Shown here: piece by piece, positions 1 through 64,000 of the stretch
Position numbering within the stretch: the first letter of the stretch is position 1
Layout of the letters: each line of letters begins with the position of its first letter
Source: Macrostomum hystrix
Taxonomy: Eukaryota > Animalia > Platyhelminthes
DNA length: 64,000 nt
Assembly (NCBI GenBank): GCA_950097015.1
Contig: CATNEN010000039.1
Span: forward strand, 744,001 to 808,000
Reading direction: 5' to 3'
Notes under the pieces: generated by a model
What the model saw: only the letters and a program-made list of their open reading frames with translations
What the model was told of the DNA's origin: nothing
Databases searched by the model: none
Translations under genes and position numbers: made by a program

Positions 1-162
1 ACTGGACCAGCTAGGCAGAGAGCCTTAGGCTACGGCTGTTACCGCATGTATGCGCACCATTGCGCGACCAGCCACGCAGCCACCAGACGACAGTGACGCC
101 AGCCGGGCTCAAAGCATCGCAGGACTAACCGCTCGGTCCTTTGCGCCCGGGTACAATCCATT

Positions 163-3100
163 ATGATGACGAATAGCTTTAACAGCGGCCGCAGCGGCGG
201 CGGCTTTGTCATCGATCGACAGCGTCGGCTCTCCCAGCAGCTGGTGACTTCTGGAGTGGCAGCTGTGACATCGAGTTCGCCGCCGCCACAGCCGCCTCCA
301 TTGCAGGCGCCGCCGCCTCCAAAGCCGGAGAAGTCCGACCGCGTCAAGGCTTTCGCCGAGAGCCTCCTCCGGCCGAAGCCGACACGAGCCAGCGTTCGAC
401 AGCTGCAGGGCGCGCGCCGCGTGGCCCGCCTTACCCAGGCCTTCGACACGCGCTCCGCAAGCACTGGGGTCGCCTCTGCCATCGGCGGCGGCCTGGGCGC
501 AAGTCGCTGGCGCAGCGAGGAGAACCTGCGGCTCACCTCCGGCGTTCATCAGCAACGGCGCAGCGCGACCAAGCCTCGCGCCTCCGTCATAGATGAGGAG
601 GAGGCCGCAGCTGCTGAGGACGAAATTGATGAAGACGGCGAAAACAACTCAGACGAGTCGGCGGACACTGGCGAAGGTTCCGATATTCAGATGCGCCAGT
701 TGCCGCCGCCAATGATTGCACTGTACGGTAGCGGAGGAGGTAACGGTGAAAATACTGTTCAGCAGCGGATCCGCGCCTTCGAATCCCGCAGTCAACTGAT
801 CGCCGGCGATGCTCTTGCTTCCAGGCCTGAGCCGCTGTCGCCGCGGCTTCAACAGGCGGCGACCCTGGCAGCGACGCCTGCGCTGCCCACCCACACGCAG
901 TCCGTCCGTCTGCCTGCGGTGGGCACTGCGGCGGTTGCCGACGAGACCAGCATCTATGAGGACTTGCGTCCGCTGCGTCAGCAACCAAAGCCGCAGAAGC
1001 CGCTGCCGGCTGTACCGCGTCATCGTCCCGGGACAGCTGCCGAAGCTGAGAATGTCTACGACATCGCCGGCGGAGGCGGCTTCGGTATGCGACGCACCGC
1101 CTCCGTTGAGGACATCATCTCGGCTCCGTTTCCGATGGGGGACTCGTCGGCAGCGGCGGGGGCAGAGAATGTGGAGTCCGAGTACGCCACAGTGACTGTC
1201 CGACCCGACCGTTCTGTCTCAGCTTCGTCTGGCTTATCGGCGCCAAGCCCAGCTTCCTCAGCCACCGCGCACACCCAGGAGGTCTGGCGCTCGCAAGTGC
1301 TCGACCGAGTCTCCGAGTCCTTCAGCGCCTTCCGTAAACTCTCCGCCGCCAGCAGCAGCGCCGGCAGCCGACTCGCCGCCATCTCTGACACGGCGGCAGC
1401 CTCCGACGCCGGAGGTAGCGACGACGATGACGGCAGCCGGAGCAACGTCAGCGAGGAGGTGGCGGACCGGATCAGGCGGGCCGAGCAGACCAGGCAGCAG
1501 AACGAGGCCATGCTGCATGGCGGCCTTGCGGCTAAGCGGATGCGGCATGACCAGCTGTTCGCCGGCTGCTGCCTCATCCGGATGAACCTAGTCGGAGGCG
1601 GTAAGTCTTGAGTTCGAACCTCCAGTTTGCTTATCATGTAATTGCGACTGAAATGCTTTGGTTGATTGATTTCCGCTTATCTTTCTTTTGCAAATAGCTT
1701 CCGATATGTATCGAAAATAAGCAAACGCAGCACACTCTCTGACACTGTACCGCAGCCGCTGCCGCCCCGGTCACCAGCTTCTGCCATCCGGCAGCTTTCG
1801 CTGGCCGTGACTTCAGCTACGCGCTGCCCAGCTTCTGCTTCCCTGACGCGGACAGCCTGCTGAGCCGGGCTGGCCGGCGGGAGCAACTAAACGACTACCT
1901 GCGCGAGTGCGACAAGTTTAGCTTTGTCATCACGGAGCAGCGCGGAGAGCGCTACTACGGCTACTGCATGCGCTGCCCCGTGCCGGCCTCCTCCGCGAGC
2001 GAGTCCGGCCGCCTGGCGCCGCAAAGCCTGGAGGCGCTGTGCATTGTGGCCGTGGTGGAGTCCGAGCAGCTGTACTACCAGATCCTGGTTGAGGCCTTCC
2101 GTAAAAGACTGGGCGCACGATCGCCGGAGCAGGGCCTGCTGGAGGTTGAGGAGTTCATTGGTGAGTTTTGCCTGGCGCTCGATATGTAGCGAAACATTTT
2201 CATAAGTTTTGAAAGCCATTACCCTCCGCCATCCGCCGCCTGCAGTCTCGGTCTACAATCGGCCACTGCCGAACGCAGGCAGCTGGTTCGACCTGACGAC
2301 AACCGACCCGGGCCGCGGCGGTCGAGTCGTCAGCTGCCGTTTCCACCGTCCGGCCAGCGGGCGGCTGCAGCACGTGTCCTACTCGCAGCTTCTGACCTTC
2401 CCTGGCGTGCAGAACTCCCTTCTGCTGTTCGGGGCGGTGCTGCACGAGCGCAAGGTCGTGCTGTCCAGCGCCAATCCGCGCCGCCTTAGCCAGTGCACCC
2501 AGGCCCTGGCGGCTCTGCTCTACCCACTCCGGTGGCAGCACACCCTGGTGCCCATTGTACCGGCTGCCATGCTGCGCATCGTCTGCTCTCCGACACCCTA
2601 TATTGTCGGCGTTCTGGCCGCCCACCTGCCCGCTGTGCTGCAGGACGATCTCGAAGACGACGTTTTGATTGTCAACCTTGACGATGGCCGGACCCTGCGT
2701 CAGAAGGGGGACGAGAAGAAGCTGCTGTCCAAGAAGCTGCAACGGGCCCTGTTCCGCAGTCTGGACAGCAACCGCCAGTTAGAGTCGCGAGCCGGTGGCG
2801 CCGGCGCTGGCGGCGGCCTCCGCATCAGCGAGCTGCTCATTGTGGAGACCTTCCTGCGCTTCTTTGTGGTGGCCATCGGGCACTACGCGGATCATGCGCA
2901 GCTCAGCGACTCCTCCGGCAGGCGTCGCTTCGAACGCGATTCATTCTGCTCTGCGCCGCGCTCCAAGGGCTTGCGCGCGCTGCTGAAGGTCCTGACGGCG
3001 ACTGGCAACTTCCACGTGTTCATCAGCGACGTGCTGGATGGCAGCGCCTATGAGGCCAACAAGCTGACCGTGTCCACTGTGCTGCGCGACTTTGACGCTG

Positions 3101-3411
3101 CTGTCCGAACCTTCCGTGACGAGGTCGAGCGCCACGGCGGCGGCGGCAGCGGCGGCGGCAGCGGCGGCGGCGGGGGCGGCGCGGGTGGCGGAGGCTTCCT
3201 CGACGGTTTTCGCAGCAAAATGAAGAAATTTTTCACTGTTGGCAGCCGCGGCAGTGGCGGCGACGTCGGTGGAAGGTCTGTCGGCACGCTGAGCAGCTCG
3301 TACCCGACGAAGGCTTCCGCGCTTGCCGGGGGCGGCGGGTCGCTGAGGTCGGCTGGAGGCATCGCCAGCGGCGGTGTCGATGGCAAGCCTGCCCTGCCGC
3401 CCAGACGGTGA
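163..3411 (+). CDS. DENND2: DENN-domain Rab GEF, DENND2/ST5-like; exons 163-1600, 1756-2160, 2246-3411 (~1002 aa)
   Basis: GT-AG introns 1601-1755 and 2161-2245, both phase 1 and frame-consistent. uDENN motifs LPSFCFPD and FSFVITEQRGERYYGYC; core DENN LHERKVVL...LYPLRWQHTLVPIVP...IVCSPTPYIVGVL; dDENN ETFLRFFVVAIGHY. Long low-complexity N-terminus as in DENND2 proteins. True 5' end could lie upstream. Confidence 0.88.
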
Positions 3412-4183
3412 AGGATGCGCCGCAACTTCGCATCTCGGCTCTTTTCACTAGTCATTTGCTGCGCGAAAGTTTTTCGATACATATCGTGCGAAACCTACAC
3501 CGCTGCATTCTGAGTTTGTTCTGCCAGCTCAATCCATACACTGCTCCGCCGTACAGCCTGAGATCCGATTGTGCAATCAAAACTGTCCCATTGCATGATT
3601 CATCGTTTTAAATTGAAGCCATCGCATACTACAGTAGCTCTATAATGTAGTGTAAATTGCTTTCACAGAAATACACAAACTCTTCTTTCTGAAGCTGCTC
3701 ATGTAGAGCTCACCCTGCAGACGCTGCTGCATTCCGGAAGTGAGCACATTCCGTAAGTATCATAATTTTCCGAGTTTCTACAATGCTCTGAGTCAGTGGT
3801 GCGGCGGTTGCTAGTGACTCTCCTTAGCCAATAGAGCCGCGGTGGCATGCAGGTGTGAAATGCTAATTTCGGCATTGGGGCCAGATTGAGTCACACCTGA
3901 AACTGCAACCGGCCTAACGAGCTGGCTTTTCTGTGTGACCTCAGCTCCACTTCATGCCTATTTGCCGTGGCCTGTCAGATTGCAGTCTGCTCAGATTATT
4001 TACGCATTGGCGAGTAGTTCATTCCAGCCAGAAATGAGACTTCAAGCTAAGCTTCGCCAAGCTAAATTTATCAATCTGCTTTCTTGCTTCGAAAGCAGCA
4101 AATCGATTGCAAAGCAGCAAAGTAGCAAATAAATTCATAGTTAATATCTTCTGGGAATAAGATGATCGCAGATAGGATTATGG

Positions 4184-4382
4184 TGAACAGAAAAAAGGAT
4201 AGAGGGGACAGAAAAAAGGACAGAGTGAACAGAAAATAGGACAGAGTGAACAGAAAACAGGATAGAGGGGACAGACAATAGGACAGAGTGAACAGCAGAT
4301 GGGACAGAGTGAACAGAAAATAGGACAGAGTGAACAGCAGATGGGACAGAGTGAACAGCAGATGGGACAGAGTGAACAGAAG
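4184..4382. repeat. ~21-bp purine-rich minisatellite (gatgggacagagtgaacagca-like)
   Basis: About 9 diverged tandem copies visible. Confidence 0.85.
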
Positions 4383-4882
4383 CAGTGGCAGGTGAGATAT
4401 GTGCAGTGGCAGGTGAAATGTGTGCAGTGGCAGGTGAAATGTGTGCAGTGGCAGGTGAAATGTGTGCAGTGGCAGGTGAAATGTGTGCAGTGGCAGGTGA
4501 AATGTGTGCAGTGGCAGGTGAAATGTGTGCAGTGGCAGGTGAGATGTGTGCAGTGGCAGGTGAGATGTGTGCAGTGGCAGGTGAGATGTGTGCAGTGGCA
4601 GGTGAGATGTGTGCAGTGGAGGGTGAAATGTGTGCAGTGGCAGGTGAAATGTGTGCAGTGGCAGGTGAGATGTGTGCAGTGGCAGGTGAGATGTGTGCAG
4701 TGGCAGGTGAGATGTGTTCAGTGGCAGGTGAGATGTGTGCAGTGGAGGATGAAATGTGTGCAGTGGCAGGTGAGATGTGTGCAGTGGCGGGTGAGATGTG
4801 TGCAGTGGCGGGTGAGATATGTGCAGTGGCAGGTGAGATGTTTGAAGTGGCAGGTGAGATTTGTGCAGGGGCGGGTGAGATG
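4383..4882. repeat. 21-bp minisatellite gtgcagtggcaggtgagatgt, ~24 copies
   Basis: Direct tandem repeat; units contain CAG|GTGA(G/A), a splice-donor-like motif. Confidence 0.95.
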
Positions 4883-4923
4883 TAGCAGACATTTGTCACA
4901 CCGCCTTTGTTCTCGTTTCACAG

Positions 4924-7900
4924 GCAGCCAACAGCTCGCGGCAGCCGTTCGTGCTGATGCTGCCACCGCCGAATGTGACCGGGGTGCTGCACATGGGCCA
5001 TGCTCTGGCCTTCGTCATCCAGGACGCCCTTGTCCGCTGGCACCGCGCCAACGGAGGCCGGGCCGTCTGGCTGCCCGGCTTCGACCACGCCGGAATCGCT
5101 ACCCAGGTGCTGATGGAGAAGCGGCTGGTCAAGGAGCTGGGCCTCAGCCGGCACGTGATCGGCAGGGACAGATTCGTGGCAGAGGCTGTCAAGTGGGCGG
5201 AGCTGTGAGTGCCCGGCTGGTGATGGGAAGTGGGGATCTGTGAGGACCGAGAGTGGGAGAACTGGGAATCAGGTGATAGGAAGTGGGGATCTGTGAGGAC
5301 CGAGAGTGGGAGAACTGGGAATCAGGTGATAGGAAGTGGGGATCTGTGAGGACCGAGAGTGGGAGAACTGGGAATCAGATGATAGAAAATGAGAATCTAG
5401 TAAGGATCCTAGATTTGGGAATCGCTGGAAGTTGTCACAATGAGATCTGATGAAATCCCCTTGAACCACCTGCCCCAGGAAGCGAACAGAAATCAGGGAG
5501 CAGATGCAGCTTCTCGGCCTGTCCGTTGACTGGAGCCAGGAGTTCTTCACCTACGATGAGGTGAGTGAGTGTAATCCTGCGTACTACTGTGGGCAGTAGC
5601 AATGCGCGACTCTTTTCCCGCTACTTTTCAGCGCCACTCGCGCGTTGTGACCGAGGCCTTCGTGCGCCTCTTCAACCAGGGCCTGATCTACCGCTCGCAG
5701 CAGCTCGTCAACTGGTCCTGCGCGCTCGAGTCCGCCATCTCTGACATTGAGGTAGGTCTGGACACCACCGACAACTGAACACCGTCTGGTTACTCTCATT
5801 CTGCCGATTCTTCTCCCTTCACCCTCAGCTCCACTTCTCTCCTCCGCTGTCCGCTACCATTCTCTCCCATCTCCTCCGCTCTCGTTTTCCCATTCTCTCC
5901 CATCTCCTCCACTTTCCGCTACCATTCTCTCCCAACTCCCCCACTCTCATTTTCCCATTCTCTCCCATCTCCTCTGCCGTACGCTACCATTCTCTCCCAT
6001 CTCCTCCACTTTCCGCTACCATTCTCTCCCAACTCCTCCACTCTCATTTTCCCATTCTCTCCCATCTCCTCCGCCGTACACTACCATTCTCTCCCATCCC
6101 CTCCGCTCTCATTTTCCCATTCTCTCCCATCTCCTCCGCTGCCCGCTACCATTCTCTCCCATCTCCTCCGCTCTCATTTTCCCATTCTCTCCCATCTCCT
6201 CCGCTGCCCGCTACCATTCTCTCCCATCTCCTCCACTGTCCGCTACCATTCCCTCCCATCTCCTCCGCTCTCATTTTCCCATTCTCCCCCATCTCCTCCA
6301 CTCTGCGCTCCTATTCTATCACATCAATTTTTTTAATTGCTTTCCTATCAACCCTCTCTGCCTAGTCCCTGCCTCTATATTGTTTTTTTTTCAGTCTTTT
6401 ATCCCATTCCATTCAGGTATTCCTCATATCAGAGGAATACAAAGCAGAAGAGCCGGTTCTCCTGCCAGCTTAGCTATTTTACGCATTATTTTTCTAGACC
6501 TGCTTTTTCACGCTCAGGCTTTTGTTCGAGTTGGAAAAGCAGCGCCAGGTGGCATTGGGGACCACAGAGTCGCCAGCCCGGGTATCCGGACTGCGCTGCC
6601 TCATTGTGAGACTATAGGGCTTTGGAAAAGCTTGTTGAATAGAAAATGCTGCAGCTTCCGGACCGCCACAACAGCCCGCGCCCTCCTCCCCGGAAACCTC
6701 GCTCAGGTGGAGTCTCGGGAAATCGCGGGTCCCACGCGTCTCCCGGTGCCCGGCCACGCGCGGCCCGTGGAGTTCGGCCGCCTGCACCGCTTCCTCTACC
6801 CATTCGCCGATGACGGTGGCAGCGGCGAGGGCGTTGTCGTTGCCACCACCCGCCCGGAAACGATGCTGGGTGACACCGCTGTCGCCGTGCATCCCGACGA
6901 CGCCAGATACTCGTCTCTGATTGGCCGGCGCCTTCTGCGGCATCCACTGGCAACGGGGCCGCCGCGTCTCCTACCCATTGTCGGGCATGCCTCGGTGGAC
7001 CCGGCCTTCGGCACCGGCGCCGTCAAGCTGACGCCGGGCCACAGCCGGGCCGACTTCGCTATCGTGGCCGATACGACAGCGACCGCCTCCTTGACGGTGT
7101 TTACAGAGGCCGGCGTCATCGGCGCCAACTGCGGAGCACCTGACGACCTGGTCGGCATGCCACGCTTTGAGGCGCGCGAGCTGATCGTGCAGCGGCTGGC
7201 GGAGCTCGGCCTGTACAGGGGCGCTGAGAAGCACGCGGTCAGTGAAGACTGCGTTGAATTAGATTGGGATTATCGATTGAGATTAAGAATGCGATTGGAG
7301 GGTACAGCAGGATCAGAGATCGGTTTTTGGATTTGGGTGAGAGGGGTTTAGCGTGTGACTTTTAAAATTCGGTGTCGGGTTATAGAATTATTTCGGTTTA
7401 ACGAATAGGATTGGGATTAAAATGTCAGACTGGGATTTTTGTTTCAGATTAAGATTAGAGTGCCATATGGAATTTGATCGGGATTTAATTTGAGTGAGAA
7501 TCCCAAGGTAAGATTAGGACTAGCCATAGGAGTCTGTAAGCTGTAATCTGTTGACGGCTGGCCACCCCCCGCACTGCAGATGACCCTGCCAGTGTGCAGT
7601 CGCAGCGGTGACATTGTTGAGCAGCAGCTCAAGAGCCAGTGGTTCGTCCGCTGCAGTAGCGTTGATGAAGACGGCGGCGGCATGGCGGCGCGGGCCAGCC
7701 AGGCTGTGCGGTCCGGCCAGCTTAGCATTCGGCCGGAGGGCTACGCGGCTGACTGGCTGGAGTGGATGCGGCGCACCGGCGACTGGTGCGTGTCCCGCCA
7801 GATTTGGTGGGGCCACCGCGTGCCCGCCTACGAGGTGCGGGCCTGGGGTGTGAGCGGCACTTAGGTGTGAGCGGCACTGGGGGTGTGAGCGGCACTGGGG

Positions 7901-10900
7901 TGTGAGCGGCACTGGGGTGTGAGCGGAACTGGGGTCTGTGGAGCTGGGCAGTAGCGGTATAAGCCAGGTTTGCACCCAAACTGAGTTTTGGTTTGGCTTG
8001 GCTTGCCGCGTTGGATCGCTCGATCACCGCTCCGCCTTCGCGTCTCGCCGCATTCCAGATGCTGGACGCCGCCAGCGGCTCCAGCCTCGGCTGGCTTGCC
8101 GCCCGCTCCGACGACGAGGCCGCCGAGTTGGCCAGGCGGAGGCGCCCAGCTGGCGACTTCGCTCTTCGACGCGACCCCGACGTCCTGGACACGTGGTTCT
8201 CCTCCGGCCTGCTGCCGCTGTCCCTGGCCGGCTGGCCGGACTCGCTGGATCCGCAGCGCCTGCCTCTCAGCCTCCTGGAAACCGGGCACGACATCCTGTT
8301 CTTCTGGGTGGCTCGCATGGTGATGCTCACCCAGCAGCTGCTGCCTGACCGCCGGCTGCCATTCAAATCCGTCCTGCTCAACGGACTCGTGTGCGACTCG
8401 CGCGGCCAGAAGATGAGCAAAAGCCGCGGCAACGTGATCGACCCAGTCGGCATGATTGGCCGCGGCGGTCCCGACGCCCTTCGGCTGGCCCTGTGCTGCC
8501 ACCGCTTCCAGCTGGACCGGGTGGCCTTTGATCCGCAACTGGTTGACACCTGCGCCCGCCTCCTTAACAAGCTGTGGCAGTCCCACCGCTACCTGCGGCC
8601 GCGGCTAGCCGAGGCTGGCCTGCTGGGCCGGGCGGATGTCTGCGGCCTGCTGGAAGACATTCAGGAGTCCGCCGAGCAACTGGACAAGGTGAGGCTGTGG
8701 AGCTGCTCTGATTGGCTGTCTATTTGCCAAAGGAGGGGTGGGTGTGCTTATTTAGGTTTAAGCTAGCTGTTGTGTAGACGTGTTTAAGGTTAGAGTATTA
8801 AACTGGCGCTCCCGACTCCCTAGTCATTTTAGTCTCTTATCTGCCCCAGTCCATGCGGCCTCCCATTTCTCCGATCCCATTTGCCGTCCCTTTCCGCATG
8901 GCAACAAAATTTAATTTTAGTGCGGGTTCCGCTCTGCCTGCCCGTCCCGGTCCATTGGGTGTAGAACCGGACTGAGAATTATTCAGCTATGTGAAACTCG
9001 CTGACTTGGTGATTACCAGCTCCGCCTCGCTTTTTTGGATGATTAGGCATGCGGCCCTGCACTTGTGCAGATTTTTATTAACCGAACAGGGTATATCCCA
9101 AATGGCATAATGGCATAATGGCCAGTCCCTGTCACTACTGATCATAAATACTAGTCCCTGTCACTTCTGATGACAAAGACCAGTCCCTTTCACTACTGAT
9201 CATAAATACTAGTCCCTGTCACTTCTGATGACAAAGACCAGTCCCTGTCACTTCTGATCATAAATACTAGTCCCTGTCACTTCTGATTACAAAGACCAGC
9301 CCCTGTCACTAGTGATGACAAAGACCAGCCCCTGTCACTAGTGATGACAAAGACCAGTCCCTGTCACTTCTGATCATAAATACTAGTCCCTGTCACTTCT
9401 GATTACAAAGACCAGCCCCTGTCACTACTGATCATAAATACTAGTCCCTGTCACTTCTTATGACAAAAGACCAGCCCCTGTCACTAGTGATGACAAAGAC
9501 CAGCCCCTGTCACTTCTGATCATAAATACCAGTCCCTGTCACTTCTGATGACAAAGACCAGTCCCTGTCACTTCTGATCATAAATACTAGTCCCTGTCAC
9601 TAGTGATGACAAAGACCAGCCCCTGTCACTACTGATCATAAATACTAGTCCCTGTCACTTCTGATGACAAAAGACCAGCCCCTGTCACTCCTGATGACAA
9701 AAGAACAGCCCCAGTCACTACTGATCATAAATACTAGTCCCTGTCACTAGTGATTACAAAGACCAGCCCCTGTCACTAGTGATGACAAAGACCAACCCCT
9801 GTCACTACTGATCATAAATACTAGTCCCTGTCACTTCTTATGACAAAAGAACAGTCCCTGTCACTAGTGATGACAAAGACCAGCCCCTGTCACTACTGAT
9901 CATAAATACTAGTCCCTGTCACTTCTGATGACAAAAGACCAGCCCCTGTCACTAGTGATTACAAAGACCAGCCCCTGTCACTCCTGATGACAAAAGACCA
10001 GCCCCAGTCACTAGTGATGACAAAGACCAGCCCCTGTCACTACTGATCATAAATACTAGTCCCTGTCACTTCTGATTACAAAGACCAGCCCCAGTCACTA
10101 GTGATGACGAAGACCAGATGCTTTGGTCTCACCTCCCAGGTGGATACGTGGCTGCTGAGCCGCCTGGCCAGTCTGGTCGAAGACTGCGACCGCAGCTTCT
10201 CGCCCGGCAGCTTCCAGCTGCAGGAGGCGGCCAATCGGCTGCGTGAATTCTGGCTGGCCGAGTTCTGCGACATCGGGCTGGAGTGTCTGAAGTCCCCCAT
10301 GGCCACCCGGGCCTCCTTGCTAGTCGCCTGCCTGGCGAGCCAGATCTTCTTGGCCCGGCTGGCTCCGTTCTGCCCGCACGTATGCCAGCTGCTCTGGCTC
10401 GCTGCTCATGGCAGCGGCGATAGCGACTCTGCCGCGGCGATGTCGGCGAGCTTGACGCCGGCAACGAGGGAACAGTTGGCGTCGTGGCGAGATCGGGGCC
10501 GCGAGGAAGTGACCGGCTTTGTGCTGGACCTGCTGGCTGCTTTCCGCGACTGGCGGGTCTTGCTGCGGCCCAATGAGACTGGAGACTGTGAGATTCCGGG
10601 CTGCGGGATATAGCATCCATCCACCTCAGTACAATAGCATCCATCCACCTCAGTACAATAGCATCCATCCACCTCAGTACAATAGCATCCATCCACCTCA
10701 GTACAATAGCACCCATCCACCTCAGTACAATCGCCTCCATCCAGCTTACTCTGCAAACAACCGAATGTAATATTTCTGAGACCTCAACCTAGGCTTGCAG
10801 CCGGCAATATTTAATATGTAGTGACAGAAATGGAAACTAGTTATACAATTGAAATGACAAACACAACGGTGAGCCGCATGTCTGAGGTCAGAGCAGGTTA

Positions 10901-13900
10901 GACAAGCTGGCTTTGAGCACCAAATCTGAGGCTTCTGCAGGCAGTTGCAGACATCGAATTGGTATCCGCTGTGCAGCTGCCTGTGACCTGCTGCTGACAC
11001 TGCGGGCAGGTCAGCGGGCCTGTCCTGCGGTCCACGGCCAAGTAGGGCGGTGGCTCGAGCCTGAATTTCGGCCGGCTGTGGTTCGGGCTGCACGCATACG
11101 GGTAGAAGATCTTGCGCAATGGCCGGCGTCCGTCGTTGCGGAAGCGCGGCTCACTTTGTTTATCTTCGCTTTTTCTGCGTTTGACTCCGCAAGTTTTGGC
11201 GCAGGAAAATTGCGGAGTCGAGTTGGCGGCAAGAGCCAGGGAGAAAATGAATTGATTGCGAATATCTGTCAATTTTATTCTGACTCGTATTGATTTCTCC
11301 GGTGAAAAGCTTGGCAGCAGTTTATTTAAAAAAAATCTGCATTCAAATGAAGCAGCTGAGGGTAAATAGCAACCAAACAGCAGTTGTCAGGCTCTACAAA
11401 AAATGGCAAGTGCTTTACGGACTTGCATCTCACTGGCCGCTGCGCCAGGCACGCCACTCACTCTTCTGCATTGCTGATCTTTGTTAAGTGTTCTGCAGTC
11501 TGGTTTTTTGCCAAGGCCGCGGCTTCCATTTTCTCCAGGGTATTTATAATCGGCTGCAATCGAATGCGCGACTTGAACTCGGTGAAATTGCCGTAGTTTG
11601 GCATGCAGTTCCTGCACAGCACGAAACCGTCGATGCTTTCCAACCGCCTGACTGCCGTGCTGCCGAGCTTCCTGCAGCGGAAGCAGCGCACGCACGTTTG
11701 GCAGATAACGGTGCCGTCGTGTATCTGGGCGTACCAGTCCTCAGTGAGTCGGATCGGCCTGTTGCAGATGCACTTCACCACGGTGCGCTCCCGGATGTCC
11801 GGGTTCAGACGCTGCAGGTTCAGGGAGTCCAGGCGGTTGCGGTCGACTATATTTTCGTCTATGAACTGGGGCTCCGGCCAGCGCGGGTCCAGCTCGGAGC
11901 GGTACTGGATGCGGCAGAGTCCGTTACGCACCTCCGTGTTACGCGGGCCGCGCAGTTTGAGCATCTGCTCCGGGAATCGCTGGCGGTTGACTGCCCCATC
12001 GGGTTCAGTCAGGCAGGTCGTGTCACCATTGCCAGATTTGCCACCAACTGAAGAAGAGAGGCCTCTCTTGTGGTCCGCAGTCTGTGGCTGCTTCTTGGAC
12101 ATGCTGTCATATGCTATGGATGGCGTTGCTGCTGCTTTTATCTGCTTGTCCATGTGGCTGACTGACCTGCTCTGTGCTTACTTAGCCCGCCTCTTGGCTG
12201 CGCCGGCCGTGGCGCTTCTATTAAGTGTCTATGGCCGAAAGAGGACTACCAAGCCGAGCCTGGACGAGCCAAGGACGAAACTAAAATTAAAAGTCCATAG
12301 AATATTGTACTTTTATATCTGGAATTTTTTTTTAAATAGGCTAATATTGATATTTGTTGGTAGCATCATCCAAAAAGTCAAACAAATGCCAAGATCCTGT
12401 GATCCAGACGAAATCCAGTTTTACAGCAATATTCTTATTCATATCCACTTGACACTCTTACTGATCCCCTGATCCTTATATCCCGAAATCCCACTGGCAG
12501 TCTTCCTGATCCTCATATCCCGAAATCCCACTGGCAGTCTTCCTGATCCTCATACCCCAAATCCCACTGGCATTCTTCCTGATCCTCATATCCCCAAATC
12601 CGACTGGTTCTCTTCCTGATCACCAAATTGGACTGGTTCTCTTTCTGATCCCGAATCCGACTGGCATTCTTCCTGATCTGATTCTCTTCCTGATCCCCGA
12701 TCTGGTTCTCTTCCTGATCCCGATCTGGTTCTCTTCCTGATCCCGATCTGGTTCTCTTCCTGATCCCCGATCTGGTTCTCTTCCTGATCCCCGATCTGGT
12801 TCTCTTCCTGATCCCCGATCTGGTTCTCTTCCTGATCCCCGATCTGGTTCTCTTCCTGATCCCGATCTGGTTCTCTTCCTGATCCCCGATCTAGTTCTCT
12901 TCCTGATCCCCAGATCCATGAGGCCTCCACAGGAAGTTCCCAGCTTTCCTAGATCCCCAGATGGGTCACACGCCCTTTCAAGCTATCTGCTCCCTTATAA
13001 CCCGCACAGGTGTGCTGCTGTACAGCTCTTCCCGTTGCCCCATCGACGCCACCCTGTACGCTCGCCTGATTAGCCAGCTGGGCCAGACGAGGCTCTGTCC
13101 AAGGTCCGGACCGGCTTCTTCGCCTCCAACAGAAGACCTTCTGCGGCTGGAGCTGTGCCCGGGCCTGCACTTCGCTGTGCCCAGACAGGTGAGCCGCCAG
13201 GCTTCTGATGGCTGCCGATGGCAAAGCCTTTGTCAAAAGTTCAAATTCTGAGTTGTTGTGCCGCTATAGTTATTGTCTGCTTTCAATGATTTAGGAATCG
13301 TCCCGCATACTATCGATATCGCCCCAAACATTCTGAAGATCGTTCCGGACGTTCTAGGAATTGTCCCAAAAATGTTCGAGAATCTTTCATCCTGATCCTC
13401 ATATCCCCAAATACGACTGGCATTGTTCGTGATATCAAAATCCCCACATCATACTGGATCTCCTCTTAATCCCCAGATTGCCACATCATACTGGATCTCC
13501 TCTTAATCCCCAGATTGCCACATCATACTGGATCTCCTCTTAATCCCCAGATTGCCACATCATACTGGATCTCCTCTTAATCCCCAGATTGCCACATCAT
13601 ACTGGATCTCCTCTTAATCCCCAGATTGCCACATCATACTGGATCTCCTCTTAATCCCCAGATTGCCACATCATACTGGATCTCCTCTTAATCCCCAGAT
13701 TGCCACATCATACTGGATCTCCTCTTAATCCCCAGATTGCCACATCATACTGGATCTCCTCTTAATCCCCAGATTGCCACATCATACTGGATCTCTCTTA
13801 ATCCCCAGATTGCCACGTCATACTGGATCTCCTCTTAATCACCAGATTGCCACATCATACTGGATCTCTCTTAATCCCCAGATTGCCACGTCATACTGGA

Positions 13901-15795
13901 TCTCCTCTTAATCCCCAGATTGCCACGTCATACTGGATCTCCTCTTAATCCCCAGATTGCCACATCATACTGGATCTCCTCTTAATCCCCAGATTGCCAC
14001 ATCATACTGGATCTCCTCTTAATCCCCAGATTGCCACATCATACTGGATCTCCTCTTAATCCCCAGATTGCCACATCATACTGGATCTCCTCTTAATCCC
14101 CAGATTGCCACATCATACTGGATCTCCTCTTAATCCCCAGATTGCCACATCATACTGGATCTCTCTTAATCCCCAGATTGCCACGTCATACTGGATCTCC
14201 TCTTAATCACCAGATTGCCACGTCTGGGGATGCTGGGAAATCAACAATCTCTTGTTCAAGCGATCTGATGTGATTCCTAAGAGCAAACACGCGGGAACCT
14301 TTGAGCACGCATATCAAACACAGCTTAGAAACTGGGCAGAGCGTAATATAAGGCTTATTTGTTGGCTGCAATTAACAAGCTGGGTCAGGTATCTGGCACC
14401 ATGATACAAGTAAATCGTCAGGGTGTTTATGGCAGCCAATTCTCTTGTACAATCCAGCCAGCTTGAGAGACGGATGCGGCCGGCTGCCGTCTGATCGTAA
14501 TGCCTCATCATAATCTGAGCATAATCTGCTCACCCCGGGTGCTGAGTCATTGAGCGGAAATGCGAGCTCACTACTCACCATTCACTACTGGACTGAGATT
14601 GCTCTCATCTGGCTACCCGTTCCCGCTACCATTCACTACTGGACTGAGTGGCAGATCTGGCACATTCAGAATTTACACTGCCTGACAATGAGACAGACAG
14701 GCCAGATTTTCACACCTGTGTGCGTGTGCGCTCAGGAGCCACTGGAATGGACACAATTGTTCCTCCATAACACTCATAGCTCAGGCCAGGCGAGCTGCCA
14801 GTTCCCGCAGCCGTCCTGCAGATTCAGTGCTAGCCTGCTGGAGTGCTAGCATCAGTAGACTGCAGTGCTAGCATCAGTAGACTGCAGTGCTAGCATCAGT
14901 AGACTGCAGTGCTAGCATCAGTAGACTGCAGTGCTAGCATCAGTAGACTGCAGTGCTAGCATCAGTAGACTGCAGTGCTAGCATCAGTAGACTGCAGTGC
15001 TAGCATCAGTAGACTGCAGTGCTAGGATCAGTAGACTGCAGTGCTAGCATCAGTAGACTGCAGTGCTAGCATCAGTAGACTGCAGTATCAGCATCAACTG
15101 CAACCAAATGCTGACAGATATTCAGCATTATCTGTCAGCATGCGAATTCATAATGCGACAGAAATCAGTTCAGCTCGAGTCCTCCCTCCCTCCCTCCCTC
15201 AGTCCGTGCAGATCGACCAAGCGGCCCAGCAGCTGCGGGCCAGGCTGGCCAAACAATCTCAGCGCCGGGATGAGCTGCTGCGGCTGATGCAGACGGTTCC
15301 AGCGACCCTGGCGGCCGCGACCGACTGCGGCGGCGGCGCTGGCCCGACTGTCGCCAACACGAGTTGCATGAGTGGCACGGATACGCAGAGGAAGAAGGTG
15401 AGCCGCGTGAAAGGTGAGGTGAAAGGGTAGGAAGGGGAGAGGTTTGAAAGGGTGGGAAGGGGAGAGGTTTGAAAGGGTAGGAAGGGGAGAGGTTTGAAAG
15501 GGTGGGAAGGGGAGAGGTTTGAAAGGGTAGGAAGGGGAGAGGTTTGAAAGGGTGGGAAGGGGAGAGGTTTGAAAGGGTAGGAAGGGGAGAGGTTTGAAAG
15601 GGTGGGAAGGGGAGAGGTTTGAAAGGGTAGGAAGGGGAGAGGTTTGAAAGGGGGGGCAGAAGCGCACCTCAGTCGGTGATCCCAGTCCAGCTGCGCTCCC
15701 CTGTCACACTTCAGCTGGCAGTCCTGACGGAGCAAATCGACAGGCTGGCAGAGCGGCTTCAGCAGCTGCAGCAGAGCCGGTGCTGGGACTGGTGA
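4924..15795 (+). CDS. VARS2: Valyl-tRNA synthetase, probably mitochondrial; exons 4924-5204, 5479-5560, 5632-5751, 6707-7237, 7580-7834, 8059-8688, 10140-10587, 13010-13188, 15203-15397, 15715-15795; start codon unresolved
   Basis: [13 protein letters not shown] (HIGH motif), [26 protein letters not shown], editing-domain [19 protein letters not shown] and [12 protein letters not shown] (HS resembles the VARS2-type variant), [39 protein letters not shown] anticodon domain and C-terminal coiled coil. All junctions are GT-AG with matching phases; TGA at 15793-15795. Confidence 0.9.
5222..5382. repeat. 53-bp intronic tandem repeat x3
   Basis: gaagtggggatctgtgaggaccgagagtgggagaactgggaatcaggtgatag repeated. 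Confidence 0.9.
5830..6310. repeat. ~31-bp pyrimidine-rich intronic minisatellite
   Basis: ccattctctcccatctcctcc core repeated about 15 times. Confidence 0.9.
7845..7935. repeat. ~18-bp intronic repeat ggggtgtgagcggcactg x5
   Basis: Starts about 10 nt after the donor at 7835. Confidence 0.85.
9121..10118. repeat. 29/30-bp intronic minisatellite (ccagtccctgtcacttctgatgacaaaga / ...gatcataaatacta)
   Basis: Two interspersed unit types; ends about 20 nt before the acceptor at 10139. Confidence 0.93.
10609..10745. repeat. 24-bp repeat atagcatccatccacctcagtaca x5-6
   Basis: Tandem copies just after the donor at 10588. Confidence 0.9.
11458..12153 (-). CDS. Nested antisense gene, ~231 aa, atypical LIM-like double zinc finger
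   Basis: Non-repetitive, GC3-rich ORF inside ValRS intron 10588-13009. Cys pattern CxC-x20-Cx2Cx2Cx2C-x19-Cx2C. The apparent stop overlaps a GTGAGT donor (11461), so a tiny last exon after the acceptor near 11394 is possible. Confidence 0.72.
   Translation of the reverse strand: MDKQIKAAATPSIAYDSMSKKQPQTADHKRGLSSSVGGKSGNGDTTCLTEPDGAVNRQRFPEQMLKLRGPRNTEVRNGLCRIQYRSELDPRWPEPQFIDENIVDRNRLDSLNLQRLNPDIRERTVVKCICNRPIRLTEDWYAQIHDGTVICQTCVRCFRCRKLGSTAVRRLESIDGFVLCRNCMPNYGNFTEFKSRIRLQPIINTLEKMEAAALAKNQTAEHLTKISNAEE
12470..12912. repeat. 40-bp then 23/24-bp minisatellite (tctggttctcttcctgatccccga)
   Basis: Tandem copies in ValRS intron. Confidence 0.9.
13441..14222. repeat. 37-bp minisatellite ccccagattgccacatcatactggatctcctcttaat, ~21 copies
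   Basis: Near-perfect tandem array in ValRS intron. Confidence 0.95.
14841..15086. repeat. 22-bp minisatellite cagtgctagcatcagtagactg, ~11 copies
   Basis: Tandem array in ValRS intron. Confidence 0.95.
15421..15655. repeat. 25-bp G-rich minisatellite gaaagggt(a/g)ggaaggggagaggttt
   Basis: Strictly alternating a/g units in the last ValRS intron. Confidence 0.93.
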
Positions 15796-16353
15796 CCTCG
15801 GAGCTCAGACGCTACGGCTCGCACTCGGTGCTCATGCTCAGTTCTCAGGCACATGCGCCTGTGTCGGTAACTGACCGGTTGCCATGGCAACATGTGCATT
15901 TTTATTGCACGCTTTTCAATCTGTTTATAGCCTTAAATTGAAATATACTGCTAAATGCCGATCGTACATTCAGCAGGCCGTGTGAAACCGAATTCCATAA
16001 TTCCCGATCAAGCCATTCAAAACATATTTATTTTTTTCCTATGGAAATCGAAGTAAAATAGCCAAAATCAGTAAGTCCAGGTTCTTTGACTCCAAGCAAG
16101 GCGCGATTTAAGACTGAATGAAAGCTATTTTTGCAATCGCTTTCTTGGCCCTTTTAGATTTTCATTGTTTTTGGATTTTACTGATATCAAAAGATGCATG
16201 GTTGTCTAGATGACAATGGTTTTTTGACAGCTGTTTAGAAAAATCGAATTCCGAATTGAAAATTTTAGTATTGTTTTTATTCCATCAATAGGAGTAAAAG
16301 TATTATCAAATAAAACATGGCATTGACTCCATTGTATTTCCCCTGGCCAGTTG

Positions 16354-16429
16354 TCACGGCTTCTCCGTGTTCTCCTTGCCACCGCACTCCTCAATCGGGG
16401 TTACCATCGGTCGTTGGCTCGGCTTGTTA

Positions 16430-16499
<70 letters not shown>

Positions 16500-18977
16500 C
16501 CAGCTCGCGCACAATGGCCCGATGCTCATCGATAAGCTGGGAAATTTCGCGGCGCCTGTGCGCGGCGGACATTCGAATGATGTCGGCCGCAACCTCCGAG
16601 TGGCGTCGCCGGCTGATCCGGTCCGCGATGGACTGCCTGCGGCACTTCTGCCCGCCTGCGGGACAAACAGGACCGAATGCACCATGTCCACCAATAGGAG
16701 GGTTACCTGTTCCAACAGATTGGGTACCTGTTTTAACAGATTGGGTACCTGTTCCAGCAGATTGGGTACCTGTTTTAACAGATTGGGTACCTGTTCCAGC
16801 AGATTGGGTACCTGTTTTAACAGATTGGGTACCTGTTCCAGCAGATTGGGTACCTGTTTTAACAGATTGGGTACCTGTTCCAGCAGATTGGGTACCTGTT
16901 TTAACAGATTGGGTACCTGTTTTAACAGATTGGGTACCTGTTCCAGCAGATTGGGTACCTGTTTTAACAGATTGGGTACCTGTTCTAGCAGATTGGGTAC
17001 CTATTCTAGCAGATTGGGTACCTGTTTTAACAGATTGGGTACCTGTTTTAACAGATTGGGTACCTGTTCTAGCAGATTGGGTACCTGTTTTAACAAATTG
17101 GGTACCTGTTCTAGCAGATTGGGTACCTGTTTTAACAGATTGGGTACCTGTTTTAACAGATTGGGTACCTGTTCTAGCAGATTGGGTACCTGTTTTAACA
17201 GATTAGGTACCTGCTCTTGCAGATTGGGTACCTGTTTTAACAGATTAGGTACCTGCTCTTGCAGATTGGGTACCTGTTTTAACAGATTGGGTACCTGTTC
17301 TAGCAGATTGGGTACCTGTTTTAACAGATTGGGTACCTGTTTTAACAGATTGGGTACCTGTTTTAACAGATTGGGTACCTGTTTTAACAGATTGGGTACC
17401 TGTTTTAACAGATTGGGTACCTGTTTTAACAGATTGGGTATCTGTTTTAACAGATTGGGTATCTGTTTTAACAGATTGGGTATCTGTTTTAACAGATTGG
17501 GTACCTGTTTTAACAGATTGGGTACGTATTCCAACAGGTGGGTTACCTGTTCCATTAGTTAGGCTACCTGTTCTTATGTGTTTGACTAATTTTTTTTAAA
17601 CTCTCGCTGGTTAGAAATCTGGTTTTCAAACGATCAGTGATTATAAACTTATCCCACAGCCCTCAGAAGCCAGACAAGTTAGTTTTGCGGCTTGAAAATT
17701 CTCAAAAACATTCTCAGCACTCGCTAATCTGAAAACATACAATTGCTTCTGGTGCACTGGCTCCGCCTAAACAGGGTGGTTGATTCTGGGTAATATTATC
17801 TTAGTGTGAACTCTCACAGCTGCCTTGGGATCTGCTCGGGAAACTCCTCACAGCTGCTTTGGGATCTGCTCGGGAAACTCCTCACAGCTGCCTTGGGATC
17901 TGCTCCGGAAACTCCTCGCAACTGCCTTGGGATCTGCTCGGGAAACTCCTCACAGCTGCCTTGGGATCTGCTCCGGAAACTCCTCACAGCTGCCTTGGGA
18001 TCTGCTCCGGAAACTCCTCACAGCTGCCTTGGGATCTGCTCCGGAAACTCCTCACAGCTGCCTTGGGATCTGCTCGGGAAACTCCTCATAGCTGCCTTGG
18101 GATCTGCTCGGGAAACTCCTCACAGCTGCCTTGGGATCTGCTCGGGAAACTCCTCACAGCTGCCTTGGGATCTGCTCCGGAAACTCCTCACAGCTGCCTT
18201 GGGATCTGCTCGGGAAACTCCTCACAGCTGCCTTGGGATCTGCTCCGGAAACTCCTCACAGCTGCCTTGGGATCTGCTCGGGAAACTCCTCACAGCTGCC
18301 TTGGGATCTGCTCGGGAAACTCCTCACAGCTGCCTTGGGATCTGCTCCGGAAACTCCTCACAGCTGCCTTGGGATCTGCAACAGGATCAGCGTTCAAACC
18401 GGGAGAGCTTCTGCAGTTCCTGCACGTACACCTGTACGCGGGGATATTAGAAAGCAATTTGGGAGCGGAGGGGTGGGTGTCGGTTGTTGCTGAGGCCTGT
18501 CTCAAAATCCGCTTTGACCAAGTCACGGATTGAAATCTCTTTTGTCTTTTCATTTCCCTCTGGTGGTGCATGATGGGGCAGTGAAAGCTCAGCCGCTAAC
18601 GGGCTGCAGTCTGCTTCCTATTCCAAGACTAGCTCATCGGAGTCCACATCGACCTTACCTTGGTTTCCAAAAGATAGGTAACAGTTAGTTTCTCAATATT
18701 TTTATAATTTATGTTTAGCACAAATTCCCTACCCGCCAGCGTGACTGTCGGCCCGCTGCTCACCTATGATAAGCGGCGGCAGCGCGTCGATCTCCGTGTC
18801 GGCGACGTCGATTTCGACCTCTTCAGCGTCGCCCTGCTCGTTTTGCACTAGCATCTCTATGATGCTGGACCGCCTGCGATCGATTGTCGCTTGTTGCTTT
18901 TGCTGCTGCTGCTGCTGCTGCTGCTTGGCACCCCGCGTGCCTTCTTTGTCTTTGTGCTCCGCTGCAATCTTCTTCAT
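16354..18977 (-). CDS. Poly-Q orphan protein, exons 18977-18764 and 16655-16354 (~171 aa)
   Basis: ATG at 18977 follows an in-frame stop. Donor G|GTGAGC and acceptor TCCCGCAG|GC are both phase 1 and join two ORF-track segments in frame. Two CAG tracts and repeated RRxS motifs. No recognisable domain. Confidence 0.62.
16700..17570. repeat. 21-bp minisatellite aacagattgggtacctgtttt, ~41 copies
   Basis: Tandem array in the poly-Q gene intron. Confidence 0.95.
17811..18378. repeat. 34-bp minisatellite actcctcacagctgccttgggatctgctc(g/c)ggaa, ~17 copies
   Basis: Tandem array in the same intron. Confidence 0.95.
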
Positions 18978-19389
18978 TGCGTCGCTAGGCCGCTGCTGGG
19001 TCTGGGCTGTGGCTGGCAGCTCCGCTACTGCAAGGTCGCGGCCCGATCACTTTGTGGTCTGGGATTTAAATTAATTTCCCTTCCCGCTGCTTCCCGTCGG
19101 TTTCCCCTCCTCGGCTGCGCTTCAGAGCGGGTATCGGGGCGGAGCTGGGGTGGCTGTCAGCTGTAAAAAGAAGCAATGAGCGAGTAGCGCCATTGGCCCG
19201 CTGAGGACGCTGCGAGCTGCTCCGCGGTCGCCTCTGCCTGTCTCTCCCATCTCCCATCATCAGTTCGCTCCCTACTTCCCTACTTCCCGCTCTGTTTTCA
19301 GCGTCGCCCGCAGGTGAAGCCTTTGAGCAGTGCTTTATGAGTGCTTGAGCAGCGCTTGAGCAGTGGCAGAGAGAGCGAATGGCAGCGGA

Positions 19390-21988
19390 CTACAATTGAT
19401 CCTGCATGGAAATAGAAGATAAAGAGAACCCACGGGAAGATCAAATCGAATGCGAATACTTGGGAAAACGGGAAATGTATGAATAGCGACAGACACTAAC
19501 TCAAGAAGGGCAGGGATCAGAGATCAGAGAGTGTATTAGATTGTATCAGAGAGAGTGACAGTGTATCAGAGAGAGTGACAGTGTATCAGAGAGAGTGACA
19601 TTGTATCAGAGAGAGTGACAGTGTATCAGAGAGAGTGACATTGTATCAGAGAGAGTGACATTGTATCAGAGAGAGTGACATTGTATCAGAGAGAGTGACA
19701 TTGTATCAGAGAGAGTGACAGTGTATCAGAGAGAGTGACATTGTATCAGAGAGAGTGACATTGTATCAGAGAGAGTGACAGTGTATCAGAGAGAGTGACA
19801 TTGTATCAGAGAGAGTGACATTGTATCAGAGAGAGTGACATTGTATCAGAGAGAGTGACAGTGTATCAGAGAGAGTGACATTGTATCAGAGAGAGTGACA
19901 TTGTATCAGAGAGAGTGACAGTGTATCAGAGAGAGTGACAGTGTATCAGAGAGAGTGACATTGTATCAGAGAGAGTGACATTGTATCAGAGAGAGTGACA
20001 GTGTATCAGAGAGAGTGACAGTGTATCAGAGAGAGTGACATTGTATCAGAGAGAGTGACAGTGTATCAGAGAGAGTGACATTGTATCAGAGAGAGTGACA
20101 GTGTATCAGAGAGAGTGACATTGTATCAGAGAGAGTGACATTGCATCAGAGAGAGTGACAGTGTATCAGAGAGAGTGACAGTGTATCAGAGAGAGTGACA
20201 TTGTATCAGAGAGAGTGACTGTATATCAGACGACCTGTCAGAGAGTGACGCTGTCAGGGAGTGGCAGCCAAACAAATATACTGACAAACTATCCGTTTAA
20301 GAATTCGTGGGTGTCGTGTATCGGAAACGCGCGTCGGTGCATAAACTACTACTTACGCGGCTCAGTGGCAGTAGTGGCACAGTTTCTGCGGTCGAACGAA
20401 CGTGCTGCCTAAAATGTGGTTTTTTGTATGCAAAGCGGAAGCTTTGATTTTTATAATATTTTTTGGATTGTGAGCACTCGGCAATCGATCCAAAGCAAGA
20501 ATTTTTGTGAATCAGTCCCATTGAAAACTAGGTATCGACCCAATATGCAGAGTGCAAACCAAACAAGGAATCAGCCGAATGTGAAACAGGGATCGACCAA
20601 AGATATTTTAAATGCGTTGCCATTCGGAATCAGCCTTACGCGAAATCTGAATGTGGAATCGGCCCATAAGCCTCACCTCGGCAGATTCCGCCACAGTCGC
20701 TCTTCTTCCGCAGTTGCCTCGCTCATGTTGCTCGTCTGGCTGACTCGCTGGAAGGTCATTGGCGGTGGGGTCTGACATCTATATAGAAATGAAAATTATG
20801 TACAACCGCCACCTTTGGGATTATCATTGTTGCACTTCTCGATCCTGAGGCACCGAATATATTCTCAAGGTACTTTTTCTGAGTCAGCCCGCGCTGCAGG
20901 CCTACCAAGTGCCCAAATCAAATCAGCTCAGCTGTACTCAGTACTAGCAAGGCAAGTCTGGGACCTGTCCTTCAGTGAGTAAGGAATTGAATTTTTCTGG
21001 AACAGGCCCTGCAGGGGAACATAATATTCAATTTCGAATAGAATTATCCCAGGAGCAACTTTCCCGCGGGTAGCAACCAACCACAGGCGTCCGCAAAAGC
21101 TCCCCTGCTGCTGCTCTGCTGCTACTCTGCTAACTGCACTGCTGCTGCACTGCTGCTGCTCTGCTGCTGCACTGCTGCTGCTCTGCTGCTGCACTGCTGC
21201 TGCTCTGCTGCTGCACTGCTGCTGCTCTGCTGCTGCACTGCTGCTGCTCTGCTGCTGCACTGCTGCTGCTCTGCTGCTGCACTGCTGCTCTGCTGCTGCA
21301 CTGCTGCTGCTCTGCTGCTGCACTGCTGCTGCTCTGCTGCTGCACTGCTGCTGCACTGCTGCTGCACTGCTGCTGCACTGCTGCTGCACTGCTGCTGCTC
21401 TGCTGCTGCTCTGCTGCTGCACTGCTGCTGCTCTGCTGCTGCTCTGCTGCTGCTCTGCTGCTGCACTGCTGATGCTCTGCTGCTGCACTGCTGATGCACT
21501 GCTGCTGCACTGCTGCTGCTCTGCTGCTGTGCTGCTGCTCTGCTGCTGCACTACTGCTGTGCTGCTGCTCTGCTGCTGCACTGCTGCTGCTCTGCTGCTG
21601 CTCTGCTGCTGCTCTGCTGCTGCTCTGCTGCTGCTCTGCTGCTGCTCTGCTGCTGCTCTGCTGCTGCTCTGCTGCTGCTCTGCTGCTGCTCTGCTGCTGC
21701 TCTGCTGCTGCTCTGCTGCTGCTCTGCTGCTGCTCTGCTGCTGCTCTGCTGCTGCACTGCTGCTGCACTGCTGGAGACAGGTCTCCCCACACCTGTCTCC
21801 CCACACCTGTCTCCCCACACCTGTCTCCCCACACCTGTCTCCCCACACCTGTCTCCCCACACCTGTCTCCCCACACCTGTCTCCTCACCAGAATCCGGGC
21901 GCCGCTGCAACCTTGGGCTCAAAGCAATGGCCATCTCGCTAATAGCTGCCGAGAAGCGGCCTCGAATGCTGGAGAACAAATCTGACAT
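19390..21988 (-). CDS. Tentative multi-exon orphan gene (exon 21988-21889 MSDLFSSIRGRFSAAISEMAIALSPRLQRRPDS; exon 20778-20677; last exon from ~19401)
   Basis: ATG, then a strong donor G|GTGAGG at 21888. An internal GC-rich exon is bounded by tttctatatag and gag|gtgagg; strong acceptor tatttccatgcag near 19402. Phases need an additional exon in 20813-21010 that I could not fix. Confidence 0.4.
19540..20240. repeat. 20-bp minisatellite (g/t)tgtatcagagagagtgaca, ~35 copies
   Basis: Tandem array with one binary variant position. Confidence 0.95.
21105..21772. repeat. CTG-derived 11-bp repeat (ctgctgctgca/ctgctgctgct)
   Basis: Degenerate CTG tract that has moved to an 11-bp period; intronic in the tentative gene. 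Confidence 0.9.
21782..21888. repeat. 14-bp repeat tctccccacacctg x7
   Basis: Abuts the minus-strand donor at 21888. Confidence 0.9.
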
Positions 21989-22334
21989 GCCGGGCGAGCC
22001 AGCCCCTTAGCTTGCTCTTTTGCGCTGAAAAAGCTGTCAAAACTCCCGCACACCCGAGCTCCCGACCTCCCGAGCAGCTGTTATATGGACCAACGCGGAT
22101 GCGCAGCTGCCTCGCGGGCCCTGATTGGCTGAGGGCAGTCGGCACTGAAGCAGTTTTTTGCTGTTTCGGGAGACAGCCCGCGATATTCCGTGGATCCAGA
22201 GCACGAATATACGCGACTAAGACAATAGAAAGCAATCATTCTCATTGCAAGCCCTTCAAAAACCGGATGACACGATTGAGTCTGAGAAAGCGGAAAAGCA
22301 CGTTTTATCCAAAAAAAGGACAATTTGGATAAGA

Positions 22335-23665
22335 CACGTAGGAGGAGGATTGGAGACAGGAGGAGGGGAGGATGCGGTGACTACAGGAGGAGTGAGGGGA
22401 GATTCGGTGAGTAGATGTAAGACAGGAGGAGTGAGGGGAGATTCGGTGAGTAGATGTGAAACAGGAGGAGTGAGGGGAGATTCGGTGAGTAGATGTGAGA
22501 CAGGAGGAGTGAGGGGAGATTCGGTGAGTAGATGTGAGACAGGAGGAGTGAGGGGAGATTCGGTGAGTAGATGTGAGACAGGCGGAGTGAGGGGAGATTC
22601 GGTGAGTAGATGTGAAACAGGAGGAGTGAGGGGAGATTCGGTGAGTAGATGTGAGACAGGAGGAGTGAGGGGAGATTCGGTGAGTAGATGTGAGACAGGA
22701 GGAGTGAGGGGAGATTCGGTGAGTAGATGTAAGACAGGAGGAGTGAGGGGAGATTCGGTGAGTAGATGTAAGACAGGAGGAGTGAGGGGAGATTCGGTGA
22801 GTAGATGTGAAACAGGAGGAGTGAGGGGAAATTCGGTGAGTAGATGTGAGACAGGAGGAGTGAGGGGAGATTCGGTGAGTAGATGTAAGACAGGAGGAGT
22901 GAGGGGAGATTCGGTGAGTAGATGTGAGACAGGAGGAGTGAGGGGAGATTCGGTGAGTAGATGTGAGACAGGAGGAGTGAGGGGAGATTCGGTGAGTAGA
23001 TGTGAGACAGGAGGAGTGAGGGGAGATTCGGTGAGTAGATGTGAGACAGGAGGAGTGAGGGGAGATTCGGTGAGTAGATGTAAGACAGGAGGAGTGAGGG
23101 GAGATTCGGTGAGTAGATGTGAAACAGGAGGAGTGAGGGGAGATTCGGTGAGTAGATGTGAGACAGGAGGAGTGAGGGGAGATTCGGTGAGTAGATGTGA
23201 GACAGGAGGAGTGAGGGGAGATTCGGTGAGTAGATGTGAGACAGGAGGAGTGAGGGGAGATTCGGTGAGTAGATGTGAAACAGGAGGAGTGAGGGGAGAT
23301 TCGGTGAGTAGATGTAAGACAGGAGGAGTGAGGGGAGATTCGGTGAGTAGATGTGAGACAGGAGGAGTGAGGGGAGATTCGGTGAGTAGATGTGAGACAG
23401 GAGGAGTGAGGGGAGATTCGGTGAGTAGATGTGAAACAGGAGGAGTGAGGGGAGATTCGGTGAGTAGATGTAAGACAGGAGGAGTGAGGGGAGATTCGGT
23501 GAGTAGATGTGAGACAGGAGGAGTGAGGGGAGATTCGGTGAGTAGATGTGAAACAGGAGGAGTGAGGGGAGATTCGGTGAGTAGATGTAAGACAGGAGGA
23601 GTGAGGGGAGATTCGGTGAGTAGATGTGAGACATAAGGAGTGAGGGGAGATGCGGTGAGTAGATG
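22335..23665. repeat. 39-bp minisatellite acaggaggagtgaggggagattcggtgagtagatgtgag, ~33 copies
   Basis: Near-perfect tandem array; produces artefactual ORFs on both strands. Confidence 0.96.
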
Positions 23666-24387
23666 ACAGTGGGTGAAAGGCAGCAGGTGAATGTGGCGTG
23701 AAAGGCTAATTAGTGGACAGGAAAATTTAAATTGAGAAAATCAATAAACTGGTCAGGAATCAGAGAGTAGAGATGCACTATGCACAGGCAGAATTACCAC
23801 TCTCAGCTCGAGTCCATTGAGGCATTAATGCAGAAATTCCTTCACGACTAGCTCAGCAAAGCACTCGCAATTAATTATTCCTAACATCATTGTGGACTGG
23901 CAAGGATATAATAGCATGTGCCTGTCTGTCGAGTCGCTGATGAAAGCCGCATATGATCGAGCGCGCATTAGTGATCAATACAGATTCCGCAAGATACCGG
24001 TGGATAATGCACTCGCAGGACCTATAAAGTATAGATCTAGAGCAGGATTATTGTATTGCAAGCCAAATACTCGCGCGCTGCAAAAGAATATAATGTCACT
24101 AGGCCTGCCATGTCAATAAAAGCAGAGAAGAATTAAGACGCTGCAAGAACATTCATGAATTTGTATAGTGATATCGCTGCTTTTCGCTGTGATGTCTATA
24201 GTTTTTCCGGGACATGGCCAGAGCTTATAGATAGTAAAATCGATAGCTCACGGGAATGTACGGGAATGTATGTGGCGTAAAATCGATAGCTCACTGGAAT
24301 GTACGGGAATGTATGTGGCGTAAAATCGCGAAAATTTCTTTTTAGGCGCACAAAAATTATGTAGTTTTTGAGCTTGACTCTTTAGCT

Positions 24388-25318
24388 CAGGGGTCGGCAA
24401 ACTCCGGCCCGCGGGCCAGATGCGGCCTTCAAAGCTCCCAAATCCGACCCGTTGCCACTTCCAACACCTATAGTATCCTGTCTCATCTCTTTCTCATCTG
24501 AAGATGGAGAGTCTCATCTCTCCCGTGTCACCTCTTCTCTGTCTCATTTATCCCATGTCTCATCTTATCTCATCTCTGACTATAAGTCCCTCCCCTGTCT
24601 CATCTGTCCCGAGTATTATCTCTCCCATCTCATCTCATCTCTGTCTCAGTCTCGTCTATCCCATGCCTCACCTCTCCAGTGTCTCATCTAACCCGAGTCT
24701 CATCTCTTTCCTGTCACATCTCTCCCCTGTCTCATCTCTTCCCTGACTCATCTCTCCCCTGTCTTACACTCTTATATCTTTCCTGTCTTATTTCTCCACT
24801 GCGTCTCATCTCTCCCCTGTCTCATCTCTCCCCTGTCTTACACTCATATCTTTCCTGTCTTATTTCTCCACTGTCTCATCTCTCCCCTGTCTTACACTCA
24901 TATATTTCCTGCCTTATTTCTCCCCTGTCTCATCTCTCCCCTGTCTTATCTCTCCCGTCCATCTCTCCCCTATTTTATCTCTCCCCTGTCTCATCTCTCC
25001 CCTGTCTCATCTCTCCCCTGTCTCATCTCTCCCCCTGTCTCATCTCTCCCCTGTCTCATCTCTCCCCCTGTCTCATCTCTCCCCTGTCTCATCTCTCCCC
25101 CTGTCTCATCTCTCCCCTGTCTCATCTCTCCCCTGTCTCATCTCTCCCCTGTCTCATGCATCTCTCCCCTGTCTTATCTCTTCTGTCTCATTTCTACCTG
25201 TCTCATCTATCCTGTGTCTCATCTCACTCCTTTCTCATATTCCTACAATTAATGCGGCCCGCTATCGTATTTTAGGTTCTCTCCGTGGCCCGCACGCTAA
25301 TAAGTTTGCTGACCCTAG
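24388..25318. mobile_element. hAT/Charlie-like non-autonomous element with expanded internal CT-rich minisatellite (older copy)
   Basis: Left end caggggtcggcaaactccggcccgcgggcc; right end ...agtttgctgaccctag. Homologous to 59720-60362; TSD not intact. Confidence 0.8.
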
Positions 25319-25666
25319 CTTCTCGTTTTTACGTGCACTGAAATATGCGAAAATAGGCTTAATCGATATTATAGGGACTTAGTTTTTAGTAGTGGTCAAC
25401 CTTCTTTTTTCAGCAAATTTAATTAAATCATTAAAGGTAACATTAAGTAAATTCATTTGTTTACCATATGCAACGATCATTCTTTTTGTTAAATCTACAC
25501 TTTCTAAAAAATAACTGTCTGGCCCAATTTAAAATGCAAATTGAATTAAGGCTATAATGATATGATATATTAGGGCTCAAAGAAAATTAATTTCGAGTCT
25601 TAAAGTTATAAAACATTTTTCATGTGATATTGTTGAACAATAATTTAGCTATTCGAATAAAAAAGT

Positions 25667-28476
25667 ATGGCAAAATACGTTGAAAAGTTAACTCGTCTAC
25701 GAGAGGCCATAAAGATTAATGGTGGATTAAAAAACGCTTTATTTACACTTTACAGGTAAGACAAGTGCAAGTGAGTTAGCTATGTCTATATGTTAGTGGT
25801 ATTTTAAAGCCAAGGATATCCTAATAGATAATAAAGCCAAGGATAATATTCCTTAAATCAAAACAATAGGTAATAAAAAATCGAAGTAGTTATTCTAAAT
25901 TTTACTACTTTTGACCTTGGTCTAAGCTTAGATTCAGGGGCATTCTTTTCGAATCTTTCGTTTAACTGTTTTTATAAAAAGTTTCATTTCAAATCGATGC
26001 TAGAACATTGGGAAATTATTTTGAAATGATGGGAAACAATTAAACAATCAGAGCAATGATATGGTGAGTGTGCTCTGCAGGTCCAAATTGTGTCAAAATT
26101 CAGTAGGGGTAATAGGCCTATTAAGGCAGTTTGGATGAATCCGGTCCATTTCGGCGACAAGTCATTTCAGCGACAACCATTTTGGCGACAAGTCATTTCA
26201 GCGACAACCACTTCGGCGACAAACATTGAAACCACAGTAATAATGGATCTGATAGTGTTTGCTTATTGAGTATGTAATGTATTTGATTCTTCTACTTGTT
26301 AATGTTTTCCTGTTATAGTATTTATTTTAACATGTAATATAAATAGCGAGTTTGGATCAGTTTGGTCCACACTCTATGTGCGTCAACCTCACCTGTCTTA
26401 CTTTATAAGTAGCATCGTTTGCCGTCACCAATATTTTATAACTAACATGTTCGTTATCGACTTCATTATTCTACACAGGTAGAAGTGCTGTCGCGACTTT
26501 CGTCTCTGCCTTGTGTCCTCTATTCACTCTTTCGTTCTCTGCACTTTTCTTGTTTACATTGTCCAGTTCAGTCTAGTTCTTTCTCTCTCGTTATCTCTGC
26601 GGCTTGTTCCACGACTTCAAAAGTATTGTCGCCGAAATGGTTGTCGCCGAAATGACTTGTCGCCGAAATGGTTGTTGCCGAAATGACTTGTCGCCGAAAT
26701 GGACTGTTTCCGTTTGGATCCACAATAAATGATGGTGCTCCCAGGTGGCCTCCTGGCATGGTGTTTATAGACTTTAAGCATGTGTTAGTTAACAGTAGAA
26801 AATTAGTAGACTGTATTAGCAGAATACAGAAAATGTGCTAATACTTCCCCTCCCACTAACCAGCTCATCTCTTTTGGCCATTGACCATTTTGCTTTTATC
26901 TCCCCCACACTAAACATTTGCCACAGACAAGTTCTGTACCCCAGAAGCAGGCCCAGTTCGTAAAGTACAAAAAAGGAACCTTAATTTTTCAAATTCCAAG
27001 TTGTTGCATTAATTTGAAATGGAACTTTTCAGAAAAAAACTGTTTAATGATCTATCTGAAAAGAATGCCAATTTAGCTTGTTAAGGCAAAGGAAATATTG
27101 TAATTTTGTTTTGATTTACAAGGGATGAAGATTAAGAGAGTGGGTTATGTGTTTGCCTCTTGTCCATCAAGCTAAGCTAGATTATCAAGGTAGTCCCTGG
27201 CCAATATCTAGTCAAGAGAAAAAAAGAAACAAAATTCAAATGTAAAGCACTAAAGGTCTTGCAAGTTATGGATGAGCCTGTTAAAACTTTTAACATAACA
27301 TGAACATAACAGAACATTATTTGACATAATATGAATAGTATCAAGATATAATATTTCTCTATGAGCAGCATGATAGTCAGATAGAAAACTGTTGTACTTT
27401 GTTTTGGGTAATTATTTTTATATACACTTCAGCCATCAGCCATATGAATCATGGAAGAATGGTCATGGGAATGGTCACGCAATGGTCACTAGAAACAGTC
27501 ACAGAATCACGGTGAATGGTTACATGTTGACCCCAGTTTGATAAAATGAAAGTAACACAAAATGGTCACAGGCCTTTTTGTAACCATTCCATTTGATATG
27601 GGAAAAGCCTTTTATTTTAGAATAAATCATAAAATAATTAAACCAAAAATTCATTTGTGATAGCATGCAACTTTTAAAATTGTACACTAATGTGGCATGA
27701 AGAAATGTCTATGGCTTTAAAGGCTACAATAACTTGGAGGGCCTTCAAATGGAAATGTGAATATTGAGATTCAGTCAAGCACAATTTTATTGCTTTCTGC
27801 TTACTTATTTTCTGCAATGCATACAAGTACCCTTGTTCAGCATTCCAGTAATATAGTGTGCGCTGTGTAGTGCACAATAGCTTACCCTCAGGTTATGATG
27901 ACATGGCAGCAAAACAAAAAAAACTATTTACTACTAGTATGTGATAAACTGTTAATTTATATTCACTTGTTTTTTGGACTATAATTATATAATCATGAAA
28001 TCATACTGAATAAGTCAAATGCCAGATTTTGAATTTTGCAGTATTGGCTAATAATTTTACATTGTTTAACAAATCCTGTGTCTAACAGCCAATCATAGTC
28101 TCTAAAAGCTAGCACCCGTTCTCCCTCCTTGGCCAGCACTGACGAGCTGAAGTGGGGCAAGTTGGTTGGTGAGGACAAATATGGCAACAAGTATTTTGAG
28201 AACAATGAGTACTTCATGGGCCGCAACCGCTGGGTGCACTATGCGCCCAAGTATGGCCTGGAGTATGACAGCTCCCAGGTCCCATCTGAGTGGCACCGCT
28301 GGCTGCACTGCATGACAGACGACCCACCCAACAAGGTGGCGCCCTCACCGCAGCACAAATGGCTTGCCGATCACGAGCCAAATCCCACCGGCATTAATCC
28401 GAAGCGCGAGTACGTGCCCTACTCCACCACGCGGCCTAAGATCGAGGCGTGGAAACCGCCTAGCAGCTCGAATTGA
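25667..28476 (+). CDS. NDUFA12: NADH:ubiquinone oxidoreductase subunit A12; exons 25667-25755, 28137-28476 (142 aa)
   Basis: MAKYVEKLTRLREAIKINGGLKNALFTLY joins through a phase-2 intron (AG|gtaag...ccag|C) to TDELKWGKLVGEDKYGNKYFEN...GRNRWV...VPSEWHRWLH...YVPYSTTRPKIEAWKPP. Confidence 0.93.
26137..26711. mobile_element. Non-autonomous DNA transposon (MITE) with subterminal inverted arrays of catttcggcgacaa; 8-bp TSD GTTTGGAT
   Basis: Five motif copies at each end in inverted orientation; TSD at 26129-26136 and 26712-26719; lies in the NDUFA12 intron. Confidence 0.85.
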
Positions 28477-29203
28477 TTCTCCTGAACATCCCAGCGAACT
28501 CTGTGACTCACTGCTGACTGTCACTAGCATTAGGTGACAGTCACTGCTCTGACTATTCTGTTAGTGTCTGTTAGTGTCAGTTTTCTGTGTAACGAGAAAC
28601 CAGACCTGCTTGCCTTGTCTACAAGACGCATTGGCTGCACCTAACTAGCCCAATATTCTAAGAAAGCTAATGAATTTGATGGTTTAGTTTGTAGCGTAGC
28701 AAGCTGCTCTGAGACTATCTACATGAGCTACACATCAGTTATTTCCTGTAGCACATCATGAATTACCACAGTGCAGCTCCTAGCTTAGTGTCTATGGCAG
28801 CCTTAGCTCTGTTGACATGTCAACCAGTTCGCTCGCAGACCCGGGTGAATTCAACTAATTCTATGTAGATCTTTGCTATGACCCACTGCCTTCTGTGAAG
28901 GCCCTCTTGTTCAGTGGCTGCCACGTGCCCGCCCCCTGCATGCTGAACTGCTGCCTGCTCACTGGCCCAGAAATAAACTGCCCAGCCTGTGAGCCGGCAT
29001 CTACCCTTTTAACCCTCCCTCGATAGTTATTAGCAGAGGTGCAGCCTTTCACAGCCCAGAGTGCGCACCGATTTAAAAACAATATATACGCGCAGCACTG
29101 CTCATAGAAATTCCTCCTATTTAGTCAAAACACTAAATAGACTGACCAAGGCAATAGTGTTTCCAGTTTTCTTTATTTGCTCTTTTATCTAATACTAACT
29201 AAC

Positions 29204-32200
29204 AGCCAGATATGCTGAATACTAGCCAGATATGCTGAATAATAGCCAGATATGCTGAATACCAGCTAGATATGCTGAATAGTAGCCAGATATGCTGAAT
29301 ACCAGCCAGATATGCTGAATAGTAGCCAGATATGCTGAATAATAGCCAGATATGCTGAATACCAGCTAGATATGCTGAATAGTAGCCAGATATGCTGAAT
29401 ACCAGCCAGATATGCTGAATAGTAGCCAGATATGCTGAATAGTAGCCAGATATGTTGAATACTAGCCAGATATGCTGAATACCAGCCAGATATGCTGAAT
29501 ACCAGCCAGATATGCTGAATAGTAGCCAGATATGCTGAATAGTAGCCAGATATGCTGAATACCAGCCAGATATGCTGAATAGTAGCCAGATATGCTGAAT
29601 ACCAGCCAGATATGCTGAATAGTAGCCAGATATGCTGAATACCAGCTAGATATGCTGAATAGTAGCCAGATATGCTGAATACCAGCCAGATATGCTGAAT
29701 AGTAGCCAGATATGCTGAATAGTAGCCACATATGCTGAATAGTAGCTAGATATGCTGAATAGTAGCCAGATATGCTGAATAGTAGCCAGATATGCTGAAT
29801 AGTAGCCAGATATGCTGAATAGTTGCCAGATATGCTGAATAGTAGCCAGATATGCTGAATAATAGCCAGATATGCTGAATAGTAGCCAGATATGCTGAAT
29901 ACTAGCCAGATATGCTGAATACTAGCCAGATATGCTGAATAGTAGCCAGATATGCTGAATACTAGCCAGATATGCTGAATAGTAGCCAGATATGCTGAAT
30001 ACCAGCTAGATATGCTGAATAGTAGCCAGATATGCTGAATACCAGCCAGATATGCTGAATAGTAGCCAGATATGCTGAATACTAGCCAGATATGCTGAAT
30101 ACCAGCTAGATATGCTGAATAGTAGCCAGATATGCTGAATACCAGCCAGATATGCTGAATACTAGCCAGATATGCTGAATACCAGCCAGATATGCTGAAT
30201 ACCAGCCAGATATGCTGAATACCAGCCAGATATGCTGAATAGTAGCCAGATATGCTGAATACTAGCCAGATATGCTGAATAGTAGCCAGATATGCTGAAT
30301 ACCAGCTAGATATGCTGAATAGTAGCCAGATATGCTGAATACCAGCCAGATATGCTGAATACCAGCCAGATATGCTTAATACCAGCCAGATATGCTGAAT
30401 ACCAGCTAGATATGCTGAATAGTAGCCAGATATGCTGAATAGTAGCCAGATATGCTGAATAGTAGCCAGATATGCTGAATACCAGCTAGATATGCTGAAT
30501 AGTAGCCAGATATGCTGAATAGTAGCCAGATATGCTGAATACCAGCCAGATATGCTGAATACCAGCTAGATATGCTGAATAGTAGCCAGATATGCTGAAT
30601 AGTAGCCAGATATGCTGAATACCAGCCAGATATGCTGAATAGTAGCCAGATATGCTGAATAGTAGCCAGATATGCTGAATACTAGCCAGATATGCTGAAT
30701 ACAAGCCAGATATGCTGAATACCAGCCAGATATGCTGAATACCAGCCAGATATGCTGAATAGTAGCCAGATATGCTGAATACTAGCCAGATATGCTGAAT
30801 AGTAGCCAGATATGCTGAATACCAGCTAGATATGCTGAATAGTAGCCAGATATGCTGAATACCAGCCAGATATGCTGAATACCAGCTAGATATGCTGAAT
30901 ACTAGCCAGATATGCTGAATACAAGCCAGATATGCTGAATACCAGCCAGATATGCTGAATACCAGCCAGATATGCTGAATACCAGCCAGATATGCTAAAT
31001 ACCAGCCAGATATGCTGAATAGTAGCCAGATATGCTGAATACCAGCCAGATATGCTGAATAGTAGCCAGATATGCTGAATACCAGCCAGATATGCTGAAT
31101 AGTAGCCAGATATGCTGAATACTAGCCAGATATGCTGAATACCAGCTAGATATGCTGAATAGTAGCCAGATGCTGAATAGTAGCCAGATATGCTGAATAC
31201 CAGCCAGATATGCTGAATAGTAGCCAGATATGCTGAATAGTAGCCAGATATGCTGAATACTAGCCAGATATGCTGAATACAAGCCAGATATGCTGAATAC
31301 CAGCCAGATATGCTGAATACCAGCCAGATATGCTGAATAGTAGCCAGATATGCTGAATACTAGCCAGATATGCTGAATAGTAGCCAGATATGCTGAATAC
31401 CAGCTAGATATGCTGAATAGTAGCCAGATATGCTGAATACCAGCCAGATATGCTGAATACCAGCTAGATATGCTGAATAGTAGCCAGATATGCTGAATAC
31501 CAGCCAGATATGCTGAATACCAGCTAGATATGCTGAATAGTAGCCAGATATGCTGAATAGTAGCCAGATATGCTGAATAGTAGCCAGATATGCTGAATAC
31601 CAGCCAGATATGCTGAATAGTAGCCAGATATGCTGAATACTAGCCAGATATGCTGAATAGTAGCCAGATATGCTGAATACCAGCTAGATATGCTGAATAG
31701 TAGCCAGATATGCTGAATACCAGCCAGATATGCTGAATAGTAGCCAGATATGCTGAATAGTAGCCACATATGCTGAATAGTAGCTAGATATGCTGAATAG
31801 TAGCCAGATATGCTGAATAGTAGCCAGATATGCTGAATAGTAGCCAGATATGCTGAATAGTAGCCAGATATGCTGAATAGTAGCCAGATATGCTGAATAC
31901 TAGCCAGATATGCTGAATACTAGCCAGATATGCTGAATACTAGCCAGATATGCTGAATACTAGCCAGATATGCTGAATAGTAGCCAGATATGCTGAATAC
32001 CAGCTAGATATGCTGAATAGTAGCCAGATATGCTGAATACCAGCCAGATATGCTGAATAGTAGCCAGATATGCTGAATACTAGCCAGATATGCTGAATAC
32101 CAGCTAGATATGCTGAATAGTAGCCAGATATGCTGAATACCAGCCAGATATGCTGAATACTAGCCAGATATGCTGAATACCAGCCAGATATGCTGAATAC

Positions 32201-35200
32201 CAGCCAGATATGCTGAATACCAGCCAGATATGCTGAATAGTAGCCAGATATGCTGAATACTAGCCAGATATGCTGAATAGTAGCCAGATATGCTGAATAC
32301 CAGCTAGATATGCTGAATAGTAGCCAGATATGCTGAATACCAGCCAGATATGCTGAATACCAGCCAGATATGCTGAATACCAGCCAGATATGCTGAATAC
32401 CAGCTAGATATGCTGAATAGTAGCCAGATATGCTGAATAGTAGCCAGATATGCTGAATACCAGCTAGATATGCTGAATAGTAGCCAGATATGCTGAATAG
32501 TAGCCAGATATGCTGAATACCAGCCAGATATGCTGAATACCAGCTAGATATGCTGAATAGTAGCCAGATATGCTGAATAGTAGCCAGATATGCTGAATAC
32601 CAGCCAGATATGCTGAATAGTAGCCAGATATGCTGAATAGTAGCCAGATATGCTGAATACTAGCCAGATATGCTGAATACAAGCCAGATATGCTGAATAC
32701 CAGCCAGATATGCTGAATACCAGCCAGATATGCTGAATAGTAGCCAGATATGCTGAATACCAGCTAGATATGCTGAATACTAGCCAGATATGCTGAATAC
32801 CAGCCAGATATGCTGAATACCAGCTAGATATGCTGAATACTAGCCAGATATGCTGAATACCAGCCAGATATGCTGAATACCAGCCAGATATGCTGAATAC
32901 CAGCCAGATATGCTGAATAGTAGCCAGATATGCTGAATACCAGCCAGATATGCTGAATAGTAGCCAGATATGCTGAATACCAGCCAGATATGCTGAATAG
33001 TAGCCAGATATGCTGAATACTAGCCAGATATGCCGAATACCAGCTAGATATGCTGAATAGTAGCCAGATGCTGAATAGTAGCCAGATATGCTGAATACCA
33101 GCCAGATATGCTGAATAGTAGCCAGATATGCTGAATAGTAGCCAGATATGCTGAATACTAGCCAGATATGCTGAATACAAGCCAGATATGCTGAATACCA
33201 GCCAGATATGCTGAATACCAGCCAGATATGCTGAATAGTAGCCAGATATGCTGAATAGTAGCCAGATATGCTGAATAGTAGCCAGATATGCTGAATACCA
33301 GCCAGATATGCTGAATAGTAGCCAGATATGCTGAATACTAGCCAGATATGCTGAATAGTAGCCAGATATGCTGAATAGTAGCCAGATATGCTGAATAGTA
33401 GCCAGATATGCTGAATAGTAGCCAGATATGCTGAATACTAGCCAGATATGCTGAATACCAGCTAGATATGCTGAATAGTAGCCAGATATGCTGAATACCA
33501 GCCAGATATGCTGAATACCAGCCAGATATGCTGAATAGTAGCCAGATATGCTGAATAGTAGCCAGATATGCTGAATACCAGCTAGATATGCTGAATACTA
33601 GCCAGATATGCTGAATACAAGCCAGATATGCTGAATACCAGCCAGATATGCTGAATACCAGCCAGATATGCTGAATACCAGCCAGATATGCTGAATACCA
33701 GCCAGATATGCTGAATACCAGCCAGATATGCTGAATACCAGCCAGATATGCTGAATACCAGCCAGATATGCTGAATACAAGCCAGATATGCTGAATAGTA
33801 GCCAGATATGCTGAATAGTAGCCAGATATGCTGAATAGTAGCCAGATATGCTGAATACCAGCCAGATATGCTGAATATTAGCCAGATATGCTGAATACCA
33901 GCCAGATATGCTGAATACCAGCCAGATATGCTGAATATTAGCCAGATATGCTGAATACCAGCCAGATATGCTGAATACCAGCCAGATATGCTGAATACCA
34001 GCCAGATATGCTGAATAGTAGCCAGATATGCTGAATAGTAGCCAGATATGCTGAATAGTAGCCAGATATGCTGAATAGTAGCCAGATATGCTGAATAGTA
34101 GCCAGATATGCTGAATACCAGCCAGATATGCTGAATAGTAGCCAGATATGCTGAATACCAGCCAGATATGCTGAATACCAGCCAGATATGCTGAATAGTA
34201 GCCAGATATGCTGAATACCAGCCAGATATGCTGAATAGTAGCCAGATATGCTGAATACCAGCCAGATATGCTGAATAGTAGCCAGATATGCTGAATACTA
34301 GCCAGATATGCTGAATAATAGCCAGATATGCTGAATACTAGCCAGATATGCTGAATACTAGCCAGATATGCTGAATACCAGCCAGATATGCTGAATAGTA
34401 GCCAGATATGCTGAATACTAGCCAGATATGCTGAATACTAGCCAGATATGCTGAATACCAGCCAGATATGCTGAATAGTAGCCAGATATGCTGAATACCA
34501 GCTAGATATGCTGAATAGTAGCCAGATATGCTGAATAGTAGCCAGATATGCTGAATACCAGCCAGATATGCTGAATAGTAGCCAGATATGCTGAATACCA
34601 GCCAGATATGCTGAATAGTAGCCAGATATGCTGAATACTAGCCAGATATGCTGAATACCAGCTAGATATGCTGAATAGTAGCCAGATGCTGAATAGTAGC
34701 CAGATATGCTGAATACCAGCCAGATATGCTGAATAGTAGCCAGATATGCTGAATAGTAGCCAGATATGCTGAATACTAGCCAGATATGCTGAATACAAGC
34801 CAGATATGCTGAATACCAGCCAGATATGCTGAATACCAGCCAGATATGCTGAATAGTAGCCAGATATGCTGAATAGTAGCCAGATATGCTGAATAGTAGC
34901 CAGATATGCTGAATACCAGCCAGATATGCTGAATAGTAGCCAGATATGCTGAATACTAGCCAGATATGCTGAATAGTAGCCAGATATGCTGAATAGTAGC
35001 CAGATATGCTGAATAGTAGCCAGATATGCTGAATAGTAGCCAGATATGCTGAATACTAGCCAGATATGCTGAATACCAGCTAGATATGCTGAATAGTAGC
35101 CAGATATGCTGAATACCAGCCAGATATGCTGAATACCAGCCAGATATGCTGAATACCAGCCAGATATGCTGAATAGTAGCCAGATATGCTGAATACCAGC

Positions 35201-37614
35201 TAGATATGCTGAATACTAGCCAGATATGCTGAATACAAGCCAGATATGCTGAATACCAGCCAGATATGCTGAATACCAGCCAGATATGCTGAATACCAGC
35301 CAGATATGCTGAATACCAGCCAGATATGCTGAATACCAGCCAGATATGCTGAATACCAGCCAGATATGCTGAATACCAGCCAGATATGCTGAATACAAGC
35401 CAGATATGCTGAATAGTAGCCAGATATGCTGAATAGTAGCCAGATATGCTGAATAGTAGCCAGATATGCTGAATACCAGCCAGATATGCTGAATATTAGC
35501 CAGATATGCTGAATACCAGCCAGATATGCTGAATACCAGCCAGATATGCTGAATATTAGCCAGATATGCTGAATACCAGCCAGATATGCTGAATACCAGC
35601 CAGATATGCTGAATACCAGCCAGATATGCTGAATAGTAGCCAGATATGCTGAATAGTAGCCAGATATGCTGAATAGTAGCCAGATATGCTGAATAGTAGC
35701 CAGATATGCTGAATAGTAGCCAGATATGCTGAATACCAGCCAGATATGCTGAATAGTAGCCAGATATGCTGAATACCAGCCAGATATGCTGAATACCAGC
35801 CAGATATGCTGAATAGTAGCCAGATATGCTGAATACCAGCCAGATATGCTGAATAGTAGCCAGATATGCTGAATACCAGCCAGATATGCTGAATAGTAGC
35901 CAGATATGCTGAATACTAGCCAGATATGCTGAATAATAGCCAGATATGCTGAATACTAGCCAGATATGCTGAATACTAGCCAGATATGCTGAATACCAGC
36001 CAGATATGCTGAATAGTAGCCAGATATGCTGAATACTAGCCAGATATGCTGAATACTAGCCAGATATGCTGAATACCAGCCAGATATGCTGAATAGTAGC
36101 CAGATATGCTGAATACCAGCTAGATATGCTGAATAGTAGCCAGATATGCTGAATAGTAGCCAGATATGCTGAATACCAGCCAGATATGCTGAATAGTAGC
36201 CAGATATGCTGAATACCAGCCAGATATGCTGAATACCAGCCAGATATGCTGAATAGTAGCCAGATATGCTGAATACCAGCCAGATATGCTGAATACCAGC
36301 TAGATATGCTGAATAGTAGCCAGATATGCTGAATAGTAGCCAGATATGCTGAATACCAGCCAGATATGCTGAATAGTAGCCAGATATGCTGAATAGTAGC
36401 CAGATATGCTGAATACTAGCCAGATATGCCTAATACAAGCCAGATATGCTGAATACCAGCCAGATATGCTGAATACCAGCCAGATATGCTGAATAGTAGC
36501 CAGATATGCTGAATACTAGCCAGATATGCTGAATAGTAGCCAGATATGCTGAATACCAGCTAGATATGCTGAATAGTAGCCAGATATGCTGAATACCAGC
36601 CAGATATGCTGAATACCAGCTAGATATGCTGAATACTAGCCAGATATGCTGAATACAAGCCAGATATGCTGAATACCAGCCAGATATGCTGAATACCAGC
36701 CAGATATGCTGAATACCAGCCAGATATGCTGAATACCAGCCAGATATGCTGAATAGTAGCCAGATATGCTGAATACCAGCCAGATATGCTGAATAGTAGC
36801 CAGATATGCTGAATACAAGCCAGATATGCTGAATAGTAGCCAGATATGCTGAATAGTAGCCAGATATGCTGAATAGTAGCCAGATATGCTGAATAGTAGC
36901 CAGATATGCTGAATACCAGCCAGATATGCTGAATAGTAGCCAGATATGCTGAATACCAGCCAGATATGCTGAATACCAGCCAGATATGCTGAATAGTAGC
37001 CAGATATGCTGAATACCAGCCAGATATGCTGAATAGTAGCCAGATATGCTGAATACCAGCCAGATATGCTGAATAGTAGCCAGATATGCTGAATACTAGC
37101 CAGATATGCTGAATAATAGCCAGATATGCTGAATACTAGCCAGATATGCTGAATACTAGCCAGATATGCTGAATACCAGCCAGATATGCTGAATAGTAGC
37201 CAGATATGCTGAATACTAGCCAGATATGCTGAATAGTAGCCAGATATGCTGAATAGTAGCCAGATATGCTGAATACTAGCCAGATATGCTGAATACTAGC
37301 CAGATATGCTGAATACCAGCCAGATATGCTGAATACTAGCCAGATATGCTAAATAGTAGCCAGATATGCTGAATACTAGCCAGATATGCTGAATACCAGC
37401 CAGATATGCTGAATACCAGCCAGATATGCTGAATACTAGCCAGATATGCTGAATACCAGCCAGATATGCTGAATAGTAGCCAGATATGCTGAATAGTAGC
37501 CAGATATGCTGAATACTAGCCAGATATGCTGAATAGTAGCCAGATATGCTGAATACCAGCCAGATATGCTGAATAGTAGCCAGATATGCTGAATAGTAGC
37601 CAGATATGCTGAAT
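29204..37614. repeat. 8.4-kb satellite, 20-bp unit agccagatatgctgaat+(agt/acc/act/aca/aat/att), ~420 copies
   Basis: Continuous array; three 18-bp deletion units at ~31170, ~33068 and ~34686. Confidence 0.98.
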
Positions 37615-38210
37615 ATAGCTGGTGTCAAATGCAGCTCAAGCACTTTTACTGTATATCAGTGCATTAGATGTATCAAACTGCAGATTTACTTCCTAACTGT
37701 GCTAATTTCATGTCGTCTACAGCTCAATATTTGTTTATTATTTTTCCAATAAACTAATAATAAACGTTTGCAAATATGTAATAAAGAATAAATAATTTCA
37801 AATAAACGTGAGCGACGACTTCGCGAGAAGGCGCGGCAAGGCCTCGGCCGCATTTCAGGGACGGCGCAGGCGTTGGCAGGGTCGCACGGATCGCTGCATC
37901 GACCGGCTGCTGATGGACGCCCCCCCGCCCCGACCAAGCGGAAACCGTGACGCGGTTACGGTCGCTGGCCCTCAGTCGCGCGATCTGACGCTCCCCCTGA
38001 CCTCGTGGCCGGTGGGGCTGCGTCTAGTTAGTTAGTTTCATTTTCTAGGTATTGTACCTAAAGTGCCGCTATGAAAATGTAGAACAATTATACACCTGTT
38101 TGCCTTTACGGGCTTCTTCGGGCGAGAGATGGCCAAGGCCCATAGCACAGGGGTCACATAATGTCAATTCCCTAGGAATTCCAGCACATCGATGCAATTG
38201 CCTTTACCGG

Positions 38211-39018
38211 CTCGATCGCTATCCTAAAATATGGAAACCCAAAGAGCAGTCACTTACTCCGAAACCACGGGAGGTGAGTGGTGTGATATGCTCGATCGCT
38301 ATCCTAAAATATGGAAACCCAAAGAGCAGTCACTTACTCCGAAACCACGGGAGGTGAGTGGTGTGATATGCTCGATCGCTATCCTAAAATATGGAAACCC
38401 AAAGAGCAGTCACTTACTCCGAAACCACGGGAGGTGAGTGGTGTGATATGCTCGATCGCTATCCTAAAATATGGAAACCCAAAGAGCAGTCACTTACTCC
38501 GAAACCACGGGAGGTGAGTGGTGTGATATGCTCGATCGCTATCCTAAAATATGGAAACCCAAAGAGCAGTCACTTACTCCGAAACCACGGGAGGTGAGTG
38601 GTGTGATATGCTCGATCGCTATCCTAAAATATGGAAACCCAAAGAGCAGTCACTTACTCCGAAACCACGGGAGGTGAGTGGTGTGATATGCTCGATCGCT
38701 ATCCTAAAATATGGAAACCCAAAGAGCAGTCACTTACTCCGAAACCACGGGAGGTGAGTGGTGTGATATGCTCGATCGCTATCCTAAAATATGGAAACCC
38801 AAAGAGCAGTCACTTACTCCGAAACCACGGGAGGTGAGTGGTGTGATATGCTCGATCGCTATCCTAAAATATGGAAACCCAAAGAGCAGTCACTTACTCC
38901 GAAACCACGGGAGGTGAGTGGTGTGATATGCTCGATCGCTATCCTAAAATATGGAAACCCAAAGAGCAGTCACTTACTCCGAAACCACGGGAGGTGAGTG
39001 GTGTGATATGCTCGATCG
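38211..39018. repeat. Perfect 80-bp tandem repeat x10
   Basis: ctcgatcgctatcctaaaatatggaaacccaaagagcagtcacttactccgaaaccacgggaggtgagtggtgtgatatg; no visible variants. Confidence 0.97.
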
Positions 39019-39959
39019 TAACTGAGACCAATTTGGCTATTAAGACAACGTTTTCTGGCCCTGATTGGACGTAAATCTAAATATTCTGGGAAGGGCAAGA
39101 CACCCGCCTCAGCCCGCTCACTTGCACCTGGCATCCAGGTGTACATAGCCTAGCGTACATTAAGTCAACGACTATACGCGGCGCACTACATCTCTCCCAT
39201 TTTCGAATGCTAACGACAGGAGATAAAGGTACAATAAAACAAGCTCCGAAATGGTTTAAAACTGAGAAAAGGAAATAAAATAATGACGCACAAATATTGC
39301 ATAAACACCAAAATTATAGTCCGCGTCAGTTCAGTCTCTGCACAAAGGACCACTAGAAGGACGGAAACACTTAGTTTCTTGGAAAATTTATTGAAGGCAG
39401 ATTTTGACGGGGAAAATGTACTAGCGAGGTAGGTTTTTCACATTTAAATGTTGATAACTTTGTTCTTTTGCTGTTCTTTTAATACATCTCGCAAAAATTG
39501 TTGGCATTAGATTCGAATGTTAGGAAGCTTAAGCATGAAAAATTGATCTTTCTTTTATTTTCGCTATTTATGAAGCACAATTGCCAGTCAATAGCTATCT
39601 TCTTGTGATTAACTCATTTTTACAGTCACTTTCTAATAATTTATAAGTGCATTAGGATAATTTTGTCGGATATTTTCATTAACAAATCAGTAGGCCAAGC
39701 TATAGGCTAAATCATGTCTGCTTGGTTGCTATTGTGATTCATGATAAAAGACGAAAATAAAATGAGGATCAATTATCATGAAAAATGCTTTCTAATATTC
39801 GTTGAAGCAAAATGTTTTTCAGGATATAATAAAAGAACAGCTTTAAGTTATCGACTTTTTTATTTGAAAAAACGTAAAACTTTCCAATCTCGCCAGTGCA
39901 TTTTCCGTTCAAATCTGCCTTTAATAACTTTTCCAAGAAACGAAGTGTCCCTCCTTCTT

Positions 39960-40515
39960 CTAGTCGTCATTGTCTCTGCACTGATCGATTCACACCGTCT
40001 CTGGCAGCTCGTGGGTGGGGACGGAGAGCCACCGGGGAGGCCTGCCGCCCGGCGCTGCGCCATCAGCAGTGCTGGCTGGATCAGGGCTGTTGACCTGACC
40101 GCCGTGCAGTGGCACCAGCAGATCGCAACATCGCGGCGCAGCAACAACGAGTTTCCGACCAACCGATCGACCTTCCACGCTCCGCTCTCGTATGGCGTCT
40201 GCGTTTTGCTGGTGCCGATTTGCCGTCGCAACACCGAGTCACCGACCCGGATTTCGTGTGGTCAGGTCTGAGACACTACTGCGTCATCTTGCGTCTGCTC
40301 GTTGCTTCGTCACGGCCTAGGCATTGGCGTATGTCTCTCGAAGCTGGACGTTCGTTGATGCAGACCCGCTGGGACGGCCGCGCGGCCGGTATGACATCGT
40401 TTGGCTGCCGGCCTATGAGTAGCTCGTCCGGCGTGCGGCCGGTGGCCGTATGTGGCGTGGTTCGGTAATCCAGAAGCCAGTCATCCAGTCTCTCCGCTCT
40501 TCGATGGCCGCCCGC
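39960..40515 (-). mobile_element. Decayed Gypsy integrase C-terminal fragment
   Basis: Minus strand reads LDDWLLDYRTTPHTATGRTPDELLIGRQP (integrase end motif), then HEIRVGDSVLRRQ...PYESGAWKV (GPY/F-like region); reading frame disrupted. Confidence 0.75.
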
Positions 40516-41386
40516 AAGACCATATTACAGGGACAACTAAAGTAGTATTAGGCTAGCTATTAGTAGTGATCCTGTCCTTGCTAATCGACCGGTTCAGCCG
40601 TTCCGTCATGCTATTATTTAGTTATTAAGTTAAGTTATGATTATTGAGTTATGGATCGACTAAGATACATGTACAGATTACTCCCATACTTTTTATTAAA
40701 AGCATGCAATTTTTTCTTTGTATGGCTACAGATCTAGTCGTGATATCGTGCCTAATTCATGATGACGTCCGTGATTTTGTTTTAACAACTGCAGTTTCGC
40801 AGAAGTTTTTTTGAGACATTCGATTATTGCTGCATTTCCCTCGTGCTGCGTGTGCGTGTATATTATTTTAGCTAATCGGAACAGTCCAATTGGGTATGCT
40901 CTTTGATTGTCTCATCCACGTATTCGATTTAATCAAGAAAAAAGCCAGCTGTTTACTTAAGACATCTAGACATTAATAAACCTTAAGTCAAGCACATTTA
41001 AACATAAGCTTTTCTCAAATTGTCGGTTCAAAGTTTTATAAAACTGCATAAAGTCATAAGAAATCAATTGATATTTTCTAAAACATCTTGTCTCTGGACA
41101 TTAAGGGTGCCTGTCTTTCTTTACCTTATTGTCTGACGCCTTCGACTTATATACTTCGACTTTTCTTGCTTTATTTCTGTACAAGTTCAAGTCCTTTTTG
41201 AAATTTCAGTTTAATATGCACAGCTAGTTAGCAATCAGATTCCAATCATATACATATGATCATTTGTATTTTTTTAAACATCTATTTTCTCTAGTTAGTC
41301 ACTTGGAACTGACTGACCCTAGGCCTAGCTCACTAGTATTGAACTAGATTCTTATATCAGACAACAATCTGATATTCCATTACAAA

Positions 41387-44300
41387 ATGGACTCTGATCA
41401 TCAAATGAAAATCGTGATGTAAGTGGCATTTTTATTGTTTTTTTGTGAAAGCATCTTTCTTTCTAGTTATTTTATTGTTATTTTGTATTATGATTAAGTT
41501 GTCTTATTGAAAAGACATTATGAGGTTGTTGGCCTAGAGACATACTCTGACTTCTTAGAATCTTAGTTCTTTGATCACTGTGAGGCTGGTTAGAGTAGTT
41601 GTGTATTGTTTTTGTTGCTTGTTTTATTGAATTATATAATATTATTGATGTGTTGGAAGGCAGGGAGAAAGACGAGCAGTTGTATTTGTATGAATAATTT
41701 GTAGGCCAGTGTGACCTTGTGTGACCTTGTCAACCTTGCTAGTGTTTCTCATTCATTTGTTTCATTATAAGATATTTTTCCATAGGCCGCTGGCTTGGGG
41801 CTCTCTTTACTACAGTAATGTGTTAGGAGGTTTTACCCCTAGACACTTCGCACAAGCACAACAAAAAGTAATTGCAGTTAGTATGTAAGTCCATATTAAC
41901 TTCCCCCTCCTCAAAAATGGATACTCTCTACTCGTTAGTTCGTTGTTTACATTTCTTTGATAAGTCTCTTGGGTGGCATTCCTTTGTTTCCCCTGTTGGA
42001 CTGACAGACCTTCTGATGTTGCTGATGCATTCATTCTATTGGACTAGAGCATAGCTGTTACCATGACTGTTTTTCTGTAAGGTACTAGGTTGAGTGACAT
42101 CTAAATTTTACCATTGTCTAGTCAGTATGTGAAGTTACCAACAATTTTAGTACCTCTGAATGGCGAGGTGAAAGGTGATTTGCCCTTGGGCACATGGGGA
42201 AGATGGACATATACCAGGTTGCCGACTCTTAAATGCCGCTTGAAAACCCGGTGTTTTTCTTGTCTTGTTGGGCAGTGGAACTGATGTGGAGCAGTTAAAT
42301 ATTGTCTTTCTCCGACCTGTCCGCCTGTGTTGTGGCTTTTTGGGGCTGAAAGTTTGCTCTAATATTCCGGCCAAAGATTAGTTTGGCGGGTGAGTCCCCA
42401 TTGTCATTTGGTGTTGTTTGGAAGCTGAAGATTGTCTGTTGCATGCTGTCTTAAAAAATTTTCCAGTCAGTTTTGAATGTTTGGGCTGCATTTTTCAACG
42501 TACGATTGAACACTTCCACTTTCCCATTTTGTCTGGGTTTGTAAAGTGGTACTCTTTAGTGCTGTATATCGTGGGAATAGAGAAATTCCTCCATCTCTTT
42601 AGATACGAAAGACACATTGTTAGATACTAAGGTGTCTGGGTTGCCGAATCTGTTGAAAACTTCAGTCAGCCATTTAATTAGACTTGATGACCTTGTATCT
42701 CCATACATGTGCAACCTCCCAAATCTTAGCCGGCCGTGCGACTTAGTTTTTGCTCTCATTTGCGACTTAGTTCATTTCATTGCTCTATTTACAACTTAGT
42801 TTGCTCTCATTTGCTCTCTTTTTCTCTCCCCTTTTTCCTTTTCTTCACGCCTTCCTTTTTTGTCCCTTGGTCCCCCCTTTGATTTTTTTGCGCTTGGTCT
42901 ATTGGTTTTTGCGACTTACCTTGCTTGGCCCTTGTTTCACCCGGCCGGTTCGGCCGGGTCGGCCGGGTGTTGCGCATGTATGTGTATCTCCCATAAGGAG
43001 TATCTCTGGGTATGACGAATGGTAATCAATCAGTGCGACAACAAATTGTTGGTTTTTGGGGAGCAGTCACAAATGGGCCAGTGATGTCGATAGCAAGCTT
43101 TGACCAAGGTCTGTCAGGCTTCCTGGTTGGTCCTCCATCAGGCACAATAATCTTGTGTGATTTTGCACTGTCCTGACATGGTAGACAGAATTTGACATAG
43201 TTCGTTATGGCACTGTCTATGCCTGGCCACCAATAAGCTGACCGTAGAAGTCACTTCATTCGCATGATGCCTGGGTGGCCTTTGTGGGCACGCTTTAGGA
43301 TTGACTTGGTTAGGCTGCTAGGTGGTACAATTTTTTTACCATGGAGAAGAAATCCGCTTTCAATTGTCAGTTTGTCTTGTACATGTGCAAATGCCTTAAG
43401 TTCTGGTTTCCTTTTGTCAATTTTTCTGGAGCTCCGCACGGCCATCATAACTTCCTGCAATATAGGATCTGTGCTTGTGTGTGCCAGCAAATTTTTTTTG
43501 CAGAAGGATTGTTGATGTCATTTGAAATCAAAATATTGCGGATTGTAAGTTCTTCGTCCTCCACGCTGTCCAGTCCGTCATCAACTGGTAGCCTGGACAA
43601 GGCGTCAGCATACGTGGTTTGTGCTTCTGGGCTTGTATACTATATCGTAGTCAAACTCGGACAAACGGACTAACCAGCGAGTAAACTTGGTTGACTTCGT
43701 TTTGTTACTGTGTTGTCGTAAGAGACTCGTTAGTGCAGAGTTATCCGTTTGTAGGGTGAAACGCGGGCCTAGCAAGTATTTCGCGAAGTGTTCACATGCC
43801 CAGACACAGGCAAGGGCTTCGCGCTCGTTAACTGCGTAGTTTTGTTCTCTCTCGGAGAGCGCATGGGACGCGAATGCTATCGGCACCTCTACTTCATTTT
43901 GCACTTGAGACAGGACGGCGCCGATTCCGGCATCTGATGCATCGGTTGTCAAAATTGTGGGGAGATTCGGGTCGAAAATGGCCAGTTCCAGTCGCTCATG
44001 AAGTAGGGTCTTTACTTTTTCGAAAGCAGTTTGTTGGTCGTTTCCCCAAATGAATTTCTGATTTTGTCGTGTCAGTCGCCTCAGGGGTTCAGTGGCCCCA
44101 GCTAGGTCTCAAACGAAATTAGAATGGTAGTTGATGAGGCCTAAAAAGGAACGTAGCTCCGTTTGGTTTTTTGGTGTCAGTGTGTTCCTGATTGCCGAGA
44201 GTTTGTCTGGATCAGACTCGATTCGTCCTTTTTAGTTTATTATATATCCGAGGAAGGGTACCCGTTCTTGGCGGAACATGCATTTCGAAATGTTGATGCG

Positions 44301-47300
44301 GAAATCTTTTTCGTTTAGTCGTTCGAGTACCTTGCGTAATTCGTCGTCGAGCTCTCTGATCGTTCGTCCATGCACGAGTATGTCGTCGATGTACTATCGT
44401 ACTATACTATACTATACTATACTATCGTTTGGGTGCAGTCTCCGAGGGTATCGCTCACACATCGCTGAAATACAGATGCAGAGTCTGCGAGGCCCATTGG
44501 TAGGCGATTGTAGGCATACAGTCCTATTGGCGTTGCTGTTGTCGTCAAGAGCTTACTCTCTTCATCGAGTTTTATATGGAAATAGGCGCGTTTTAGGTCG
44601 ATCTTTGACTTGTACCACGCGCCGTTCAGCTTGAGGAACAATTCGCTGATGTTTGGTATTGGATGCCTGTCCGGGACAATAAACTTGTTCAGATAGGAAA
44701 AGTCGGTTGTTATTCGGACGCCACCATCCGTTTTCCAGACTGTGACGAGTGCGTTGCTCCATGAGCTCTTCACAACAGGAGTCCAAATCCCAAAATCTTC
44801 CATGTTCTTAATCTCGTTGATGGCTGCTTCGCGGCGGGCAAGTGGGATTGTACGGGCGGGAATGTATTTTAAGGTTGCGTCGCTCTGTAGGGTAATGTTG
44901 TGCGTATAATCCGGATAGGTACCAAGCGATTCGTCCTTGAGTTGTGGCAAATCATCAGCAACATCACACTTCAGCTCTGTGACCGTCGATACTTGCATGG
45001 AGGCGCCATCGAATTTGAGTCCTAGTCTTCTAATCAGATCTAGTCCGACGATAGGTTTCAGATAGTCTTGTGTGACGTACAGTGTTGCAGTTGTCACCCG
45101 GCCTTGAATGCTGACTTCTGGGGATATGTATCCGATGATGCCTGGGACGGCGCTGTTATCGTAGTTCCGCAGCGTCAGATTTGTTGGTCTGATTTCTATT
45201 TCTGGCCAGAGGCGTTTCGAATCCGCTATTCGAATGGTGGACACCTCGGCGGCCGTGTCAAGCAACGCCTAATAGCTACCGCTTCTGCCTCAGTCAGCGC
45301 TCTGACCAACTGTCCTCAGGCGTCTACTGATGGTTCGGATCTTCATCTGCGGCTTTGCTCTTCGCTGTGAGATGATGCAGTGGGAGGCAAAATGGTTTGG
45401 TTTGCCGCATCCTTTACAGATCTTTCCCAGAGCCGGACATTTCGGATCTTTGTATGCATGGGTGCTCGATCCGCAACCCATGCATTGCGGCTTCTTGCTT
45501 TTGTCAGCGGAGAGAGTCGTCGATGATGGTTTCTTATTTCTGGTTTCCGGTTTCTGGTCGAACCACGTCATTGTGCGTTTCTGCACTTGCTGAATTGGCG
45601 CAGCTCCGTTGCTCCTGATGATTTCTCCGGTTTGTGACGCGGACTCATCGGCTCGCATGATAGTCAAAAAGGACTGCAGGTCGATGGTCGGCTCCGCCAG
45701 TAGTTTTTCTTGTGTGTTCTTCCACTAGCATGGCCAGTTGCCGTTCCTCCCCGGCTCCGACTCACAGTCTGCTATAAGTGTACGCAAGGCTGTGAAGAAA
45801 TCGTTTACGGATTCACCGTGTTCTTGCTTCCGCCGTCGGAATTCGTACTCGGCGCGGACTGGGTTATGCCTTTTGCTGAATATCGTCTTTAGTTGGCCCA
45901 TGTAGTTTTCAAACATAGTCGTCGTCTCGTTATCTTGATCTTCTCTTGTCTCGTTGTCTTGAATATTGTGCGCATACGGTATGCGTCGTCCTTCAGACCC
46001 TAAGGAAGTGCGCAGAAATGCCTTCTTGAAATCCTCTGCGAGTCTGACTCAAGTTGTTGTTTCTGTGAGGAAAAATAAATCCAAGACTTCTCGTAGCCAC
46101 ATGTCCCATTTGACAGGTGGCTCGCCGGGGTTCTCGAGGAATCTTGACGGTTGCGGGATCGACACGCGAATCTGCTGAGAATGGAGAGCTGGGGAGGTTG
46201 CTGCTGCTGCCGATTTTGGATTCGCAGCAGGCGATGTTGGAGCCATGGGTTGCTGTTATCCTCGTCGCCATTGAACTTCCACACCAGATGATGTGTTGGA
46301 AGGCAGGGAGAAAGACGAGCAGTTGTATTCGTATGAATAATTCGTAGGCAGGTGTGACCTTGTCGTCAGCCTTGCTCGTGCTTCGTTATATTTTTCCATA
46401 GGCCGCTGGCTTGCGGGCTCTCTTTACTACAGTAATGTGTTAGGAGGTTTTACCCCTAGACACTTCGCACGAGCACAACAAAAAGTAATCGCAGTTAGTA
46501 TGTAAGTCCACATCAATTATACAGTTTTCTAACCTAGTCAAGGCCTACTTAAATTTTACTCCAGGTATACTAGTACTTGCTTGCTTGGAAAAAATACTGC
46601 TGCAACAGTAAAAAATAATTTGTAATAATTGAATTCAACTTTGGTAATTAGAGTAATAAAGAAATAAAAAAACGTTTTTTTCCAAAACTTTTACTCTAAA
46701 ACTTTAAAAAAATATCTAGCTTTTTAAGACCAGTTGAAATTTGGCCTTAGATAACTAGGTATTGCCATTTACTATTAATTTTCAAGTCTTAATACTAAGA
46801 TTAATTAGTTTTGTAAGTTTGTTTATAATATTTTTTGAACAAAATATAATTTGATTTAATTTGATTTGATGCCCCACACTAAATGCCAATTTCTCATGCT
46901 AAGCATAACACCAACTGCCAAAATATCATGCCACGCACCTCACCAACTGCGGATTTCTCATGCCGTGCACCTCATTAAATGCTGTATTCTCATGCCCTGC
47001 ACCTCAAACTGCCAAAATTTTCATGCCGTGCACATCACCAACTGCCGTATTCTCATGTCATGCATTCAGGACTCGCCTTCGGGACTCGATGTCGAATGTT
47101 ATCAACAGCCATTGCGAGCTGCTTCTGGGCATCTGGCAGCGCTGCGGCATCGACACGGACCACCTGCTGAACTCGCGGGTGCCGATCATCACAGACTGGG
47201 TGCACGACCTCCTGGAGGACATGGTCCGCGGCGAGGCGGACACTGAGAACGACCTGATGGAGGCCGTCCGATCCAAGCTGGCTGCCGCGCAGAGGCTGCA

Positions 47301-50300
47301 CGCTGAGCTGCAGGTCGAGCTAGCTGCCGCAGCTGCTGGTGTCAACGCGGCTGCCTTGGCAACCGAGCTGGCCTCGCTTGAACCAGAGCGCGCTGTGGCC
47401 GCGCACAAGGGCCTGCTGCAGCGCGAGAAGCAGCTAAATCTGTGCACCCTGAAGCTTCAGGCCATGCAGCTGAGGTTGTCGCTGATGTCTGCGCTCAGTC
47501 AGATGCGCACTCTGTGGCGTCGGCTGCAGATTGACAGGTGTGTTTGATTCCACTGCTTTATTACTAGCATGAATAGCGAAGTGCGCATTTTACAATAGCA
47601 GCTCACTCACTGTCTCCAGCTCTGACTCCGGCCGGCAGTACTGGGAGCGCCTGGCTGAGACCAAGGAGCCGACTGCCGACTGCCTCCGTCGCATGGAGGC
47701 TGAGCTGTGCCGCCTTCGCCAGCTTGTCCTGCCCCGCCTGCGTGACTGCATCGCCGACTGCCGGGTGGAGCTCGCCGAGTTGGCCGACCGGTGCCTGGCC
47801 GCTCCTAGCGAGCTGGAGGCCATGCGACCACTGCTGGAGTCCCAGGATTGGTCGGAAGACCTGCTGGACCGGCACGAGGCCGAAGCGGCCCGGCTGCGAC
47901 GTCGCTTCGAACAGAATGCTGGATTCTACACCTGCGTAGCCGACTGGCAGGTGAGTGAGCGCTTCTGTGGGATGCTTGGAGACCGCTGACTGAGAGCTGC
48001 TTGGAGACCGCTGTCTGTGGGATGCTTCGAGACCGCTGTCTGTGGGATGCTTGGAGACCGCTGACTGTGGGCTGCTTCGAGACCGCTGTCTGTGGGATGC
48101 TTGGAGACCGCTGACTGTGGGCTGCTTCGAGACCGCTGTCTGTGGGATGCTTGGAGACCGCTGTCTGTGGGATGCTTGGAGACCGCTGACTGAGAGCTGC
48201 TTGGAGACCGCTGACTGAGAGCTGCTTGGAGACCGCTGACTGAGAGCTGCTTGGAGACCGCTGACTGAGTTCCGCTTTCCCTCCGCTTCAGACGGCCTGG
48301 AGCAGTCTGCAGACACTGCTACAGCGCCTAAAGGACCCGGCGGTGCTGAACAATCGCGGCGGAGTCCTGCTCCGATTGGAGCGCGAGAAAAAGCGCGCCC
48401 AGGCCGCTCTGGTCGCCAAGGAGGCTGAGCTGGGCCGCCTGGCTGCAGCCCGCGACCCGGCCAGCCCCCTGACAGTGCGCGGCCAGCCAATTGAGGAATT
48501 CTTGTACTGCGAGAAGCAGCGCGCCGAGGCCGAGAAGGAGAACGAAGCCAAGCGGCGGCTGGAGAAGCACGAGACCACCCTGAGGCGAGAGCTGCAGTTC
48601 GGCTCCAAGCCAGCAAGTCCACTGCAGCGCCGGCTCATCCACAACTCAAGCCGCCTGCAGTGCAAGGTAAAGACTCCGGCTTGCTCCCCTTTTGCCTGCC
48701 TCCTGTACACTGCGGTTTGTTTATTTTCACAGCATTTACTGCTGCCATCTGCCCACCCTGATCTATTCTTGCTTATCTAACTCTGCTACCTGCCTGTCCT
48801 ACCCCTGCCTGTCCTACCCCTGCCTGTCCTATCCCTGCCTGTCCTATCCCTGCCTGTCCTATCCCTGCCTGTCCTATCCCTGCCTGCCCTATCCCTCCTG
48901 TCATATCCCTGCCTGCCCTATCCCTCCTGTCATAATTCTGCCTGCCCTATCCCTCCTGTCATATCCCTGCCTGCCCTATCCCTCCCTGTCCTATCCCTGC
49001 CTGCCCTATCCCTCCTGTCATATCCCTGACTGTCCTATCCCTTAACCCTCATGTGAACGCGCTACCTTCATCAGACTCCAGCCACGCCAACGGTCAGCAA
49101 AACTCCCATGAGAGGCGCAGCCGCCTCCGCCGCCAAGTCAGCCGGCCGGCTGCAGCTTCTGCGCACGCCGGCTAACGGCCACGGCTCTTCCGTGAAGAAA
49201 TTCACTCCGGTAACTTGCGCCCGCGCTACTTTTAGTAGTGTACGCGCGCATATAGCCGCTTGCTGAAAAAATTGCACTTCTCGGTGTTGTATTTAACACT
49301 CACGGTTGTTGAATTGTGTTTGCATACTAACCATGCGTTAGCTCTTATAGTAGGAGTATATATGCATGTAGTAAGTCTATTATCACTGAATAATGAAAAG
49401 GTTGTGTGTTAGCTGATGCCAATAACACCCTCCCTCTTTATATACAGGGCTTGCCGTCAGTTTCAAAGAATCAGGTATCTCATTATGCAGTTTAATCCAT
49501 TGTAATAAAAATCACGAATTGTGCAGAAACGCATATTTTACATCAAGTTCAACACGTGTTATGAGTATTTGCGAATAGTTCGTTCCATTTTCATAAATTT
49601 TACTTCCGTTTTCCAGACTAGTAGTAAAAAAGCGAATGCACGAAATTCATCTCATAGCAGAATTACGTTATTGGCGTTATCGTAACTGACGTTAGCCTTA
49701 ACACCACATTTCAGAGCAAACTGGGCTGCTCGGGGCGCGTTGAGAAGGTGAGAACAAAATAACTGACTGACGATGCATGACAGCTGTGTTTATGGGATCT
49801 CATGCAGACTGTGTTTATGGGATCACATGCAGCCTGTGTTTATGGGATCTCATGCAGCCTGTGTTTATGGGATCTCACGCAGCCTGTGTTTATGGGATCT
49901 CATGCAGCCTGTGTTTATGGGATCTCATGCAGCCTGTGTTTATGGGATCTCATGCAGCCTGTGTTTATGGGATCTCATGCAGCCTGTGTTTGTGGGATCT
50001 CATGCAGCCTGTGTTTATTGGATCTCATGCAGCCTGTGTTTATGGGATCACATGCAGCCTGTGTTTATGGGATCTCATGCAGCCTGTGTTTATGGGATCT
50101 CATGCAGCCTGTGTTTATGGGATCTCATGCAGCCTGTGTTTATGGGATCTCATGCAGCCTGTGTTTATGGGATCTCATGCAGCCTGTGTTTATGGGATCT
50201 CATGCAGCCTGTGTTTATGGGATCTCATGCAGCCTGTGTTTATGGGATCTCATGCAGCCTGTGTTTATGGGATCTCATGCAGCCTGTGTTTATGGGATCT

Positions 50301-52146
50301 CATGCAGCCTGTGTTTATGGGATCTCATGCAGCCTGTGTTTATGGGATTTAATGCAGCCTGTGTTTATGGGATCTCATGCAGCCTGTGTTTGTGGGATCT
50401 CATGCAGCCTGTGTTTATGGGATCTCATGCAGCCTGTGTTTATGGGATTTAATGCAGCCTGTGTTTATGGGATCTCATGCAGCCTGTGTTTATGGGATCT
50501 CATGCAGCCTGTGTTTGTGGGATCTCATGCAGCCTGTGTTTATGGGATCTCATGCAGCCTGTGTTTATGGGATCTCATGCAGCCTGTGTTTATGGGATTT
50601 AATGCAGCCTGTGTTTATGGGATCTCATGCAGCCTGTGTTTATGGGATCTCATGCAGCCTGTGTTTATGGGATTTAATGCAGCCTGTGTTTATGGGATCT
50701 CATGCAGCCTGTGTTTGTGGGATCTCATGCAGCCTGTGTTTATGGGATCTCATGCAGCCTGTGTTTATGGGATTTAATGCAGCCTGTGTTTATGGGATCT
50801 CATGCAGCCTGTGTTTATGGGATCTCATGCAGCCTGTGTTTGTGGGATCTCATGCAGCCTGTGTTTATGGGATTTAATGCAGCCTGTGTTTATGGGATCT
50901 CATGCAGCCTGTGTTTATGGGATCTCATGCAGCCTGTGTTTATGGGATCTCATGCAGCCTGTGTTTATGGGATCTCATGCAGCCTGTGTTTATGGGATTT
51001 AATGCAGCCTGTGTTTATGGGATCTCATGCAGCCTGTGTTTATGGGATCTCATGCAGCCTGTGTTTATTGGATCTCATGCAGCCTGTGTTTATGGGATCA
51101 CATGCAGCCTGTGTTTATGGGATCTCATGCAGCCTGTGTTTATGGGATCTCATGCAGCCTGTGTTTATGGGATCTCATGCAGCCTGTGTTTATGGGATCT
51201 CATGCAGCCTGTGTTTATGGGATCTCATGCAGCCTGTGTTTATGGGATCTCATGCAGCCTGTGTTTATGGGATCTCATGCAGCCTGTGTTTATGGGATCT
51301 CATGCAGCCTGTGTTTATGGGATTTAATGCAGCCTGTGTTTATGGGATCTCATGCAGCCTGTGTTTATGGGATCTCATGCAGCCTGTGTTTATGGGATTT
51401 AATGCAGCCTGTGTTTATGGGATCTCATGCAGCCTGTGTTTGTGGGATCTCATGCAGCCTGTGTTTATGGGATCTCATGCAGCCTGTGTTTATGGGATTT
51501 AATGCAGCCTGTGTTTATGGGATCTCATGCAGCCTGTGTTTATGGGATCTCATGCAGCCTGTGTTTGTGGGATCTCATGCAGCCTGTGTTTATGGGATCT
51601 CATGCAGCCTGTGTTTATGGGATCTCATGCAGCCTGTGTTTATGGGATCTCATGCAGCCTGTGTTTGTGGGATCTCATGCAGCCTGTGTTTATGGGATCT
51701 CATGCAGCCTGTGTTTATGGGATTTGGTGTGCTGATCCCATCCCAACTGCTGCCTCACCCCTCGTTTCCGGCCCACCAATCAGCGCAAGTCCGGCAAGAC
51801 AGCCGCCCAGGCCACCGCCCAGAAGCTGCTGCGCCGCTCGCTGAAGCGTGTCCAGCAGCAGCAGGAGGCGGCTGTTTCTGTCGGGGACTCCGTCGTCAAG
51901 GAGCTGCCAGAAAAGCAGCTCCTGCAGCACCACCTGCATCAACACGATGTCAGCATCAGCAGCTCCTACTCAGCCTTCCAATCTGGTGTTGGCGTCAGGA
52001 GCAGCAGTGTCCTGCCGCCCTCCGCAATCGCTGCCGCCGCTGCAACTTCTAGCGCCGGCTTCGCGCGACCCGCCTGCAGCGGCAAGCTGGGCGGACCCGG
52101 TTCCCAGTGCGACAGCGGCCTCAGCTCCTTGGCCAACCAGTACTGA
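41387..52146 (+). CDS. PRC1: PRC1/MAP65/Ase1 microtubule crosslinker; exons 41387-41418, 47070-47537, 47620-47950, 48292-48666, 49075-49209, 49448-49474, 49715-49747, 51784-52146 (~587 aa)
   Basis: N-terminal [10 protein letters not shown]...LLEDMVRGE; signature [21 protein letters not shown]; TP-rich CDK-site tail; C-terminal SSYSAF. All junctions are GT-AG and phase-consistent. First exon and the two microexons are less certain. Confidence 0.85.
41646..41898 (-). repeat. 3' LTR
   Basis: Aligns to 46289-46515; adjacent polypurine tract ttttgaggagggggaagt on the minus strand. Confidence 0.93.
42702..42982. mobile_element. 281-bp MITE (TIR catacatg.gcaac), 8-bp TSD TGTATCTC, inserted in the Gypsy integrase
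   Basis: TSD 42694-42701 and 42983-42990; near-identical copy at 61442-61722. Confidence 0.93.
46289..46515 (-). repeat. 5' LTR
   Basis: Intact TG...CA ends; followed on the minus strand by tggtgtggaagt and tggcgacgagga. Confidence 0.93.
47960..48270. repeat. 25-bp intronic minisatellite (ggagaccgctgactgagagctgctt variants)
   Basis: Fills nearly all of intron 47951-48291. Confidence 0.92.
48790..49043. repeat. 15-bp intronic minisatellite cctgcctgtcctatc
   Basis: Tandem copies degrading toward the 3' end. Confidence 0.9.
49776..51724. repeat. 25-bp minisatellite catgcagcctgtgtttatgggatct, ~78 copies
   Basis: Fills the last PRC1 intron. Confidence 0.97.
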
Positions 52147-52236
52147 CGCCCTCCGCCTGGGGGTCTGGGGATCTGGCTTTTGGGATAAAAGTATTTCAAG
52201 TCTGAGATGACAGGTTATCAAATCTGGTACTCGTAT

Positions 52237-53118
52237 CAGAGGATATCAAATCTGGGATCAGTGGATATTAAATCTGGGATCAGAGGACGTCAAATCTGGG
52301 ATCAGAGGATATCAAATATGGGATCAGAGGATGTCAAATCTGGGATCAGAGGATATCAAATATGGGATCAGAGGATATCTAATCTGGGATCAGAGGATAT
52401 CTAATCTGGGATCAGTGGATATTAAATCTGGGATCAGAGGACGTCAAATCTGGGATCAGAGGATATCAAATATGGGATCAGAGGATGTCAAATCTGGGAT
52501 CAGAGGATATCAAATATGGGATCAGAGGATATCTAATCTGGGATCAGAGGATATCTAATCTGGGATCAGAGGATATCTAATCTGGGATCAGAGGATATCA
52601 AATCTGGGATCAGAGGATATCTAATCTGGGATCAGAGGATATCAAATCTGGGATCAGAGGATATCTAATCTGGGATCAGAGGATATCTAATCTGGGATCA
52701 GAGGATATCTAATCTGGGATCAGAGGATATCTAATCTGGGATCAGAGGATATCTAATCTGGGATCAGAGGATATCTAATCTGGGATCAGAGGATATCTAA
52801 TCTGGGATCAGAGGATATCTAATCTGGGATCAGAGGATATCTAATCTGGGATCAGAGGATATCAAATCTGGGATCAGAGGATATCTAATCTGGGATCAGA
52901 GGATATCTAATCTGGGATCAGAGGATATCAAATCTGGGATCAGAGGATATCTAATCTGGGATCAGAGGATATCTAATCTGGGATCAGAGGATATCTAATC
53001 TGGGATCAGAGGATATTAAATCTGGGATCAGAGGATGTCAAATCTGGGATCAGAGGATATCAAATCTGGGATCAGAGGATGTCAAATCTGGGATCAGAGG
53101 ATATCTAATCTGGGATCA
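52237..53118. repeat. 22-bp minisatellite tctgggatcagaggatatctaa, ~40 copies
   Basis: Begins about 90 nt after the PRC1 stop codon. Confidence 0.95.
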
Positions 53119-55898
53119 GTGTTACAAGATTCGGTGCTAACTCACTGCAATTTGGTTATATTGCTCATATTTCTTTTTAAAACTTATTTATTTCTAAGTT
53201 GGAACTCATGCGATATTTCTTACTGCTATTATTTTTATACCGCAAGTCCTGCTGCTTCTTACGCATTTTCTTTTATAAAATCATAATTTTTTAATGTCGT
53301 ACGCAGTACTTAGTCCCTCTGTTCATAAGCATTTTTGTCAGTCAATTGCAACTGCGTCTCGCTACACTTACTGTAATGTTATTTAGTCAAACTGTTTCAT
53401 GTAAAATGCTACTTAGTTTTGTCAAGCATGAATGCGGATCGCAAAGCAGACTGATTTTTATCCTCGTCACTTTTAATCCAACGCATCTTACTGTAGCAGC
53501 AGCTGTCTGCTTTCAATGTACTGTACATTCTATTTTACTTTGCTAATCAGCTCCCTCTCTACTCAAGCAGTGTCGGAAAATAAAATTTCTCCCATTCAAT
53601 TTGAGTCTCCGACAGTTCGACTAATTTTCGATTCGCTTCTCACAAGCTTACATTGAATTAACCGACCGATTGGCAATCTTGAGCTACACTTGTGGCACAT
53701 TTTATTGTGCACAAAGGGCCGAGCAAACTCCAATATTGAGTAGGAATTTTAACCCGCTGTCTACAGGGTGGCCAAAAAATGTATGCTTTAGATAATAGAT
53801 TTAGGACAGTGTCAGGCAAGAGTTTAGACTGCACCCACTGAGAATCCACTGAGGATTATCTACTGGGCAGGGGCCTACACACCTAGACATGCTAAAGTAC
53901 TTAAAGAAAAGAAAAGTGGATTTTCTACTCTACAAATTCGATGGGAACATTTTCTATTTTAAAAGAATAGTTGTGGGGTTTGTATCTTTGAACTCCAATT
54001 GTGGTATTTCTACCTTAAAACTACATTTTTGTAATATCAAATGAGAATTACAAATTCACATGGTTACTCTAATTTAATTGTGCGTAATGGAATTTACCAG
54101 TACTAGAAATAATAACTAGGTAACATACGAATCCGCATACTAATAGTAGCATAAAAAGCTACTATTTCGCCCTTTGTGGGCGATTGTGTTATTGGAATAT
54201 ATAAAGCAATAAGAAATAGACACTGAAGCAAATACAGAACTTCCAGAACTTGCACCAATCACAAATACCTTTTGCACTATCACAATCGAGCGTACACTCT
54301 TGCCTAGATAAAACTTTGCCCAGACGCGTTTAATAAATTGACGTCAAAAATAAAAAATCTAGCACAAAAAAGTTTATCTTTAAGAAGCATGTACTAAGAT
54401 TAAAAAACTACATAATCAGTACGTTTTTATTAATAATTAGGACTTTGAATTATTAAGATCATAGCATTTGCCTGAGACGACAATGACAGGATCATATTAC
54501 AACGAGAAAATGAAATGAGCTTATCGTTCTAAATATGGCAGTCAGTAGGCAGTATGACTACGCGTACAGTCCATTCCTTGAGGATAAACCCAGTCCCAGG
54601 TTCCGTAGACAATTCTCAAGAATTTACCATACACGATTTTACCGGGTGATTAAATTTTGTGTATGGTAAAACCTTCATTTTTCCTAGGTACATAAAATTG
54701 GGCCATTGTAATCTGCGCCGTTTTTTTAGTTATCCCGAAAGGTTTCAGTGCTTTCAGTTTTCTCCGGTACCATTTGGCCTCTTTGAAAAGTTTTGCTGGG
54801 AGTTGAACTGGGAGCCAAGACTTGCATATTAGAGTTTCCTCTATCCTCCACTACTAGAGTTTTGATTTTGCACTGCAAAAGTGCAAAAAACTTTACTGGA
54901 CGACCTTCTGGCGACCTGGAACCAGCGCCAATCGACTGATCGGGCTGCACAAATGCATATTCGCGCTCATGACCAAACCGTATGACCAGACTCATCTAAG
55001 CTCTTGAGCGTGATGAGACGATAATAATCCGCTTCAACAAGCCAGTACAGGCCTGTGCGAGTGCGAGTTCTATAGTCTATGGAACATCTTGTCTGTATTC
55101 CACAATATAGATTTGCGTTGACCTTCAGCTTCTGCTTTCTGATGCTTCTGCTCCTTTTCTTCTGTCGCAAAATTTGAGTCGAAGGACATATTTACTTGAT
55201 AAAAAATTAAAATCTGTTGAATGTCTATTTATTAGTGATGTGAGCTTCAATATACTAGTTTTCATCAGTTAGCCTGTGCATCGATTTTCCGCACTATTTT
55301 TGAGACACCTTACGTAGATTGTGTAGGCCTTGTATTGGCCTTGGATATTGTTCGCGGCCTCGAGTAGCGATGTGGAGTTCAAGGCCAAGACGTGCTACAC
55401 GCGCATTATTCTATGGCCGAAACGATTCCCCACTGTTCATAAGCAAGCATTTTGCATCGCATGAATCGTTAAGACTCTGGTAGGCCTATACTTGCCCATC
55501 TACAGTACAAAGACCCGCGGTCGAAGACTATTGGCCACAGACTATTTTAACTTCAATAAGAAAATGAAAGACAATGTTTTGCGGTCAATTCGTTGAGACA
55601 ACTTTTAGAGTCACAAAACATCGGCATCGTCGAGATATTCAACGATTCTCGTCGGGGTGTCGGTTTGCAAAAACCACCAATATAAGCATAATTTTTCTGC
55701 TCACCAAATTTCATCACGGGTCAGTGTTATATATTTACTATATTGCACTGATTATATTTCAATTTTTCCTATTTGAACCATAATGGATTCGCCACAGGTT
55801 TATACACAGCAATGTTACTTGTCCATGTCACCAGGGTGTCCGACAGGAATCGCAGAATATCTCGACGATGCTGACTCGGACGGCTTTGAAGATTAGTA

Positions 55899-56114
55899 AA
55901 TCGTAACTTTAGTTAATCGTAACTTTAGTTAATCGTAACTTTAGTTAATCGTAACTTTAGTTAATCGTAACAGTAGTTAATCGTAACTTTAGTTAATCGT
56001 AACTTTAGTTAATCGTAACAGTAGTTAATCGTAACTTTAGTTAATCGTAACAGTAGTTAATCGTAACTTTAGTTAATCGTAACTTTAGTTAATCGTAACT
56101 TTAGTTAATCGTAA
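55899..56114. repeat. 16-bp minisatellite aatcgtaactttagtt, ~13 copies
   Basis: Tandem array. Confidence 0.93.
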
Positions 56115-57639
56115 GGTCGATTTTTTTAGTCATAGTGAACTTTCACGAAAACCGGTCATTCGGTTTGAGAGTTATCGTGAAGAAGGCTCTGTGTACTTTA
56201 AATACCAGGTGTTGCCCCCGAGGGAAAATAAAGTGCTCTTTCTACTGTTAGTTAAGCCATTTAAAATTGTTCCGCCTCAGCCTCAAAGTAGCCCAGCGCA
56301 GATTCCTAATTACGCGAAGCACTTTAATAGTGAGTGGCAGCTCAATGCGAGTTCAAGGTTTAAAGGTGCGCCAGGGCAGGAGACTCCAGTTTGTGGCTGA
56401 TGCCCTTAACAATTTGTCTTATCGCCAATTTCTCTGGTTCAACTGCAAAACAGCAAATGCGGCAAGGCTCAGTTGGTAACAGTTATTTAATAGGCTTCAC
56501 TGCCTTCAATAGTTCGGCAGTGGGTGGGATTTTTCATAGTTTTATTTGTCAGGGCAAATCATTTCGCTTATTTTTGGTGGTCAGTGAAAACGTAAAATGT
56601 TAAACTGCGTGACAGCGTGCGGTTCGCTGCTGCGAGGTGTCAGTGGTAAGTCTCGCAAATCAAGACAGGGACCAGTACCCTAGAGGCATATTGTAGGCAG
56701 TAGAATATAATAATTGATGAATAGCAATTCGACACAGTACATTGTGCACTAAACAAGTTTGAGGGCATCATAACGAGTCTCTGCATAGATATTTGGGTTT
56801 CCAGAGCTGCAGCAGATTTACACGGAGCGGCAGAGGGGACTGCTGAACGGTGCAGTCACTGACCAGTTTCTCCAGCTAAATAATACAGACGGACAGACAG
56901 GCCCCATTCAACCAGAAGCTCAAGGGTTGGCTAGATGGCTAACAAAAACAACGCATTCAGGTCTAGTAGGACTACAAATGAGTAATGTAAAGACAGCGAC
57001 AATGTACGATAAAACAGAGAAGCGCAGATGAAAGCAAATGAGGGCGGGCATTCCAATGCGCAACAGGAGATAAGTGCAGAAACAAAACAGTTCACAGTGA
57101 CGCAATGAGGCCCCGACCACTGGGAGGTGGGCTAGAAGACGGTAGCGACTTGAGCAGCCAACTTGAGTTGCTCACTAACCCCCTGCCTACCCGCTTCAAG
57201 CTGTGCTCTTATCTCTTATCTCAGAGCCTGAGCACAAGCGGGGCCTTGTTAAACAGCCTATTTCCCTCTGTGCTGGCATGCGGTCAATATGGTCAAGCGG
57301 GTGACTTAAAAAAAGCTCAAGGCGATGAGAGTGACAGGCAGAGAAAAATTTGTTTGCGCGAGCGATTCGGCAGTCACGCGCTGCACTGATTACCGACTGA
57401 CTCGGCAGCTTCAAATATTCAAAGGGCATTCTGGTGTACTGCGGCTAAATCTCAAGGAAATTATTGGTGGATTGCCTGAAGATATAAGATTTTACTATAA
57501 ACAAAGCGTTATCGGGGCTCAGTAATTAGTATGGCATGAGAACAATAAAATATGAAGACGACTTCAAGTAATTTACTTGAAACCTCTGGTATCCAAGTGA
57601 AACCTATCCAAGAAAGCTTAGAGTATCCAATAGAAAACC

Positions 57640-58225
57640 ATCGTTAACCAATGGAAATCAACAGTAACCAGGGGAAATCTAAAGTAACCAAGGCAAAGCA
57701 ATAGTAACCAAGGGAAATCCATAGTAACCAATGTAAAAACCATAGTTAACCAATGGAAATCTATAGTAACCAAGGGAAATCTATAGTAACCAAGGGAAAT
57801 CTATAGTAGCCAAGGGAAATCTATAGTAACCAAGGGAAATCCATAGTAACCAATAGAAATCCATAGTAACCAATAGAAATCCATAGTAACCAAGGGAAAA
57901 CCATAGTAACTAATGGAAAACCATAGTAACCAAGGGAAATCTATAGTAACCAAGGGAAATCTATAGTAGCCAAGGGAAATCTATAGTAACCAAGGGAAAT
58001 CCATAGTAACCAATAGAAATCCATAGTAACCAAGGGAAAACCATAGTAACTAATGGAAAACCATAGTAACCAATGGAAATCTATAGTAACCATGGGAAAT
58101 CCATATTAGCCATGGGAAATCCATAGTAACCAAGGGAAATCTATAGTAACCAAGGGAAATCCATAGTAACCAAGGGAAATCCATAGTAACCATGGGAAAT
58201 CCATAGTAACCAGTGGAAATCTATA
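57640..58225. repeat. 20-bp minisatellite aaatc(c/t)atagtaaccaaggg
   Basis: Tandem array downstream of the SAR1 stop. Confidence 0.92.
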
Positions 58226-58775
58226 GGATTCAAGGCGATTCTTAGTCAATCAGGAACAGATAACAGCTGGCATAGGGATGAAAAGCAAAAAAGAAAAAGA
58301 AAAAACTCGAGGAAAATAAACTGGCTTGTGAGTCTTCAGAAGACGAACAGCAACGAAAAATTAACGCGATCTCGACAGGTTATAGTTTGTTTTCGCTAAT
58401 CATTAAATAGGTTGGTAACGCACACAAGAGTAACCAGATACCGTAATGTTGCAATATTAATAAGTTTCTCAAATATTTTATATGACAGCACAACGGAGCA
58501 GATAAGAAGAAAGAAAGTGTTATTTGCCAAATTTCTTATTATAAGTGACGAAAATCCCGCAGAAAAACTTAAGCTTAACTCAGAAAAACTCAGGATTACG
58601 GCGGTTTAAGATTGATCCTACACTAGGCATGAATCTTCTCAGCTTATTTTACCCAGCCCACCCCACCCGAAAGTGATGCGCAGGAGCGGCCGCGCGCTGG
58701 TCTGAGTCAATAGGCAAAATCAAGTCTCCATCAAAGACTGCATCTGATAGGCTGGAAGAGCCCCAGCCAATCAGA

Positions 58776-61700
58776 TCAGATGTAGTTGGACAGCCAGCGG
58801 AAGGCCTCACCGTAGCCCTGCCGCTTGAGGATGGAGCACATGAACAGCTCTAGTGGGCGCTGGGCCAGCTCGCTGCGGCTGCGGGCGTCACTTTTGCCGG
58901 TGGTGCGGCCGTGCAGACCCAAGTAATAGCGCAGCTCCTCCTCCGAGGCCGCGCCCGGCTTGTCGATCTTGTTGCCAAGCACCAGGATCGGGGCGCTGGC
59001 CACCTGCTCATCGGCTAGCAGATTGTTCAGCTCTTCGCTCGCCTCCTTTAGTCTGTTTTTTTATGGAGATTCCAGAGTAAAAAATTTAACTGGCGTTTAG
59101 ATGCCTATTTGGCCCATTTAGGCCTCTCAAAACCATTGGCAATATGTTAACATACGGAGGATCCTAGATAGACATAGGGATCTGGGAGCATTCTAGATAG
59201 AAATAGGGATCTGGGAGCATTCTAGATAGGCATAGGGATCTGGGAGCATTCTAGATAGACATAGGGATCTGGGAGCATTCTAGATAAAAATAGGGATCTG
59301 GGAGCATTCTAGATAGACCTAGGGATCTGGGAGCATTCTAGATAAAAATAGGGATCTGGGAGCATTCTAGATAGGCATAGGGATCTGGGAGCATTCTAGA
59401 TAGACATAAGGATCTGGGAGCATTCTAGATAGTCATAGGGATCTTGGAGCATTCTAGATAGACATAGGGATCTGGGAGCATTCTAGATAGACAAAGGGAT
59501 CTGGGAGCATTCTAAATAGACTTAGGGATTTGGGAACATTCCAGATAGACAAAGGGATCTGGGAGCATTCTAAATAGACTTAGGGATTTGGGAACATTCC
59601 AGATAGACAAAGGGATCTGGGAGCATTCTAAATAGACTTAGGGATTTGGGAACATTCCAGATAGACATAGGGATCTGGGAGCATTCTAGATAGACTAGGG
59701 ATCTGGGAGCATTCTAGATCAGGGGTGGGCAAACTCCGGCCCGCGGGCCAGATGCGGCCCTCGAAGCTCCCAAATCCGGCCCGTTGCCCCTTCTGACATC
59801 TACAGTGTCCTGTTTCATCTCTCTCGTGTCTAATATCTCCCGTGTCTCATCGCTCTCGTATCTAACCTCTTCCCTGTCTTATCTCTCCCGTGTCTAATCT
59901 CTCCCGTGTCTCATCGCTCTCGTATCTAATCTCTCCCGTGTCTAATTTCTCCCGTGTCTAATCTCTCCCGTGTTTAATCTCTCCCGTGTCTAATCTCTCC
60001 CATGTCTAATATCTCCCGTGTCTAATCTCTTCCCTGTCTAATCTCTCCCGTGTCTAATCTCTCCCGTGTCTAATCTCTCCCGTGTCTAATCTCTCCCGTG
60101 TCTAATCTCTCCCGTGTCTCATCTCTCTCGTGTCCCATCTTTCCTGTGTCTCATCTCTCCCGTGTCTAATCTCTCCCGTGTCTAATCTCTCCCGTGTCTA
60201 ATCTCTCCCGTGTCTCATCTCTCTCGTGTCCCATCTTTCCTGTGTCTCATCTCTCCCGTGTCTCATCTCTCCCCTATCTCATATTTATACAGTCAATGCG
60301 GCCCGCTGTCGTCTTTTAGGCTCTCTCTTTGGCCCGCCAGCAAATAAGTTTGCCCACCCCTGTTCTAGATAGACTAGGGATCTGAGAGCATTCCAAATAG
60401 ACTTAGGGATTTGGGAACATTCCAGATAGACAAAGGGATCTGGGAGCATTCTAAATAGACTTAGGGATTTGGGAACATTCTAGATTGACATAGGGACCTG
60501 AGAGCATTCTAGATAGACATAGGGATCTGGGAGCATTCTAGATATACTTAGGGATTTGGGAACATTCCAGATAGACAAAGGGATCTGGGAGCATTCTAAA
60601 AAGACTTAGGGATTTGGGAGCATTCTAGATTGACATAGGGATCTGGGAGCATTCTAAATTGACAAGTGGAGCTGGGAGGGTGATAACATTTTTATCATTT
60701 GTTTTTGTTGCTTTGATTATAAAAAGAGTTTAGTTTTTTATTTGCTGTTTTAAAAAAATAAAAAATTAATATAATTGCATGATCATGATCACACTAGTCA
60801 TTTTAGAAAACTGCACATAGATTATGCTGTATTATGCTATCAGTTATTTATTAGCCACAACCAACCAAAATTGTCTAACAAAATAGGAAAACTAGTGAGA
60901 CTAGGCCAGCAAATAGTAGAGCTCTAATTGACAAGCTCTGTGACTAGCTTGGAGTTAGATTATTGCTATAATTAGCTGAGTGCTAGGCCAGGTGTGAAAT
61001 TCACTTGATCAAACTGTAAATGTTTGAATAATAGAACCTGTAGTAGTCTGTAGGCAGGCACAAAAGTTAACTATTTTGTAAGATGAATTTGCAGTTTGAA
61101 AAAGTATTATTGAATATTGAGTATTGAAAGCAAGGAGGGGTCCATGGTTTTGAAGTGTGGTTTAGACACATTGCAGAGGAATTTTAACAGAGAGTTCTTC
61201 TTGCGCTTACTATAGTCTACAGTGTAGCAGTAACTAATTTCTATTGAATTCACTAAATACTCACAAGTCAGTTTGCTTAATTTGCTAAGGACAAGGTTTT
61301 TAGTGAATTTGTGAAATACAATATATTTTTTGTTCATAGAAGCATTCAATATTTAGTAAGGTAGTTGTTATTTGTCCGGTTAACCAGACAAATAGCCGTT
61401 TGATTATTTGTCCGGTTAACTGAGTTATAACTTATAACTAACATACATGTGCAACCTCCCAAATCTTAGCCGGCCGTGCAACTTAGTTTTTGCTCTCATT
61501 TGCGACTTAGTTCATTTTATTACTCTATTTACAACTTAGTTTGCTCTCATTTGCTCTCTTTTTCTCTCCCCTTTTTCCTTTTCTTCACGCCTTCCTTGTT
61601 TGTCCCTTGGTCCCCCCTTTGATTTTTTTGCGCTTGGTCTATTGGTTTTTGCGACTTACCTTGCTTGGCCCTTGTTTCACCTGGCCGGTTCGGCCGGGTG

Positions 61701-62970
61701 GGCCGGGTGTTGCGCATGTATGATAACTAAGTTATAAGGGGTTGTAGCGCTACCACGAGAACCTCTATCATTTGTAAGATAAAATAATTAACAAGCTGCA
61801 AAAGTACAGTCATTCAGATTTGAAGTTTGTGTCTCAAATTATTTTTGCTTATCAGCTAATTAAAAAAATTAAAACTATTTCCAGAAATTTGGTTGTTTTA
61901 GGGACTAACTTAGTTCAAGGGTATAGTTTGGTCTTTGTGAGGTCAAGACTCAAGATGGCTCTCAGCAGGGCAAGAGTGGTCTTTGGGAGGATCGTTGTTC
62001 CTGCTCGTTGAAAGGGGAGATATTAAGTCCTTGGGTGGTTAACCAGTTAACCAGACAAATAACAACTAGTTAGCATTTAGTAATAGCATTTTACTGATTC
62101 TGATTAAATCAAAATATTTAGTCAATTTAATTTGATTATTTGTCTTATTCCCAGGCCAAATGGCAGTTCAATTAATCATTATCCCACATTTTACTGGCCA
62201 GTCTTTTGAATATGCTAATAAATAAATAAAATATAATACTTCATTATGGGACTGTAGCCCTCATTGGAATATAGACTAGAGACAGAGTAATGAAAGGTGA
62301 AAATAAAATATATATTCTAGCCACTAAAACATTGTGCACTGTTCACTAACACAAGAATTTATAATTGATGATTTTTGAGGTAGGGTATTGGCTATTAAGG
62401 ATGTGAAGGACTAATATTTCACATCTATGCTTCTATAAAAAATTTAAGGCTACATTTGGAAGGGCAAAAGAAGAAAGAAGAACAAAGCAAATAAAGGTAC
62501 AAACAAAACTGGGAACTTTGCTACTGCTACACAATGCTAAAATGTCATGATTTTTTAGAAAACATATACAGTTGGAATGCATAATAATAGGCTATGCGCA
62601 ACATAAGTGCGGAACAGTATGAACAACATTTTTAACTAAAAAATGCTTACCTTTGTCGGTCCCATGCATCAACTATGAACACTATTCCATCAACAGCTGG
62701 AAAGTATGTCTTCCAGACTTTCCTTGCTTGCTCATGACCACCAAGATCAAATGTGGTAAACTTCATGCCACCAATCGATAGCTCTTCCGTGGTAGGATAG
62801 AGCGTTGGATTGTGCGTTCCCATTCGATCATCCTTAAGCATGTGAAGAAGTGTAGTCTTGCCTGCATTGTCTAGACCCAAGAAAACGAGCTTGCCGCTTT
62901 TCTTCCACAAGCCAAGGTAACCTAAAATTCCTGACACGGAGCCAGAAATCCAATCCCACCAGCCGCTCAT
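58776..62970 (-). CDS. SAR1: Small COPII GTPase SAR1; exons 62970-62651, 59052-58776 (198 aa)
   Basis: [77 protein letters not shown] phase-2 intron (AG|gtaagc...cag|A) gives 198 aa. Confidence 0.96.
59160..60660. repeat. 29-bp minisatellite ggatctgggagcattctagatagacatag, interrupted by a MITE
   Basis: Array on both sides of 59720-60362 in the SAR1 intron. Confidence 0.92.
59720..60362. mobile_element. hAT/Charlie-like MITE; perfect 16-bp TIR caggggtgggcaaact; 8-bp TSD TTCTAGAT; internal 16-bp minisatellite
   Basis: TSD 59712-59719 and 60363-60370, with the CTAG core typical of Charlie-type targets. Confidence 0.93.
61362..62068. mobile_element. Older TIR element (23-bp TIR tagttgttatttgtc.ggttaac) hosting the 281-bp MITE
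   Basis: Inverted termini with one mismatch; no clean TSD. Confidence 0.65.
61442..61722. mobile_element. 281-bp MITE, second copy; 8-bp TSD ATAACTAA
   Basis: TSD 61434-61441 and 61723-61730; same family as 42702-42982. Confidence 0.93.
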
Positions 62971-63532
62971 GATAATAAATGTGGATTTTTTGTTTTGAAC
63001 AAACAATATTTACTGTTACTTAACAGCCTACCAAAAAGTGATTTGATGACGCACGCATAAATTTCTGGAAAAACAAATCTATAACAATGTGACGACTTAT
63101 AACAAAAAAAACGACACAACTTTGCGAAGATAACGTTCTTAGAAAATTAAAAGAAGAATTCTTTAAATAACAAAAATATAAATAAATTTTCTGCATATTC
63201 TTAAAAAACTTTACCTTATTAATACGTTTCCGTGAATCTATAAATTTATAGTCTCTATCTATTTCTCATCGCGGCTTTGATGCGCTCACCACTCCGTTCA
63301 ATGATTGTACGTGTAGTAACTTATCGATCTCTATCTTGTCATTGTCAGCTATGCGCACTCAGCTGTACCCCCTCAAAACCCACCCCTCCCTTATCGGTTT
63401 ATACCCCTTTTTAGCGTAATAAATAAACTGTTCAAGGCCTAGAGCTTCTACTGGAGCTTGTTGACCGTCACCTAAACCATCGCTCTTAAGTCCAAGTTTT
63501 TCACACTCGTAATTATAATGCTCGTGACAATG

Positions 63533-63808
63533 ATCTTTTCCTATAGCAACGGCGATCGAGGTCTGGCGAAAACACGAGCTAACGTCGTTATTCACCATTC
63601 TATTGGTGCAGTTAGTTTTTCAATAAGAACGAGAACTTCTTCTGAGAAAATAGTGTGTGTAACAAACACACATCTTTTCCTATAGCAACGGCGATCGAGG
63701 TCTGGCGAAAACACGAGCTAACGTCGTTACTCACCATTCTATTGGTGCAGTTAGTTTTTCAATAAGAACGAGAACTTCTTCTGAGAAAATAGTGTGTGTA
63801 ACAAACAG
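63533..63808. repeat. 139-bp tandem duplication upstream of SAR1
   Basis: atcttttcctatagcaacggcgatcg...aacaaaca present twice with about one substitution. Confidence 0.9.
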
Positions 63809-64000
63809 CAGAGATCAGCGCAATAATACGTATGGACCACGAGTAGTAGAATTAAGCTTCATTATTAGTGGTCTTCGATCAATGTATTTGTTCTCGCTCC
63901 GCCCTTCTAATGCCCCAATTCATTCGTGAGTATATATTGCTATGGAATAACAGTGCCAATGCATTACATATAACCCAGGGATAAATCGTTTTTATTTGCA

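Follow-up and report, generated by a model that had tools for sequence, protein, structure and literature searches.

In the flatworm Macrostomum hystrix, a retrotransposon inserted into intron 1 of a MAP65/PRC1-family gene, antisense to the gene, has lost most CpG dinucleotides at the end facing host exon 1 and kept them at the other end. This one-sided decay probably records a position-defined, sharply bounded domain that is methylated in the germ lineage, and not methylation aimed at transposons. The long terminal repeats (LTRs) of such elements are identical at insertion and serve as an internal clock, and deamination of 5-methylcytosine (5mC) turns CpG into TpG or CpA. The window, i.e., the whole stretch of DNA analysed, comprises 64,000 nucleotides, and its positions are used throughout. 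The element and its parts are as follows:

41641-41645: left copy of the target-site duplication ATTAT
41646-46515, minus strand: LTR retrotransposon, degraded and dead, classed as Ty3/gypsy-type
41646-41898, minus strand: 3' LTR, 253 bp, decayed, nearest to host exon 1
41899-41915, minus strand: candidate polypurine tract abutting the 3' LTR, minus strand reading GAGGAGGGGGAAG
42556-42759, minus strand: integrase core remnant, weak rve match, interrupted by the MITE
42694-42701 and 42983-42990: 8-bp duplication TGTATCTC of the MITE
42702-42982: MITE nested in the element, 281 bp, 12-bp terminal inverted repeats
43251-43490, minus strand: integrase zinc-binding remnant, weak match
43605-43952, minus strand: RNase H domain, PF17917 (RT_RNaseH), E 5e-31
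44417-45265, minus strand: reverse transcriptase, PF00078 (RVT_1), E 3e-12
45725-45916, minus strand: gag remnant, weak match
46289-46515, minus strand: 5' LTR, 227 bp, undecayed, 11 CpGs
46516-46520: right copy of the target-site duplication ATTAT

The element is flanked by identical target-site duplications of 5 bp each, its distal (5') LTR has the termini TG...CA, and the near (3') LTR now ends in ...TTA through decay. A stretch beginning with TGG, a candidate primer-binding site, adjoins the 5' LTR. On the minus strand, the domains follow in the order gag (weak), reverse transcriptase, RNase H and integrase (zinc-binding and rve, both weak), and an integrase placed after the reverse transcriptase is the Ty3/gypsy-type order, from which copia differs. 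Judged by its LTRs and target duplications as well as by this predicted domain order, the element is of the Ty3/gypsy type. An Rfam scan of the window gave no matches, and a repeat search of the whole window for further LTR pairs was swamped by a 20-bp satellite.

The coordinates and lengths of both LTRs and their CpG counts, 3 in the near and 11 in the distal copy, proved to be as the initial annotation had given them. Every CpG of the near LTR is also present in the distal LTR, in agreement with the claim that the near copy gained none, and the five losses by CpG>TpG/CpA named as a minimum were all found, together with a sixth inside a 15-bp stretch deleted from the distal LTR. The direction of change was polarised by five other LTR copies of the family from the same genome, family copies being compared site by site. 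With a single exception, these outgroup copies carry the state of the distal LTR wherever the two LTRs differ by substitution; thus, CpGs were lost from the near LTR and not gained by its twin. Of 12 ancestral CpGs, the near LTR keeps 3 and has lost 9, whereas the distal LTR has lost one, and none by substitution (9/12 vs 1/12, Fisher p=0.003; by substitution only, 7/12 vs 0/11, p=0.005). Further changes in the near LTR comprise two CpA>TpA at its end, a 10-bp duplication and a 5-bp insertion, while private changes of the distal LTR are limited to one A>G and the 15-bp deletion, with 0 C>T changes.

The gene around the element is expressed and spliced, and was modelled as follows:

41176-41418, plus strand: exon 1 of the MAP65/PRC1-like gene, minimum extent, from spliced contigs
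41419-47069, plus strand: intron 1, 5651 bp; 776 bp before the insertion
47070-47537, plus strand: exon 2, CpG observed/expected (o/e) 0.86
47620-47986, plus strand: exon 3 region, PF03999 positions 251-351, E 2e-12; start set by the contig letters after 47537, 47986 not being a mapped exon end
48265-48777, plus strand: open frame with the next MAP65 exon, PF03999 positions 352-473, E 1e-6; open-frame limits, not mapped exon ends

Contigs splice 41418 to 47070, and in three runs 47070 and 47537 are exact contig ends, the letters past the 47070 end being those of 41389-41418 in the window and the letters past the 47537 end those of the exon at 47620. Exon 1 carries an ATG at 41387, in frame with exon 2, and its splice donor GTAAGT starts at 41419. 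Its start follows from the 243 nt or more of transcript that precede the junction, and the resulting transcript start of ~41176 is a minimum estimate, which a spliced leader or an upstream exon could shift. In a search with the Pfam profile PF03999 that was done exon by exon, exons unjoined, 47573-47986 scored 47.3 bits and 48265-48777 scored 28.1 bits (curated cut-off 26.9), and exon 2 reached 16.7 bits, below the cut-off, at N-terminal profile positions. By these matches above the cut-off, the predicted protein is assigned to the MAP65/ASE1/PRC1 microtubule-bundling family. The spliced contigs and the PF03999 matches in the downstream exons thereby uphold the earlier placement of the first PRC1 exon to the left of the element. 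A gene start on the right of the element, which would make the CpG-rich half promoter-proximal and was suggested by a weak Pfam match in 46960-47547, is refuted by the 41418-47070 splice.

Inside the element, the body had been described as CpG-poorer left of ~43500, and the o/e indeed amounts to 0.38-0.43 over 41899-43400 and to 1.04-1.20 over 43401-46288, with a switch near 43480. About 66% of the CpGs are lost in the left ~1.8 kb and almost none in the distal 3 kb; the loss forms a plateau of 57-75% per sub-interval and ends within ~200-300 bp near 43480. The left and right interiors were compared with different sister copies, the sequence right of 43211 having no comparator of the left type and 43212-44346 and 45725-46288 none at all; on the left, 30 sites that are CpG in the sister copy C24 read TpG/CpA here, with 0 in reverse, versus 4 such changes and 6 in reverse against copy C33 on the right (left-right contrast p=5e-5). 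Per cytosine, C>T changes on the left affect 29% of CpG, 8% of CpA (mostly CAG), 2.6% of CpT and 3.4% of CpC, i.e., a CpG rate 3.7 times the CpA rate, compared with 1-3% in every class on the right. Changes at CpT and CpC together (3.0% left vs 3.1% right) and transversions (2.7% vs 2.1%) are equal in both halves; thus, the halves are of the same age.

This equality bears on the possibility that the element itself is chimeric, with its right 3 kb gene-converted from a younger copy or its left part older, in which case the asymmetry would be one of age. Such an origin would fit the near identity of the distal LTR to other copies, with one private substitution, and the larger number of non-CpG changes and indels in the near LTR (about 4-5 vs 1). 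Nevertheless, only CpG and CpA changes are in excess between halves, the 5-bp target duplications match, the assembly holds no donor copy, the distal LTR has its private 15-bp deletion, and age does not explain a CpG-free host flank, so that very little probability is given to it. A chimera made by the assembly is ruled out by a contig of an independent read set, which spans the decay boundary (42959-44380) with 0 differences from the assembly. Additionally, run X2 has the element in identical form, run X10 yielded no contig on this stretch, and the comparison of runs X2, X5, X6 and X10 gave no information on the insertion date.

The changes are also symmetric between the strands (17 C>T vs 13 G>A at CpG; 10:8 elsewhere). 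CpG>TpG and CpG>CpA are similar in number and lie far above the ~3% at CpT/CpC, which is the form of a DNMT footprint. A promoter-near mutation process without methylation, for example one in which cytosines of single-stranded DNA are deaminated in R-loops or by a deaminase acting in transcription, would account for a zone that begins at the transcript start and for the affected CpA, a context not expected from CpG methylation alone. Deamination in R-loops or coupled to transcription should, however, favour the non-template strand, contrary to the observed symmetry, and the tenfold CpG preference is a hallmark of 5mC, with DNMT1-like and DNMT3-like loci both present in the genome; only a slight chance is accordingly left to this process. 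Besides, APOBEC-type editing of the cDNA was rejected, as it needs strand-asymmetric G>A on the coding strand of the element before integration, while the changes are symmetric and the adjacent host sequence is depleted as well. Repeat-induced point mutation (RIP) of the fungal type was likewise rejected, since the twin LTR is without C>T changes and CpG is struck more than CpA.

The decay extends beyond the element into the host gene, where the following stretches were delimited:

40521-41157: AT-rich patch upstream of the gene, 21 CpG, o/e 1.05
about 41158-43480: CpG-decay domain, ~2.3 kb, or ~2.0 kb without the nested MITE; right edge known within about 100-200 bp
46516-46855: old intron sequence right of the element, 1 CpG vs 4.9 expected (p about 0.04)

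Within the domain lie exon 1 of the host gene, the intron flank left of the element, and the element's 3' LTR and integrase part. Its left edge lies at about the transcript start, beside the CpG-retaining patch, which is presumed to be an unmethylated promoter region. Exon 1 has 1 CpG vs 6 expected, and the host sequence 41176-41645, contiguous with the decayed part of the element, has 1 vs 10 expected. Exons 2-4, with a CpG o/e of 0.85-0.88, are undepleted though, prior to the insertion, no more than about 1.0-2.0 kb separated them from the start, and thus no simple distance rule holds; the zone either does not have a fixed length or spares GC-rich exons. The depletion at 46516-46855 is possibly a fossil of the zone from before the insertion. 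It could also mean that the methylated unit comprises all of intron 1, from which the 5' 3 kb of the element escape through an active 5' LTR promoter or dense CpGs, so that the element itself would set the boundary. The undepleted exons 2-4 and the start of the undecayed part exactly at the 5' end of the element agree with such a unit. Still, the left 1.8 kb had an equal CpG density at insertion and were not protected, a second element (L052) has a decayed 5' LTR, and the right-flank count is small and fitted equally well by the pre-insertion fossil. An intron-wide unit is hence considered unlikely.

The nested MITE is 98-100% identical to many genomic copies and is young. Of 17 family CpGs it retains 14, and the three that are lost all changed by CpG transitions; its private or minority changes comprise three at CpG, all transitions, and one elsewhere. 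Among 27 MITE copies, CpG loss was uncorrelated with the CpG o/e of the flanks (rho 0.02), these copies being picked by similarity, all young and thus uninformative; the result does not weigh against MITE copies as probes of local methylation. Since transposon sequence and this highly repeated MITE form the centre of the domain, methylation might have been triggered by the transposon, e.g., guided by small RNAs against its 3' part, and have spread left into exon 1, with the gene position incidental; the depletion of the host flank is in fact not significantly above that of the element (1 CpG vs 3.4 expected at 66% loss). Against this stand the undecayed state of other family copies and other elements, the youth of the MITE, which does not allow for a 66% loss, the coincidence of the left domain edge with the transcript start and the promoter patch, and a further locus (L047), where CpG-free zones lie beside a CpG-retaining patch. 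Altogether, a trigger within the transposon appears quite improbable.

Elsewhere in the genome, other copies of the family keep 10-12 of the 12 LTR CpGs. A survey of LTR pairs covered 10 loci, five of them with recognisable pairs, of which four (identical, 96%, 90% and 83% identity) were compared and the fifth (L049, 100% identical) was uninformative. An unrelated old pair with 83% identity has 22 and 22 CpGs and CpG differences of only 5:1, whereas the second element, polarised by CG vs TG/CA logic only, exhibits a one-sided CpG loss of 6:0 on its 5' LTR, which abuts a CpG-free host flank of 650 bp. As the decayed copy is the 5' LTR in this case, the effect is independent of element polarity. 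The initial annotation had also called for a search for DNMT1 and DNMT3. Both were found as predicted loci by domain matches: a DNMT1-like locus (C2:2150957-2160021) with a PF00145 methylase and a DNMT1-RFD domain, and a DNMT3-like locus (C11:3925561-3928589) with a PF00145 methylase and an ADD_DNMT3 domain.

The proposal that germline CpG methylation here follows position and not transposon identity gains from the polarity of change, the CpG/CpA spectrum, the strand symmetry, the equal background divergence, the contiguous host flank, the two DNMT loci, the undecayed sister copies and L052; its rule that the first 2-3 kb of the gene are methylated was too simple in view of exons 2-4. In the favoured scenario, a sharply bounded stretch of ~2 kb would carry 5mC in the gamete-forming lineage of M. 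hystrix. It would begin at about the transcript start of the MAP65/PRC1-like gene, take in exon 1 and reach into intron 1, with the mark chiefly at CpG and probably to a smaller extent at CpA (mostly CAG). The Ty3/gypsy-type element would have landed in intron 1, 228 bp from the start of the intron, its two LTRs being identical. The ~1.8 kb of it nearest exon 1 would have come to lie inside the zone, where ~66% of the CpGs were deaminated, C>T and G>A equally, and the distal 3 kb with the element's 5' LTR outside it, where CpGs were kept. As such a zone covers only part of the element, methylation would follow the place in the host gene and not transposon identity. We infer 5mC as the cause, its action in germ-lineage cells and the control of the far boundary from sequence.

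The element amounts to a natural experiment, in which the ends were identical on arrival, a boundary splits one piece of DNA and the LTR pair is the internal control. As far as sequence comparison can tell, it shows that the decay post-dates insertion, varies with place and strikes CpG and CpA specifically, and base composition, age and transposon identity are ruled out as causes. For M. hystrix, and perhaps for macrostomid flatworms generally, we tentatively suggest a methylome of narrow, sharply bounded domains of ~1-2.3 kb. These domains may be tied to transcript starts, where any DNA, be it exon 1, intron or transposon, would be methylated at CpG and less at CAG, and downstream exons and transposons elsewhere would be spared. 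No methylation pattern has been described for flatworms (PMC9246332); for M. lignano, reviews report low 5mC and both enzymes, the pattern being unknown. If this holds, a methylome architecture would be described for a free-living flatworm for the first time, and gene-body methylation in animals would gain a new variant. The element predicts the exact location of 5mC, and LTR pairs together with young MITE copies are suggested as genome-wide probes of past methylation domains from sequence alone.

Compared with known systems, the pattern combines familiar and deviating features. In vertebrates, both LTRs decay together as the whole element is methylated, whereas here one LTR decays ~25 times faster than its twin; thus, the pair reports a chromatin boundary and not age. 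In fungal RIP, each copy of a duplication is mutated, with a preference for CpA. The element resembles RIP targets in the one-directional C>T/G>A change of a repeated sequence, including CpA>TpA, and differs in the untouched twin LTR and 3 kb, the dominance of CpG, the inclusion of unique host sequence and the animal host. In Nasonia vitripennis and the honeybee, methylation is concentrated within about 1-2 kb of the gene start and drops to background past 2 kb, and in these Hymenoptera transposons are almost unmethylated, promoters unmethylated and global 5mC low (PMC3794928). Like this 5'-biased gene-body methylation, the M. hystrix footprint (41158-43480) starts near the minimum transcript start of ~41176. 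In Nasonia, the mark favours coding exons, and methylation outside CpG is extremely rare. In M. hystrix, in contrast, exon 1, intron 1 and the transposon within that intron bear the footprint. Exons 2-4 are undepleted, so that the depletion falls on intron 1 with its inserted element and shows no enrichment on coding exons, and CpA, mostly as CAG, is affected as well.

The one-sided CpG decay within the LTR retrotransposon residing in intron 1 of the PRC1-like gene, which belongs to the MAP65/PRC1 family, is real and highly non-random. The element carries the following features.

Features of the retrotransposon and its nested MITE
41646-46515, minus strand: LTR retrotransposon, 4,870 bp, Ty3/gypsy type, with the 5-bp duplication ATTAT at both flanks
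45725-45916, minus strand: gag (weak match)
44417-45265, minus strand: reverse transcriptase
43605-43952, minus strand: RNase H
43251-43490 and 42556-42759, minus strand: integrase remnants
42702-42982: nested MITE, 281 bp, with 12-bp terminal inverted repeats (CATACATG...) and an 8-bp target duplication TGTATCTC

The gypsy domain order on the minus strand and the purine tract adjoining the left LTR show that the 5' LTR is the one on the right (46289-46515) and the 3' LTR the one on the left (41646-41898). Both halves of the element feature broken reading frames. The initial annotation had counted 3 CpGs in the near (left) LTR and 11 in the distal one, and these counts were reproduced. The family is rare, with five other LTR copies in the genome (220,453,370 bases in 42 contigs, the window being C39:744001-808000), and site-by-site comparison showed that these side with the distal LTR at all substitution differences except one. 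Polarization by the family copies thus gave an ancestral LTR with 12 CpGs and placed the losses on the near LTR, as had been proposed. Only 3 of the 12 ancestral CpGs are left there, six having been lost by CpG>TpG or CpG>CpA transitions, one by C>A, one via a 1-bp deletion and one within a small rearrangement; in addition, two CpA>TpA changes occur at its extreme end. The distal LTR features one private A>G change and a private 15-bp deletion which took out one CpG. The resulting loss is 9/12 in the near vs. 1/12 in the distal LTR (p=0.003), and the other family copies kept 10-12 of the 12.

The same asymmetry extends into the interior, for which the left and right comparators differ and parts of the right half are without one: a truncated copy on contig C24 covers 41899-42702 and 42984-43211, and a copy on contig C33 covers 44347-45724. 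On the left, 30 sites are CpG in the C24 copy and TpG or CpA in the window, the reverse being found at none, and 19 of the 52 CpGs of this copy are retained. The corresponding counts against the C33 copy on the right were 4 and 6, with 93 vs. 94 CpGs. Rates per cytosine were calculated with the sister copy taken as the starting state.

C>T changes per cytosine by dinucleotide context
CpG: left 29%, right 1-3%
CpA: left 8%, right 1-3%
CpT: left 2.6%, right 1-3%
CpC: left 3.4%, right 1-3%

Neither CpT and CpC changes combined (3.0% left vs. 3.1% right) nor transversions (2.7% vs. 2.1%) differ between the halves, which are therefore equally old, the faster mutation on the left being limited to CpG and CpA. 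The changes at CpG show strand symmetry (17 C>T vs. 13 G>A). Within 41899-43211, the hit rate of CpA was about three times that of CpT and CpC (11/138 vs. 7/235), with six of the 11 hits in CAG and none in CAC, and this excess may be a hint of non-CpG methylation. Altogether, 42 of 64 CpGs were lost in the left part and at most 4 of 105 in the right, a difference in decay rate of roughly 25-fold or more inside one insertion. Readings as RIP, as APOBEC editing, as a chimeric element or as deamination near promoters with a strand bias each failed at least one of the tests applied.

The position of the element within its host gene was obtained from spliced contigs. In three runs, contigs span 47070-47537 exactly, continue downstream into the exon starting at 47620 and are preceded upstream by the letters of 41389-41418, where the genome continues with GTAAGT. 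Exon 1 thus ends at 41418, and the ATG at 41387 is in frame with exon 2.

Intron of the host gene
41419-47069, plus strand: intron 1 of the PRC1-like gene, from spliced contigs

The first exon therefore lies left of the element, as the initial annotation had it; a start right of the element, the first idea, based on a weak MAP65 match at 46960-47547 alone, was overturned by these contigs. In an exon-by-exon search with Pfam MAP65_ASE1, two downstream exons scored above the cut-off and exon 2 below it. The element inserted 228 bp into intron 1, antisense to the gene. As the transcript reaches at least 243 nt upstream of the junction, it starts at or left of ~41176, provided that exon 1 is continuous; this start would move if a spliced leader or an extra exon were involved. 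A few kb upstream of the gene, an 8.4-kb satellite (29204-37619; 20-bp unit, ~421 copies, 93% matches) is practically free of CpG (one in the bins of 30001-37000) with a TpA o/e of ~1.6. It is followed by an 80-bp unit repeated ten times in tandem with 100% identity (38210-39018), containing a donor-like GGTGAGT motif and without a match in Rfam. Minisatellite density is unusual throughout the window (50 rows in the tandem-repeat scan, ~33 distinct arrays once overlaps are merged); most periods fall within 15-40 bp, and numerous arrays combine 90-100% homogeneity with a location in introns or between genes.

Observed/expected CpG (o/e) across the decayed domain
40521-41157: upstream patch, 1.05
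41176-41418: exon 1, 1 CpG in 243 bp
41419-41645: left intron flank, 0 CpG in 227 bp
41646-41898: 3' LTR, 0.30
41899-43400: left interior minus the MITE, 0.38-0.43
42702-42982: young MITE, 0.92
from ~43480: remainder of the element, 1.0-1.2

The element is accordingly CpG-poor on the left and normal from ~43480 rightward, in agreement with the initial annotation. The decay forms a plateau, with 57-75% lost per sub-interval, and ends within 200-300 bp. An assembly join at this boundary is excluded, as one contig of an independent read set runs across it without difference. The domain extends over ~41158-43480 (C39:785158-787480), a length of 2.3 kb that drops to 2.0 kb once the MITE is subtracted. 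It still contains ~41 CpGs, 14 of them in the MITE, vs. ~200 in the part to its right (C39:787481-790515). The block at 39950-40520, ahead of the promoter patch (GC 0.62, CpG o/e 1.10 for the block), has open frames on both strands, none with a Pfam match, and may belong to the promoter or derive from an element of unknown type. Further CpG-poor stretches outside tandem repeats are located at 26701-28200 (7 CpGs vs. 46 expected), 60601-61400 (3 vs. 20) and 61801-62700 (5 vs. 25).

That the zone is set by position holds insofar as the one-sided decay is tied to place, but a simple distance rule does not: exons 2-4, at a pre-insertion distance of 1.0-2.0 kb from the start, keep a CpG o/e of 0.85-0.88, so that no fixed distance applied to all sequence can define the zone. 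One possibility is that exon 1 and intron 1 are filled to a maximum of ~2 kb; another is that GC-rich exons are spared. To the right of the element, the old intron sequence is CpG-poor, with 1 CpG vs. 4.9 expected. It could be the fossil of an earlier zone; it is equally compatible with methylation of the whole intron today, the 5' part of the element escaping, and the data fit either.

The MITE family comprises 928 genomic candidates at first look, of which 40 were scored and found mostly 97-100% identical; the nested copy matches many genomic copies at 98-100% identity. The family looks hAT-like and very recently active. The copy at 42702-42982 lost 3 of 17 family CpGs, every one via CpG transition, with one other difference, and shows the largest CpG loss among 27 young copies, which weakly suggests that the decay process is still running.

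Whether place or transposon identity is decisive was addressed with ten loci bearing older gypsy-type elements. LTR pairs were present in five, one of which (locus L049) is 100% identical and hence uninformative. Among the four pairs compared, one shows full identity and another 96%, the latter being free of CpG differences. The old pair at L050:1559-7068 (C1:10865100-10875099) shares 83% identity over ~700 bp with 22 CpGs per LTR, and its CpG-type differences are 5:1 vs. 68 other substitutions; judged by these, this long-resident transposon is free of methylation-type decay. Transposons are consequently not methylated by default. A second one-sided case is the minus-strand gypsy-type element at L052:3633-8275 (C33:3461960-3471959) with an LTR CpG loss of 6:0. 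Here, the location of gag and RNase H shows the decayed LTR (7441-7651) to be the 5' LTR, and the 3' LTR lost none. The decayed LTR borders 650 bp of host sequence devoid of CpG, beyond which lies an AT-rich patch with a CpG o/e of 1-2. One-sided decay thus follows the neighborhood and not the polarity of the element. At C39:11512000-11521999, two CpG-free zones of ~1.5 and 0.75 kb flank a CpG-retaining patch.

The genome encodes candidates for the enzymes, both DNMT1-like and DNMT3-like.

Loci with a cytosine-5 methyltransferase domain
C2:2150957-2160021, minus strand: DNMT1-like, additionally with RFD domain
C11:3925561-3928589, minus strand: DNMT3-like, additionally with ADD domain
C39:20070480-20070950, plus strand: third methylase-domain locus, possibly DNMT2

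For M. lignano, reviews report DNMT1 and DNMT3 together with low 5mC; the M. hystrix genome paper makes no mention of methylation or CpG (Wiberg et al., 2023, PMC10468722). Position-dependent germline methylation, as initially proposed, is the best explanation of the decay, argued entirely from mutation footprints. The locus serves as an internal control, by which the decay is dated to after the insertion and tied to position. Among described patterns, the closest is the 5'-biased gene-body methylation seen in Hymenoptera, which occupies the initial 1 kb of coding sequence, reaches background past 2 kb and spares transposons (PMC3794928). Nevertheless, the hymenopteran mark lies on coding exons, whereas the footprint in M. 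hystrix, a member of a different phylum, covers exon 1, intron 1 and an intronic transposon and involves CpA.
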